Assembly: GCA_010909165.1 (NCBI GenBank)
Contig: MU008217.1
Coordinates: forward strand, 180,979 to 244,978
From: Anthoceros angustus
Taxonomy: Eukaryota; Plantae; Anthocerotophyta
Reading direction: 5' to 3'
Length of the DNA: 64,000 nt
Shown: piece after piece, positions 1-64,000 of the stretch
Position numbering within the stretch: position 1 is the first letter of the stretch
How the letters are laid out: every line of letters starts with the position of its first letter
Notes under the pieces: model-generated
Seen by the model: the letters and a program-made list of their open reading frames with translations, nothing else
Told to the model about the DNA's origin: nothing
Databases searched by the model: none
Program-made: the position numbers and the translations under genes

Positions 1-3000
1 GTCCTGTCCTGTCCTCTCCCCATCATCTCCTCACTTCATCTTACCATTGCCCACTGCCCGATGCAGCGATGCCTGTTCTGCTTCTCTTGCTTTGCCCACA
101 AAATGTTATTAGTGTGCACATGTTATCAGGTTCATCTGGCATTGCAGCTCACATCCCAGCAGCCGCACAGCCTTTTCCGGGATTCCTAGGTATCGTTCCT
201 TGCCGATCCACGCCGGATAGCCGGCAACACAAAAAGGCGAAAGGAAAAGGCAACAAAGGGGCAAGTGTTGGGCGATGGGCCATGGGCCATGGGCGATAGA
301 GACATACCTTCCAGCGCAAGGAACTTGAAGGAAGGGTTGCCCCCCAACTTGCATACGGACTCAGATTTCACAGGTAAGCAAATATTGTGGAAGATCGAGA
401 CAGGGACCCACCTCACCCCACCCCACCCCACTCCACCCCACCGCATCCCGGACCAGGCGGAGGCGGAGGCGGAGGCGGAGGCGGAGGCGGAACCTCGGTC
501 CCCACCTGTTGCCACTGTCACCTATCACTCACGAGCTCAAGGATCAAAAGCTCCCATGTCCGCGTAACCTCCATCTCTTGCCCAGCGCGAAACCCGACTT
601 CCAGCCACCCTCTTGGAAAAGGCTTCCCCAAGCACACGCTCTGTTTCTGCTCTCTTTCCCTCCTGCTGCTGCTCCTGCAGGCTGCATGAGACACTGTGCG
701 TGATTGTGTACCGGCAACAGTGGAAGCGGAATTGGAAGTGGAAGTGGAAGTGGGCACCCGGGGGAGCTGCAGCGCATGCTTTGATTATCACAAAATGCCC
801 AAACCCGCATCATTTGCTTCCACCGCACAGCACTACGGGAGCAGCAGGAGCAGGAGCAGCAGCAGTCCCCCTAATCAATCATTCTGCTCACGACCGCACA
901 CCGCAGCTTTTGGAAAGGGGAAACCAGCAAACACCGCCATATTGTATGGCATCGAAACCGCATAAGGTGCGGAAAAAAAACACGAAAAGGACTCTGACCA
1001 GGCCACCCTTCAGCACCACACCAACGTGCCATGATTCCAGGGGACTCGATTCTTATCCAGTAAAGAAAGGCAGTAACGTTAACCCACCGCCCACCCCTGC
1101 ATTATTTGTTTCTTACGCGCCCCCTCCTCCCCAAGTCCCCACCCCAATAATGAAAGGGAAATAAGTATTAAGCCCTGGAGGCTGGAACGATATGGCACTT
1201 TAGTTCAAACACGCATTCACTCCCCGTCGCAGTCAAACCCACCAAATCCTGAGCCCAGTCAAACGCACTTCTCTGTCCTCCGTCCTCCGTCCTCCGTCCG
1301 TATCACGGATGGCTTGGTTGGACCACCTCCTCTTGGACCACCTCATCCTCATCATTCCCCATGTTACAACCAAGTTACATAATCCTTTTTATTACGCTTA
1401 ACTTGCCATGCTCTAGAACTTTCCGCTTCCGTCGTACTCATAAAAAAATGTTATGTGGCGTGTAGGTACATGCAAGCCAGTGACGAGGCAGCGGCTCGCT
1501 CCATGATAGGAAAGCCAAAATCCACGAACACGAAGGACGAAACGCGTTTCCTTGCCGTTTGGCATCACGCTGTTGCTGTTGCTGTTGCTGTTGCTTTTGG
1601 CGGAGCCACCGGGTGGTAAAAAACGGAATGGAATTGGATTTTATTTAAATGGTGGGTGAAGGGTGAGCGGAGAAGACGGCGTGGAGCGTGGCGCGGCTTG
1701 GTGCTCGTCCCCCGGCGTGGTGCCTGCCGACTGCGCTTGCTTGCGTATTCATACGTATTAGTAAATTGAGAGGTCCGCATTGTGGCAGGCCGACAGACAG
1801 GCCTGAATTTCGGAAAGCCTGAAAGCATGGAAGCCTGGAAGCCTGGGCCTCAGCCTGGGGCTCTGGGCGGCAATTGCATCGGGCGCCACGACCAAACAAG
1901 CCGAGCCAAGGCAAGCCCGGCGAATCTAATTCGCAATACAGAAGAGACATGTGTGCAGTGCGCTGAGCTACAGATACGATACGTGGGAATGCAATGCAGG
2001 TCCAGGTCCAGGTCCAGGTCCAGGTCCAGGTTCAGGTCCAGCTTGGTGATTGTATTTATTATTAGGGAGCCGGATCCTGGCGCTGGGATGGGATTGGGGC
2101 AGACAGGCTGTAGTATTATGCAGTATGCTGCAGTGTGCGACTATGTATGCTGCAGTAGTTGCGTGGCACGGTGCCGGTGCCGCTGCCGGTGCCTGTTTTC
2201 TCTCTTCTGCACATATCTCTAATCGAGTGCCACTGCTGCAATACGATAGGAGGCGATGGCCGGTGTGGCAGGCTGGGGCCGCTGGGTGCCCCATTGGCCG
2301 CCTCCCAGTCCTCGCACATTTGTCTGTCAAGGCTGCACGCAGCACCCAGGCCGGAGCAAGTTATCAGACCCTAAACCAACAGCATCTGCGTACAAGTGTG
2401 GCATGTCTGTACACCAGTGCGCTGTACCCCTGGTATCGACATACATGTGGTTTGCATACTCTATAGAGATGGGAGTGGATACTTGCAGACAGACGAAGAG
2501 CATCTGGCAGCATCCATGCCAATGGGAGGAAAGGAGAGGAACAGATAACAAGGAGGGAGACGAGATGAGGTAGAGTAGGCGTCTCGTCGCAGCAGAAGCA
2601 GCGGCTGCTCTCGAGAGCCTGCGAGCGTGCCTCGGACCTGCTGCTGCCGCTGGGTTCTGGGGCCGGGCCCGGGCGCGGGATGGCGCTAAAAGAATCGGGC
2701 GCTTTGATTGACCAAGTGGGCAGCCGCGAGAGAATCTCTGGGGGGCCATTAGGCGGGCATCATGATGAGGTTTGTCCGCGCGAGGACAGACCAAAACACG
2801 GTTTAGCATCTCGTAGTTGGTGAGGCCGCCTCTTGCCCACCCCTGGCCTCTGCAAGTCTGCAAGCCTGCACCCGGTGTCCCTTCATTCCTGCTGCCCCCT
2901 GCCATTTATCTATGTATTGAATCGAGAATGCCACCACAGATGCTTTCAAGGCTACAACCTGCAGGATGGAATAGAAAAGGTTTGAAGAGTGGCGGATTCC

Positions 3001-4910
3001 ATTCCGCGTAACTCAATGCTGGGCTTAACCGACTGTGTCATGAGAGTCAGTCGTGTGAGGGAGCTGCTCATCACGCTTATCATAATTGGGATTCGTAATG
3101 CCGTAAGCATAACGAGATGCAGACTGCAGAGGCCATTTCGTCATGCCATGGCCCCCGGCTGAACAAACGCGGATGTAGGCAATGCGTGTTGTGAAAGGCA
3201 CCCGCAATGCATACATAATACATGCACATGTAGTGCAGGATTGTACATAATTGTATATAGGCCGGGTGAAATGCCAGCTCGATGTGCTTTGTCCGCTTGC
3301 AGCTGTACCTCGCCTTACCTTATAGCACGGAACAAGACGCTGCGCTGGGCTGGCTGGGTTGGGCTGGCTGGCCTGGACTGGACTGGACTGGACTGGACTG
3401 GCGTGGTGTGGCGTGGCGTGGCGTGGCGTGGCGTGGCCTGGCCTGGCCTGGCCTGGCCTGGCCTGGCCTGGCCTGGCCTGGCCTGGCCTGCCGCTTCCCT
3501 TCCGTACTGGGTCCTGGCCTGGCCTGCGGCAGTGGCCACCCACCCACCAGCCAGTCCCGGAGCCGGAGCCGGAGCCGGAGTTGAGCAGGAGCCGGTCAGA
3601 GACCGGCTCAGGTCACGTCAGGTCATAGAGGATATTTGTTGGAGGTCCCATGTCGCTTTTGGAGTATGGTCTGGGCCCCACCCCCGCTGCTCTTCTCTCT
3701 CTCTACCTTCGCGTTTTAGGGCACTCCCGAAAAATAATAATAAGCGAGGCTGTTTGTCTGTCCCCGTCCCGGGTCCCGGGTCCCGACTCCCCGTCACCGT
3801 CAGCGTCACCGTCACCGTCACCGTCCCCGTCCTGGTCCCGTATCCCAAGTTGGCATGCATGGGTGTTAACCGTTAACGTCAGGGGCAGCGGAGGGTGGCA
3901 AACGCCACGGGAGACGGGACGGGACGGGACGGGACGGGACGGGACACAACAGAACAGAACAGAACGGGCGCCAGCGTGCTGGCACGGCACAGCCTCTCCC
4001 ATCAGCACGTGACGGCCAGCCCAGGCTCGGTCCTTGCCCCTGCCCACATGAATGATGGGCCTGCCCCTGCCCCTGCCCCTGCCCCTGCCCCTTCCCACTC
4101 TTGTGCCCTGCTGTGTACACGTATCTTGTGAAGCTGTACATACATACTACATACACAAAGCTGGAAAGACGGAAAACATGGCGAAATGGCAAAAAGCATG
4201 GGGAATGGGATCCATCCCATTCCCATACGTTCCATACACCATGTTGTAGCCTGATAGAGCAGTCGCAGCTGGGCACTGACGAAAGTGCTTGGACTGGAGT
4301 GGTCCCCGCATGCGCCAAACAACACAAGACAGGAGCGATCATGCGTTTTAGCTGTGCTGCAGCGGAGCCGAGCAGTGCAGGATGCAGGATGCAGGATGCA
4401 GGTGCTGTGCCGGCCCTGGCCTGGCCTTGGGTCCAGGCTCTGCGCCTGCGACTGCGCTTTCCTTCCTTCCCGTCCGCCGTTCCGCCGTTAGAAGCCCGCG
4501 AACCCCGTAACTTCTCCGGCACCGGGGCCCGTTCCCCGTTCCCCCGTTCCCCGTTCCCACCCCGTTGTGTTGGCCTGAGGGGCAGGCAGCATGTCGCCGT
4601 CCCCGGGCCGTGCCTCACGTGTGAGCACTCAATGCCCCCTGCGGTCGCCCCCTCCACACTACTTAAAGCTGGTCAAAACCGACGGGGCTTCACCACGTGA
4701 ACTCCACACATGGGACACTCCCACTGCCCACCATGTACACATATGTACATACCACTAGTACTCGCACCACACAGCGACAGCACGCTCCGATCTCCGATCT
4801 CCGATCGCCACCACCCACAAAACGGAATAACTCATCAAACGGGACGCAAAATCTTTGTCCCGGACCCGCGTCCCGCTTCCCGCTTCCCGCTTCCCGCTTC
4901 CCGCTTCCCG
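1..4910. repeat. Dense cluster of about 17 different 5-7 bp microsatellite arrays
   Basis: Directly visible: (GAGGCG)n ~455-490, (GGAAGT)n ~721-751, (GCTGTT)n ~1566-1592, (AGGTCC)n ~1999-2040, compound pentamer 3372-3490, (GTCACC)n ~3793-3825, (GGGAC)n(ACAGA)n ~3914-3965, (CCTGCC)n ~4061-4090, (CCCCGTT)n ~4526-4556, (CTTCCCG)n ~4874-4908. Confidence 0.95.
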
Positions 4911-7228
4911 GGCCCAGGCCCCGGAACAGCCAATCAAGCTTACCTCGCGCTCCAGGATCGAATCGAATTTTGGGGTCTCGTCACTCCATACCGTCATCGC
5001 TGCTTCTACAAACTTATCAGTCATCGAGCTCCAGTTATGTAAGTTACGCATGTGGATTGTGGAATGGTGGATCGGGACATTCTCTACACTTTTTACCAAC
5101 TGGACTCACTGTTTGGAGCACAACGTTTCGAGCTCAGCAGCTGCGCACCACTCACCACCCTGCCACAATCTTGCAGCTACACCACCCACGCCAGTTTCCA
5201 ACATCTCCTACACATGCCTGCCCAGTTGAGCTCACTCACCACAATCCGCATTGTATGTGTGCCTCGGCGTCACTGTCCACCAATGCGTCTCTTTACTGCT
5301 GGAACTCAAACTACCATTTCACACTTTCACATGCTCTCCATTTCGGCTCTCAATTCCAAGTGGATATTCATACCAACTCACTCCCATCAATGTAGGCATC
5401 AAAGGAACCAGAATCACAGCCTGCAGCCAGGCCTACACGTTTCTCAGACCATGCCTCTTCCGTTGCAACGCAGTGCAGGAGGAGCCTCGGACCGACTTTT
5501 TTTTCCTGCTACCGTTCCAGGTTCCAGTGACAACCACCTGCAGCTGCATGCATCAAACCCGCCTCGCTCTCCAATTCCACACCCCCCCGTACTATTCCAA
5601 ACACGTTCATGAGTTCCTACTCCACCAATTCAGCACCACCCTCGTTCCGTGGCCTAGCCTAACCCCTCCAGCTCCCACCCCTTCCCCTCCACCTCTCTTG
5701 GCAACCACCAACTCTGACAGGGGCACACCTACGTATATGTGCCTGAATGCAGACCCTCGGGAACTTCGAGCATCGCCGCAGCCACCTGCTCACACGCACA
5801 ACAGCACCACTGTCTCCTGCACCACAACGTCCCGAATATGCAGGCTCGGATGATGCTGTCCAGCGTTCCTTTTACTGCTAGACCCTGACTGCGGCTTACC
5901 CATCACGACACAACTTGGACTGGCTTCCTGTGGACAGGACAACCATTCTCCATGCCTCTGCGTCTTCCAGATGCCTCGCACGGACCCACACCATGTTCGC
6001 GATGCAAGCCATTCTGTTCGCCTGCTGCACCTCAAGCATGCACGACAACCGGGAGAGGCTCCACACCAAGCAATTAAAACGCTTGCCAATGTAAAGCTAG
6101 GTGAAGCCACATTTCAATCCTTTATTGAAATGCGCTATGAGCGAAATGTTTGAAAGGCGCCATTACCAGTGCCTCACACCCAACGTGCTCCACAAACTAG
6201 GAAGGAGCCTACAAGGTCACCTTCCTTTCTCTAGGAGCCTACAAGGTCACTTTCCTTTCCTTCTCCATCAAGATCCCTCGTTAGTTTCGCTCATGTAGCT
6301 TCACATCACCAAATTCCTGTGGGATTATCCACAGCAGCTCCCATCTCAATAGAAGTCTATCATGTTTTCTCTATACATCGCATGAGTTATCTCTTGTAAA
6401 GACCCTCAAAAGGAAGAGGCAGGGTGAAGAGGTTTGGTCCCTCCCGAAAGGCCATCCCGGGTCAAAGCGCGTCGAGTCGATGATCTTTAGGATTCGTTTT
6501 GCGGACGGACCACAACATGGGAATTGCGCTTCGCGCTTTACCACTTTTCACCAAAATTTGCAAGATTATAATAACGCTATCCCTTAACTTGGCTGAAGTT
6601 CCCGTCTTTGGCTTGGCGTAAATAGGAGCTCCAGCCACGGTTAACGTATAGCATTACTAAATGAGAGACTCCATAAGCTCAAAGAGTCGGCGTTCTTGTT
6701 GCTTATGCCTTGCTGGAGGGCATAACCCTGGCATCGCTACCAACTTTCGGAGCCCAACAAAAGCGTTGTTTTTTTTTGGATTCGCGGATACGCAGTTACT
6801 CTATGCTCGAGAGGCTTGTTGTGTGGGAATGTGTAGTTTTTTTGTCGGTGAATTCTTAAGAGATTAGAAAATTTAATTTTCAATACTTCAACAGTCGAGT
6901 GGCGGTCCCATGTTTTAAGCGACAACAATGTGTTGAGGCTCCCCCGTTCCACTTTAGAGACTAAAGCCTGTCCTTTTTATGAAGTTATAGCTTCTTGCTA
7001 ACCAAGAGCAATAGTGTGATGTGGGTGTGGGTGGATTTGATAGTCTTGTACATTAAGAGATGTAAGTAGGACTTGGGTGATAAAGAGGTGGAAGGCAGAT
7101 TGTGTATAGTAGGTTGTGAGCAATGTTTTGTTAGTATTGTTGTGAAAAGTGTAGACTCTGCAAGCTATTGACTGTGTATTCTGGTGTGGACTGTGAATTG
7201 TGATGTGGATTATGTTGTACAATAGCTA

Positions 7229-7272
7229 TGGTTGTGGTTGTGGTTGTGGTTGTGGTTGTGGTTGTGGTTGTG
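7229..7272 (+). repeat. (GGTTGT)n microsatellite
   Basis: About 7 direct units visible. Confidence 0.95.
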
Positions 7273-9389
7273 GCTGGAACTGTGACAACGGTATGGATGA
7301 AATTGTGGCTCCATATGCTGCGGCAAATAACTATGACATGTGTAAAGTGGCATATATTGTGGACTATGTTGTGGATAAACCTGTAGACTGTGTTGTGGAT
7401 TATGCACAACACAGTCTTCGCATACACGGTCTCCACAGTCACACGATAGAACCACAGTCTTCACACACGTTTTCCTACATGAATCCTTGAAGTCAAGAAA
7501 CCACGTCCTAGAGCCATAGAATATGGAGCCTACAAAGTCACAAGCCATGGTACAATTGCGTGTTCACACACATTTTCCTCTTTAATTCCTGAAGCCAAGA
7601 AACCACGATAGAGTCATAGTATGCGAGGAAGCCCATTATTTTGACCTCAGAGCAATTCACATATCACGCACAGTCCACATATATGCCATAGTATATTTAC
7701 AACATTATATATGCCACAATATATTTGAAATAATATTTTTGTCACATTATGTTTGAAATAATATTTTTGCCACAATATACATGCCACAGTCTATTTGGCC
7801 CAATGTATTTGTCACAATATACTTGTCACACAATACTATTCACAACCTTTATCCCCTTTTTCAGTACGCTTAAAATCTCAACCCACTCTCATCACTACTA
7901 ACTATCAAGACTGTATCCCAGAATAATAACCCACCTCTCTCGAAGTTGGCTTGTGACTTCGTAGACTCCCTATTTTGCAAAGGAGATGTGAATTGTCACA
8001 TTTTGCTAAACCTGTCAGTGGTTGTGGGAGGTGGGGATTTGCCTGTAATTTCATCCCATGTTTGCTGGCTAATAAGTTTGATGTGCTTTGCATGGAGCAA
8101 GAGCCTGCATTCGAGCTCGATAGTTTGGACCCTAAATCTGGCCACAATTAGACCTGATGAATTCGAGCCTTCTCCATTACAACGCAGACAACAAACACAA
8201 CTTTGTGGAAAGTGAACATGTTCTTCGTATGAGGCATTGGTCATATACATGGGCATGAGACAAGCCAAGAAGGCCGCGCATGCCGGTTTAACTACCTTGT
8301 TATTGGTTTCCTATACTAGACATTAGGTTTTCTGGTTTTTACTAGAGTTAGTTGGGGGTTCCTGTTTTACACCATTTACTCTTGTTTAATGGGTATCAAC
8401 CTATTTATCTAATTAATTATTTTTTATTTATCTAGTTGTCTTCAATTTACCTTTTAATCGAATTATCTACCGGGTCAGCTGACATTATCATATCATTATC
8501 GAATCGGGAAATAGGTACGTCTGGTTTTCGCGGTTCTCTCTTCTTGGGTTGTGGAATCTGTGAGCAACAATAGGTCAGGTAGTACTGGGCTATAGAGGTC
8601 ACAGGATGGTTGTTGGTCCGTAATCGTTTCACGCTTTCTAGGTGGAAATTGACATGAAAATTGACAAAATGCAGGAGGTGCACTGGGGCGCTAAATTGCT
8701 TTTCGAACTGTGGGGCCTCCATGGGATAGGCAGTAAGTGAGAATGTGGCCAGGACGTGGGACTGCGATGCACATCATGTTGTCGGCAATTCGCGGGCCGT
8801 TGGTGACTAGCTTACCATCTTTGAAGAAGGCGGTCAACAATTACTCATGTGTCAATCATGCTCAGCACCTTTCCTACATACCGAGCGCGTACAATTTAAT
8901 GATGAGGAGTGTGTCTCTTCTTCAGAATAGTATCTATATGGGAGGGTGGAGATTGTTTTTCAAGTTCTCAATGCATACGGCATGTTTGAATCGTACCAGG
9001 GTAAGAGTGATGAGGAAGTTTTAAATGACCTCGTCCTCCTTTGTCAGTGAGTTTATGGAAGTGTTTGTTGACTCGGTTCTAGCATATCTGAAGAACCTAT
9101 CACCATTGCCAGAAGAAGCCTTCAAGAGGATGATTTTCTATGATCCGGACCTGGCTAGAAGTAAATGTAAAGAATGTGTTGAATGATCTTGCTTCATTTA
9201 GATAAAATAGCCCAAGACACAACTTCTGGTTCAGGTTCTACGCCCATAGTGGTGACGAAGGCAACCATGGTCCTCAACGCTTTTATGGACGTCGACTTTG
9301 CTAAGGTTAATGTCGTAAGTCTCAATTTGTAGATTGGTTTCTTTTTTGATTTGTGTTAATAGAATGATGTTGTGCTGAGGGCTTCATGC

Positions 9390-10030
9390 CAAAGGCTTTC
9401 AAAAACATGGGGATAATGTTTTAGTTTTATATGTAGCTTTCAAAGCATTTTGCTCACATGTATAGGCTATGTAGCATTTTGTAACAAGGAACATTTACGC
9501 TCAGGGCCGAGGAAATGCTCATGGTGGAAAACATGCAGCCCTAATCATGAGCACTTTAAAATTTGTGCATTCTGGCATGCCTGTAGATTCTCTGTGGCTA
9601 TGATGGTTTTGAGGCATTTGTCTTTAAAAGCAGGGTTACTATGTATATTTCAAAATGCAACTATCCAGGCTCCTATCATGATAAGGGTCAAAGTGCAAAC
9701 TACAGACGAGATGTATAGGTATGTGGTCAATAAATAGTAAGGCATAGGATCATATTGATGTAACATGGCCTGACTTTGCTAAGGATGACAGGAACCTGCG
9801 ATTTAAGATAGCTATAGATGGTATGAATTCATTTGCAAAATTTGGGACAAGAACCATCTTACAATGTCTAAAGTTTTGGCCATGGTTGTTGTGTACAATT
9901 TGCTACTTGCTTTAATTACGAAAGATAGATACATGTTGTTGTCTTTTCTTATTTCTATTAGAAAGCAAGTATGGAGAATCTGGATGTTTACCTACAACCA
10001 TTCATTGATGAATTCCAAGAGTTATGTGTA
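9390..10030 (+). mobile_element. Degenerate CACTA (En/Spm) Tnp2-type transposase fragment
   Basis: Frameshifted translation gives ...MVLRHLSL...; HIDVTWPDFAKDDRNLRFKIAIDGMNSF (from 9751); VVVYNL...RYMLLSFLIS; ENLDVYLQPFIDEFQEL (to ~10030). This follows the Transposase_21 consensus (WPDFAxDPRNLRLxLxxDGxNPF...YNLPP...DVYLQPLIDEL). Contains stops and frameshifts. Confidence 0.85.
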
Positions 10031-10914
10031 GACTCTCTCATCCACATAGCGGAGGTCGTGGTTTCCACTCTTTACTCCTTTCTTTATTTATTTTGGGTTC
10101 GATTTTGAAGCAGTTACCTTGATGTCTTAGTTTTCTGCTTGGTGTCTTAGTTTTTTATCCTCTCTAAGACTTCGAGTCCTTGCCTAGGTTTTGTAAGACT
10201 TTGAATCCTTCCCCGAGTTAAGTAATTCAAAGTCTTATCCATGTTACCTGGTGCTTGAACCTTACAACCTCATAATTTAGGCTTGTGAATGTTTTAATGG
10301 ACGTAAGGAATCGGCTGTGGTAGCAGGCAGATCCTCCGTGTTCAAATTCTAACCACGCCCCTTGGCTGCCCTATGCAGGTAGATGTTTTGGCTCCATTAA
10401 TTAAGCTGAATTAAGTTGGAGAGGTATATGGACTGTTCAGCTAAAGTAAGTCCGGTCCATTTTGGTACCTTTTGACATATAGATGATTTTTCCTTAGATG
10501 ACAATTGCTTGACAATATTTTGTTTGGTTTCATGAGTAGCATGTAAAGGGGTTTGGGTTCATGTTTAGTTTGTGTCATAACACTTTGTAGTTTTTAGACT
10601 CCAATTCAAAGTCCTAATAAGGTTAAATAAGACTTTGGGTCCACTCTGGGTCCTAACTCAAAGCCTCGAACCTCATAACAAGAAAGTGACATAGCCACCT
10701 GAGCAAGCACACTTCCACAGCCAACATCCATGGGGCTTGAACTAGCCACCACAACCCTAGATGCACCACATGATAGTTGCAGAGGTGCCTCCACTCCACT
10801 CCACTCCACAAACCCAACACTTACACCATATCCACCATAATGCCAGCATACATCACAAACATCCTAGCTTTCGCCACCGGCAAAACCCTAGTGGGAGAAC
10901 AAGCAGAATCAAGA

Positions 10915-11077
10915 ATCGTCTTCAACACCAGCATAACAAACACCAACCAAACATCAAGCACGCGAAGCATCGTCTTCAACACCAGCATAACAAACACCGG
11001 CCAAACATCAAGCACGCGAGGCATCCGTCTTCAACACCAGCATAACAAACATCGGCCAAACGTCAAGCGCGCGAAGC
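10915..11077 (+). repeat. Three tandem copies of a 54-bp unit (ATCGTCTTCAACACCAGCATAACAAACACC...GCGAAGC)
   Basis: Units start at 10915, 10969 and 11023 with few substitutions and no spacers. Confidence 0.95.
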
Positions 11078-11423
11078 AGAGCACCCGTTCAAAAAATACC
11101 ATTGAGCTAAGAACCATGCGACCTAGACTCGATTATAAAATAATCAGCAAAACCAGGGGCAATGATAGGACCAACGCAGAAGTTCATCAAGAACCATAAT
11201 GTTGGCAACGTACCATACTCAAAGAACCACACAAATATCAAATAAATATATTTAAAGTAAAATAGGTAAAAAAGGTAATATAAGATCACTCAAAGTATTT
11301 AATTAAAAAATAATTAAGATAAAATAATAACCATATTCATTATACATAGTTCTTTATTGAGGGAAAAAAATTATTCAACATCCAAGGTAGACCTCCAAAG
11401 GCCTGCGGGGAAAAGAAGCAACT

Positions 11424-11649
11424 ATGAAGAAGAAGAAGAATTTTATTTAAGTCCACTAAGGACGGATTTCCGACATGGGACTTGGTACTTAACAACTTGT
11501 ACCATGGTGTGCCTAAGCTATTTGTACCAAGGGCATCTAGATCGGTACTTAGATGGGGTGCCTAAAAAAGGCACAAGTTGTTAAGTACCAAGTCCCATGT
11601 CGGAAATTTGTCCTTAGTGGACTTAAATAAAATTCTTCTTCTTCTTCAT
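11424..11649. mobile_element. Palindromic (tails-outward) derivative of a short interspersed element, with ~70-bp terminal inverted repeats
   Basis: Left arm ATGAAGAAGAAGAAGAATTTTATTTAAGTCCACTAAGGAC...ACTTGT is the reverse complement of the right arm ending ...GTCCTTAGTGGACTTAAATAAAATTCTTCTTCTTCTTCAT. Same family as 24239-24442 and 32428-32631. Confidence 0.8.
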
Positions 11650-12020
11650 TTGGACACTAAGCTTCCCTAAGGTCACCTACAATAAACATGACATTATTGT
11701 GCGCTAACAACGTATATGCAGTGTATGCAGTAGACGCATGAAGAATGAAGGGTCTACATAACCCGCGTATTGACGGTACTTGCTTGAAAAACACAGCGCA
11801 CTTCTACCTGCTCTTCACCACTATTGTATGAACATGAGATGCGCTTGTTAAGTAGTGTGAACAATCAGCTTACCTATTAAAAGGACAAGTCAATTTACAG
11901 CCAAAAGGAATGCAGGACACGCTGATGGTGCCAGTGCGTCTTTGGTTCAAAGCCGCGGTGTCACGCTGGTGAGCTCCATCGTGTCACTTGGGAATCGGAG
12001 TGGCTGCATTCTTCGGAAGG

Positions 12021-14617
12021 ATGGCAGCAGCAAGCCGACTAGCTCTTGCGCACCGGATTCTCTCCACCGATACTCCAGTTATGGTGCAGGTAATCTTGTG
12101 TTGGCACATTCTTCTGAAAGTTCATCAAATCTACTATTCTCTGGTCTCACATTTCCCGTCTTTTGAATCTGAATTGCTATCCGTGACCTGTGCTCGGAAG
12201 ACGTTATTTCAAAAATTGAGTGCGAATTGCTTTTGTTCTGGTTGCTGGAGGCGGTAGCCAAGAATTTTATCTCAAAGCAGCAATTCCATTTGCCGTCTGT
12301 AGATATTACTTCAGGGTCACGTTTCATCCGCACCCGCTGAATCTACCTATCTCGGTGTAATCAGGGATGCGGTTGTCGGGGTTTTCTTTCTGCTTGGGAG
12401 TAGGCCGAGCTCTGCTTCCTCAGAAGTAGTGAACTGGTTGTTGTTGATTGTTGATGGCTTGTGCCACATGTGCCATGTCTGGGTTGAGTCACTGCTCAGT
12501 CCGGAAGTGGGGAGAGTTAAGTGTGCAGATTCAGCAATTGGAGCTCAATAGCTGCTGTTTCCTGTGGTTGAATTGGCACAAAATCAGCTCAACCCTGCCC
12601 AGGCCTTCCCTGTTTGTGCTTTTTGTTTGCACACTGTCTTCGTGGTTCCTGGTTACTGCTGAGATCGATATTCTGCCTGTGAGGATCACTACCTCCTCTT
12701 GTGCTGTGAGCTGATTTTGGCTTGTGTATCCTGAAAATTGCAGATGCAACAGTTGGTGCGTGGGGCTACGGAGTACCTATCCCTGGCTCAGGTGGTCGTT
12801 GTTAGCCAGCCTTATCTGTATCCCGTGACCGTGAAGCGGATGAAATGCGCTCCACAAGGAGAGGATATTTGCGTCACGGTTTTGTTGTTTGACGCCTTAA
12901 ACCTGATGCTGGTCCTGCAGGAGATCACTAACATATTAATATTAGCTCGTGCAGGGTGTGGTGCACTGGCAGCCTCCAGCACAGGCTTTGGAGAAAATCA
13001 AGGAGGAGATTGCCCAGCCGAATACAAGTCTCTACGGTCCTGACGATGGCATCCCGGAGCTTAGGGCAGCCCTGGTGAAGAAGGTACCAGTCCAGACATC
13101 CCCGTAGCTGCTCTGTAACTGAGGACTGTCATACTTTGTGCTTCGGTCTAATTTTCCAGTTGCTGTCTGCCTCTTTCTTTGTGTAGTTACAGACTGAGAA
13201 TAAGCTCCACAATTCCTCCGTAATGGTCACAACGGGTGCCAACCAGGTTGTTTTTGGTGATTCAAGGATGAGCCACATTTTGTTAGAGAGTGAGAAGTGC
13301 TTATCAGCTTTTATGATACCAACATAAACGATACTGTTTGCAGGCATTTGTGAATCTCGTACTCACATTATGCGACCCTGGAGATACAGTTGCCATGTTC
13401 ACACCCTACTACTTCAATTCATACATGGCGTTCCAGATGACTGGAGTAACTGACATCTTGTTGGGTCCAAGTGATCCTGATACCCTTCAGCCAGACTCAG
13501 GTCGGAATAGTCTCATGCTGTGTTGCATTCCATGTAAAGTATGCGTGTGAGCTACGGTCTTATCCATTTATGATCGTCCAGAGTGGCTCGAGAAGATCCT
13601 GCAGGATGACGGCCAACCCGTCCCCAAGTTGGTGTCCGTTGTGAACCCTGGAAATCCCTCAGGCACGTATGTGCCAGAACCCCTTCTCAAGGTAACACTC
13701 GATCGCTTCTTTCCTACTGATTCGCTGAGAAGGTTATGTGATGGCTACTGAAACCTGAATCCCATCAGAGGATCTCTGAGCTATGCAAGAAAGCAGGTTC
13801 CTGGCTTGTAGTGGACAACACTTACGAGTAAGATACTTCGCTCTTTGAGTTTGTATGATGCTGCATGGTGCTGGTCATGAATTGGAGTTAGCCCCGGTGG
13901 TAGGTGCAGGGTCAAGTACGTGAGGCATAAGCGGCTTGGTACTGACGTGTACTTTAAAGTGCAGGTATTTTATGTATGATGGGCTCAAACATGTCTGTAT
14001 CGAGGGAGACCACGTTCTGAACGTGTTTTCATTCTCCAAGGCTCATGGGATGATGGGATGGAGGATTGGATACGTAAGCTTGTCACTTTTGCACTCCTTA
14101 TTGTCTATCTGCGAGTCTACGCACAGCTCGATAATTCTAATACCGCCCAGGCTATTTGCTGCAGATAGCATATCCTGCTTCAGCGGCCGGTCTGGCGGAA
14201 CAGCTTCTTAAGGTTCAGGACAACATCCCTATCTGTCCGTCCATCATAGGGCAGAAGCTTGCTCTGGCAGCATTAGAGGTTGGGCCTGACTGGGTTCACG
14301 AGCGAGTGAAATCGCTCGACGAGAATAAGGCAATACTGCTCCGCGCCCTGGCGCCTCTGGGGGAAGGGGCTGTCAAGGGCGGCGAGGGTGCCATCTATCT
14401 GTGGGCAAGACTTCCGGCCAACGCGCAGGATGATGTTGCAGTTGTCCGTTGGTTACTTGAAAAACACCGTGTGTTGGTCATCCCAGGCAGTGCCAGTGGC
14501 GGCAGGGGCTTCGTCCGCATCTCATTTGGTGGATTGACCTCAGAAAAGTGCGTTCTGGCCGCTGAGCGACTCAAGCAAGGATTGCAGGAACTTGTGCAGG
14601 GGGGACTGGTCACATAG
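12021..14617 (+). CDS. PLP-dependent class I/II aminotransferase, ISS1/VAS1 (At1g80360)-like aromatic aminotransferase; 9 exons
   Basis: Exons 12021-12089, 12744-12791, 12955-13083, 13187-13246, 13344-13500, 13582-13691, 13769-13827, 13965-14073, 14165-14617, all GT-AG and in phase. Motifs TDTPVMVQ, SLAQGVVHWQPP, VNPGNPSGT, VDNTYEYF and the PLP-lysine motif FSFSKAHGMMGWRIG. Confidence 0.95.
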
Positions 14618-15244
14618 AGTGGAACCGTTGAGTCTCGGGCACCGCCTAATACCAGAGCGGCACGATTGATTGACGAGCTAATTTCCTGTTGCCTCGACGA
14701 TTACGAAAATCGCCGCAACTCGGTGAGGTTAATGGTCGACGGGTAGATGAGGTACTGGGTCATGTCAACTGACTTCTAATGCGATGCTGTTGTTGTTGTA
14801 CATTACTACCTATGTTCGTAAGTACCCTTGTCGTTCCTCCCTAATAGGCAGAGTACCTACTACGTAAACATATAGGTGAGAATCTGCGTTGTAGTCCCAT
14901 TTCAAGTGACAGATGGTGCCCCCAACCCCCAACCCCCAACATTGTTCCCAACAAGAAGTGAGTAAAGGAGAATTTCTTGAAGCCTTGCCGCTTAGAGATG
15001 CTCATGAGGCTGCCATGGAAGCGGCCCTTGGTTCTTTGAACAAGATAAGCCCATGATACACTCACAATTACTTTCTTCGCAAGAAACTGACAAACTCCAG
15101 AAAAAGAAGAATCGATTGAAGTCCACAGATTCAGCAAAGTCTGCTCAAAAAAATCAGAGACTTAATTCTGGAATCCTCGGAACTTACTCTGCTGGCTCAA
15201 GAATGTAATTTCCGAACTAACCTAATTTCGCTCTCTCTTCCTTC

Positions 15245-18198
15245 CTACCTGGCTATAAGCAACGTCTCCAATTCCTCCAGGGTTTTGCCCTTAGTCTCCA
15301 GTAAATAGCTCCTGACAAAGTAAGCTGCAGATACACATGCGGCGGTGAAGAAGGCGTATACGCCTCCAGCACCGATCCGATTCATTAGAGGAAGGAAAGA
15401 AAATCCCACTAAAAAATTCGTCACCTGCAAAAATCAAGCCCACAACTAAGTACGAGTGTTAGAGTAATCGGATGCAATGAAGGTTCATGAATAAACACGT
15501 CGCGCAACATTTCGGATGGATGGCTCAGACATTACCCAGTGAACGCACATGCAGATAGACATAGCCTTGCCACGTATATTGTCCGCAAAGATCTCTGGCA
15601 GGAGCAGACCAGGTACTGGGCCTGCTCCGAGAGCAAACATAAACACAAACCTGCAACAGGGTCATCTGTTTTGAGTCATCCGTTTCGAACAGACTTTCTT
15701 CTGCGAGGAAAGCCATTTATTACGCAAACACGAGAAAGGAGCACTTGATTACAGACTCTTGTGAAACCGACTTACATTAGTGTGCCCCCAAGTGACAGGT
15801 AACCCTGTGTAGGATGGAGAGCAGAAATACGATATGCCCCCACTTGCACTGCCATAGAAAGAGCCTACTGAACACACAATGACACGGAAACGATCTTATT
15901 AACTGTTAATCTTCCAAAAGCTTGTGTGCTGTGGGATGCTAATGACAGAACGATCATTCAACAGAGATCCCCATTCCTGTCAGTCACATTACTGAAGGCA
16001 CTAATTTCTTTCAGTGAAGCACGTACACAGAGAGAAATGTCAAATGGTAAACTAATCAATAAGGCACCCAGCAGAAAAAATCAACTGTACCATGCCAGAG
16101 AAGCTGTATAACAGCAGATTACGCCGCCCTTGATGGTCCATCAAATAAGCAGCCCAGCAGGATGCTGCAAATTTGTGCCACAGGGAGTCAGCACAAACAG
16201 CATACTTCCAAAACTGCCTGTGAAACGACAACAGGTTAGAGGGGAGATATACCAGAAAGGTTTACAACTCCAACAGACACACTGGCTGCTAAATCTGACT
16301 TCACTCCAGCATCTTTGAACACTGTTGTAGAGAAGTAAAATATGGCATTGATCCCAGAGAGCTGCTGCAGCGCAAAAAGGGCTGCACCTATGCCCACAAC
16401 TGCAACCAGAACCTTAAGTTATGCCATCTGGACTCAGAGGTTTTCACATGTGTGGAAAGGGGGAAAACAACAAATCAATAACACAGGCTACTGGATTGCG
16501 TACCTCTTCTATATCTCATACTGAAAAGTACACCCCAAGTCGCCTGTGAAGTATCTTCTGACCGCTCAGCAGTTACTAGATCATCCAGTGCAACTTTAAC
16601 GTAGGCGGGTCCCCACAAACTTTCAAGCACCCGCTCAGCTTCAGCTCTTCGAGATTGCTGACAAGGCATTTACGTGAACAACAACTACCGTGCTATCCCA
16701 CACAAGAGCCACTTGGCTGTCCGACAAGGAAGTCTATAGTAACATGTACACTAGAAAGTGGAGGCAGGCAAGAAAGCGAGACATGGCCAGGGTACACAGG
16801 ACAAACGACCTTGAACAGCCACCTTGGGCTCTCAACACAAAATTGCATCCCAACTAGAAGCCCAACAGCTGGGATTATGGAAATCCAAAAACACACCCGC
16901 CACCTGGAGTGATGCGATGTGCATTAAAGACCAGAATCGGATATCCCAGCATCACACTCACTGTGCTCTGTGACGAAGGTGGGATGCAGAATCATACCAG
17001 TTTGCAACAGAGGAGGCAGGGTATGATGCCAAAAGGGCTCCAAGTATACCCAGACAGTTGGCAATTTGGCATAAAGATCCAAAGATGCCACGAACAGAGG
17101 TTGGGGAAATCTGACGGGTAAAAACACATTAGATAACAGTTGCAATGACAGATCTTAATCAACAGCATCTTACTGATATAACGAGTACCTCAGAAACGTA
17201 CATAGCCATTACTGGTCCTCCTAGGCCAAGACCTATTCCCACCAAGCACCGCCCCAACCACATAGCATTTCCTCCTGATGCTAGAGCACTGACAGCAATG
17301 GAACATTTAAGCGATAAGTAAAACCAGTGGAACAAGCTGAGAGTATTCTACGAAAATGCCGCAATTGCATTAGGTGCAGAGGGTGTTAGAAGGAGTAGCA
17401 ACTCTAACATGAAGCGTCCAAACAATTTGACATTTCTCTATCCAACAGAAGCCATCGAGCACAACACCTAAACGCGGTGCCGATTATCATGGGCAGTGCA
17501 GAAACTTGAAGAGTGCGACGACGGCCATATTTGTCAGCTGCAACCCCACTGAAAGCACATCCAAAGAAGGCGCCCACCAAGAAAATGCTTACGACGAACC
17601 CTGAAAGCAAACATGAGCAAAGCGTGTGTGAGTGAGATTTTAGATGGAGGCGGGCATCCAAGCAGAGAGTGAACGCAGGTTGTGAAGTTGGGCGAAAAGA
17701 CTTGGGTGTTGCTGAGACCAGAAATTCACCTTCAGCAAGGGCATCGCCTGCAAACCCAAGATCTTGTGCGATGTACTCCAAAGGGATATTGACAACTCTG
17801 TGACAACGATGGCAGATAGCGTGTCATCAAGCTTTTTTTTCACTCAGCAGAATTCACTGTAATCCATCCAGTTCCAGGTGCCGAGGCCAAACCCAATGTG
17901 GTATCCGAACAGGACTCCCGTAAGAGTAGCCACACAGACATCCGGCAGTGAGCGTCTCCAAGGAGGAGCGCTGGTACGATCTGCATCTGAGTCGAATGCT
18001 GAGTAGCCTGCAAAAATGGTTGCACCTGAGCCTCTGAGAGAGGGAAGCGGGAAGAGAGAGGGAGGGCGGGGAATTTGTGAGGAGGCACGAACCTGGTGGA
18101 CGAGCAGAGTGATGCACGTCTTCACGAGGAGGCTCCCAGGAAGGAATCCGAGAGTATAGTTTGGGGAGTTCCAACGCCATAGGCCTGGCCCTTGTCAT
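15245..18198 (-). CDS. MFS sugar porter, probable plastidic glucose transporter-like (pGlcT/SGB1 clade); 13 exons
   Basis: Exons 18198-18093, 18007-17893, 17797-17730, 17600-17468, 17288-17189, 17110-16998, 16903-16810, 16657-16504, 16399-16253, 16164-16091, 15864-15776, 15650-15536, 15424-15245, spliced in phase. Motifs [68 protein letters not shown]. The start could be the second ATG at 18180. Confidence 0.93.
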
Positions 18199-18510
18199 GT
18201 GCAGCTTGCGGGCGAGAAGTGGGCAGCATGCAATATTTCAGGGGCAGGGGTGGGTGGAGGCATGGGAAGCAGAGCAGCGTTGGTCGGGCGCGAGCGTCGG
18301 TCTGCCAGGTGGTATGGACGTATACGTGGCGAGAGTACATGGCTCCGGAATCGGCCGGTAGATCGAATTAGGGCAGGGGGGCCGGAAAGAGACACAAGTC
18401 GAAAGCCAAGGGACACGCCAGTGCAATTGGTGCGCAGTCGGGCTTGAATCCGGGGCGTGGCGGCACGCAGATGCAGATGCGGATGCAGATGCCTGTTAGC
18501 CCACGCAACC

Positions 18511-19635
18511 ATGCAATCCAGGGACCTGAAGAAATGGCTGGAATTCGAAGCAATCTGCGTCCCGGTGCTGGTCACCTTCCTCCGGCCCCCGAAATGCTTT
18601 ATCATGGATCCCGACACCAAGGAATGGAAGGCGATGCCCGTGCTGAAATTCATCCCTGCCTGTCCCACCCGGCCAGACCTGGCGCCCCGGGTGCTGGACG
18701 GGCAGAAGGGGCTGCTGGTGGCGAAGAACTTCTACCAGGATTTTCTGTACGTGTGCAACCCGGTGACGACGCTGATTAAGAGGCTCCCGCCTTTGGTGGG
18801 CTCCGTGAACCCGAAGGTGGTGCACATTGTGACAGACCTGGAGGCCAAGAGCTTCCGGGTGTTCGCCATCTCGTTTCTGGAGGACTCCATCTGGGGCGGG
18901 TGGAAGAAGCTGCCGGCAGGCGTGAAGCATCTGGACAACGGCTTTTCCAGGGTGGAGGTGTACGACTCCAAGCACCCGGCCAAGGACTCGGAAGCGCACG
19001 AGTGGAAGCTGTTGCCGAGCCGGCAGCCGGTGTCCCCTGCGGCGCACACGCTGCAGGACTTTTTGTGCATGCCGCTGTGCCTGCGATCTGTCCTGCTGGA
19101 CGGCACCATTTTCTGCCTGTGCCAGAAGCGGTGTGGGCCGGGGCTGGAGTGCTGCCTGCTGGGCTACGACATCAAGGAGTGCGTGTGGAAGGGGCCGTGC
19201 GACGTGCCCCTCAGGCTGGGCTGGTTCCCGGAGATCGTCGTCTGCTCCTCCTCCGTCTTCCTCATGGGATTCCATCCCTCCGCCGACCAGAATCGCTACG
19301 ACAAGGTGTTCCACATGTACAAGTACATCCCCGCGGACGGCGGGGATTGCAAGCTGCAGTCGGTGGCGCCCGCCGCCGTGAACGATGCTCTGCGGGGCTG
19401 GGACTCGCTGCGGCCCTTGGCCCTGGGCAACCTCATCTACCTCATATCCCCGACCTGCGATCGAGGCTTCCTGTACAATGTGAGCGACATGTGCTGGCGC
19501 GATTGGGCCAGCCCTAACCCGCTGCCATGGCCCCGGGACAAGGCCACCATCTACCCTTTTTCGCCCGACATCAGCAGCGCGCACGTCTTGGCGTTTGAGC
19601 CACGCTCCTTTGCCTCCTTCGACTCCTCCTCCTGA
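18511..19635 (+). CDS. Intronless F-box-associated (kelch-like) domain protein, apparently lacking the N-terminal F-box motif
   Basis: 374-aa ORF from the first ATG with strong GC3 bias. Contains DPDTKEWKAMP, GLLVAKN..LYVCNPVT..IKRLPP, VEVYDS...WK and GYDIKECVW, typical of plant F-box C-terminal repeats. No clear F-box in frame (TGA at 18445). Confidence 0.75.
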   Translation: MQSRDLKKWLEFEAICVPVLVTFLRPPKCFIMDPDTKEWKAMPVLKFIPACPTRPDLAPRVLDGQKGLLVAKNFYQDFLYVCNPVTTLIKRLPPLVGSVNPKVVHIVTDLEAKSFRVFAISFLEDSIWGGWKKLPAGVKHLDNGFSRVEVYDSKHPAKDSEAHEWKLLPSRQPVSPAAHTLQDFLCMPLCLRSVLLDGTIFCLCQKRCGPGLECCLLGYDIKECVWKGPCDVPLRLGWFPEIVVCSSSVFLMGFHPSADQNRYDKVFHMYKYIPADGGDCKLQSVAPAAVNDALRGWDSLRPLALGNLIYLISPTCDRGFLYNVSDMCWRDWASPNPLPWPRDKATIYPFSPDISSAHVLAFEPRSFASFDSSS

Positions 19636-20777
19636 AGGAAGCAAGGATTCACTGGTACGCCTACTTACTACCTGCCCTGGACTATTACCAAGTAGCGTGT
19701 AGCCTAGCCCAGGCGTGTGTGTACGTTTAACTTCCAAACCGCCCTTGCTTTCATAACCACTGGAACCAACGTTCCAGGCCTGCCCTTCTTTGCGCTGAAG
19801 GACCTACCTACCAATTAAGGAGCAGCTGTTCATCCTAATAACTCTTTTTAACTTGTAAGCCCCATTAGCAGCGAACCAAACATCCCACACATGCATGCTG
19901 GACTGTGCATGTACCTATCTATTTCGGTCGCTGGGTGTCCCTCACACTCACCTCGTGTGCCTCTGGAACAATTCTGCCCAGGAGCAAAAGAGCAAATGAA
20001 AGGAGCCTGAAGCCAAGGGCAAACAGCCAAACAAGAAGCAAAAAAGCAAGCAACAAGCAAAAATAGGATAAAAAAACAAAGCAAGATGCACAAGCAAAAC
20101 AAGAGGGGAAAAGCAAAATCACATTAAGCCAAGGAAGGATCTGAGCAAATGCGAGATGCAATATCCGCATGACCAGGGTAGGTAGACGCTCGAAGGAAGC
20201 ATCCTGCAAGAGCTTTTAAACCAGAGCGAATCGGGTGACGCAGAGCCTCGTCAACATGGGTGATGATCGCATGTAGACCAGTCAGCGAATGTTCCACTTC
20301 CAATCCCTCATCCCTGTCAGAGACACTGCAAAGTGCAGAGCACCAGACATGCCTTCTTTTCGCTGATGAGATATGTGACAGACTTCCCAGTGGCAGAAAT
20401 CCAAACACGGCTACTGTACAGTGCTAGCAACATGTGAACAGATCTTGCGTTTCTGTCGGTGTCTTAACACATATCTCTCGGTGTCAGACGCGAACATCTC
20501 TGCTTCGGGATAGCCTGTTGGATGGCATTGCCAGCCAGAAGAGCGAATCAAGAAACAGCCCGAAAACAAAAAAGTTGGTTACAGCCGGTTCTCTGAGCAA
20601 ATATCAAGTCCTTTTCCATTCCGCAACAGTGACAGAGGCAACTGGTGCTGTAGGTAGGCAATTTGAAGAGCTGGCACGCATGATGTGTGGAGTTGGATAC
20701 TCCAAAGAATAATATTACCTAAGAGTAAGTAGCTGGAGCAAAATTGGTTGTTCACGTCATTTCAGAAGGCTTGAGAC

Positions 20778-22804
20778 TCATAGGCTGAGGAAGACAAACT
20801 CTTCGATAGCAGGAACGCTGCCGATCTTGTCAAGCACCTGCTTGGTCGGAGCCTCGTCGACGCCGATGGCCATGACCGCCTTCTGGCGCGGGGAAGTCCT
20901 GCTGACGCTCATGAAGCTGATGTTCACGTTCTCCTGGCCCAGCAAACTGCCCACCTTCCCGATCATGCCCGGCTGATCCACCTGACGGCACAGAATGATG
21001 CTGCCCTCCAGGCTGATATCCACACTGAAGTTCCCCACCAGCGAGAGGTGCGCCACCCCGGCCTTAATCTTCCCCTCGAGCGTGATGTCCCCGGAGTCGG
21101 AGATGGCGCTCCCGAAGTTGGACTGCACGTTGCGGATGCGGATCCCAATGCTCTCCAGCGGCCCATCCGTGGCCCCATTGGCCGAGGGCTGGAACTCCTC
21201 GGTGACCCGCAGCCCCCGCTGCTTGGCCACGAAGTCGGCGTTCACCAGGTTAATGAAGGAGCTGGACACAGGCTCCACCAGCCCCTTCACCATCATAGCC
21301 CGCAGCAGCCGGGTGTCCACATCCGGCATGCCCTCCTGCCGGGGCCCCCGGTACACGGCCGTGACATCCTTCACGCCCGCCCCGCCCTTGACGAGCTGCA
21401 CCGCCAGCCTCCCGAGCTTGTCCGCCAGAATCACGTAGGGATGCAGCGCCGTGAGCACCTCGGAGCCACCATCGGCGTTCACCGCCGTGGAGGAGAGCTC
21501 CCCCTGGAGAGCCCCCACCACCGCCACCGCGATCTCCACCGCCACGCCCTCCTGCGCCTCCGTGGTGCTGGCCCCGAGGTGAGGCGTCACAATCACCTGC
21601 TCGTGCGCCACCAGCGGGTCCCCGGCATTGGGCGGCTCGTCCGTGAACACGTCCAGCGCCGCCTGCGCCACCAGCCCGCTGTCCAGCGCCCGGATGAGCG
21701 CCGGCTCGTCGATCACCCCGCCCCTGGCCACGTTCACGATGCGCACCCCGGGCTTCACCTTGGCCAGCGTCTGATCGTTGAAGATCTTGTCGGTGGAGGG
21801 CGTGAGCGGCATGTGCAGCGAGATGAAGTCCGCCCTCGCCAACGCCTCATCGAACGACACCAGCTCCACCCCGATGGCCCGCGCCCGGTCCGCCACCGCG
21901 TACGGGTCGTGCGCGATCACCACCATGCCCAGCCCCTTGGCCCGCCGCGCTACCTCCGAGCCCACCTTCCCGAACCCCATCACCGCCAGCGTCTTCTCCA
22001 CCAGCGACACCCCCACGTACTTGTTCCTCAGCCACTTGCCTGCCATCTCCATCGCATCAGCATCACAACAAAACATCACACAGCTGCAGATGCAAAGCAA
22101 AACACAAGCACGGCATGGCAGCACGGCAAGCAGAAGCTAGGGCATGGCGTCCAGTCTTCTCACCGGCCTTGAGGGCAGCGTTGGCCTGGGGGACGTTGCG
22201 GGCCAGGGCGGCCAGGAGGGCAATGCCGTGCTCAGCTGCGGCGATGGTGTTGGCGGTGGGGGCGTTCACCACCAGACAGCCCACCTCCGTGGCGGCCTGC
22301 AGATCCACGTTGTCGATGCCCACCCCGGCCCTGCCCACCACCTTGAGGCGGCCCTGGGCCGCCTCGAACACCTCCCTCGTCACCTTGGTGGCGCTGCGCA
22401 CCACCAGGGCATCCACCAAAGAAATCTTGGCGCACAGCTCCTCCTGCGACAGGTTGTAGGAGCAGTCCACGTTGGCAAACTTCCGCAGCAGCTCGATCCC
22501 CGCCTCCCCCAGCTTCTCCGCCACCAAAACCGTCGGCTTCGCCGTCACGTCCAGGGCCTGGGACAGAGCTCCGGAAGCCCCGGGGGTCGCCGTGCTCACC
22601 TGCATCCGCACAACCCTACCGCTCACCGCCGGGGACACCCGCAATCGGGTGTGCGGGAGAGGACACTGCCGCACCATGCTCCCTCCCGCCGTAAGCCCCG
22701 CAGGCAGCGCTGGAGGACAGCTTCTGCTGGTGCCTAGGGCACGCAGACTGCGGCTTGGCCGCAGCGGCCACGGCCTGCGACTTGAGGGCAGCGGCAGCAG
22801 CCAT
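20778..22804 (-). CDS. PGDH: D-3-phosphoglycerate dehydrogenase, plastidic; 2 coding exons
   Basis: Exon 1 ends at 22164 (...ANAALKAG); exon 2 is 22039-20778. Motifs KPTVLVAEKL, GRAGVGIDNVD, GFGKVGSEVARRAKG, TPHLGAST.EAQ and a C-terminal ACT domain (QVDQPGMIG). The ATG at 22804 is out of frame with the catalytic frame, whose first ATG is at 22677 (see findings). Confidence 0.95.
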
Positions 22805-24238
22805 GATCAATCACCTCCTCTGCAAAAAGCCACAAAATCCCCCGGGAGCAGGCTCCACGGGTCACGAGAGCGCTGGAATATGAGTCCCTCTGCCCTCCTG
22901 CTCACACCTAAAGGCTGTCCGACAGAGAGGCAGGCCAGCCGCCGAAGCTTGCAGCAGAAGTCGAGCGCTTCCCTGGCTGCGAGCTACAGCCTGGTGAGAG
23001 CGATGCCAGAAGTGCAAGCACGCTCGCCTCCAGTACACCCACGATCGCCCTTCCCACTCTCACTCTCTCTCTCTCTCTTTACAACTATCTTACGTAACTC
23101 AGATATTTTCATCAGAATATGTACTGTACATACAATCCCTAGCTTCTTTATACGAGATCCAATAGGCATTTTATACCAGATCCAAAAAGAACCGCACTTG
23201 GTTTATTCCTTCCCCGCACGTGCCCCACAAGCGCCAAGGCAAATTGCACCTGCGGCTCTCCTTGCTTCATTATGCTCTCTCGTCCACTATCACAATTAGC
23301 CTAAGATAAACAACTATAACCATAACCATAATCATAACCATAGATTCCGCATCCTTGTCCATGGATTGCCGACCCACCCTTCTCTTCTTCTTCCCACAAG
23401 TCCTTCCTTTCCACATGTCAACCCCTCCATGAAGATGGGCATGGGCGTAGTGTGTTTCATGTGTTTGGGGCCGATCGCATGTGTTTTATCTGGCTTATTC
23501 TTGAGGGTTTAGGGCTGGGTTTTGTGACATGGATGAGGATGATATTGTGTCCAAGCACTGGTCTCCTAGGTATTAGTGCAGGGCACGTTGTCACCTGAAC
23601 TAAGGAATGGTAGAGCCTTTATGCTGCAACGAACGGGCCCGGCATGCCACCCTCTCTTCGCTATTAGTGGTCTGCGAGTAGGGCGTTCTATGTGGGTTTA
23701 GGTTTTTAGCATGTGCCATCTGCACACTAAAACGGTGTCCTAGGGTAATCGGAGCTCTCGGCTTTCGGTGATGTACCCATCATGCTACTTGACTCACGTT
23801 TTTATTGATCAGTTCGGTGCGCAACAGGCTTCCTTCCTTCCTTCCTTCCTTGGTAGCTAGACTCCATTTGTAGGCAAATCCGGATCCCAGTGCGAATTAG
23901 AATTGGTACACTTTTAGGGAGCCTAGTTATTGGAGTGAAGCATGTGAGAACTCGAGTGGAATTTGGCTAGAAAGGATTGATGAGATCAAAATGTCTTCAG
24001 TAAGGAGTCGATACTTCAAGTTATGGCTAGATAGGATTGATGTCAATCAACTAGCTACTAGTTCTTAAATTACTTGGTCCTATATTTTGTGCAAAAGATA
24101 ATTATACCAGATTATATATACCTGAAGATCCATAAACCTTTACAGACTTAAAAAGCTTTTGAAAGCTTCACGCAGCTTGAAAGACAAGTTTTGTATTTGA
24201 AGATTTGTAAAAGCAAGCTTCATTTGTCCAAATGGCCT

Positions 24239-24442
24239 AGGCCAAATGGACACACATTTATAAGAACGCCATGATTAAGCATCCTGAGCTTGGATCGGTA
24301 CTTAGATGGGGTGCCTAAAGGGAGTGGATGCCCTTGGTGCAAGTAGCTTAGGCACACCATGGTACAAGTTGTTAAGTACCAAGTCCCATGACGGAAACCG
24401 TCCTTAGTGGACTTAAATAAAATTCTTCTTCTTCTTCTTCAT
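24239..24442 (+). mobile_element. ~200-bp SINE-like element with AATAAA and a (TTC)n tail
   Basis: Near-identical to the reverse complement of 32428-32631. Ends ...GTGGACTTAAATAAAATTCTTCTTCTTCTTCTTC. No clear TSD or tRNA A/B box seen. Confidence 0.75.
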
Positions 24443-25131
24443 GGAGCTTTAAACTTTAGGTTCTAAAGCTTCACACAACTTTAAAGTCTGTAAAGCCACA
24501 TAACGTCAAAGGTATATGAAACTTCACAGAACTTCTAAACTCTATTATGTTTCAAAGATTTTCAAAGCTATGTAAAGATTTACAAAGACAAGCTTCACAT
24601 AGCTTCAAAGATAAGCTTCACAACTCTCAAAAGAGTGAGTACTTGTGTTCTTGTAAATGCCATATACCTTTCCAACACTCACACTCCCAAACTTACTCCG
24701 CTCTATAACTACAAACTTCGTTTGTGTTGTGAGTCCTTCCTTCTTCAAACTTTGCTTTTGCAAACTTCACTTTGCAAATTTTATAAATTTCATATCTTGA
24801 GCTGCAAACTTTACCCCTAAACCCCTACTTCTCTAAACTTCCTTGACTGATCTTAATAAACCATACCACCACCTTCATTTTTAAGTGCACCATGTTTCAG
24901 ATGCACTACATCCTGACCACCAGAAACCAAAGCAGCACAACATAACCTTGCCCTCTCCCGGGGCTACTTGTTATTTTAGTATTTGTTTTGCATCGCCCAT
25001 TTTCCATCGGTACCAAATAATGTCCTTTATAGGGTAGTAGTATGTATGATAGTACCTGTGCATCCTGCCATACAGGTAGGTGAATCTGTTCTCTGTCCTT
25101 TGACTAGTTTTCCCACAGCAGTCCCTGAACG

Positions 25132-27628
25132 ATGGCCACAGTATGGCAACCGGAACCGTTGTGGACACAACGAATGGGTGTGTCTACAGGGATTCTACCA
25201 GGAGCTCCCGCTCACCTCGCTTCAGAGAGTCAATTTCCGGCAAACAACCAAGTCTCCAGGTGCAGCAGAGTAAGGAGCCCAACAATTCCACTTCCGAAAG
25301 AATGTGTGGGTGGGGACGGGTTATCCAGGGATGCTTGTCGCCAGGACGAGGAGCACTTGTGGCAACCAACCATGCGGTGGGACAACAGACTAGATACTAA
25401 GAGCTCACGTTCGCCTGACTTCCGGCGTAAGGGGTCCGGCGAGGTCCTGTGGTTAAACAGCATGTTTAAGCCAGCTTGGGTTGATGAGCAGCTCGTTTCC
25501 TTGGATATACAGATGGGTCGTGGTGCCTCTCCTTTGAAGTCGAGCTCTACGAAAAAGCTTGAACCTGGCAGGCGTGAAGGATCGGGAATGGGCGTCGTAA
25601 CTGCTGGAACCGTGAGCATATCATGTCTGCAGGGGAAGCTTTCTGAGGCCGTTGGAGCCCTGGAATCTGTGGCGCAGACAGACTATGCTATTTCTCATTC
25701 TCTGTTTTATACTTGGGGAACCGTATCTTGCGCATGTATGCATGTGGAGGTAGGCTTCACGAGGCCATGGATGTGTTCACCAGGGTGGGAAAACCAGATG
25801 CCTTCATGTGGTTTTCCCTAATCTCTGCATATGTCAAGCATGGGAAACCCAATGAGGCCATACATGTGTACCATGAGATGCGTAAGTCAGGAGTGAAGGC
25901 GGATGCTCACGTCTTTGTAGCTGCCCTTCAAGCTTGTGCATTTGCCGCCGACTTGGAATCTGGCAGAAAAGTGCACTGTGAGTGTTGCACAGTGGCATTC
26001 CTCTTAACTTGTTTGTTGGTACCTGCCTGGTGGATATGTATTCAAATGTGGTGAACTGAAAGATGCACGCCAGGTTTTTGATAGCATGAACACGAAGAAT
26101 GTGGTTACATGGAATGCCCTGATAGCTGGGTATGCAAAACGTGGCGAACTGGAAGATGCACGTCGGGTTTTCGAAAGCTTGGCCACGAAGGATGTGGTGA
26201 CATGGACGGCACTGATTGCTGGGTATGCACAGCAAGGACTCGGCCAAAAGGCGCTTGTTTTGTATGGAAAAATGGAGCAGGAGGGCCTCACTTTGGCTGA
26301 CCATTTTACTTTTGCTTGCCTTCTGAAGGCTTGTGCAAGCATTGGTGCCTTACAGAGGGGCAGGCAGCAACCATCTAGGGGACTGCTGACTGACGTAGTG
26401 TTGGGCAACTGCCTGGTGGACATGTATGCAAAATGGACGGCACTGATTGCTGGGTATGCACAGCAAGGACTCAGGTAAGAGGCGCTGGTACTGTATGGAC
26501 TAATGGAGCAAGAGGGCCTGCTCGTGGCGAACGATGTTACTTTCGTTTGCCTTCTGAATGCCTGTGCAAGCGCGGGTGCCTTGCAGAAGGGCAGGCAGCT
26601 GCACTCACAAATTGTAGAAAGAGGATTGCTTGATAGCATAATTTTGGGCAACTGTCTGGTGGACATGTATGCAAAATGTGGTGTTCTGGAAGATGCACGT
26701 CAGGTTTTTGACAGCATGGCTACGAAGGACGTGGTTACATGGAATGCCCTGATATCTGGGTACGGTACTTGTGATGAGGGTCACAGAGCACTAGCTTGTT
26801 TTGAGGAGATGTTAGTTGCCGGTACTCAGCCTGATGGTGCTACTTTTACTTGCCTTCTTGTGGCATGCAGTCATGAGGAGCTGGTCGACGAGGGTTGCAA
26901 GCGTTTTGATTCCATGGCTGAACAGCATGGCATCATCCCTACTCTTGAGCATTACAATTGCATGATTGATCTTCTTGGGCGTGCAGGCCGTTTAGATGAG
27001 GCAGAGAAGATGCTGTTATCATGCGACGGCCAAAGTGATGTCGTGGGCTTGACGTCTTTGTTGAATGCCTGCAAAAGTCACGGGGATATAGAGAGGGCGA
27101 TGTGGTGTTTTAAGGCACTGTCAGGCTGGACCCTCAAAATATGCGCATGTGCTCATGAAAAATGCCTATGCAGATGCAGGTAGGTGGACCGATGTAGACA
27201 GGATTAAAACACAGAGAATGGCTGCAGGAGCTAACAAGAACCCTGCAGTGGCAAGCATTGAGGCGAATAAGCAGGTACATAGATTTTTGGTGGGAGTAAG
27301 GAGAGATGATATTGCGCTTAAGGTAGAGAGCACGAAAACACGACTGAAGCAAGAGGGAGGCCACGTACCTCAAACGAAGCTGGTGTTGAAGCCACTGTGT
27401 GAGAAAGAAAAGGACGAGGCGCTTTGTGGGCTCTAGCGTTTGGTCTCTTGAACACTCCGAATGGGACACCTCTGGTGGTAACAAAGAATCTACGGATGTG
27501 CAGTGACTGCCACAGTTACGGAGATCATGTCAAGGCTTGAACAGAGAGACATTGTTGTAAGGGACGGGTACCGTGTGCATCGACTCGCAGCTGGTTCTTG
27601 CACTGGTAAGGGTCGACCGCGAGAATAA
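25132..27628 (+). pseudogene. PLS-class PPR RNA-editing factor with E-DYW:KP (GRP-type) C-terminus; disrupted
   Basis: PPR motifs (KDVVTWNALIAGY, LGNCLVDMYAKCG.LEDARQVFDSM), E domain (HYNCMIDLLGRAG), then [25 protein letters not shown]|[11 protein letters not shown]...[10 protein letters not shown]...RDIVVRDGYRVHR..GSCTGKGRP. Lesions: several frameshifts, in-frame TAA at ~26476, deleted half-motifs, and a deletion at ~27430 that removes the zinc-binding HxE. Confidence 0.9.
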
Positions 27629-28468
27629 TGAACTAGTCAGTGCTCAAGTGTGCACGCTAGAGATTATTGCTTTCTTTCTTGAGGGTGAGTGTGAGTGCTT
27701 AACTCCAAGACCTGGACACGGGTCGCTAAAATTAATCCATCTCTCTTAATCACAGAGATACATAATCAGAACGGAATGGATCTCCTCCCGTACAAGAGTA
27801 CATCCTGTGGTGAAAGGAAGGTGAAAGGGAGCTGATTGTGGATACCTGGGACATACATATTGGAATAGAAGATTGAATGAAGGGTGGGATGCTACAAATA
27901 TGTACATATGGTCCAAAGTTTACACTTACTAGGCATGGTTTGGCTTGGCCTGGAGCTGACGTTTCAAGCTCTTGCATTTTCCGTGTATGTTGGAGCAGTG
28001 CCGGTGGATACCAGACATGGACGGAGACGACTGTAGGAACAGATTCCTATTGGGATGAATTCAATTCAATTTTACCGGGTCAATACTGGAATGGACACTT
28101 CCTCTATACAAGAAATCTTTAAGTGGACCAGTCCTCCTGTTCGTTACCTAAGCAAAGTTATCACACGTTTGCCGCCAGGGTGATCAAGAGTTTCTGGGTA
28201 AGTTAAAAAACTTATCTGTTAATTAATAAGTTATATTATTATTTATCTTTATAGATGGTTTAAAAGATTATAACATCTCGTAAACCATCACGGGACCCGG
28301 GTGGCCATTCTGGTATTGATCACCTAGCCATGTCCACAACGCGGGGGTCCCGAAACAGAACAGCAGGTACAGTAAAACCCAGCCACGACGACACGACCTT
28401 CGGGCGGTACAAAAAAAGTGATGAACCTGATGCGCCATCCCTTCGGACACGCAGAACGCGAACTCCTT

Positions 28469-31400
28469 TTACTCGGAGGACTGCTGACTCTCCTCCATAG
28501 CTTTCTCCACAACTTCTGCCACTGGCACGTAGACAATCCGTTTCCCACTACTTGGTGATAAGGAATTCAATGCAGCAGTCCTACTAGCCTGCTCCATGTC
28601 CAGAGTTCTTTTCAACTCGTGCAGCTTCATCTCCACCTCATCCAACTTTTGCAGAAGCTGTCCGTCACCGAGTAGGCTGCTTCTACGATCATCGTGACTA
28701 GATGTGTCTTGTATGGCTGCCTTACCTGACCCACCGGCATCAACGGTTCGGGCACGTGAAGATGTTGACAACCCATTTTTCAGCGCATGATACCTCATGT
28801 TCTTGAACCACTGATCAACCTGCAAAGTGCTCGTTTTATATCAATCACCAACCTCCAACAATCATTTCTTCATCCAGCTTTAGACAGCACTAGAGGTATA
28901 ACCTGTCGATAACAGAGACCAAGATCCTTAGCCAGGTCATCCTTTGATGCTCTTGATGGAAGTTCATTCACGGCAAACGTCCGACGCATAACCTGCAGTA
29001 GATGGGTAAAATATGGATCAGTGATATTCGGCTTCTCCTGAGAAAGTTGGGGTGCGACGAGTAATCAGCATGCTGCTAGAATATTGGTATACAAGCTGAG
29101 GAAGTCCAAAAGTCAAACAAGAAATTGCACGGCAGATACCTTGGTGTAAACGTGACATGACCTGATTCAGACCACAGAAAATGAGAATGCAAATGCAACA
29201 CTACTTAGCAGCCTGTCTTCTGCAGACACCCAGATTCAAAAGACAATGTACCTCAATGGCAACAGCAGGCAGCCTCACAACTACCCTTTTCCGCTTCTCC
29301 TGACAAGCCGGAGCCTGCCTAACATCAGCTCCTTCGAGGTCGGAAGCCTCAACTACCTTTGATGTCCCATTGTTCAAGTCAGCGACACAGTCCCCACTCC
29401 CTTTTTTATCATCACTGCCTTTTCTAGGGCGTCTTCCTTGCTGAGGTCCCCAATCCTCATCTTCAGAATGTTCGTCATCATCTGCCTCACTTTTGCTGCC
29501 AAACATTTCCTGCCAGGCCAATACATGTTAGTAAACATTGCGGCAAGGATCTCGGGAATGAGGACGAGAGCTTGCTATGTCAGAAGCATCACCAGCCTCA
29601 AGCCAGAGAGTCTTACAACACCACGATGAGACAGCCAAATGGCAATCAAACAAATCACACCAGTTGTATGGTATTGAACCGGCATTACTGCGGACCAGGA
29701 TCAGACTCACTCCCCTTGACAAGTACAGGGCCTTACATCATTCAGTCTCCTGTAATCAACTGTTTTCCTACTCCTTTTCCGAGCAGGAGGCTCTACACCT
29801 CCATCCACATCATCATGCTGCTCAGCCATTGATGCTACATTCATGTTTTCCTCTGCATCGGAAGCCGAGGAATGATCCTCAAGCCCACCCTCGGCTGCAT
29901 CATTATCAGAGCTATCTGAATCTCCTGAATCACTTGAGGACTGACAGCCCTCTTCTAACTCATCGTTGTCTTCACTAAGTTCCTTCTCTGCTTTTTCAGG
30001 ATCAAAATCGTCATCTTCGTCATCTTCTGATGGCCAGTCTCCATTGGCAGAAGACACTGCACCTTCTCCAGCAGCAGCAGCTGCTGCCTCACAAAAAATT
30101 TCCTGCAGAAAATTATCCAGTCTAGGGTTGAAAAGGCAAAGCTCACTTTTCTCTGCCAGAGTCTATTCACCAGCTTCTCTTCAAACAATCCAAAACAAGT
30201 ACGACTACCAATCAGCAGGAAAACCAGACTTCAACAATGACATTCTAGAACTGTCGTGTATATGCAGTTCAGAGTCCCATGTACTGACCTCCCAGCTAGT
30301 CTCCACCCCAAAACTTGTCCCAACATGGGCATTTATGTGATGAAAACATTCGACTTTGGCCTCGCAGGCAGGACAGAGCCAGCCCTCATTCTCGGGTGGA
30401 ACTTTAAACACAAAATCAACAAGTCAGTTATGACGAAGCTGCTTATGCAGCCTCCTGTCTTCATGCACATGTATTGACTAGTCTGGTGCCTACTGGCTTC
30501 CAGTCTATCCTGTAGAAACTAGGATTCCATCTATGAAACTGCAAAATCTGCAAAAATGATATCTTACTATCGTCAGTAGCCAGAGGAGGTTCCAAACAAT
30601 TTTGATGGAATCCACGATTGCAAAACCCATCGCAGAGAATTATATCATTGTCAGCCAAAGCTTCCTGTGACTTGCATTTGGCACAAAAGATCTGAAACAC
30701 CATCCAGACTATCCATATCAGATTAAACTGCACAAGTGAGGGCTTAGACGTCCATGACATCACAAAGGAGCAAAGTCGCAAACCAAAAAGCATGGCACAC
30801 GGAGAGAAAGAGGCTGCAAAAGCTCGACCTCTTCATGATATATTTGCCCTTCCGCGTCAAAGGCGGATTCGTCAATAGATCCTTCCAAACACAAAACATC
30901 CAGCTCCCTGACAGCCTCACGAATTGCTAACTTGCATTGCAGTATTTGAGATTCAGCCCGCTCCAGCTCTCTTTCGGGCCTTAATTTCTCCCGGCTGCAC
31001 CAGTACCACGCACCGTAAGAGTGGATCAAATGCAAACCCTTCGGGACGGCAGGCGGGTGAGGGCAACTCATGAGGCAACAAAAAGTTCTCGATGCTGGTC
31101 TGGAAGCGGATGAAGCACAAACCTTTGGCCTTTCCACCCCTCGGAGGAATAAGCGTCTAATAGATGTTGTTCTCGTCTCAAGCGAAAGACCAAATTCCTC
31201 ACGCGATTTTTTATTCTGGACAGGTCATCTACAGGAGGCTTGGGCTTCTTCCTTCTCCGCCGTCGATGTCGAGGAGCAGGTAAGGAAGTGCCAGTTTCAG
31301 CTGCACTCTCCACAGTAGGTGTAGATTTCTTGGGAGCTGAATTCGGACCCCGACGGCGATGCACTACAGCCACATTCAGCTCAGGGGCATCACCACTTTG

Positions 31401-31874
31401 ATCCTGCTCCTCCGTTCCCCTGTCTGTGGCGTCCTGGTCAGCTGATGAATCTGTGGCACCTCGATCAGCTGACTGATCTCCTTCCTGTAACCCATGAGCC
31501 CTAACAGGTTTCCGCTTGCCAGCTTTGATCTGAACCCTAGATCTGCGTTTCCTCTTGCGTGGAGCTTGTGAAACATGCTTCACGGGTTTGGTAGCAGGAT
31601 GGGAGGAAGGGGTCGCACTTTTAGCGGCCCGGCCCCTGGTCATCACTGCAGTATCAGCAGTTGCCTGCACCTTCGTGATCCGCTTGGCAATCTGCACGGC
31701 CGGCATCTTCGCGGGCCGTGCTTCCAGACCGCTTTCAGCAGCTCTCTTACGAGATCGGGTACCTGGAACAGGTCTGTCCTGGTCCGCACTCTGGGACTCC
31801 TCCAACTGCGCGTCCTTTGCCTCCGCCTGCTCTTCGGAGCTAGGAGAAGCCTTCAATCTAGCGCCCCTGGCCAT
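28469..31874 (-). CDS. PHD-finger homeodomain protein, PRH/HAT3.1 family; 8 exons
   Basis: Exons 31874-31123, 30994-30829, 30691-30568, 30401-30289, 30102-29737, 29509-29252, 28992-28903, 28819-28469. Motifs [23 protein letters not shown] (IFCAKC...[18 protein letters not shown]...WLCPAC), acidic [25 protein letters not shown], and homeodomain helix 3 [10 protein letters not shown]. Confidence 0.93.
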
Positions 31875-32427
31875 GGAAGCATGAACCGAGATGCGTGATC
31901 CAAAATCAAGCGACAAGAGCCCTGGAATGCGAGACCAGTGCCCAGGGCAGCAGCAACCCAACTAACGCTCGTCCTCCTGGACGGTAGTAGCCCCTAAGCA
32001 ACACAGATGACTCCATCCAATCACCGTCCCCGCATCTGCACATCTAGACAGGTGGCAGCCCGGTGTACCGCGATGCCAGTGCCTGCGATTCCGCCACGAC
32101 CACTAGTAGCACTACAGCAGGAGCTGTGGAGACAAATACTAAAGAGGGGTGCCCGAGTGCGGGAAGTCGCAGGATCAACTGGGAGCTGGCCCAGGAAAGC
32201 AGAGGGAGGCTTGCTCCAGCTTGATAGCGCAGGCGCCCGCCGCAGCCTGACCAGAAGCATGCAAAATCATTCGCAGCACAGGGCTCGTTGCCTTGCGCAT
32301 ATCACTCGCACTCGACGCTGGCCATTCACACGAAGTTGCCACGCACAGCGCAAGCATTGGGATGACAAAACCTGGCTAAGTACGTTATGGGATGATGTGA
32401 GAGATTTGAAATTGACGCAGCGTGTCT

Positions 32428-32631
32428 GAAGAAGAAGAAGAAGAATTTTATTTTGAGTCCACTAAGGACGGATTTCCGTCATGGGACTTGGTACTTGACA
32501 ACCTGTACCATGGTGTGCCTAAGCTACTTGCACCAAGGGCGTCCACTCCCTTTAGGCACCCCATTTAAGTACCGATCTAAGCTCAGGATGCTTAATCACG
32601 GCGTTCTTATAAATGTGTGTCCATTTGGCCT
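32428..32631 (-). mobile_element. ~200-bp SINE-like element, second full copy
   Basis: Reverse complement of 24239-24442 with few substitutions; the (GAA)n run at its left end is the tail. Confidence 0.75.
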
Positions 32632-33799
32632 GAGGAGTAAGAGACAAAAGGTACGTAGGTTTTCTCCTTATCGCTAAAATAAGCGGGAAGCGCAAGCTCT
32701 GCCGCTGGTGCACCATCTATGTACCACCTACACTAGCTATGTACATATTGGCAATCACCTAGAAATTCATCCGCACATATGTCATGTAGACAAGAAAGCA
32801 GTATTTTACGGCTATGATCTGAGTTTGTCCTCAATGGAAGGGTCTATATACTAGACCCTGGCATCGGCATATTCCTAAGATATCCTATTGGCATCAAGAT
32901 GCGAAATATCCTAAGAATACACTATAATATGCAAGGAATATGCCAAAGCATATTACTTGAGCTTATCCACTTAGCTATTGCTAACCATGTTTAATTAACA
33001 CTAATCAATGCTTAATTAACATAAGCACCTTAGATTAATTAACTCTAATCAATGCTTAATTAACATAAGCATTTAGATTAATTAATTACTTACTTAAAGA
33101 TAAGTAATTAGATTAATTAATGCTAATCAAACACTAAACCCAAGTGCGAGATTAGTATCACACTAAGATGACACGACGAGGTAAGCACTTGAATTCATAT
33201 AAGCACTTCCTCGACCAACAACCAAGCAAAAATCTAATACTAGATATATAGGTGCAACTAATCCCCGATAATGTGAGACTCTAAGTCAAAACATTATCAT
33301 TAGTAGGACTACACACGACGCACCTCATGTAGCATTGTGCACAAAACCAATCTTCTGGAATGTCGCCCGAGGTTATGAACCTTGTCCAAGTGAGTGGGTT
33401 GTCTTCAAGATCCTCATGCTACCGCCATGTGGACTACTCTCCACCGGCTGTTCTCGCCATTTTCTTCTTGCCTCGAGCTCTCCCGCGAACACTTGTTCAT
33501 CCTTGATTAGTTCTATGTGGAACTTCCTTTGGTGTACTTCCCATCTCAAGCGTGAAAGCAAACACATGTCGCGATGCCTCCAACAACTCCTTTAGACGCC
33601 GCTGATTGCTCTTCAACTCGACGCCAACCACTCATGTAGCGTGGCTCGATGGCTTGCACGCCTTCCTCACGCTATTACTCTCCTTGCCTCCAAACTCGCC
33701 TTCTCGAGATGCGAGTGCCGGAATGCCTTTTGCCCACCGAACCGCCGCTTCAACCCCGCCTTCTTCCGTTTCAAGTTGGTGTTTACCCAACAACAACCA

Positions 33800-34320
33800 G
33801 TCATCATGTTCATGTCAAATGCTTGCCCAAGCAATCGACACTCCTTCCTGGCCACCCTGATCATGCCAAAATCCTCCGGACTTGCTTCTTCACGCTCATG
33901 CATGCCGGCACATTCTCCAACATGTATCCACAAGGCCTTTCTTGCCCTTTCTGGATCAAGCGCAAGATCCTCATCAGTCATAGAACAATGCGTGGATCCT
34001 TCGACCTTGACCCTTGCCTCGCAGAGGATAGTCCTCGACACTCCCAACCGCGATGACAAGGTCCACCGGCTGCCCAAGACAACTCAAATGGGACAACCCT
34101 ATCATGCGAACATCCATCGCGCTCGTAACCCTTCACCGACTCCCACGCCGAGAGGTTAGGTACTCCCCATCAAGTCTCTTACGCTCGGACACAATCCTTG
34201 CTTTTGGATCCGGGTCACAATGCACGATCTTCGCACTTTGATGCCACACTTTAGCACTGCCCAAGCCGATCGATGCCTCCAAAGAGTTCCACGAGCACTA
34301 TGCCGCCTTCCCGAGGTCGC
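33800..34320 (-). pseudogene. Cytosine-C5 DNA methyltransferase domain embedded in the retrotransposon polyprotein
   Basis: Joined across 1-nt indels: GIVLVELFGGI (motif I, ~34301-34272); AVLKCGIKVRR.VHCDPDPKAR (II); VDLVIAGWECRGLSSAGKGQG.KDPR..LFYDLMRIL (IV, Cys codon 34040-34038); GYMLENVP (VI, ~33917-33909); LLGQAFDMN (X, ~33831-33808). Motif VIII and the TRD appear deleted. Confidence 0.85.
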
Positions 34321-37059
34321 CATGTGATGACCGGTGTTTAGGTCACAAACAGCTCAACCCTAGGCAAGAACTCATGTAGCCTCCGCTCATAGGACAATCG
34401 GGTCCTCTTGCACCATCCTCCACAGCCTTTTGTCATTCAGCCACCAGCTCCGAGTGACTTGAAGAACCTCCTCCGAGGGTGGTTGCAACCCTAGCTTGTT
34501 TTCCTCCTCCTCGCCGAAATCCTCCATCGCCGGGCCATGTTGTTAGACACACGCCAAGAGGTTCAAGCACGATGGCGTGTCCTTCACTACGGCCAAACAC
34601 CGGGTAGACGCTGGCAATGAGGTTCTCATGATCCTTGCCATGTACCGCAGAGGGATGCGGGCAATCCGCTCATCGGTTTTGCTCCAGCCTTTCTCCACTG
34701 GTCGATAGTAGACTGCCTCCCACAAATCCACCATGACTCTGTGTTTGTACAAAGCGTCCGCCCAAAGAAGACATCAAATGTGTCCGCATCAAGACTGGCA
34801 GACAAAGGTGAAGTCTGTTGTTCTTGGTTTGAATGAAACCTTCAGCTTGTACCTTGTCACCCCCAACACATGCTCCGTGGTCCCACGGTCCGATCTTCCA
34901 CTTGGTTTCCTTCAACCTTTCTTGGTGGAGACCCAACGCCTTCACTCTTCTTCCAACGATCACCGGCTCCTGTCAATCAACACCTCCTTGGTGCGAATCC
35001 ATTGATTTCAATGTGCCTCCCGATTGTTGACCAAAGCCACTCCCACTGCGCAAGATTCCGCTTCCATAGATGCTTGGTTCGAGGTCGAATGACATCATTG
35101 CCACCGGTGGCAAATTGTCGACACTTGCTTCGCCTTCAAGGGTTGTCAACATCCGCCGAGTCAAACCCCGACTTCCTTCACGCCAACCCCATGTCTTGTA
35201 GGTCAAACATGGCATCTCCGAAGCTTTTGTGCCATCGCTCCGAATCTGCATGGGTTTCTCCACATCGCCCACTGACTTTGATGTTGCTCCAGCTGTTCGC
35301 TGGCAATGGCTCAAACGACTTTGGCATCTTGGCATAGGTTCGGAAGAGGATCCCCAAGCTTCCTTCCGTCTTCCCACAGAGGTGTCACGCCTCTTCTTCC
35401 TCTCGAGCTATCTTCTCGTAGCCAGGTTTCTTCCCTTGCCCTTGATCCGTCACCGCCATGTATCCAAGCTTGTGCTCATCTTCTCCTCCGATGATGAACC
35501 GCCGCCTCCTTGATCTTCGCCCGCACCAACTTCCAGCTTTGCAAGGCGTGCCACGAGCCGCCCATCGCCTTCTTTGATGCTTCCCGCTTTTGTCCACGGA
35601 CTTCGCCGCCTCCTCCACGCGCCTTTGCTCCGATTTTGTGGATGAGGTTGACGCAGATGCATTGGCCGGGTTGCCGCCGACAACCCGTGAGGCCGCACGG
35701 ATGCTTCTCCCAACATGCCGCTCATTGTGCCTGCATTCTCCACACCTAGGGCATGGCTCCTCACCCTTGACTCTCCGAATGCATGCTCGCACTCATGAGG
35801 GAATGGTCCGCCCCTCGCACCTCACGCAGGGCTCCACTTGGGTGGGCGGCTTGTCTCGCCGAGCTCCTCCACTGACCTCCGCTTGGCCATGTCGCCCACC
35901 ACTCCTACTTGTGCCGAGTAATCACTTGCAACACGAGAGAAAGTGTCCGGCCCCTATCTTGTCACCCATCTCGCATACACTTCCTGAGGGTGTAGTGTTG
36001 CCCTTCGCGGCACCGCTTGTTGCACCTTCATGCGCAGCATATGGCAATGCCTGCAAGTACTTCTCGCAGCCTTCACTCATGATCTTGGTGTCACGCATCA
36101 ACCGGGTCGATTCTTCGATAAGCCATCTTCGCCTCCGACTTCATCTTGAAGTGTGTCACCGAGATCTTCTCATCCGTGCTTGCGTGAAACTCCACGAAGA
36201 TGTCAAACATCTCTTCGATGGGATCGTGCCCACTGGTGCCACCGCCTCGTCAGACCGGTTCCTTGAGCTTGAACGCTACTCATGGTCCTCCATGTGCTGC
36301 CAACAACCTCGCCTTGTGCTCGCGATAGCACGCCAATGCTTCATCCCCAAGTACTGGCATTTGGATGAAGCCGACGTGTATCCGGCCTTCAATTCCATCT
36401 CCGCACACACCGCACTGCATTTCGGCGAAGTCCTCCAAAAGGTGCCCGCCTGTGAACAACTCCATTCGATCCTTGTCTCCTCCCATCTTGACGACTCCAA
36501 GAGACAAGTCCTCCTCGCCGCTCACCGAGTTGGCAAGACTAACGTGTCTTGTGTGTTGCCACCATGATCCTTCAAAGATTGTTGATTGGTCGCTTCCTCC
36601 GTTCCTTCCCGGGTACCAAAATCGAGGTGTTCGCACTTCTCTTGGTCGGACTTCAATTCGCCTCGATGGACTTGCTGGTTGGTAGCCCGTCCGATCGAGT
36701 GTGTCCAGCATGCACTCCAGGCGGTTAGTGGCTAGATCAAACCCTTAATCAAGGTTAACACACGCTATCTTAGATCGTGATTAGTGAAACCTCTAAGTAT
36801 CTATGCATGTTAAATTGCATACAATACTGCAGGCACTTAGTCAAAAACGTGAGCGGAGTTGATAGCAAAGGCATAAGAACTCCAAAGTTAAGCACCGTGG
36901 GTGGATCAAGATTGGGGTGCCAACCAGGAGAAAGTGAAATCAAATGGATTGACATACCCATGTCTATCCGCTTCTCCTTATCCCTTGAATCTGGGCCCAA
37001 GAGTAAAATTTGTTTCTCCCTTGGTTGGTTGGCCTTAAAGGCCACCCCCCTGGAGGCCT

Positions 37060-37262
37060 CATTCCTCCTCAGCCTCCTTGGCCGGGCCTTCTCCTCCTCC
37101 TTGGCCTTGACTTGGGCCTCCTCTCCTGGCCTTGACTGGGCTTCGCCTCCTGGCCTTGACTGGGCTTCTTCGCCTCCTCCTTGGCCTTGACTGGGCTTCT
37201 CGCCTCCCTCGGCCTTGGGCTTCTCTTCTCCTCCTGGCCTTGACCTCCTCTTCGCCTCCCTG
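37060..37262 (+). repeat. Degenerate ~22-bp pyrimidine-rich tandem repeat (CTCCTTGGCCTTGACTTGGGC...) in the family-1 LTR; repeated at ~39185-39290
   Basis: Directly visible imperfect units. Confidence 0.85.
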
Positions 37263-40200
37263 GCCTACGCTTGCTTAAAGAGCCAGCCGCCGAGCTCGCC
37301 TAGCCTAGCATCGCCCAAGACGCCCAGCACGCCCAGACGCCCAGCATCAGCACTAGCTTAGCATCACCCAGCATCGCCAAGCCGCCTAGCATCACTAGCA
37401 TCACAGCCCAGTACGCCCATCTAGCACACACGAGATCATAGCTTGAACAGGAGAGTAGCTCGACGCCGTGGGCACAAACACACCTCCCCACGAACAACAC
37501 GCAAATTCCTCACATCGCCTCCTGAGTCATAGCTTTGGCCTCCTCACAACGCCTCAGACAGATATCTACAAGATCCGAGCTTGTCCTCAATGGAAGGGTC
37601 TATATATACTAGACTGCATCGATATTCCTAAGATATCCTATTGGCATCAAGATATGCCGTAAATATCCTAAGAATACACTATAATATGCAATATGCCAAA
37701 GCATATTACTTGAGCTTATCCACTTAGCTATTGTATCCTAAGAATACACTATAATATGCAAGGAATATGCCAAAGCATATTACTTGAGCTTATCCACTTA
37801 GCTATTGCTAACCATGTTTAATTAACACTAATCAATGCTTAATTAACATAAGCACTTTAGATTAATTAATACCTAATTACTTACTTAAAGATAAGTAATT
37901 AGATTAATTAATGCTAATCAAACACTAAACCCAAGTGCGTAGATTAGTATCACTGCATTTAACATTCTCATCATGCCTTTTTTCCTATACTTAAAAAATT
38001 CTAAATTATCACAGGAAAAAAAGAGAAAAATAGAAGAGTCTCAAGACAATGCTCCAACTTATGGCCCTTCAAAGGAGTTCACTGAATTTGGCAAATGGAT
38101 GAATAACTTCCAATATCCGCCAATATTCCAAGATCCAGAAACTGGAGACAGCACTCTATGTGGCCACGGTGTCAGCATTTAGGAGCAGATGTGAAAGTGA
38201 TGAGACAAGATCGCAAAACGCCAGCGTAGCAAACACCAAACCTTTATACTATAGGCACCGCCTAACGATCGATCACCAAGAATCGACTTTAAAAAGGAAA
38301 CAAAATGGCTGTGGTAATACCTTGAGGGTTGTTTGTTCAAGGGCTTCATGTACCGGACCTTGAGGGGCTCTCTTGGCCAAAACTTGCATACAAAAAAACA
38401 GATAAGAATAGATGCAGTTCTCACTAGCAAAGAAATCAAACAGCAGCGATGGTAGTGGCCTATCCTCGAAAAAATGGCTGGAAGCAAGAGCCCACGAGAC
38501 AGCTGGATGTGGGCGAAGAGGGCTTTACCGAACGTAGATAACAATGTGAACCGCCACGAGGAAATAATTGTGCTTGACGTCGTACCTACGAAGGACGCCA
38601 AGAGCGAGACTTCTTGTCATCGTGGTGGCGGATTTAGAGCTCAAATGAAGCCACCGAGCCCGGCAGCAAAAGATGTGATCATATGGTTACCAGTAGAACA
38701 AAGATCAGAAAGCATCAAGTTGCAATTTCTTGTACCCAAAAGGATCGGAACCAAGATGCTCAAGGAAGCGACCGAAGCGAAGTCCATCGTACACCTGTGA
38801 ACGTGGTGGTGGTGTGGACTACTGACTTCCCTTGGGGTTAAGAAAAGTAGGGTTTTGTTTTTTCGTAGGAGCGAGGACAAAATAAGGCGAAAAGGAGGAA
38901 TAAGCATGGATAGCACTCGACCGCACCGGAGTATACTCCGACCGAGTGGGCAACGACCTGACCTACTATGGCGGTGCACCGACCACGCGGGTAACGGATA
39001 AGTCCGGACCCACCCAGTCCAAGCAGGATAAGTACGCCAGGAAAGTAACTTAGAAGTTGAGCCGTGAGGACGACCAGGCGGCGCCACGTGGACGGCCCGA
39101 GTGGAGGTCGGCATGCACCGCCAGACAGACCTGCCAGGGCCGCAGGCAGTATTCACGCCGGACGCGCGCCAGAAGGCCGAGGCACTCCTTGGGCCTTGAC
39201 TTGGGCTTCGCCTCCTTGGCTTGACTTGGGCTCTTCGCCTCCTCCTTGGCCTTGACTTGGGCTCTTCGCCTCCCTCCTGGCCTGACTTGGCTTCTGCTTA
39301 AAGAGCTAGCGCCGCCGCCCAGCTCCCCGCCTAGCATCGCCAGCACGCCAGCACGCACGCTAGCACGCCCAGCATCGCCAGCATCGCCAGGTAGCTTTAG
39401 CATCACCTAGCACGCTTAGCCACTCTAAAGTTGCCTAGCATCGCCTTAACATCACACTCAAGCCTAGCCGCCTATCCAGTGTACACACATGAGATCATAG
39501 CTTGTAACAGAGGGAGTAGCTCGCACGTGGGCACAAACACACTCTCCCCACGAGAACAACACGCAAATTCCTCACACATCGCCTTCCTGAGTCATAGCTT
39601 TGGCCTCCTCACAACGCCTGTGCAGACATCTAGAGGACAAGCTATGATCTCGAGCTTGTCCTCAATGGAAGGGTCTATATATACTAGACTTCGGCATCGG
39701 CATATTCCTAAGATATCCTATTGGCATCAAAGATACGTAAATATCCTAAGAATACACTATATATTATGCAAGGAATATGCCAAAGCATATTACTTGAGCT
39801 TATCCACTTAGCTATTCTAAGAATACACTATAATATGCAAGGAATATGCCAAAGCATATTACTTGAGCTTATCCACTTAGCTATTGCTAACCATGTTTAA
39901 TTATCACTAATCAATGCTTAATTAACATAAGCATATTAGATTAATTAACACTAATTACTTACTTAAACATGAGTAATTAGACTAATTAATGCTAATCAAA
40001 CACTAAACCCAAGTGCAGAGATTAGTATCACACGGCATGACACATTCTCATCATGCCTTTTTTCCTATACTTAAAAAATTCTAAATTATCACAGGAAAAA
40101 AAGAGAAAAATAGAAGAGTCTCAAGACAATGCTCCAACTTATGGCCCTTCAAAGGAGTTCACTGAATTTGGCAAATGGATGAATAACTTCCAATATCCGC

Positions 40201-41260
40201 CAATATTCCAAGATCCAGAAACTGGAGACAGCACTCTATGTGGCCACGATAAATCCGTGTCGCACTGAGCAGATGGAATGAAGTGATGAGACAAGATCGC
40301 AAAACGGCTGTAGCAAACACCAGCAAACCTTTATACTAGAAAGCACCGCCACTAACGATCGATCACCAAGAACCGACTTTAAAAAGGAAATCCACAGGTA
40401 AGAAGGTCAGTTTGGCTACCTTGAGGGTTGTTTATGTTCCGAAGGGCTTCAGCCGGACCTTGAGGGGCTCTCTCAGGCACTGGGCCCTAAAACTTCTGCA
40501 AGACAAAAATGTGGATAAGAATAGATGCAGTTCTCACTAGCAAAGAAATCAAACAGCAGCGATGGTAGTGGCCTATCCTCGAAAAAATGGCTGGAAGCAA
40601 GAGCCCACGAGATACCGCTTGGATGTAAGAGGGCTTTACCAACGTAGATAACAATGTGAACCGCCACGAGAAATAATGCTTTGACGACTCACAAGGACGC
40701 CAAGAGCGAGACTTCTTGATCGGGTGGCGGTGATTTAGAGCTCACAAGTCGGATGCCACCGAGCCTGGGCAGCAAAAAAAAGATGTGATCATATGGTTAC
40801 CAGTAGAACAAAGATCAGAAAGCATCAAGTTGCAATTTCTTGTACCCAAAAGGGACTGGAACCAAGATGCTCAAGGAAGCGATCGAAGCGAGTCCATCGA
40901 CACTGTGAACGTGGTGGTGTGGACTACGGACTTTGGGGTTAGAACAAGTAGGGTTTTGTTTTTTAGGAGTAAGGATAAAATAAGGCGAAAAGGAGGAATA
41001 AGCATGGATAGCACTCGGACCGCACTGGAGTATACTCGGACTCGAGTGAGGAACAGACCTACTATGGCAGGCACCGACTACGTAACGGATAAGTCCGGAC
41101 CCACTCCGTGTCCAAACAGGATAAGTACGCCAGGAAAGTAACTTAGAAGTTGAGCCGTGAGGACGACTAGGCGACGCCACGTGGACCCCGAGTGGAGGTC
41201 GGGCATGCAGCCAGACCGCTGGGGCCGCGAGGCAGTATTCACGCCCGCGACGCGCGGGCG
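37100..41260 (+). repeat. ~2.1-kb tandem duplication of (family-1 LTR part + unique segment + 5' end of family-2 LTR)
   Basis: Shared anchors at 37973/40053 (ATGCCTTTTTTCCTATAC) and 38813/40918 (TGTGGACTAC). Both copies carry the same internal ~65-bp duplication. Confidence 0.85.
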
Positions 41261-44200
41261 CGTAAGCAGCACGCGCGCGTAAGGCCGAGGGGAGGCGAAG
41301 GTCGCATGTGCACTCGCGCACAGTGGAAGAGGCGCGCCCGCCCGCTTACTAAAGGCGCGTCAAGGGGAAGGTCATGCCGCCGCACCGAGACACCTCGCTT
41401 GCGCCCGCAACCCGGCCTCCGCGTATCTCTTTGAGCGCCCAAGGCCCTCGAGCTGAGGTTCGGAGCAGAACGCGCGGAGGGCGATCGTGCCTCCCCAGCC
41501 AAGAACAAGGGAGGAAGGCGATGGCACCCAAAAGCCTGGAAGTTTGGGAGCCATGGAACCTTGTGGAGCGCAACATTGTGACCCGGCGCTATCCGGACTT
41601 TGGGCCCGGCCCAGGAAGCGGAGAATTGGTGAGGAGTGGCATTTGGATGTGTTCCATGGTCCGACGCTCGACCACTCCGTCCGGAGTTTGCCCGAAGATG
41701 CCGGCGGCGGTCAACAAGGAGGTGCGGTCCAAGAACCTCCGGAGGACCCAAGGCGATGGACCTTGAGGTCCCGAGGCGGCCTACAACCGCCCAAAGGAGG
41801 AAGAGGGGAGTGGTGCCGAGCCCCTCAAGGCGGCGGGGAAGATAGGGCCCAAGGCCGAGGCTCGACGCAGGACCACCAACGGGTTGATATCCGACCGCGG
41901 ATCCGAGTAAGGGCGGTAGCCCGGATCATTGTCCATTGGAACCTACTCACCAAGGTGGATCACCTTGGTGATAATCTATATTCCCGCATGCGCCTGGGAA
42001 GAGGGCGACCGGGAAGGATTATCTTCGCCCGGTTAGCCAGAGGCTCGCAAGCTGGAGCCGAGAAGCCTCGCCATCTGGGCCCCCATACCCGATCCATGTA
42101 TGGGGCATTTCGAGCTCCTCAAGGAAGGAGAGCTTGAGCGAGCCCGGAAGGACCGAGGCCCGCCGGAAGTGGAGCGGCAAGGGCGCCGAGGGAGGAGGCC
42201 GACAAGCCAAACGACTCGGAGGAGGACGATCGAGGATTCCTGACTCCATACGCGAACGGGACCCCTCACCACCTGTGGAAGTATGGGAAGAAATTCCCCG
42301 CCTCCTCCGGTGCCCCAACCAGACCAGCCAGAAGCCCCCCCAGCCCGCCACCACCACAACCACTGGAGCCCCGCCGACAGGGAGAAGAGCGCAAGACCAG
42401 GACCAACGCAGCACCCGACGGTGCACCTCCCCGCCACGAGTGGCAAGAAGAGGAAGTGAAGGAGGGCGAAAGGACGCGCCTGTGGAGCAGGAGGACACGG
42501 CAGCCTGACCAGCCCCCTGCCTCCGATGAAGGGGCAAAGGGCTTGCTCCCGACTCCTCCTCCTCCGAGCCCTGTGAGAAGGAGAGCCAAAAGGGCCAAGG
42601 AAGGGAAGCCAGACTCGTGACCTAAGGGTCCCGATTAGGTCCGAGAACCCACCGACTTACTCCGGATCGGTATGGAGGTCCTCGGACGTGAGATGCCGCC
42701 CACACGGACTTTGTGGGAGCCTCACTGCGGCCGGAAGAAACACGGGTCCTGCTACCGCCATGGACGGTATGCTGGGGTCTCGGGATGGCCGAGAAGACCT
42801 GGGAGGTAGAAGCCACCCGAGGCGCATGGTACTCCTCCAGAGGCTTGGAGGGGCCCAGAGGCGGAAGGCAAGCTCTCGGCCGATTGAGGAAGGAAACGCC
42901 GAGAGAGGGGAGGTCCGTCCATCCGCAAGGACCGGACAAATTCCTTCACCGAGGAACAACAAGTGAAGCCAAGGAGGCCCAAGCGGCGAGGACCTCGCAG
43001 TGAGAGGGCGAGCGCAGAGGCAAGAGGCCCGGGCGCAAGCGGAGCGGCTGGACCGCGGAGGCGGCCCGACGACCGGAGCCAAGCCGGAGAGGCTGTGAAG
43101 GTGGCCAAGGAGGCGGAGGCCACGGCCGATCGCGATCACTACCATCGGCGTGATCGAACCGGTGGAGGGAGGCTAGAGCCACGGCCAACTAAGGCCGAGC
43201 AGCGGAGCAAGCACGACGAGCCGCAGGACTGGAGGCCACCGGGAGACCCTGTGGCACAGGAGGTAGAAGGGAGGGAGCCGGAGGAGCAAGGACACCTTGG
43301 AGTTACAACCCAAGATGCCGGAGCAGCAGGGTTCTCAACGAGAATCCAAGACTTCGAGAGGAGCCTCGTCAAGATGGAGCAGGAGGGCGGAGCAAGCGCC
43401 GCCAGCCTGTGAAGCTCGCGAGGGAGATGGAGGATCTCCACTGGGAGGTGGAGCAAGAAGGGAGATGGAAGACCGCAAGGAGACTTTGAGCGCCCAAACT
43501 ACCATTGAGAGGAATGGTAGTCTGACTGTCGCGAACGCGAGGAGAGCGGCCCACCTGCATGACGAGGCGACGCGATGGAACAGGAGTGACGCCGAGATGG
43601 AGAAGGCTGGGCGGGAGCCCGCAGCCGCTGCGCGAGAGGAGATGGCGGAGTTCACCGGACAGAGGGGAGCGAGGAGCAAGAAGTGCCGGTCCATGAGGAG
43701 GCGGAAGGGAACGCGCTATGGCGCCGCGCGGAGCTGGCGGAGGGAGTGGAGCAGGGTGACCCGGCGGGGTGGGAGGAGGGGGCAGGGCCCAATCAAACTG
43801 GGCAGGGAGGTGGCAAAGGGCAAAGGGATTCGGACTTTGCCTACCACGCCGAGCCCCGAGGAGCCTCCCACCGCTGACGACTGGAAGGCCTGGGAGAAGA
43901 AGGGCATGGGACAAAGAGGGACGGGGCCTGGAGATGACGGAGGGAGAAGAGCAAGAGGAGCGGACGCAGGACTAAAGTTCACCACCCCGCCGGAGAGGAG
44001 GAGGGCCCCGGGGTGCGAGGAGCCAACCCGACCCAAGACAAGGCCTGGGGAGGAGGACCCAGCAAGACGAGGTCCACAGAAAGGGGTCCGAGTTGGGACC
44101 GGACCCGAGTCAAGAGGTCCAACCCCAGAGAGACCCAGACCGACTCGGGAAATAAGACTGACCGGAGTTCGGGAGAGACTGACCCCCGAGGTCCTGACCC

Positions 44201-44972
44201 GCAAGAGGAGCCCCTCTCGACTTACGCTAGGGAGAGAGAAGGGGCCCCACCGGGAGGGGAGGGGGAGGCTGGGAGGATGACGTTGTGGTAACGGGCGGTC
44301 CGACCGCCAGCCCAACCCGGCTGTGATTCCGGAGAGGAGGGTCCCGCCGATCATCCGATTGCCACGCAATGCCGTGAGGAGATAGTGGTATACCGAAATC
44401 AAATGTAATAGGGGTAATAAAGACGACCGGGCGTAGTATAAGAGGGGGGGCCGCAATAAATCATCTTTCTTGGTGTTGATGCCGCTCTGCACCTTTGTGT
44501 GTCTTCTTGCTAACGTGAGTCCCGAGTCACCGAAAGGTGCACGATACCCGGAGATTGAGGTCCCGTGACGGACCTAACGTGTGTGGTGTGTGCAGAAGGG
44601 TGATCGGGACCCGTGGCCTGAGCCGCGCCCGCCGAACCGACCTGTGAGCCGGAGGAACTCCGGGGCGTAGAGCCCGGACGGAGAGGCCCGAACGAGGAGG
44701 TCCGACTGCGGTTTTCTAAGACCGAGAGTGTGAGTGAGAGAGGAAAGGACGGAGGTGTGAGGACGAACGTGAACGAAACGGACGCGAACGGGTCCTTAAA
44801 CGCTTACCCCCGGTGAACGCTGAGTAGTTAGAGTGTGTGCGTGAGACCGAACGGACGCAGTAAGACGAGAATCAAACGCGTAAACGGAGCCTATCATTCC
44901 CTTGGGAACGGACTTCTTCCTACAACGACACGGATTGTGCGCGCTACCGGCCGTCACGAAAGTCGCGCCACA
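40918..44972 (+). repeat. 5' LTR of the family-2 element (~4.05 kb); TATA-like GTATAAG ~44435 and AATAAA ~44455
   Basis: Colinear with 50339-51905+56380-59291 and with 51906-56379. Promoter and polyA motifs recur at ~55812 and ~58706. Confidence 0.85.
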
Positions 44973-45199
44973 TTTTGGCGCTGCCGGGAATGAAATCGCA
45001 GCAAGCGTGGATGGAGGACGGAGGTAGTTAAGGAGAGAGAGAGTGGACGCCAGATCGCCGAGCGCCCGAGCGCAGTAACGCGTGAGAGACGACGAGCTCG
45101 AGGCGAGGTCACCACCAATGTAAGCGGTGGAGTTGTCGGATCGAGAGGAGGAAGCACGTCAAGCGCGGTAAGGGGGCGGTTCCTCACCCCGCCGATCGC

Positions 45200-48100
45200 G
45201 ATGGCAACAACGCCGACCAAGCAAGTATTCTCTTTGGAGGTAAGAAGGAGAGAGATCAAACCTTCGTGGAGGATTTTGTTCGGCAAACTTCAACGGAGAA
45301 GGTTCGGATGCGCATCCAAATTGCTCCAAGGGTCCAAGGGGTGCCTGGTATCGGAAATACCGACCGCCCGAACGCCCCCGCAACCTTCAAGATTGAAGGA
45401 TGCCTTTAGAAAGATTCCGTGAATCGATCAAGAAGGCTTCTTGTCCAAACTCGAGAACCCAAGCGAGGAAGACGGAGAAGTTGGGATCGTACATCGAACG
45501 GTTCTACGCGCTGCGGGACCGGCACCCCACTCACACTACCATGCAGGCGGTACGTTGGTTCGCAGCTGGCTTATCCAAGCCAATGGCTAAGCACGTGCTG
45601 CTGTTGGCAGAGAAAGATGTGAGCAAGGCGGTCCGGGCGGCGGAGAACTATGAAGAATCGATGCACCAACGACGGCCGAGGACTCCTCCAGGAGGAAAGA
45701 AGAAAAGAAACGGGGGCCTGATCAAGATGAAGAACCCTCAAGAGGAGGATGATGAGACCGAGGTAGCACGAGGAAGAGGAAGAGGACTCAAGAAGAATCC
45801 GAGGATCATGGAAGAAGAAGAACCTACCAAAATAAGAAGAAGAAGCCCGTAGTCGGGAGGGTGGAAAAGAAGGAGGTCATGATGCCCGCCGGCACGAGAG
45901 GTCACCGACCCTCCTTTGAAGGAAGGGCCGAGGGAAGATCTAGAACGGGTAATGAAGAGGGTGGAGGAGTTGACGATCAACCGTGAAGGATAAAGAACGC
46001 GAAGGCGCGGCCACCACGGTCCGGACTCATCTGGTGTGCGGTGTGTCACCAACATGGGCATTCAAGGCCGCCTCCGCACCCGTGAACCGTGGAGTATGAC
46101 TACGGGAAGAGTCCGAGGAACAAAGGAGGATGCATACCAAGTGCAAGAAGCACAACCGGACCAGATCCGACGATGTACCCCGTGGTCCGTCTGCATCGAC
46201 CTCCGATGCAAGACCGCATGGGAGCCCTCCGTGAATTCTCGTGGCGCGTGGTCTCTTGAACTGGGAACCCCGGCACTACTCCAACGCGTGCCATACCCCA
46301 CCGCAAGGCAACGGGACTTTGAACGCCTGTGGAGATTGTAAAGGTGCAGGGCACATGGCGTGCACTGTGTCCGAATCCTCGCCGAGGACGGTGCGCCACG
46401 CCACCCTGCAGAGCCGCGACCACCACGCCCTCCCCTGCTACGCCTATTGAAGACGACAATGGAGTGGGAGGAGGCACCGAGGAGCTGAACGGTGGTACGG
46501 GCAAGTTCGCCAAGGAGAAGAAGGCGGACTGGATGGAAGTGTCAACCCGAGTCGCCAAAGGAGCGAAGGAAAGGAGACTTTAAGAGGAAGAAAATGGGGA
46601 TAGTCCCACGGATACGGAGGACGGAACACTGGGAAGCCGAACCCGCCAAAGAGGACGAGTTAAACCGGCAGCCGCCAAGAAGAAACCCCAAAACCCAAAG
46701 TCGAGAAGCGGACTCACCCACGGCAACACCGCAGCTTCCACCGGATGTGGTCCGAGAAGTGACCGAGATGCTTCAAGAAGAACTCCGGCAGACCTGAGTG
46801 GTCCGACCACCAGCTGGCGCCGGAGGAGCAAGGCGACGCTGACGCAGAGGAGAACCACCCGCCTTTCAAGGTGGCCGACTTGATGATGGACCAACAACAC
46901 TTGGTGTCCCTTAGGCGCTTGTTAAAGACAACCCGGCATCGGCTGTGAAGTCCGGAAGGCCATCAGGAACGCAACCACGGAACTCCTTGGTCCAAGGGCA
47001 AGAACGTGGAGGTAAGGGTCGATCTCATACGGACCGGGCGCCAGTGGTGTGAAATTGCGGGTGTAATTAAAACGCTCTAGACACGGGTCGAGTGAACCTC
47101 ATCACCGAGGCCACCGCAAGACGGCCGGGGTTCACCACCTTCGAGCCATCCACCAAAACCCTCGTGGATGGCGGATATGTCACGCGCGAGCGCCAGGGAG
47201 TTGTCCGAGTCCAAGCCACCATAGCGGAGCCCCTATACATTAGATTTTGTCGCCATCGACACGGACCTCCGGGTACGAGGTCGAGCGACCTGGCCGGACT
47301 CGCTGCATAAAACTACACTGAAGGAAGGAAATACACTTCAAGCCGGACCGGGATCCAAGGTGAGGGAAGGACGTAGCGACACGAGTAAGGACACATCTGG
47401 AGAAACCAAGCACTACGAGGGTACACCTCCGTCAAGACAAGGGGACGATGAGCGAGGATACGAATGAGGACTACCTTTCCCAAAATCACGTGGTCGAAGA
47501 AGATGGACTATCGGAGGGACACTTTGGAGCGGAGGTGATCATTGTTTTCAAGTGGAAGTCATGGAGGACAAAAAGGCGGAACCCAGGATGAGAGGACCAA
47601 GAAGTAACCCGTTCACCTCATTTAACTCTTCCGAGAATGGGGAATGCGTGAAGATGAACCCTGATGGAGGATGATGGCTTCGAGGAAGCGGGCGAGGAAA
47701 GAGAGACTCAACCCGACGATGTGGAAGACGTGGAGGTTCGCCAGGAAATTCCTAAAATTCGCAAGGGTATGCCAGAGTTAAACAAGACCTCACATTGTTG
47801 GGGAATTCAAAGGTGTTCGCTTTCAAGGTCACGACATGAAGGCATTCAAACAAGGCTAACACCGATAGATCGAAGTGAGCGGTGCCTGCTGGAGGCAAGA
47901 TAAATCAATCCCAAGCACTCGCCAAGGTCAAGGAAGTCCCGGATAAGTATCCGGAAGCGACATCATCTTCCCAATCGTGAATAAGTGGGTGGCGCCCATT
48001 GTGGTCGTGTCAAGAAGCAGGGTTCGTCCGCCAGATCGGAGAAAGCTTAACGCCGCCACGAAAAGGACCATTTCCCATGCCCTTTGTGGACGACATCGAC

Positions 48101-50300
48101 AAGGTGGCGACGAGTACCTACTCCTTCTTGACGGCCATCCGGCCACAACCGCACCTAAGGGAGTGACCGATAAGACAACATTCACCACGGAGTGGGGACG
48201 CTTGCCTACAAACGGAGTGCCTTCGGATGACAGAGCACCCGGATCATTTATGCGGATGGTGACCAACGCCTTCCGGAATTCTCGAGGGACTTCATGGAGG
48301 TGTTCTTGGACGACTCGGTGCACGGAGAGGAGGACAAACACGGACATTTGGGAAGTGTTTGGAACGATGTAGGAGACTCAACGCCTCGCATCCCGAGAAA
48401 TGCTACTCATGATGAGGGAATCTTGTTGGGGCACCGTGTCGAAGAGGGATAGAGGTGGACCAAGACAAGGTGAAAGTCATCCCCCTCAGCCCACCAACGA
48501 ACTTGAAGGAGTTACGGGATTCCCGGGCATGGTGGTTACTATAGGCCATCCAAGATTTTGCAAAGCCTCCGCTAACTGAGCTACTCAGAAGGAGGAGGAA
48601 TGGACCCGACGCCAAAAGGGAGGCGGCATTCAGAGACCTGCACCACACTGCCCCAAGACAAAGGACCGGACCGGGGAAGCGATTCCATGTGTATGTGGAT
48701 GTGTCACCGCCATCGGGTAGTGCTCACCAAAAGATGATAAACGGAGGGATCACCCAATCTACTACCGAAGACACTCACGACGCGAACGGAGGTACACTAC
48801 TACGGAGCGAGAGGCATTGGAATGGTATATGCTTAAGAAATTGCACTACCTTCGCCCAATGAGTTTGTGTTCTATGTTGATCACTTGGCCAAGCACTTTG
48901 GTGAACAAGGCGACTTGTCCTGGACGAATTGCGAGGTGGATTCTGCTGCTGTGGAGTTCACATTTGAGGTGGAGACTAGGCAAGGGCGGCAACACCAAAA
49001 CGCTGACTTCTTGTCCAGATTAAAGACGAGCTCCCCGCAGATCAGGAGGACGCCTTCCCGGATGAGGAATTGGTGGCAGCGATAGAGGAGGAAGCAGAGG
49101 AGCACAGCCGGACAAACCCTAAGCTGGGGAATAGCGGACCCACGGCAGAAGCGGAGAAGGGGAGCGGACGCCGGGGGCGGCCCTCTTATGCGGAGTTGGA
49201 ACGGTACCTATGGGAGATGGAGCTACCAAACGAACTGAACCGGGTCCAGCGGCAGGCCTTTGTGCACTACGCTCGCCCTTTTCGGTTGTATAACGGTTGC
49301 ATCTTTAAGGTGGGCCCATGTGGAACGAAGGTACCCAACAAAGTGAGACGGAGGTGGTAATAAAGGGGATGCACGAAGGACTAGGTGGTGGACATTATGC
49401 AGCAGTCACCACCAAGAAAATCTTGAGGTCGGGTAATCGTGGCCCACCATGTATGGGGAAACACACCAATTGTGAAGAAGTGTGATGCTTGTCGGATCGG
49501 AAGCCGACGCCACAACTCAATGGCCGTAGTGCCCATACTAGCACTAGCGCCTTTTGAGAAGTGGGCATCGACTTGGACCCATACGCCCAACGACGAGGCA
49601 CACACACAAAAGCGGTACATCTTGGTGGCAACGACCATCGCACTGTGGGTGAAGCTCGCTAGAACGGACCGCGAGCACGGTGGCCAAATTCCTCACGAAA
49701 ACATCATCACAAGGTATGGGTGTCCGCGCGGTGATAGGGGAACCCATTTCCTCAATGATGTGATAACGCAATGACGGACTATTTCGCATCACACATCGAA
49801 ACGCCCCTACAATCCAAGGCCAACGGATTGACGAGAAGACCAATGGACTTATCCGCCGATCCTCAATAAGACGCTAACTATGCGCACGATCGATACTCCG
49901 CCATCGCTGGGCGCTCGTAACGGCAGAAGGTAACCACGCAACGAACTCCGAGACATCTATGGGCACTCACCCGTTATGCCCGAGTTTGAGGTGCCAACAC
50001 CGTCATGATGGAAAGGCGCTTAACGGATGAAGAGAGCCAACCGAGCGTTGCTAGGGTTTGTCAAAGATACGGAGGACCGGGAAGAGGCGCAAATGCAATC
50101 GTACGTAATCAACGCAAGTGGGCATGACGCAATCGTGGAGTATGTGAAGGAGGGAGATCCTCCTTTACGATACATATGCACTTCCTGTAAACTCCACCTA
50201 CGATGGATGGGACCTTACCAAGTCGCGTATACAATGGGTCCGCTCACCAGCTTGGATGGTGAATTGCCCACTGGTGAACGGGTGGCGGTGAAAAGTACGC
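45200..50300 (+). pseudogene. gag-pol (GAG, CCHC, PR, RT, RNase H, INT), heavily frameshifted
   Basis: Gag SYIERF..QAVRWFAAGL (~45490-45570); knuckle CGDCKGAGHM (~46328); PR KTLVDGG (~47155); RT WVAPIVVV..RKLNAATK.DHFP (~47985-48080) and MEVFLDD (~48295); RH FHVYVD, YTTTEREAL (~48685-48820); INT MHEGLGGGHY, PFEKW, ENIITRYGCP, TPYNP.ANG (~49370-49830). Confidence 0.9.
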
Positions 50301-51905
50301 TTAGTGTTGGCGAGACGCCAACAGTGAGAAGGGGAGTATGTGGACGACTTGGGGGTTAGAAATTAGGTAGGGTTTTGTTTTTTGTAGGAGCGAAGGATAA
50401 AATGAGGCGGAAAAGGAGGAATAAGCATGGATAGCACTCCCACTGGAGCTCCGACCGAGTGAGGAACGGACCGACCTATGGCGCCACGGTAACGGATAAG
50501 TCCGACCCACCTGTGACCAAACAGTGATAAGTACGGTGGAAAGTAACTTAGAAGTTGAGCCGGAGGATGACAGGCGACGCCACGTGACGGCCTCGAGTGG
50601 AGGGCATGCAGGTCAGCCTGCTGTGAGGCCACAGCAGGTATTCACGCGCGCGCGCCAGAAGGCCGAGTACGCGCGCGTAAGGCGCGAAAGCGAGGCGAAG
50701 GGCCGTAAGCCATGCACCGCGCTACGACAGGAAGAGGCGCCCCGCCCTTATTCCCGGCGCAAGGGGAAGGTCATTCGCTCACCGACAATTCCGCCTCGCG
50801 CCCGCAACCCGCTCTCGGGCGTATCTCGACGCCTGGGCACTCGAGCGGCTCACCGCTGAGGTTGGAGCAACAACGCGGAGGGCGCGCAACCGTCGGCCAC
50901 GACAAAGAACCAAGGGAGGAGAAGGCGGCGATGGCACCCAAAAGCTGCGGAAGTTTGGGAGCCATGGAACCTTGTGGAGCGCAACATTGTGACCCGCGCT
51001 ATCCGGACTTTGGGCCCCGGCCTGGAAGCGGAGAATTGGTGCAGGAGTGGCATTTGGATGTGTTCCATGGTCCGACCTTGACAACACACCGGGTCCGGAG
51101 TTTGCCCGAAGATGGGCGGCGGTCAACAAGGAGGTGCGGTCCAAGAACCTCCGGGAGGACCCAAGGCGATGGACCTTGAGGTCCCGAGGCCTACAACCGC
51201 CCAAGGAGGAAGAGGGTGGTGCCGAGCCCTCGGCGGGAAGATAGGTCACAAATGGCGCCGAGGCTCGACGCAAGGACCACCAACGGTTGATATCCGACCG
51301 GATGCCGAGTAAGGGCGGGGCCCGATCATTGTCCATCGAACCGCCACCAAGGTGGATCACCTTGGTGATAATTGGTATTCTCGCATGCGCTGCTGGGGAA
51401 GAGGGCGGACTGGGAAGGATTATCTTCGCCCGGCTTAGGTGAGGCTCGCAAGCTCAGGAGCGAGAAGCCTCGCCATCTGGCCGCCCCCATACCGATCCAT
51501 GTATGGGGCATTTCGAGCTCTCAAGGAAGGAGAGCTTGAGCGAGCCCAAAGGACCGGAGGCCCCCGCAAGTGGAGCGTGCAAGGGCGCCCGAGGTGGAGG
51601 CCGAAAGGCCAACGGACCCGGAGGAGGACGACTGGAGGATTGACTCCATACGCCCTGAACGGACCCCTCACCACCTGTGGAAGTATGGGAGGAACCCCTT
51701 CCTCCTCTGTGCCCCAAGAGACCAGCAGCAGGAGGCGCCCAACCCAATAGCCCACCCACTGTACCACAACCACTGAGCCCGACCAGGGAACCGAAGAGAC
51801 GCAAGACGGTTTTACCAACGGAAGACCTCGGTGCCAAGATTTTACCCGCCTACCTGAGTGGCAAGAAGTGAGGAAGCGGTAAGGAGGGCGTAGTGACGCC
51901 GCCTG

Positions 51906-54900
51906 TGTGGAGTGGACTACGACTTCCCCGGGGTTGGGAAATTAGGTAGGGTTTTGTTTTTTTAGGAGGATAAAATGAGAAAAAAAGGGAAATAAGAGCT
52001 AGCACCGACGCACCGAGTATACTCCGACCCGGAGTGGGAACGACTCAGGCCACGATGGCGCGCGACAAGGTAACGGATAAGTCCGGACCCACCCGTGACC
52101 AGCAGTGATAAGCACGCCGGAAAGTAACTTAGAAGTTGCCGTAAGGGACTAGAGGCGACGCCACGCGGACGACCCCGAGTGGAGGACGGCATGCGCTGGT
52201 CAGACCGTGAACCTTGTCAGCCGCAGAAGCAGGGTATTCACGCCCGGACGCGCGGGGCGGGCGCGCAGAGGCCAGTACGGGCAGCGTGAGGCCGCAGTGG
52301 GCCATGCACTTCCGCGCCAGGACGTGAGGCGCCGTTACCCCAAGGCGGGTCGAAGAAGGCTCACGCGCGCACGAGACACCGCGATCCTCGCCTCCGCAGC
52401 CCCGGCGGTATCTCGGGACAGTGACGCTCGCGCTGCTCACCGCTGAGGCTGAGCAACGCGCCAAGAAGGCGCACGCGCTGCCTCCCGACAAGCCGCCACA
52501 GAACCAAGGGAGGAGAGAAGGCGATGGCACCCAAAAGCCGCGAAGTTTGGGAGCCATGGAACCTTGTGGAGCGCAACATTGTGACCCGCGCTATCCGACT
52601 TTGGCCCGCCCAGGAAGCGGGAGAATTGGTGCAGGAGTGAGGGTGTGTCTGATGGTCTCGACATTTGACACACCGTCCGGAGTTGCCCGAAGATGCCGGG
52701 CGCGGTCAATAAAGAGGTGCCCAAGAACCTCCGGGAGGACTCATGGATGGACCTGAGGTCCCGAGGCATACAACCGCCCCAAGGAGGAAGAGGGAGGGTG
52801 CCGAGCCCCTCAAGGGGAAGATAGGGCCACCCAGCTGGCGTAAGCTCGACGAACGACCATCAACGGTTGGTCGACATCCGACCCGCTGACCGAGTAAGGG
52901 CGGGCCCGATCATTGTCCATCGAACTCACTACCAAGGTGGATCACCTTGGTGATACAGTATTCGCACGCTACCGCAATGGGGAAGAGGGCGATCGGGAAG
53001 GATTATCTTCGCCTGCTTAGCCAGGGCTCGCAAGCTCAGACCGAGAAGCCTTCCATCTGGCCGCCCCATACCCGATCCATGGGGGGCATTTCGAGCTCAA
53101 GGAAGGAGAGCTTGAGCGAGCGCCCGGAAGGACCGGAGGCTCGCCAAGTGGAGCGGGCAAGGGCGCCGGAGGGAGGAGGCCGCCGAAAACCAAACGGGAC
53201 GGAGGAGGACGACCGAGGGGATTCCTGACCCATACGTCCGAACGGACCCCTCACCACCCAGGTGGAAGCAATTCCCCGCCTCCTCCTTCCGTGCCCCAAC
53301 CACAAAGCCCAAGCCACCCCAGCAGCCCCCGCCACCGGCCATCACTCCTACCGAGGAGCCCACGACTGTGAGAGAGCCAAGAGACGCAAGACCACGGCTA
53401 CCAACGCGCACCCTGGCCGGTGCAAGACTCTTCCCCGCCGACCTGAGTGGCAAGAAGCGAGGAAGCAGAAGGAGGGCGTAGTGGGACGCCTGTGGAGCAG
53501 GAGGACACTGCGCAGATCCAGAGCCGGGTCCTGCCGCCGATGTGAAGGGGCAAAGGGCGTGCTCCTGACTCCATCACCTCCGCCGAGCCCTGTGAGGAAA
53601 AGGGTGAGAAGGAGCTCGCCAAAAGGGCCAAGGAGGGGAAGCTGAAAGACTCGTGACCTAAGGGTCCCGATTGTCCGGAGAACCCACCGACTTGCTCGAT
53701 CATATGGAGGAGGTCCTCGACGTGAGATGCCGCCCCGCCACGGACTTTGTGGGAGAGCCTCACCAGGCGGCCGTGGAAGAAACACGCTGGTCCTGCCACC
53801 GCCATGGACGGTATGCCTGGGGTCCGGCGGGATGGCCGAAGACCTGTGGAGGTAGAAGCCACCCGGTGAGGCGCATGGTACTCCTCCGTGAGCAGCTGGA
53901 GGGAGCCCAGAGGCGAGAAGGAAGGCCAAGCTCTGGATTGAGGAAGGAAACGCCGGAGGCGGAGAGGGAGGTCCGTCCATCCGCAAGGACCGGATTCAAA
54001 TTCCTTCACCGGAGGAACAAACAAGGCACTAAGGAGGCCCAAGCCGGGCGGAGGACCGCAGCAGAGGGGCGAGCGCAGAAGCGTAGGACGCCCGGGCAAG
54101 CGAACGGGCGGATCCGCGGAGGCAGGACCGACCGTAGAGCTGTCGAGAGGCTCAGTGAAGGTGGCCAAGGAGGCGGAGGCCACGGCGAAGGCCGATCGCG
54201 ATCACTATCGCGGATCGAACCGGTGGAGGAGGCGGCCGAGAGAGCCACGGCCAATCAAGGCCGAGCAAGTGGTCAAGGGAGCAAGTACTGGCCGAGTGAG
54301 GAGGCATCGGAGGCCAGCACCCGGGAGATTGGGGACCCTGTGGTGCACCAGGAGGTAGAAGGGCGGCGTGGAGCCGGAGGACAAAGAAGGACACTTGGAG
54401 TTGCAACCCAAGATGCACGGAGTGCAGGGGTTCTCAACGAGAGAATCCAAGACTTCGAGCGAGAGGTAGAACGCCTCCTCCGCTTGAAGACGGAGGGAGA
54501 ATAGGCGACGGCAAGGAGTTCGCCGCAAGGTTGCAGCAGGATGTGGCGGGAAGCCGTGAGCTGACGGAGCCCGCCTCGAGAAGGAAGTGGCACCTCCGGA
54601 AAGAATAGACGAGGGAAGAAAGCACCGGAGGAAAGGCTACTTGCTCGTCCCGCCAGGAAGTGTAGAAGGAGCTCACCCATGGCCCGTGAAATCAAGTGAG
54701 CCGGAACAACGAGGAGGAGGAGAACGAGCAAAGCAAGGTTGCAAGAGGTAACTGAGGCAGCCTTGACGGCCTCAAGAGTCCCCACCATACCGTAAGCTTC
54801 ACGGAGACTGCCACAGCGGGCGATCCGCCTGCTGAGAGCACCTCCGAGGAGGGAGTACGTGCCCGGCTCATGTAGAGGAGGCGATTCAAGCAAGTCGACC

Positions 54901-56379
54901 CGACTCGCCTTACTACCACGCAGAGCTCCTCAAGGCTCGAGGTCCCGCGCCACCCCAGGCAGGAGGGTGGACTTCAAGGGATGGAAGGAGGAGCGAGAGA
55001 GGACCTGGGACAAAGACAACTGCTGGAGTCCTAGGAGCTGCTTGATGACCGGCAGCAGCAGCCGAGGGAGAGCATGGAGGAACCGGAGGAGGAAGGTCGC
55101 TCACACCTGAGGTAAGACTCCAAGACCTCGCATGGAAGGACGAGGGAGGATCTTGGAGAGGAAGGGAAAGGGTGCAACCGCATTCGGGAACCAAGGGAGG
55201 GCTCGAGATGAACCCGTGACCAGCCCGTGAGGAGGCATGCCCAGAGCGAGGTCCTGACTTTGTCCGACTCGAGGAAAGGCCGATCCCGAGGTCCGCCTCA
55301 AGGAAGTCCGGACTTAGGGATCCAGACAGTGACGATCCGGACCCGAGGTCCCGACCCTGTGGAAGGGTTGGGTCCGTAAGACCGACCTCAGGGCAAGTCC
55401 GGCCCCGAGGACCTGACTCAGAAGAAGGCCGGCCCAGGAGACCTGGACCCCGAGGGAAGACCTGACCTAGAGGTCCTGGACCCGAGTCCAGACAGTGGTC
55501 CCGAGGTCCAAACTCGGGAGTGGGAGAGCCACCACCACCGATCCATTTGAGGGCCCACGCCAGGGGCCCGCCAGAGAGAGAGGGGAGGACGAGAAGTTGC
55601 TGTCGCCACGCGCAAATGGCTGCACTCGGAAGAGGAAGGGTCACCGGATCATCCGATTGCGCGCAAATGTGGGGGCTGGGGCCGCCAAGAAGGAATCGTA
55701 TCCATTTCACCACCGACCGCGATAGGCGGAATAGGCGTGGTAGTAGGCGGCGGTTAGGCACACGAAATGGCCCTCACCAATAGAGGTGTAATAAAGGCCG
55801 ACCTTCAGTAGTATAAGAGGGCCAAGGCCGCTCAATAAATCATCTTCTTGGTGTTGATGCTCTGCACCTTTGTGTGCCTCTAAACGTGAGTCCCGAGTCA
55901 CCAAGGTGCACGATACCCGGGAGATTGATCGTGTGGTCCCGTGACGACCTAACGTGTTGTGGTGTGCAGGAAGATCGGTGACCCGTCGTCCGGAGCCGCC
56001 ACCAAAGACCGAATCCGGACTGAACGTGTGAGCCGGAGGAACTCCGGAGGGCGCAGAGCCGGACGGAGAGGCCCGCGGAACGACGTGAGGAGGTCCGGAC
56101 TGTAACCCGCCTTTTTCCTAAGACCGATGAGTGTAGCGTGAGGGAGAGAGGAAAGGGCGGAAGTGTGGTGGCGAATGTGAGCGATCACGGACTTGACAGG
56201 TCCCTAAGCGTTTGCCATAGGGCTGTCACGGTGAGCGTTGTGTTAGGCGTAGTATGTGTGTTGTGAGCAGGCGCAAAGTGAGTAGAATCACACGAAGGCA
56301 GCAGCCTATCATTCCCTTGAGCGGACTTCTTCCTACAACGACCTTGATTTGTACGCGGCGGTGGCTGAGAAGTCAGCCA
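51906..56379 (+). mobile_element. Solo LTR of family 2 nested inside the 3' LTR of the same family
   Basis: Full LTR-length copy. The host LTR sequence GACGCC-TGTG|GAGCAG (intact at ~42475-42490 and ~53485-53500) is split across its two ends. Confidence 0.75.
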
Positions 56380-59300
56380 GAGCAGTCCTTGGCACCCGAG
56401 CAGTCCTGCCTCCGAAGCGAGGAAGAGGCAAGGGCTGCTCTGGGACCCCCTCCTCAGGAGCCTCAGGAAAAAGAGGGCGGAGAAGGACTACCGTGACCAA
56501 AAGGGCCAAGGAGGTGAAGCTGAGCTCAGACTGCTTTTCGAGACCTAAGGGTCACAGTGGAGTCAGGGCGGTCCGGACTTACTCGGGACTGCAGTATGGA
56601 GGTCCATGATCGGAGAAATGCCGCAGCTCCCTACGGACTTTGGGAGCCTCACGATGTGCGTGGAAGAAACACGGGCGGGTCCACGGCTTCTGAGCGTATG
56701 CTTTGGGGTCTCGGGATGGCCGAGAAGACCCAGGAGGTAGAAGCCACCCGAGGCGTATGGTACTCCTCCGGGGAGGCGGTTGGAGGGGCCCGGGAGGCCG
56801 GAAGGCCGAAGCTCTCGGCCGGGTGAGGAAGGAAGCGGGAGGCGAGAGGAGAAATCTGGTCCATTCGGGACGGACTAAATTCCAGTGGAGCGGCGGGCAG
56901 TAAGGAGGCCCAGCGAGGACCTCTGCAGGCGGAGGGTGGCCGGAGGCGGAAGAGGCCGGGCGCAAGCAGGCGGGCTGGGACTGGGAGGCGGCTGACTAGA
57001 CGAGCCAGGCTCGGTGAAGGTGGCGAGGCGGAAGCCGCGGCAAAAGACCGCGATCACTATCGGCGTGATCGGCCGGTGGAGGGGCTGGGGTAGCCAGCCA
57101 ATCGAAGGCGGCGGGCGTGGAGCAAGCCAGACCGTCTGCTGAGCCACGGAAATCCGGGGACCTCAGGCAGCGGGAGGAGGTAGAAGGGGCAGCGGAGGCT
57201 GGAGGGCAAGCAGACACTTGGGTTACAACTCAAGGCAGCGTCGGAGCAGCAAGGGGTTCTCAAGAGAGTCAAGACTTGAGGAGATGGGCGCCTCAGCTAC
57301 ACTGAAGATGGGCAGGGGCGGAGCAAGCGCGGACCGAGGCCGGGAAGCTCGCGACAAGGAGATGGAGGATCTCGGACTCAAGCTCCGTGAGGTGGAAGCG
57401 GCCAGCGGGGATGGAAGACCGCAAGGAGACCTTGGGCTGACTTCAAACTACCATTGAGAGGAATGGTAGTGCGGGCGTGGTCGCGGGCATGACATAGACT
57501 CCGGCTACATTGGCGGAACAGGCGATGGAACAGGAGGCGGGGCGTCGCCCGAAATGGAGAAGGGACAGGCGAAGCCCGATCGCGAGTTGCCCGGCCAAAT
57601 GCAGAGGAGATGGCGGAGTTATGACGAGAATGGGACGGAGAGCCACTGGAAGCAGACAAGAAGCTGCTTGGTCGATTGAGGAAGGCGGAAGAGCAGCTGC
57701 GTTATGGCTGGTAAGGCGCGGAGGCGAGCGGCAGGAGTTGGGCAGTGGAGCAGTGGCGGTTGCGGGGAGGTGGCCGGCGCCCTTGCACGCGTGGCGGCCG
57801 GCTCCGGCTATCAAACTGGCGGGGAGGTGGTCCAACAATGGGCAGCCTCCCCGGAGCACCTATGGCGAAGGGGTATGTGCTCCGGGCACCGTGGAAGAGG
57901 CAATCCAACAAGTGGATCTTGACTTTGCTATTACTACCGAGCTCCCTCTGCGAGGCCTCCCACCTCCGCAATAGATTTGACCCCTCGGAAGGCTCGAGAG
58001 GGAAGAAGAAGGCATGGGGACAAACGGGACTCCCAGGCTTTGGAGATGACTTGAATGGGAGAAGAGCCTCAAGAGGAGCGAGACGCAACTGACCTGTGGT
58101 AAGTTCACCGCAACCGCCTGGAGAAGGAGGTGACCTCAAAGGCGCATGAGGAGCCAACCCGACCCAAGACCGTTTGGGTAGGGATGAGGACCTAGCAAAG
58201 ACGAGGTCCATGAGAAGGGTCCTGAGTTTGGGGACCGGGACCAGACAAGTTGACCGAGGTCCGAACCCCTCAGACGAGGCCGGACCCAACGACCTGTGAA
58301 ATAAGACTGACTGGAGTTCAGACTGAGTCTAGACCGACCTCGAGGTCCCGGACCAGTGAAGAGGAGCCCTCTCACTTACGCTTAGGAGCAGATAATGGCC
58401 CCACCGTGAGGGGGACCCACGGGAGGCTGTGGAGGATGACGTTGTGGTAACGGCGGCCGCCGACCGCCACGGTGAGCCCAACCCGATGTGATTCCGGAGA
58501 AAGGAGGGGTCCCGCCACGGATCATCCGATTGGGTGCGCCTGCAATCGCTGGACGGGAGATTGACCACCAATCCCCATGGAACCCGGACCTTCCCACCCC
58601 ACCGACGAAGGAGATAGGGGAGGAAATAGGATGGTAGGCGGCCGATTAGGTATACCGAAATCCATCACCGTAATAGGTGTAATAAAGACGCCCGACTTGG
58701 GCGTAGTATAAGAGAGCTGGGGCTGCCACAGATAAATCATCTTTCTCTTGGTGTTGATGCGCGTTCTTGCGGACCCTTGTGTGTCTTCTTGCTAGCGTGA
58801 GTCCGAGTCACTCGGCCGAGCCACCGTCCGGAGAGATTGATCGGGGTTACGGTGGCCGAACCTAACGTGTTGTGGTGTGTGTGGGGAGGGGTGGCGGGAT
58901 CGTGCTCGTCAGAGCCCGGCCGGCCGAGCCGGACCGGCGTGGCCGGAGGGACTCCGGGAGGCGTCTGAGCCGGACGGAGAGGCAGCTGAGAAACGACGGA
59001 GGAGGTCGGGCGTGGTAACCGCGTCTTTCCTAAGGCCCGGTAATTAGTGTGTGATGGAAAGGCGGACTAGAGGTGGTGGCCAACGTGAGCGATGGGTGAC
59101 GGGTCCTTAGCGTTGGCCAGATGCGTGCGGTGAACGTTACGAGTAGTTAGCGCGGCGGTAATGTGTAATGGGTGAGGCGGACGCAAAGTAAGGCGAGAAT
59201 CGCTGAAGCAGCTAAGCAGACTGTCATTCCTGGCAGACTCCTTCCTACAACGACACGGATTGTGCGCCCGGTGCTGGCCGAAAGTCGCGCCTGGTGGGCG

Positions 59301-59499
59301 ATACCTAGATGATGGGAAAGCGCTTGCCAGCGCGTCGGACCTTCCCCGAGAACACCGGCGGACTAAGGCAAGGCGTCACTCTAAACAAGCGATCAGTGGC
59401 GAGGATGCCGCTGACCGCCACGACCTCCGCGTGGCCAACAAGATGGTGGAGAACAGCCTGGCGGTGTGCTGGGCACTAGTGAACAGAAAACCTATGTGA

Positions 59500-59815
59500 A
59501 TCATGGCATCTTTTGGAAACTTAGGGTTCTAGATGGTTCGACGGTGGGGTCAGATGGCGGGCTATGGTTGGAAGCCGGCGTTGAGTTACGCTTGCCGGGG
59601 TTCGGAGATCGGGGTTTGGATGCGGTTAGAGTTAGGGTTTGGAATCAAGAACCTAGGTTTGGTTGAGCAGGCGGTGGCGGCGTGAATGGCAAACCCTCGT
59701 AGGTTTGGAATCCGGCTCGGAATACTAGGTTCAGTAAATTCAAATCATCTTTGGTAGAGAGAGAACGGCGGCGCCGACAAAGGGAGAATGTCTAGGGTTT
59801 GCTGGCCTATATAAA
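59500..59815 (-). promoter_or_regulatory. Promoter/5'UTR-like block: TATATA followed on the minus strand by telo-boxes (AAACCCTA) and a CT-rich leader
   Basis: Minus strand reads GTTTATATAGGCCAGCAAACCCTAGACATTCTCCC...GTTCTCTCTCTACC, with further telo-box-like motifs at ~59520 and ~59635. Confidence 0.55.
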
Positions 59816-59819
59816 CGGC

Positions 59820-60420
59820 TTCTCCGAAGCCCTAGGTCTTTTTGCATGCTGTCTTTCGAAGGCCAAGGTGTTCCCGGCTCTGTTCCGAAGGCTTAGGCAT
59901 TTTGTCCAGTCTTTAGTTTCGCAGGCCAAGGTCTTTCAGGCTCTGTTTCGAAGGCAAAGGCCTTTTGCATGCTGTCTTTCGAAGGCCAAGGTGCTTCCAG
60001 GCTTTGCTCCGAAGGCTTAGGAGCTGTCTTGTCTCTAGTTTCGCAGGCCAAGGTTCTTTCAGGCTCTGCTCCGAAGGCTAAGGCCTTTTTTTGCATGCTA
60101 TCTTTCGAAGGCCAAGGTGTTCCAGGCTCTGCTCCGAAGGCTAAGGCCATTGTTCAAGTTTCGTACGCCAGGGTTCTTTCAGGCTCTGCTCCGAAGGCTA
60201 ATGCCTTTTTCCAGCCTTTGTTCGAAGGCCAAGGTCTCTCTGAAGTTTGTTTCGAAGGCCAAGGTCGTTTTGCTGCTCTGTTTTGAAGGTTCTTTTTCGA
60301 AGGCCAAGGGGTTTCCCAGGTCCGAAGGTCAAGGTGTCCCTGCTCCTAAGGTCAAGGTTGTTGCTGAGTCCGAAGGCCAAGGTGTTTTTGGCACCGAAGT
60401 CCAAAGTTTCTGTTAGCTTA
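59820..60420 (+). repeat. Degenerate tandem array with core TTTCGAAGGCCAAGGT / GCTCTG(T/C)TCCGAAGGC (higher-order period roughly 55-65 bp)
   Basis: More than 15 core copies visible. Confidence 0.9.
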
Positions 60421-62045
60421 AAGGTTAAGGCCTTTCGCTCCCATGTGAAGTCGCGGTCCTTTTGCGTTTTACGTTGTTCTCTGTTGCCTCGTTGTCTCCA
60501 TTGTTGTTTTGGCTCTTGTTGTTTTGTGCGCTTTTGGTGTTGTGTACATCGCTATGGCGGATAGTGTGTCGGCTAAACACGGTCTCTATTTGCATCGGCT
60601 TGTTTCGTATCTTTAATACGCTATTGAAGGTGTTCTTTGCTTATGCGCGTCTTGCTTCTTATTCCTTGGGGTATGACTCTTTGCATGCTAAGATGTTATC
60701 GATTCCTCTCTTGATCACATCTCTCGTTGCTAGTTGATTGATTCTCGTTCTTTGTAGTTTTCTCGTTCGTTGTTGATCTTGTTTCTTTGTTGGCATGCCG
60801 ACGTCGATGGTGTCACGCTTGGCTTTTATAAGCGATAGCGATAACTCTCTTCGATTAAGAGCTTTGAGCTTCGTGGTTAGTTGAAACTTATTTGTCGTTA
60901 GAGGCGTTTGTCTGTGATTCTTGGATTCTTTATTTCCCCTTCTATGGAAATCTGTTGTTTGTTATTTGTTTGTTTGTTGGAAGTGTCCCTTATATCTGTT
61001 CGTTTTGATGTTCTCTGGTTTCGTGGCTTGGTATCATTTTGTTTGTCTCACCTGTTTTCTTGTGCTGATGCTTTGTCCCGTGATCTGCGTTCTAACTTCG
61101 TTAGTTAGGTGTCTGTTACTTTGTTTTGACTCCGTGTAGTAATGTTCTTGCAACTTTGCTTGAATGTGTGTTTGTTGTTTGTTTTAGCAGTGAAAGGTTC
61201 TGTATGAGCTATTATCTCCTTGTGACAGCGTTTGCTTTTTTTTTCGTGTTTTCTTACTCTCTGCTCGCTTCTTTTGATGCAGTCAAGTTTGCCGGTTGAA
61301 GTTGAGGACGTAATAGGGGACTCAGTTCGGGACGTCACCGAACGTCTGTTGTTTCAACTGTGTTTCAATATTCTTTCTTTAACAGACTCCGCGCAATATC
61401 GGCGGATTCTTGAAAGCCTCTTTTGCGCTTTGGGCGGAGGTTGCCACCCCTTTCTCATATCAAGCAAAACACGTGTTTTTAAAAGAGATGTCTTTGAATG
61501 AGTTCCACTTAGAACAATGTAAGTAATATCGAGGTTTTTCCATGTATGCACACTTTTGTTTGATGCGGTCGTCCGGCGCACCCTTCAGACTTACTGGGAA
61601 AGGCGGTGCGCACTATGGGTCCAAAACACGTAATATGCATTCAAATCAAAGTCGGGCATTTTCCACGAAGGGTCAAAAGCAGAATTATACGGTCAACGGA
61701 CGAGCCCCTCATCTACAAGTCACAGCTACCCAAAGGGTCATCTACTTCAACCAAATTGAGCTCCGAATCGCACCGTTTCTACATTTTCCAAATCCGCCTT
61801 TCCGTGTCACCAAAGTCGCCTTCAACACCAAAGCGAGCGTCGGAGCCTCTGTATGCGGTGGTAGTGTGCCGTTTTCATCCCATATTGTCAATGCCGGTTG
61901 GTCTTCAACCGGCGGTCGTCACAGTGCTGCGAGTCCTTCATTCGACCCTTCTTTCCAAGCAAGCTATACACTTGCATTTTCATCAATGCCTCTGCCAGAT
62001 CTCCTTTGCCCAAAACTTGCAGGGCCCGCGAAAACTTATCTGTTG

Positions 62046-64000
62046 TTATTTCTTGAACTCGTCGGCGGCCGCTCCAACGTTCACTCGTTGTGACATATAC
62101 ATTGAGCATCGTGCGTCTTTGTCAATGGCCACAACGTTCCTTTTCCGTTGTATCCGGCCACCAAAATGATCCCGATCGCACGTCAACAATCCGATCGTCT
62201 TCGTTGGAGAACATGTTCACCAACATGCCTAATAAGCCCAGGTTTACGATATGGCGTCGACCATCTTATCACCGATGTGGTAAATCGACTTCTTCACCAC
62301 GGTCCATGTCGGATAACTCTTGGCGGCTGTTTGATGTCTTTGCGGAAAAGAGGAGCTTTTCCGACATTGGACTCTCCTCACTGCGCTTCCAACATCAAAT
62401 ATTCCACTTTCCACTGCACCGCTTAGGTGGGATGTTGGTTTTCTCCCATACCGAGTGCGAATGACTCCTTTCACGCAGACCTCAAAGCCTCCACGGCTTG
62501 AATCACCCCATCCACCCCATGCATAAGAATTATCCGGAACACATCGCTCGTGGTCTTCTCGTTGAAAGAGGCGATGATCTCTTTCAATTCTTCTTCAACG
62601 AAAGCCTTGTCATTCTCATGCGTGTAAACCTCGAGGAGGTCGAGAAGAAGAGTATACCTCCTCGGTGGCAAAAATCCTTTCCTTTCATATCCAAAATGTC
62701 TCGATGCACCACGATATGCCACTTTGTCCGAAGACCGGGCACTCTGGCCTGCCACCATCCATGTCCTTGTCGGCCATTTGTTTTCGCTCTTCTTCCATCC
62801 GTTTCGATTCTTGCGCTATAAACAAAATCTTGGAAAGGTTTTGGCGAGCTTTCAAATCCTCAATGTCTCCCGGTTTACGCAAGCAGCAGCGGTGGTCGAC
62901 AGAACTCATTGGCGAGTGCGCGGTCAGCGGCGCGCTTGGCGTCGGCGCCTCCTGTGAACCGGCGCGGCAAATGTCGCCGGTCGGCCAGCGCACTCCGCGT
63001 CGCCGTCAGCGCACGTCGCCGGTCGGCGGCGCAGAGTGCGCCCTCGGCGGCGCCTGCGTGCGCCCGGCCGAGCGCGTTGCGCCTGGGTAACAAACAACAG
63101 TCGCGGTCGGCGCACTACCTAATCGCCGGTGACCGGCGCACTCTACGAATACACTCACTTACCACTTTCGCAAAATTGTTTGAAACTTCGCCAATTCCTT
63201 GGCCTTGTAGAAGCTGTTTGGCGACTTGAGGTCGCACACTTCATAGCCTTCGAAGGCATGCTCGATAAGGTTAATCTTCTTCCTGTTGCCAACATCGTAT
63301 CCATATCTTTTAGCTGCGGTTTCCTTGGATGACCTTACGGGTCACGCTATCAACATCTCTTCACCTTCTCGTCCTTGGGACTCCTTGGAATGCTCTCCAT
63401 GCCCTTAGAGCATTGGAGCGGACGAGTCGATTAGGGGCCCCGGTGCTGTTGTAGTTGGGTCTTGTGGCTTCCGTTTGCTTTCGCTCGCCGTCGTCCCACA
63501 TGTCTGTTCACACTGCTCTGGAGTTCGCACTTCTCCACATCCGGAAAATGGTGTCCACGTTCTCCCACAATTTACCCGCACCTCGCAATCCTCAGCGAGT
63601 CTTCACATCCACCATCTTACATAATCGGTGTCCTTGGTTTCCAGCCTCCTCCGGCATCCAACTTGTACACATTGAACTTCCTTTGCATCGGTTTTCCATC
63701 GGGTGTCCGGTGCCAAATCTCAAGCTCATCATGTATGTAGCGTACTTGTTCAATAAAACCAAGCTTCTTCCTCTTGCGCATACACATTGTGATCAAGCTG
63801 CCGGCACCGCATTTCTTCCTCTGTCAAGCTGCATATACATGGCCCTCAAGCCATTGAAATTTATCTTCCGCGGATACATTTGAGACGATGCATGGCGGCA
63901 TAGCAATAGTTCCCTCGGCACCCCTAGGGTGTAATCTTTGAGCTCGATCTCCTCGTGCATCTTCTTTCTTCAAGCAACCTTTGTCTTTGGATCAATCATG
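62046..64000 (-). CDS. Intron-containing gene (5' end outside the window) with a C-terminal beta-class amino DNA methyltransferase (N6_N4_Mtase-like); frameshifted in this assembly
   Basis: Joined across indels, in beta order: RYTLLL-DPP-G (motif IV, ~62641-62627, reconstructed); VWEKTN...VEYLML; PYRKP.LLGMLVNMFSNEDDRIVD..SGS.FLVAG...RNVVAIDKD (motifs X, I, II; ~62253-62115). GTAAGT...TTACCCAG intron at 63162-63083. Confidence 0.75.

What the first reader, a model, noticed from the sequence alone, without database searches (positions are those of the whole stretch)
33800..34320. Land-plant Ty3/gypsy carrying a cytosine-C5 DNA methyltransferase inside its polyprotein
C5-MTase motifs I (LFGGI), II, IV (DLVIAGWEC, catalytic Cys kept, E-C instead of P-C), VI (ENV) and X lie in order between the aspartic protease and the RT N-terminus, on the gag-pol strand. 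Retrotransposon-borne DNMTs have been described in dinoflagellates and charophyte algae (de Mendoza et al. 2018); I cannot tell whether this land-plant family is described. Such an enzyme could methylate its own cDNA or new insertions. This copy lacks motif VIII/TRD and most of RT-RH-INT, so it is probably a dead derivative of an active family.
Basis: partly seen in the sequence, partly recalled or inferred. Interest (0 to 1): 0.88.

Follow-up and report, generated by a model that had tools for sequence, protein, structure and literature searches.

The report
Hornwort retrotransposon carrying DNMT3-like methyltransferase
This is a broken, partly deleted copy of a multi-copy jumping gene in what is likely a hornwort, whose polyprotein includes a DNMT3-like DNA cytosine methyltransferase that intact copies would likely use on their own new DNA copies, a kind of element already described in a green alga and seen here also in liverworts and mosses.

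Summary
On the minus strand, between a protease and the start of reverse transcriptase (RT), lie C5-methyltransferase motifs I, II, IV, VI and X. A frameshift-aware profile scores them 138 against 15±2 for controls; Pfam alone finds nothing in the window. About 135 residues (motif VIII, target-recognition region, motif IX) and nearly all of RT-RNaseH-integrase are missing, so this copy is dead. Relatives occur in Marchantia, Calypogeia, Sphagnum and Closterium; an intact one folds like DNMT3A/B; four show DIRS-like split repeats. It fits Gypsy-DNMT3 (KnitGypsy-Dnmt3, de Mendoza 2018). The host is likely a hornwort. This scan already found the family seven times in Sphagnum-like mosses. Additions here: a likely hornwort host, completing the three bryophyte lineages; E-C marks a subfamily rather than decay; and the P-C subfamily has a conserved TAG-CAA stop between methyltransferase and RT (28 of 28 loci), suggesting readthrough. 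Whether this copy had the stop is unresolved. Enzyme activity is untested; the algal enzyme showed none in yeast.

The parts
37572..37963 (-). 5' terminal repeat A (LTR-like, about 380 nt)
   Evidence: 16 mismatches in 307 aligned columns to the 3' copy; minus-strand start TGT
39641..40042 (-). Third copy of repeat A, inside a 2-kb tandem duplication (37177-39168 / 39185-41256); starts TGTCATGCC like the A repeats of relatives L066 and L074
35400..36492 (-). Gag with zinc-knuckle remains, many frame breaks
   Evidence: score 63 against the Gag of P0016; the knuckle region also aligns to P0033 (41) and P0029 (32); no shuffle control was run for this part
34680..35060 (-). Aspartic protease region
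   Evidence: relatives hit PF13975/PF13650 at the matching place
33860..34310 (-). DNMT3-like methyltransferase, motifs I, II, IV (G-W-E-C, Cys codon 34040-34038) and VI (ENV)
33850..33865 (-). Junction of an internal deletion of about 135 residues (motif VIII, target-recognition region, motif IX)
   Evidence: at 33848 depth 34.6 in X1 and 0 in X2, against hundreds to thousands in neighbouring bins; X2 loose end at 33841
33800..33850 (-). Methyltransferase motif X (LLGQAFD)
33489..33630 (-). First 50 or so residues of reverse transcriptase; the rest of RT, RNase H and integrase are absent
   Evidence: aligns to residues 28-77 of the RT-RH-IN ORF of L045
33174..33275 (-). Possible polypurine tract and B repeat (uncertain; no second B copy found)
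   Evidence: Sequence; no similarity to the other side of repeat A (91 of 300 shuffles score as high)
32811..33173 (-). 3' terminal repeat A

Best explanation
This is a dead, internally deleted copy of a Gypsy-DNMT3 retrotransposon in a likely hornwort, whose intact relatives encode Gag, protease and a DNMT3-fold cytosine methyltransferase ahead of RT-RNaseH-integrase and likely methylate their own new cDNA inside the particle before it integrates. Shown: domain order, family membership of the domain, DNMT3 fold of an intact relative, the deletions in this copy. Inferred: the protease would release the methyltransferase from the polyprotein; in the P-C subfamily a TAG-CAA stop after the methyltransferase would give many Gag-protease-methyltransferase chains and few readthrough chains with RT and integrase, so each particle would carry the enzyme at Gag-like numbers; new insertions would arrive pre-methylated, looking like host heterochromatin or silenced from the start. 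Identity about 0.9; cDNA methylation about 0.5.
For: Motif order and score in the window. 33 longer relatives, 24 named from Marchantia (15), Closterium (4), Calypogeia (3) and Sphagnum (2). L045 has clean ORFs for protease-DNMT (728 aa) and RT-RH-integrase-PHD (1047 aa); L093 has protease-DNMT-RT start with one stop only. Catalytic Cys and the ENV Glu are invariant in 28 aligned relatives; motif VIII R-x-R is kept in most rows that reach it. The model of L011 has pLDDT 91 and all 29 listed PDB matches are DNMT3A/B/C, best E 1.9e-20. Gag-protease-DNMT is one ORF in P0011, P0023 and P0033. The related SymbioDIRS-Dnmt3 enzymes methylate CG in yeast (PMC5890265).
Against: No activity is shown for any Gypsy-DNMT3; KnitGypsy-Dnmt3 gave none in yeast, which the authors call inconclusive. 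No intact copy of this host's own family was retrieved; the nearest relatives are only 26-43% identical. The window reads E-C-R where relatives read P/E-C-Q. No direct Pfam hit in the window. The B repeats and a target-site duplication were not found in this copy. The nearest moss subfamily (E-C) has no fixed stop, so the readthrough step may not apply to this element.
Confidence: 0.6

Rival explanations
1. The enzyme is active but acts after integration or in the nucleus, as a self-limiting brake: it methylates the element's own genomic copies and promoter, lowering transposition and harm to the host.
For: Raised in the Discussion of PMC5890265. If the stop is read through rarely, the methyltransferase is in large excess over RT, more than one cDNA per particle would need (inference).
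Against: Placement in the particle polyprotein between protease and RT favours packaging. No chromatin-reading domain is fused to the methyltransferase; the PHD finger in L045 sits on the integrase.
Confidence: 0.2
2. The domain serves as a nucleic-acid-binding or RNA-methylating part of the particle and does not methylate DNA.
For: No activity of KnitGypsy-Dnmt3 in yeast; E-C replaces the usual P-C in 14 of 34 relatives.
Against: Cys, ENV-Glu and R-x-R are kept across subfamilies only about 30-50% identical; the fold matches DNMT3, and DNMT2 scores only E=2.
Confidence: 0.15
3. A fragment of a host DNMT3 gene or a bacterial methylase was captured by this one copy.
For: The domain is incomplete here; Atlas feature neighbours include bacterial C5 methylase clusters; one close relative lies in a contig filed as cyanobacterial.
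Against: The same protease-DNMT-RT order recurs in liverworts, mosses and Closterium. The 'cyanobacterial' contig holds the whole retroelement order. The methyltransferase bins have hundreds to thousands of depth in two organisms, against 5-13 in the flank. HhaI-type enzymes score far below DNMT3.
Confidence: 0.03

Closest known systems
KnitGypsy-Dnmt3 (Gypsy-DNMT3) of Klebsormidium nitens, de Mendoza et al. 2018, PMC5890265 (read: text parts 1 and 3 of 7, Discussion, passages, searches of 3 supplementary files; figures and the main supplementary PDF not seen)
   Same: Gypsy-type domains, an intronless unrearranged DNMT3-type domain in the polyprotein, DIRS-like split repeats (in relatives L031, L032, L066, L074).
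   Different: Land-plant host; this copy is deleted; E-C catalytic loop; a TAG-CAA stop between DNMT and RT in the P-C subfamily, whereas the authors' reviewer response places DNMT in the same ORF as RT. No Klebsormidium sequence was in hand, so shared ancestry was not tested on a tree.
SymbioDIRS-Dnmt3 of Symbiodinium (same paper)
   Same: DNMT3-type domain in a retroelement polyprotein; split direct repeats; proposed cDNA methylation.
   Different: Tyrosine recombinase instead of DDE integrase; activity shown in yeast; independent acquisition.
Animal DNMT3A/3B and host bryophyte DNMT3
   Same: Fold and motif order.
   Different: About 21% identity; G-W-[PE]-C-Q loop instead of G-S-P-C-N; no PWWP or ADD domain; carried by a retrotransposon.
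EpiLTRs of Cymbomonas and Euglena (bioRxiv 10.64898/2026.05.21.726589, passages read)
   Same: LTR elements with a cytosine methyltransferase.
   Different: DNMT4-related, with an adenine methyltransferase and a chromodomain; stated there to be distinct from streptophyte Gypsy-DNMT3.

Membership tests
C5-cytosine methyltransferase (PF00145) | Motifs I, IV (catalytic Cys), VI (ENV) and X in order | tested here: met
C5-cytosine methyltransferase (PF00145) | Motifs VIII and IX and target-recognition region present | tested here: not met
   Deleted in this copy; present in relatives. This copy is not a working enzyme.
DNMT3 type | Nearest solved relatives are DNMT3, with unrearranged motif order | tested here: met
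   Tested on relatives, not on the broken copy:
DNMT3 type | Nests in the DNMT3 clade on a tree with DNMT1, DRM and bacterial enzymes | not tested
   No outgroup sequences were stored; the tree has family members only
Ty3/gypsy | Order Gag-PR-RT-RH-INT | tested here: met
   Gag, PR and RT start in the window; full order in L011 and L045
Gypsy-DNMT3 (KnitGypsy-Dnmt3) | DNMT3 domain inside the polyprotein coding region of a Gypsy element | tested here: met
Gypsy-DNMT3 (KnitGypsy-Dnmt3) | Split direct repeats A-coding-B-A-B | tested here: inconclusive
   Full pattern in 4 of 35 relatives' loci of 8 kb or more and a lone B-B pair in 5 more; the window has A at both ends with the same TGTCATG start but no second B
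Gypsy-DNMT3 (KnitGypsy-Dnmt3) | Common ancestry with the Klebsormidium element | not testable with these tools
   No Klebsormidium protein was among the 33 hits; Closterium members group with the window's subfamily
Gypsy-DNMT3 (KnitGypsy-Dnmt3) | Methyltransferase activity on DNA | not testable with these tools
   Needs an assay

The most novel reading that the evidence does not exclude
One ancient Gypsy lineage with split repeats has carried a working DNMT3 since before plants reached land and survives in hornworts, liverworts and mosses. It makes the enzyme at Gag level, with RT behind a leaky UAG in one branch, and delivers new insertions already methylated, so a retrotransposon writes part of the bryophyte methylome itself.
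Probability: 0.3. Interest if true: 0.8.

Novelty: new member of a known kind. Interest (0 to 1): 0.5.

Why it matters
Retrotransposons that carry the enzyme class hosts use to silence them are known from algae only in the papers I could search. Finding the family in a likely hornwort as well as in Marchantia, Calypogeia and Sphagnum puts it in all three bryophyte lineages and in a genetic model plant, so the open question of what the enzyme does for the element becomes testable. It also warns that many 'DNA methyltransferase' gene models in bryophyte genomes are transposon parts, and that some models bridge the conserved stop with what look like predicted introns.

Tried and rejected
Pfam on window ORFs and read-through frames: no PF00145. 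Word-indexed protein search with one read-through frame: 0 of 200 candidates. No whole genome is held. blastn of the element against 80 loci: one weak 62-nt hit. A PHD-finger tail at 33420-33330 was suspected by eye and is not supported: 73 of 200 shuffles score as high and Pfam finds nothing. A second B repeat and a target-site duplication (by eye) were not found. A TAG at 33674-33672 sits about 36 codons before the RT FAF motif (43-50 in relatives) and is followed by CGT, so it is not counted as the conserved stop. No RNA holder was listed; run X3 is only guessed to be RNA and is not used as evidence of expression. Viral contigs gave 12 distant matches, best E 7e-16, not followed beyond a score for L081. 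The careful PGDH tree did not finish (quick tree used); an IQ-TREE run timed out and FastTree was used (P0002 and P0006 left out for covering under 150 columns). What most copies in this host carry across the deleted part is left open.

Full report
Observation. The minus strand between about 36490 and 33490 reads, across many frame breaks, Gag with zinc knuckles, an aspartic protease, a C5-methyltransferase and the first 50 residues of RT. Motif positions are given under parts. Pfam does not see the domain in any single frame (0 of 13 ORFs; 0 of 6 read-through frames). One frame read through its stops found 6 proteins among 1.84 billion; 5 pass the PF00145 cut-off, and the sixth is a repetitive bacterial protein. 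A profile from 18 relatives, aligned with frameshifts allowed, scores the domain 138; 100 shuffles give 15.0±1.8, the opposite strand 13.9, and 208 other window stretches at most 23.5. The alignment needs a deletion of about 135 columns that removes motif VIII, the target-recognition region and motif IX.

The family. An alignment of the five hits found 33 longer proteins: Marchantia 15, Closterium 4, Calypogeia 3, Sphagnum 2, and 9 without an organism name. Metagenomes gave 366 matches, of which 80 were kept. Pfam shows protease-DNMT, DNMT-RT-RNaseH and knuckle-protease-DNMT in these proteins. L045 has protease-DNMT followed by RT-RNaseH-integrase-PHD. The L011 domain folds confidently (pLDDT 91); all 29 listed structural matches are DNMT3A/B/C (best E 1.9e-20), and by sequence DNMT3A scores E 1e-11, HhaI 8e-4 and DNMT2 2. 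G-W-E-C occurs in 14 of 34 relatives and G-W-P-C in 20. The window groups with the E-C members (FastTree support 0.94; 0.98 with Closterium; no outgroup). So E-C is a subfamily trait.

Ends. De Mendoza et al. describe DIRS-like repeats for KnitGypsy-Dnmt3 (figure legend). Four of 35 long loci show A-coding-B-A-B, two from each subfamily. Their A repeats start TGTCATG, preceded at B1 by a G-run. The window has three copies of a 350-400 nt repeat, one starting TGTCATGCC, but no second B was found.

A conserved stop in relatives. Of 43 loci where the RT-start motif was found, 28 belong to the P-C branch. All 28 have an in-frame stop 43-50 codons before it (TAG 19, TAA 9), followed by CAA in 26. 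Several of these loci are the same insertion from different samples, so they are not 28 independent cases. As a control in 25 of them, two conserved Gln codons are stops in only 2 of 21 and 3 of 22 matches, whereas the stop site never reads CAG or CAA (22 stops and one GAG in 23 pattern matches). Proteins from Marchantia (P0011), Calypogeia (P0012) and two JGI entries end 94-134 residues after motif X, at the matching place, and four gene models run on into RT while lacking the stretch around it. L045 and L093 have long clean frames on both sides of TAG-CAA-TCA. That context fits the tobacco-mosaic-virus-type readthrough signal UAG-CAR-YYA (recalled; not confirmed by a call; one search confirms only UAG readthrough in MuLV gag-pol). 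The 15 E-C loci lack this stop; 8 of them have a stop at one Gln site nearer RT where 7 read Gln, which I take as decay. For the window the question is unresolved.

State of this copy. In two DNA runs of two organisms the methyltransferase bins have summed depth 657-1996 and 1079-5915, against 5.5 and 12.6 for flank contigs. The tool warns this is no copy number, but it shows a repeated family. At 33848, next to the deletion junction, depth falls to 34.6 and 0, and in X2 contigs continue beyond 33841 with letters that fit the family sequence before motif X. So most copies differ from the window at the junction. One X1 contig reaches about 20 bases past it, too few to count as bridging. The window has 16 frame breaks and no stops in 466 aligned codons, whereas 15 relatives' loci have 0-4 breaks and 3-12 stops in 607-796 codons. 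Nine of the 12 listed indels against contigs are letters missing from the window, and a host PPR gene is also broken. I infer that many small breaks are assembly errors. The low identity lets the aligner dodge stops, which weakens this. The large deletions make the copy dead either way.

Host. The window's PGDH is 75% identical to lycophyte, moss and liverwort proteins and forms its own branch outside mosses, liverworts, vascular plants and Zygnematophyceae in a quick tree with no hornwort included. A PPR-E-DYW gene ends in G-R-P, a variant described for hornworts (PMC9478123, passages). A hornwort is therefore likely.

Mechanism. See Best explanation. Domain order and fold are shown. Packaging, readthrough and cDNA methylation are inferred. 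The related dinoflagellate enzymes methylate CG in yeast; the Klebsormidium one did not.

Literature. Ten searches. PMC5890265 names only Klebsormidium among plants (main supplementary PDF too large to read). PMC12344493 (passages; supplementary table searched) and bioRxiv 10.64898/2026.05.21.726589 (passages; supplements not seen) say 'streptophytes', which could include land plants in trees I could not see. Passages of PMC6317226, PMC10952607, PMC11982613 and PMC8075897 do not mention such elements. I found no paper describing a land-plant member or the stop; most subscription papers are not searched. This scan noted the family seven times in Sphagnum-like mosses, and nothing for hornwort with readthrough.

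Verdict. Real; a new member of a known kind; interest 0.5.

Noticed in passing
window 26008-27620 (+): PPR gene with E and DYW domains ending in G-R-P, the hornwort DYW:KP variant linked to U-to-C editing; broken by several frameshifts in this sequence.
   Followed up: partly
window 28300-31900 (-): Host gene with short introns and a PHD finger (PF00628), recalled as resembling the HAT3.1/PRHA PHD-homeodomain type; it starts about 900 bp from the element's 3' end.
   Followed up: partly
window 11424-11649, 24239-24441, 32427-32631: Three related 200-230 nt elements, one a near-perfect hairpin, with very high depth in runs X1 and X2 at the third copy: a MITE-like family. One copy lies between the element and the PHD gene.
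   Followed up: no
window 37177-39168 / 39185-41256: 2-kb tandem duplication at 84% identity with many indels, including the 5' repeat A; real duplication or assembly artefact not decided.
   Followed up: partly
window 40914-59300 (+): A-rich repeated block (40914-43358, 50339-51907, 51907-54459 alike) with a Gag-like ORF piece at 45397-45852: probably another decayed retroelement family, without a methyltransferase signal.
   Followed up: no
   Followed up: partly
L045:4664-7804: Integrase ends in a PHD finger (PF00628, E 4e-10), a possible chromatin-targeting module in this family.
   Followed up: partly
P0036 and P0038: Variant orders: in P0036 the methyltransferase is directly followed by integrase with a long unassigned tail; in Closterium P0038 it lies after integrase and a copia-type RT (RVT_2), possibly a fused gene model or a second capture.
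   Followed up: no
window 59819-60334: Tandem array of about 62-nt units.
   Followed up: no

Follow-up and report, generated by a model that had tools for sequence, protein, structure and literature searches.

Does the gene at the end of this window (the whole 64-kb stretch of DNA that was analysed) supply a plant-type genome with a working DNA methyltransferase of bacterial type, or is it the remnant of something else? The original prediction took it for a single intron-bearing gene of a beta-class amino-methyltransferase that might write 4mC or 6mA. Based on translations, profile searches, frameshift-aware alignments and contigs from a DNA run of the same organism, we consider it likely that the minus strand of 61606-64000 carries the 3' portion of a dead copy of a mobile-element gene that exists in many copies, that the C-terminal domain of this gene comes from a beta-class (PF01555-type, N6-adenine/N4-cytosine) DNA methyltransferase, and that the copy belongs to a Sola1-type family.

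Location and parts of the relic

The translations of the three minus frames over 61400-64000 placed the relic on the minus strand, with its stop codon at 62046-62048 and with a gene that runs past the end of the window at 64000. No second copy of the methyltransferase relic was found elsewhere within the 64-kb window. The parts that could be distinguished, listed from the 3' flank upstream, are as follows.

61606-62048, minus strand: 3' flank that is repeated along with the gene, according to the depth profile of the DNA run
62049-62141, minus strand: C-terminal block after motif I (RNVVAIDKD..., an R-x-F-I-G-I-E-type motif), obtained by translation and ending at the stop codon
62141-62170, minus strand: IILVAGYNGK, which takes the place of the G-S-G-T-T-x-x-A-A segment and is read in a third frame; the path is hand-drawn and the hmmsearch of the X-joined read-through extends across it
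62164-62241, minus strand: motif X/I block LLGMLVNMFSNEDDRIVDVRSGS, the AdoMet-binding region and the best six-frame segment in the window against the PF01555-type HMM
62237-62293, minus strand: block ending in TPYRKP, the equivalent of the H-P-x-x-K-P motif, which both the frameshift-aware alignment and the hmmsearch of the read-through connect to motif I
62294-62380, minus strand: stretch between the two in-frame stops, on the reading path
62381-62463, minus strand: SVWEKTN (I-I-W-x-K type) and KVEYLMLEA (h-E-y-i-l type), in two frames, aligned to HMM columns 113-140
62474-62876, minus strand: coding-like stretches at the expected place of motif IV, without a recognisable catalytic motif in the translation or in the profile and pattern searches
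63162-64000, minus strand: upstream ORF pieces (63162-63341, 63620-63823 and 63796-63969) whose fold was not recognised; the start of the gene lies past the window end

On the same strand, RNVVAIDKD occupies 62141-62115, TPYRKP is followed in a different frame by LLGMLVNMFSNEDDRIVDVRSGS over 62258-62167, and VWEKTN and KVEYLMLEA lie at approximately 62445-62428 and at 62410-62384, respectively. Two long ORFs (183 and 187 aa) were additionally seen on the plus strand at 61542-62169, opposite the 3' end of the relic; nothing was found that supports them, and they are probably spurious.

Homology to beta-class methyltransferases

In the beta class, the catalytic region is followed by the H-P-x-x-K-P motif and then by motif I, which binds AdoMet. 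Because the standard libraries are blind to the single stop-free pieces of the relic, each of which holds only 20-60 residues of true reading, we built our own PF01555-type profiles, which were seeded from E. coli YhdJ and two viral-contig scans and whose sampled members were confirmed as PF01555 by Pfam. Pfam itself returned no PF01555 match on any of the short stop-free pieces, even at E 10, and no methyltransferase match was obtained for them in Pfam, PHROGs, NCBIfam, a PDB sequence search or the ESM Atlas. When the 2567 six-frame segments from the window were compared with the PF01555-type HMM, only the motif-I piece (62125-62265) matched, with an E of 0.025 and on the motif-I columns; hhalign against a 25-sequence alignment placed it on these columns as well (P 6.4e-5).

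The frameshift-aware HMM search, which had been proposed along with the original prediction, was run with our own PF01555-type profile and set the relic far above the rest of the window. The null distribution consisted of 81 tiles that covered both strands of the whole window. With the larger profile, 62463-62164 scored 29.7 bits against a null mean of 16.5 (sd 1.5, maximum 19.8), and across the three frameshift-aware runs the relic reached 28.7, 34.4 and 29.7 bits against null maxima of 20.2, 24.2 and 19.8, respectively. With regard to METHYLTRANSFERASE homology, the locus stood at the top of the window by approximately 9 sd, with its blocks in the correct order. The alignment path was collinear, with the W-x-K block first, then TPYRKP and finally motif I (HMM columns 113-219), which confirms the beta-class order that had been claimed for the W-x-K, P-x-x-K-P and motif I blocks. 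Moreover, the hmmsearch of the read-through, in which an X was placed at each break, aligned the same blocks from W-x-K to G-S-G. The motif strings that had been quoted are present, all on the minus strand, and exceed chance according to the HMM, hhalign and the frameshift-aware alignment.

The individual blocks contribute unequally. Taken alone, the W-x-K block scored 17.7 bits, below the null maximum of 20.2, and its support comes only from its position and order. The post-motif-I block was placed by hhalign on the RKFIGIEIN columns, directly after the motif-I columns, although weakly (E 0.23), and its own score of 11.8 bits in the frameshift-aware alignment was not significant. The core of motif I is degenerate, with VRSGS in place of P-F-x-G-S-G. 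As far as the sequence comparisons go, homology to the beta-class PF01555-type amino-methyltransferases is supported over the C-terminal two thirds of the domain. A pairwise tblastn with YhdJ was set aside as too noisy, and an initial permissive frameshift alignment was discarded for over-fitting.

Repetition in the genome and nuclear context

Contigs of the same-organism DNA run were aligned to 61000-64000, and 142 of them aligned at 80-100% likeness. The summed contig depth, which in this run (containing 11% of the words) is not equivalent to copy number, was 100-430 over 61606-62817 compared with 0-3 just below 61600; it was 0 over 62818-63019 and 8-42 farther upstream in the gene. We regard 61606-62817 as a repeat because of this very high depth, and the high-copy unit comprises the methyltransferase segment together with approximately 440 nt of its 3' flank. 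The edge of the high-depth segment near 61606-61700 is possibly an element end. Exact-match contigs confirmed the assembly at 61682-61762 and 62241-62324, and at position 62570 most of the depth matched the window sequence. The sole contig that aligned over 62152-62240 was a variant in which motif I differs by +2, +3 and -1 letters, and hence the copies differ by indels inside this motif; the window version of approximately 40 bases there (including 62181-62193) had no contig that confirmed it.

The contig also carries host genes. A 448-aa ORF on the minus strand (20781-22124) has 2-Hacid_dh_C, PGDH_inter and ACT domains and corresponds to a D-3-phosphoglycerate dehydrogenase (PGDH) gene in one long exon, and a PPR-repeat protein of the plant type is encoded on the plus strand at 26503-27180. 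Because the PGDH and PPR genes are located on the same contig as the relic, it is a plant-type nuclear contig and not a contaminant. The possibility that the locus maps to a contaminant was ruled out by these genes alongside it, and together with the high depth they bear out the eukaryotic nuclear repeat context that had been proposed.

Other repeats were observed within the window. The PPR-repeat ORF is flanked by the two arms (24239-24441 and 32427-32631) of a 96% inverted repeat, which are separated by 8 kb. An LTR-like repeat of approximately 4 kb occurs in several partly tandem copies with 68-80% identity (40914-44969 and 50339-59291), and 37177-39168 and 39185-41256 form an 84% duplication.

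Proposed origin

The closest published parallel is Sola1-1_Ec32, a 21.5-kb element of Ectocarpus, in which a 1104-aa gene for a ParB plus N4C/N6A methyltransferase protein lies opposite the transposase (PMC12477816). According to the proposal made there, the methyltransferase part modifies the DNA of the element itself, and the ParB part binds to repeated sites in it (PMC12477816). By analogy with this element rather than from the window sequence, we assign the relic with moderate confidence to a Sola1-type cut-and-paste transposon. In the mechanism that we suggest, the relic would be a copy of a Sola1-type family present in this genome, and this family would carry a cargo gene with ParB-like and methyltransferase parts opposite its transposase. 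The ParB part of an intact element would attach to repeated sites within it, and the methyltransferase fold would serve to mark or bind the DNA of the same element. The multi-copy state of 61606-62817 in the genome, as seen from its depth, is a property that Sola1-type membership would entail. Neither a transposase nor a ParB domain nor a terminal inverted repeat was visible within the window, which ends inside the gene and includes at most one element end. The upstream pieces at 63162-63969 gave no match in Pfam, PHROGs, NCBIfam or the Atlas, and a ParB-like domain may lie past the window end.

Attempts to recover intact copies, a check that had been suggested with the original prediction, retrieved no intact family member for alignment by any search. 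The search for homologous proteins with 62247-62594 returned nothing, the metagenome scan with a 56-aa C-terminal piece yielded no relative, and none of the eight window ORFs had an exact match in the protein collection. In the long-protein search, the methyltransferase alignment and the window pieces were placed behind a long first row; there were four matches when this row was an unrelated 1150-aa protein and 2249 when it was a 933-aa bacterial methyltransferase, all of which were bacterial and none of which had a ParB. The plasmid search for a ParB-methyltransferase scaffold produced only a 227-aa methylase. The representative search with 62474-62815 returned only two repeat proteins, both of which proved to be spurious by tblastn.

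A true methyltransferase remnant could also have reached this genome in a different manner, i.e., with a giant-virus segment, with another transposon superfamily or by a direct bacterial transfer that was later made repetitive, which we consider unlikely. The PF01555 relatives in the profile included giant-virus contigs (GVMAG), neither a transposase nor a terminal repeat can be seen in the window, and methyltransferase and ParB cargo is also known in Plavaka elements (bioRxiv 10.1101/2025.02.11.637652); however, the stretch is high-copy and transposon-like.

Resemblance to armadillo repeats

It is very improbable that the similarity arose by chance or that the strongest block is an armadillo-type helical repeat from a gene that never was a methyltransferase. 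A 47-aa piece matched Pfam Arm with an E of 0.086 and 13.4 bits (cutoff 20.6), a designed armadillo protein was found in the PDB (E 0.017), the Atlas score was 0.93 with 153 shared features, and there is neither a Pfam PF01555 match nor a motif IV to speak for a methyltransferase. We nevertheless rated the armadillo reading low because it explains a single block and is accompanied by no tandem or neighbouring units of approximately 42 aa; its sole match, moreover, is below the threshold. The methyltransferase reading, in contrast, accounts for four blocks that are collinear, correctly spaced and all on one strand, and the locus is a 9-sd outlier in the window.

Decay of the reading frame and absence of the catalytic motif

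For the methyltransferase remnant, the reading path from 62724 to 62049 requires at least seven frame changes and passes two in-frame stops (62378-62380 and 62294-62296), while the profile-driven alignment contains five frame changes within 62463-62164. Both in-frame stops are substitutions, not indels. The locus is not one ORF, and the reading as a single intron-bearing gene fails on these frame switches and on the stops that are crossed. The pattern [DSNT]PP[YFWH], and even PP[YFW], is absent from all minus frames of 61600-64000, where the nearest approach to the catalytic tetrapeptide is LPPRRY at approximately 62670. Additionally, the N-terminal half of the profile, which contains motif IV, gave nothing above background at the relic. 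A motif IV had been claimed for this region; with the tetrapeptide missing in every minus frame and this half of the profile at background, the claim is not confirmed.

It is barely credible that the gene is intact and functional and owes its frame changes to indel errors in the assembly: the sole short-read contig at 62181-62193 does differ from the window by indels, but the two stops are substitutions, the frame changes within 700 nt number at least seven, exact-match contigs confirm 61682-61762 and 62241-62324, most of the depth at 62570 agrees with the window, no frame holds a catalytic motif and no RNA run was found that contains the stretch.

The locus is a pseudogene without a catalytic tetrapeptide and is, therefore, not a writer of any mark, which disposes of the suggestion that it might write 4mC or 6mA. 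The relic is an inert fossil that lacks the capacity to code for an enzyme. Among the observations on which the original prediction was based, the quoted motif strings stand as more than chance, but motif IV, the single ORF and the 80-nt intron were not confirmed. Its interpretation was correct in the beta-class homology and the eukaryotic nuclear repeat context, but not in the writing function or in treating the intron as proof of eukaryotisation.

Comparison with known systems

What Sola1-1_Ec32 shares with the relic is a long transposon gene with several exons that encodes a PF01555-type domain at its C-terminus, within a repeated element. The relic differs in that only its decayed 3' part is present, in that a ParB, a transposase and terminal repeats are not seen and in that the catalytic tetrapeptide is absent; moreover, the genome that hosts it is of the plant type and contains PPR and PGDH genes. 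The pairing of ParB with an N4C/N6A methyltransferase on a transposon is already published (Ectocarpus, 2025; PMC12477816), and the relic is an ordinary decayed member of that published kind. In our literature search, no description of ParB-methyltransferase transposon cargo in land plants was found.

The beta-class enzymes of bacteria, phages and giant viruses (PF01555, e.g., E. coli YhdJ) share with the relic the collinear W-x-K, h-E-y-i-l, H-P-x-x-K-P, motif I and R-x-F-I-G-I-E blocks. In contrast to these enzymes, the relic has no DPPY/SPPY, its motif I is degenerate, its frame is broken and each of its pieces is below Pfam detection. MpDN4MT1 of Marchantia and N4CMT of bdelloid rotifers are, like the relic, eukaryotic genes of prokaryotic amino-methyltransferase ancestry. 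They are, however, intact and expressed host genes, with TSPPY in the case of MpDN4MT1, whereas the relic is a dead repeat copy without SPPY. We regard as distinctly improbable the more far-reaching scenario of a streptophyte or land-plant Sola1 lineage whose ParB-methyltransferase cargo lost (D/S)PPY and served DNA binding, self-recognition or an unusual mark, and which may be kin to the ancestor of the plant 4mC writers (DN4MT1). The motif-IV region of the relic is unreadable and speaks neither for this scenario nor against it.

The Plavaka elements of Bostrychia have the accessory genes PAG2 and PAG3, which combine an N6 methylase with SET, and ParB with a 2OG oxygenase (bioRxiv 10.1101/2025.02.11.637652). 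These are likewise transposon cargo in which ParB-like DNA binding and DNA-modifying domains occur beside repeat arrays, but they belong to another transposon superfamily and to another domain combination than the relic.

The relic matters little by itself, as it is one more dead copy that is truncated by the window. As data points, it contributes that, within the stretch, repetition is highest in the segment that bears the methyltransferase (61606-62817), that the copies vary by indels inside motif I and that the relic has no canonical catalytic tetrapeptide. The wider interest lies in possible DNA modification in a plant by intact members of the family, which is a matter for the intact copies.

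Candidate intron and the GC-rich array

Two further features lie upstream of the methyltransferase segment.

63081-63160, minus strand: candidate 80-nt GT-AG intron (GTAAGT, then a pyrimidine tract and CAG), recognised from the sequence
62885-63150, minus strand: GC-rich array of approximately five degenerate repeats of approximately 22-40 nt (core CGGTC..GGCGCAC), without coverage in the DNA run contigs

An 80-nt intron is plausible, judging from its good splice signals, and it would join frame 2 to an Ala/Arg-rich reading that ends at the stop at 62878. The choice is not unique: a GT-AG alternative of 258 nt (63162 to 62905) keeps the frame as well and takes out the entire GC-rich array, and an extra GTAAGA donor is present at 63620. 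Moreover, the 80-nt candidate lies inside the array and contains two of its units, with further units filling 62920-63080. No contigs from the RNA run of the same sample aligned over the relic, and no RNA run was found that contains the stretch. Since at least two GT-AG choices keep the frame and no such RNA run was found, the intron does not demonstrate eukaryotisation as had been argued, nor is it required for ruling out contamination.

The GC-rich repeats could serve the element as binding sites or could simply form a minisatellite. A similar GC-rich unit (61567-61584) was observed close to the border of the high-depth segment. Farther out, approximately 1.7 kb past the 3' end of the gene, 59825-60334 is a tandem array in which periods of 29, 63 and 123 nt are nested and whose units contain CGAAGGCCAAGG, and a T-rich stretch (60450-61600) extends between this array and the gene.
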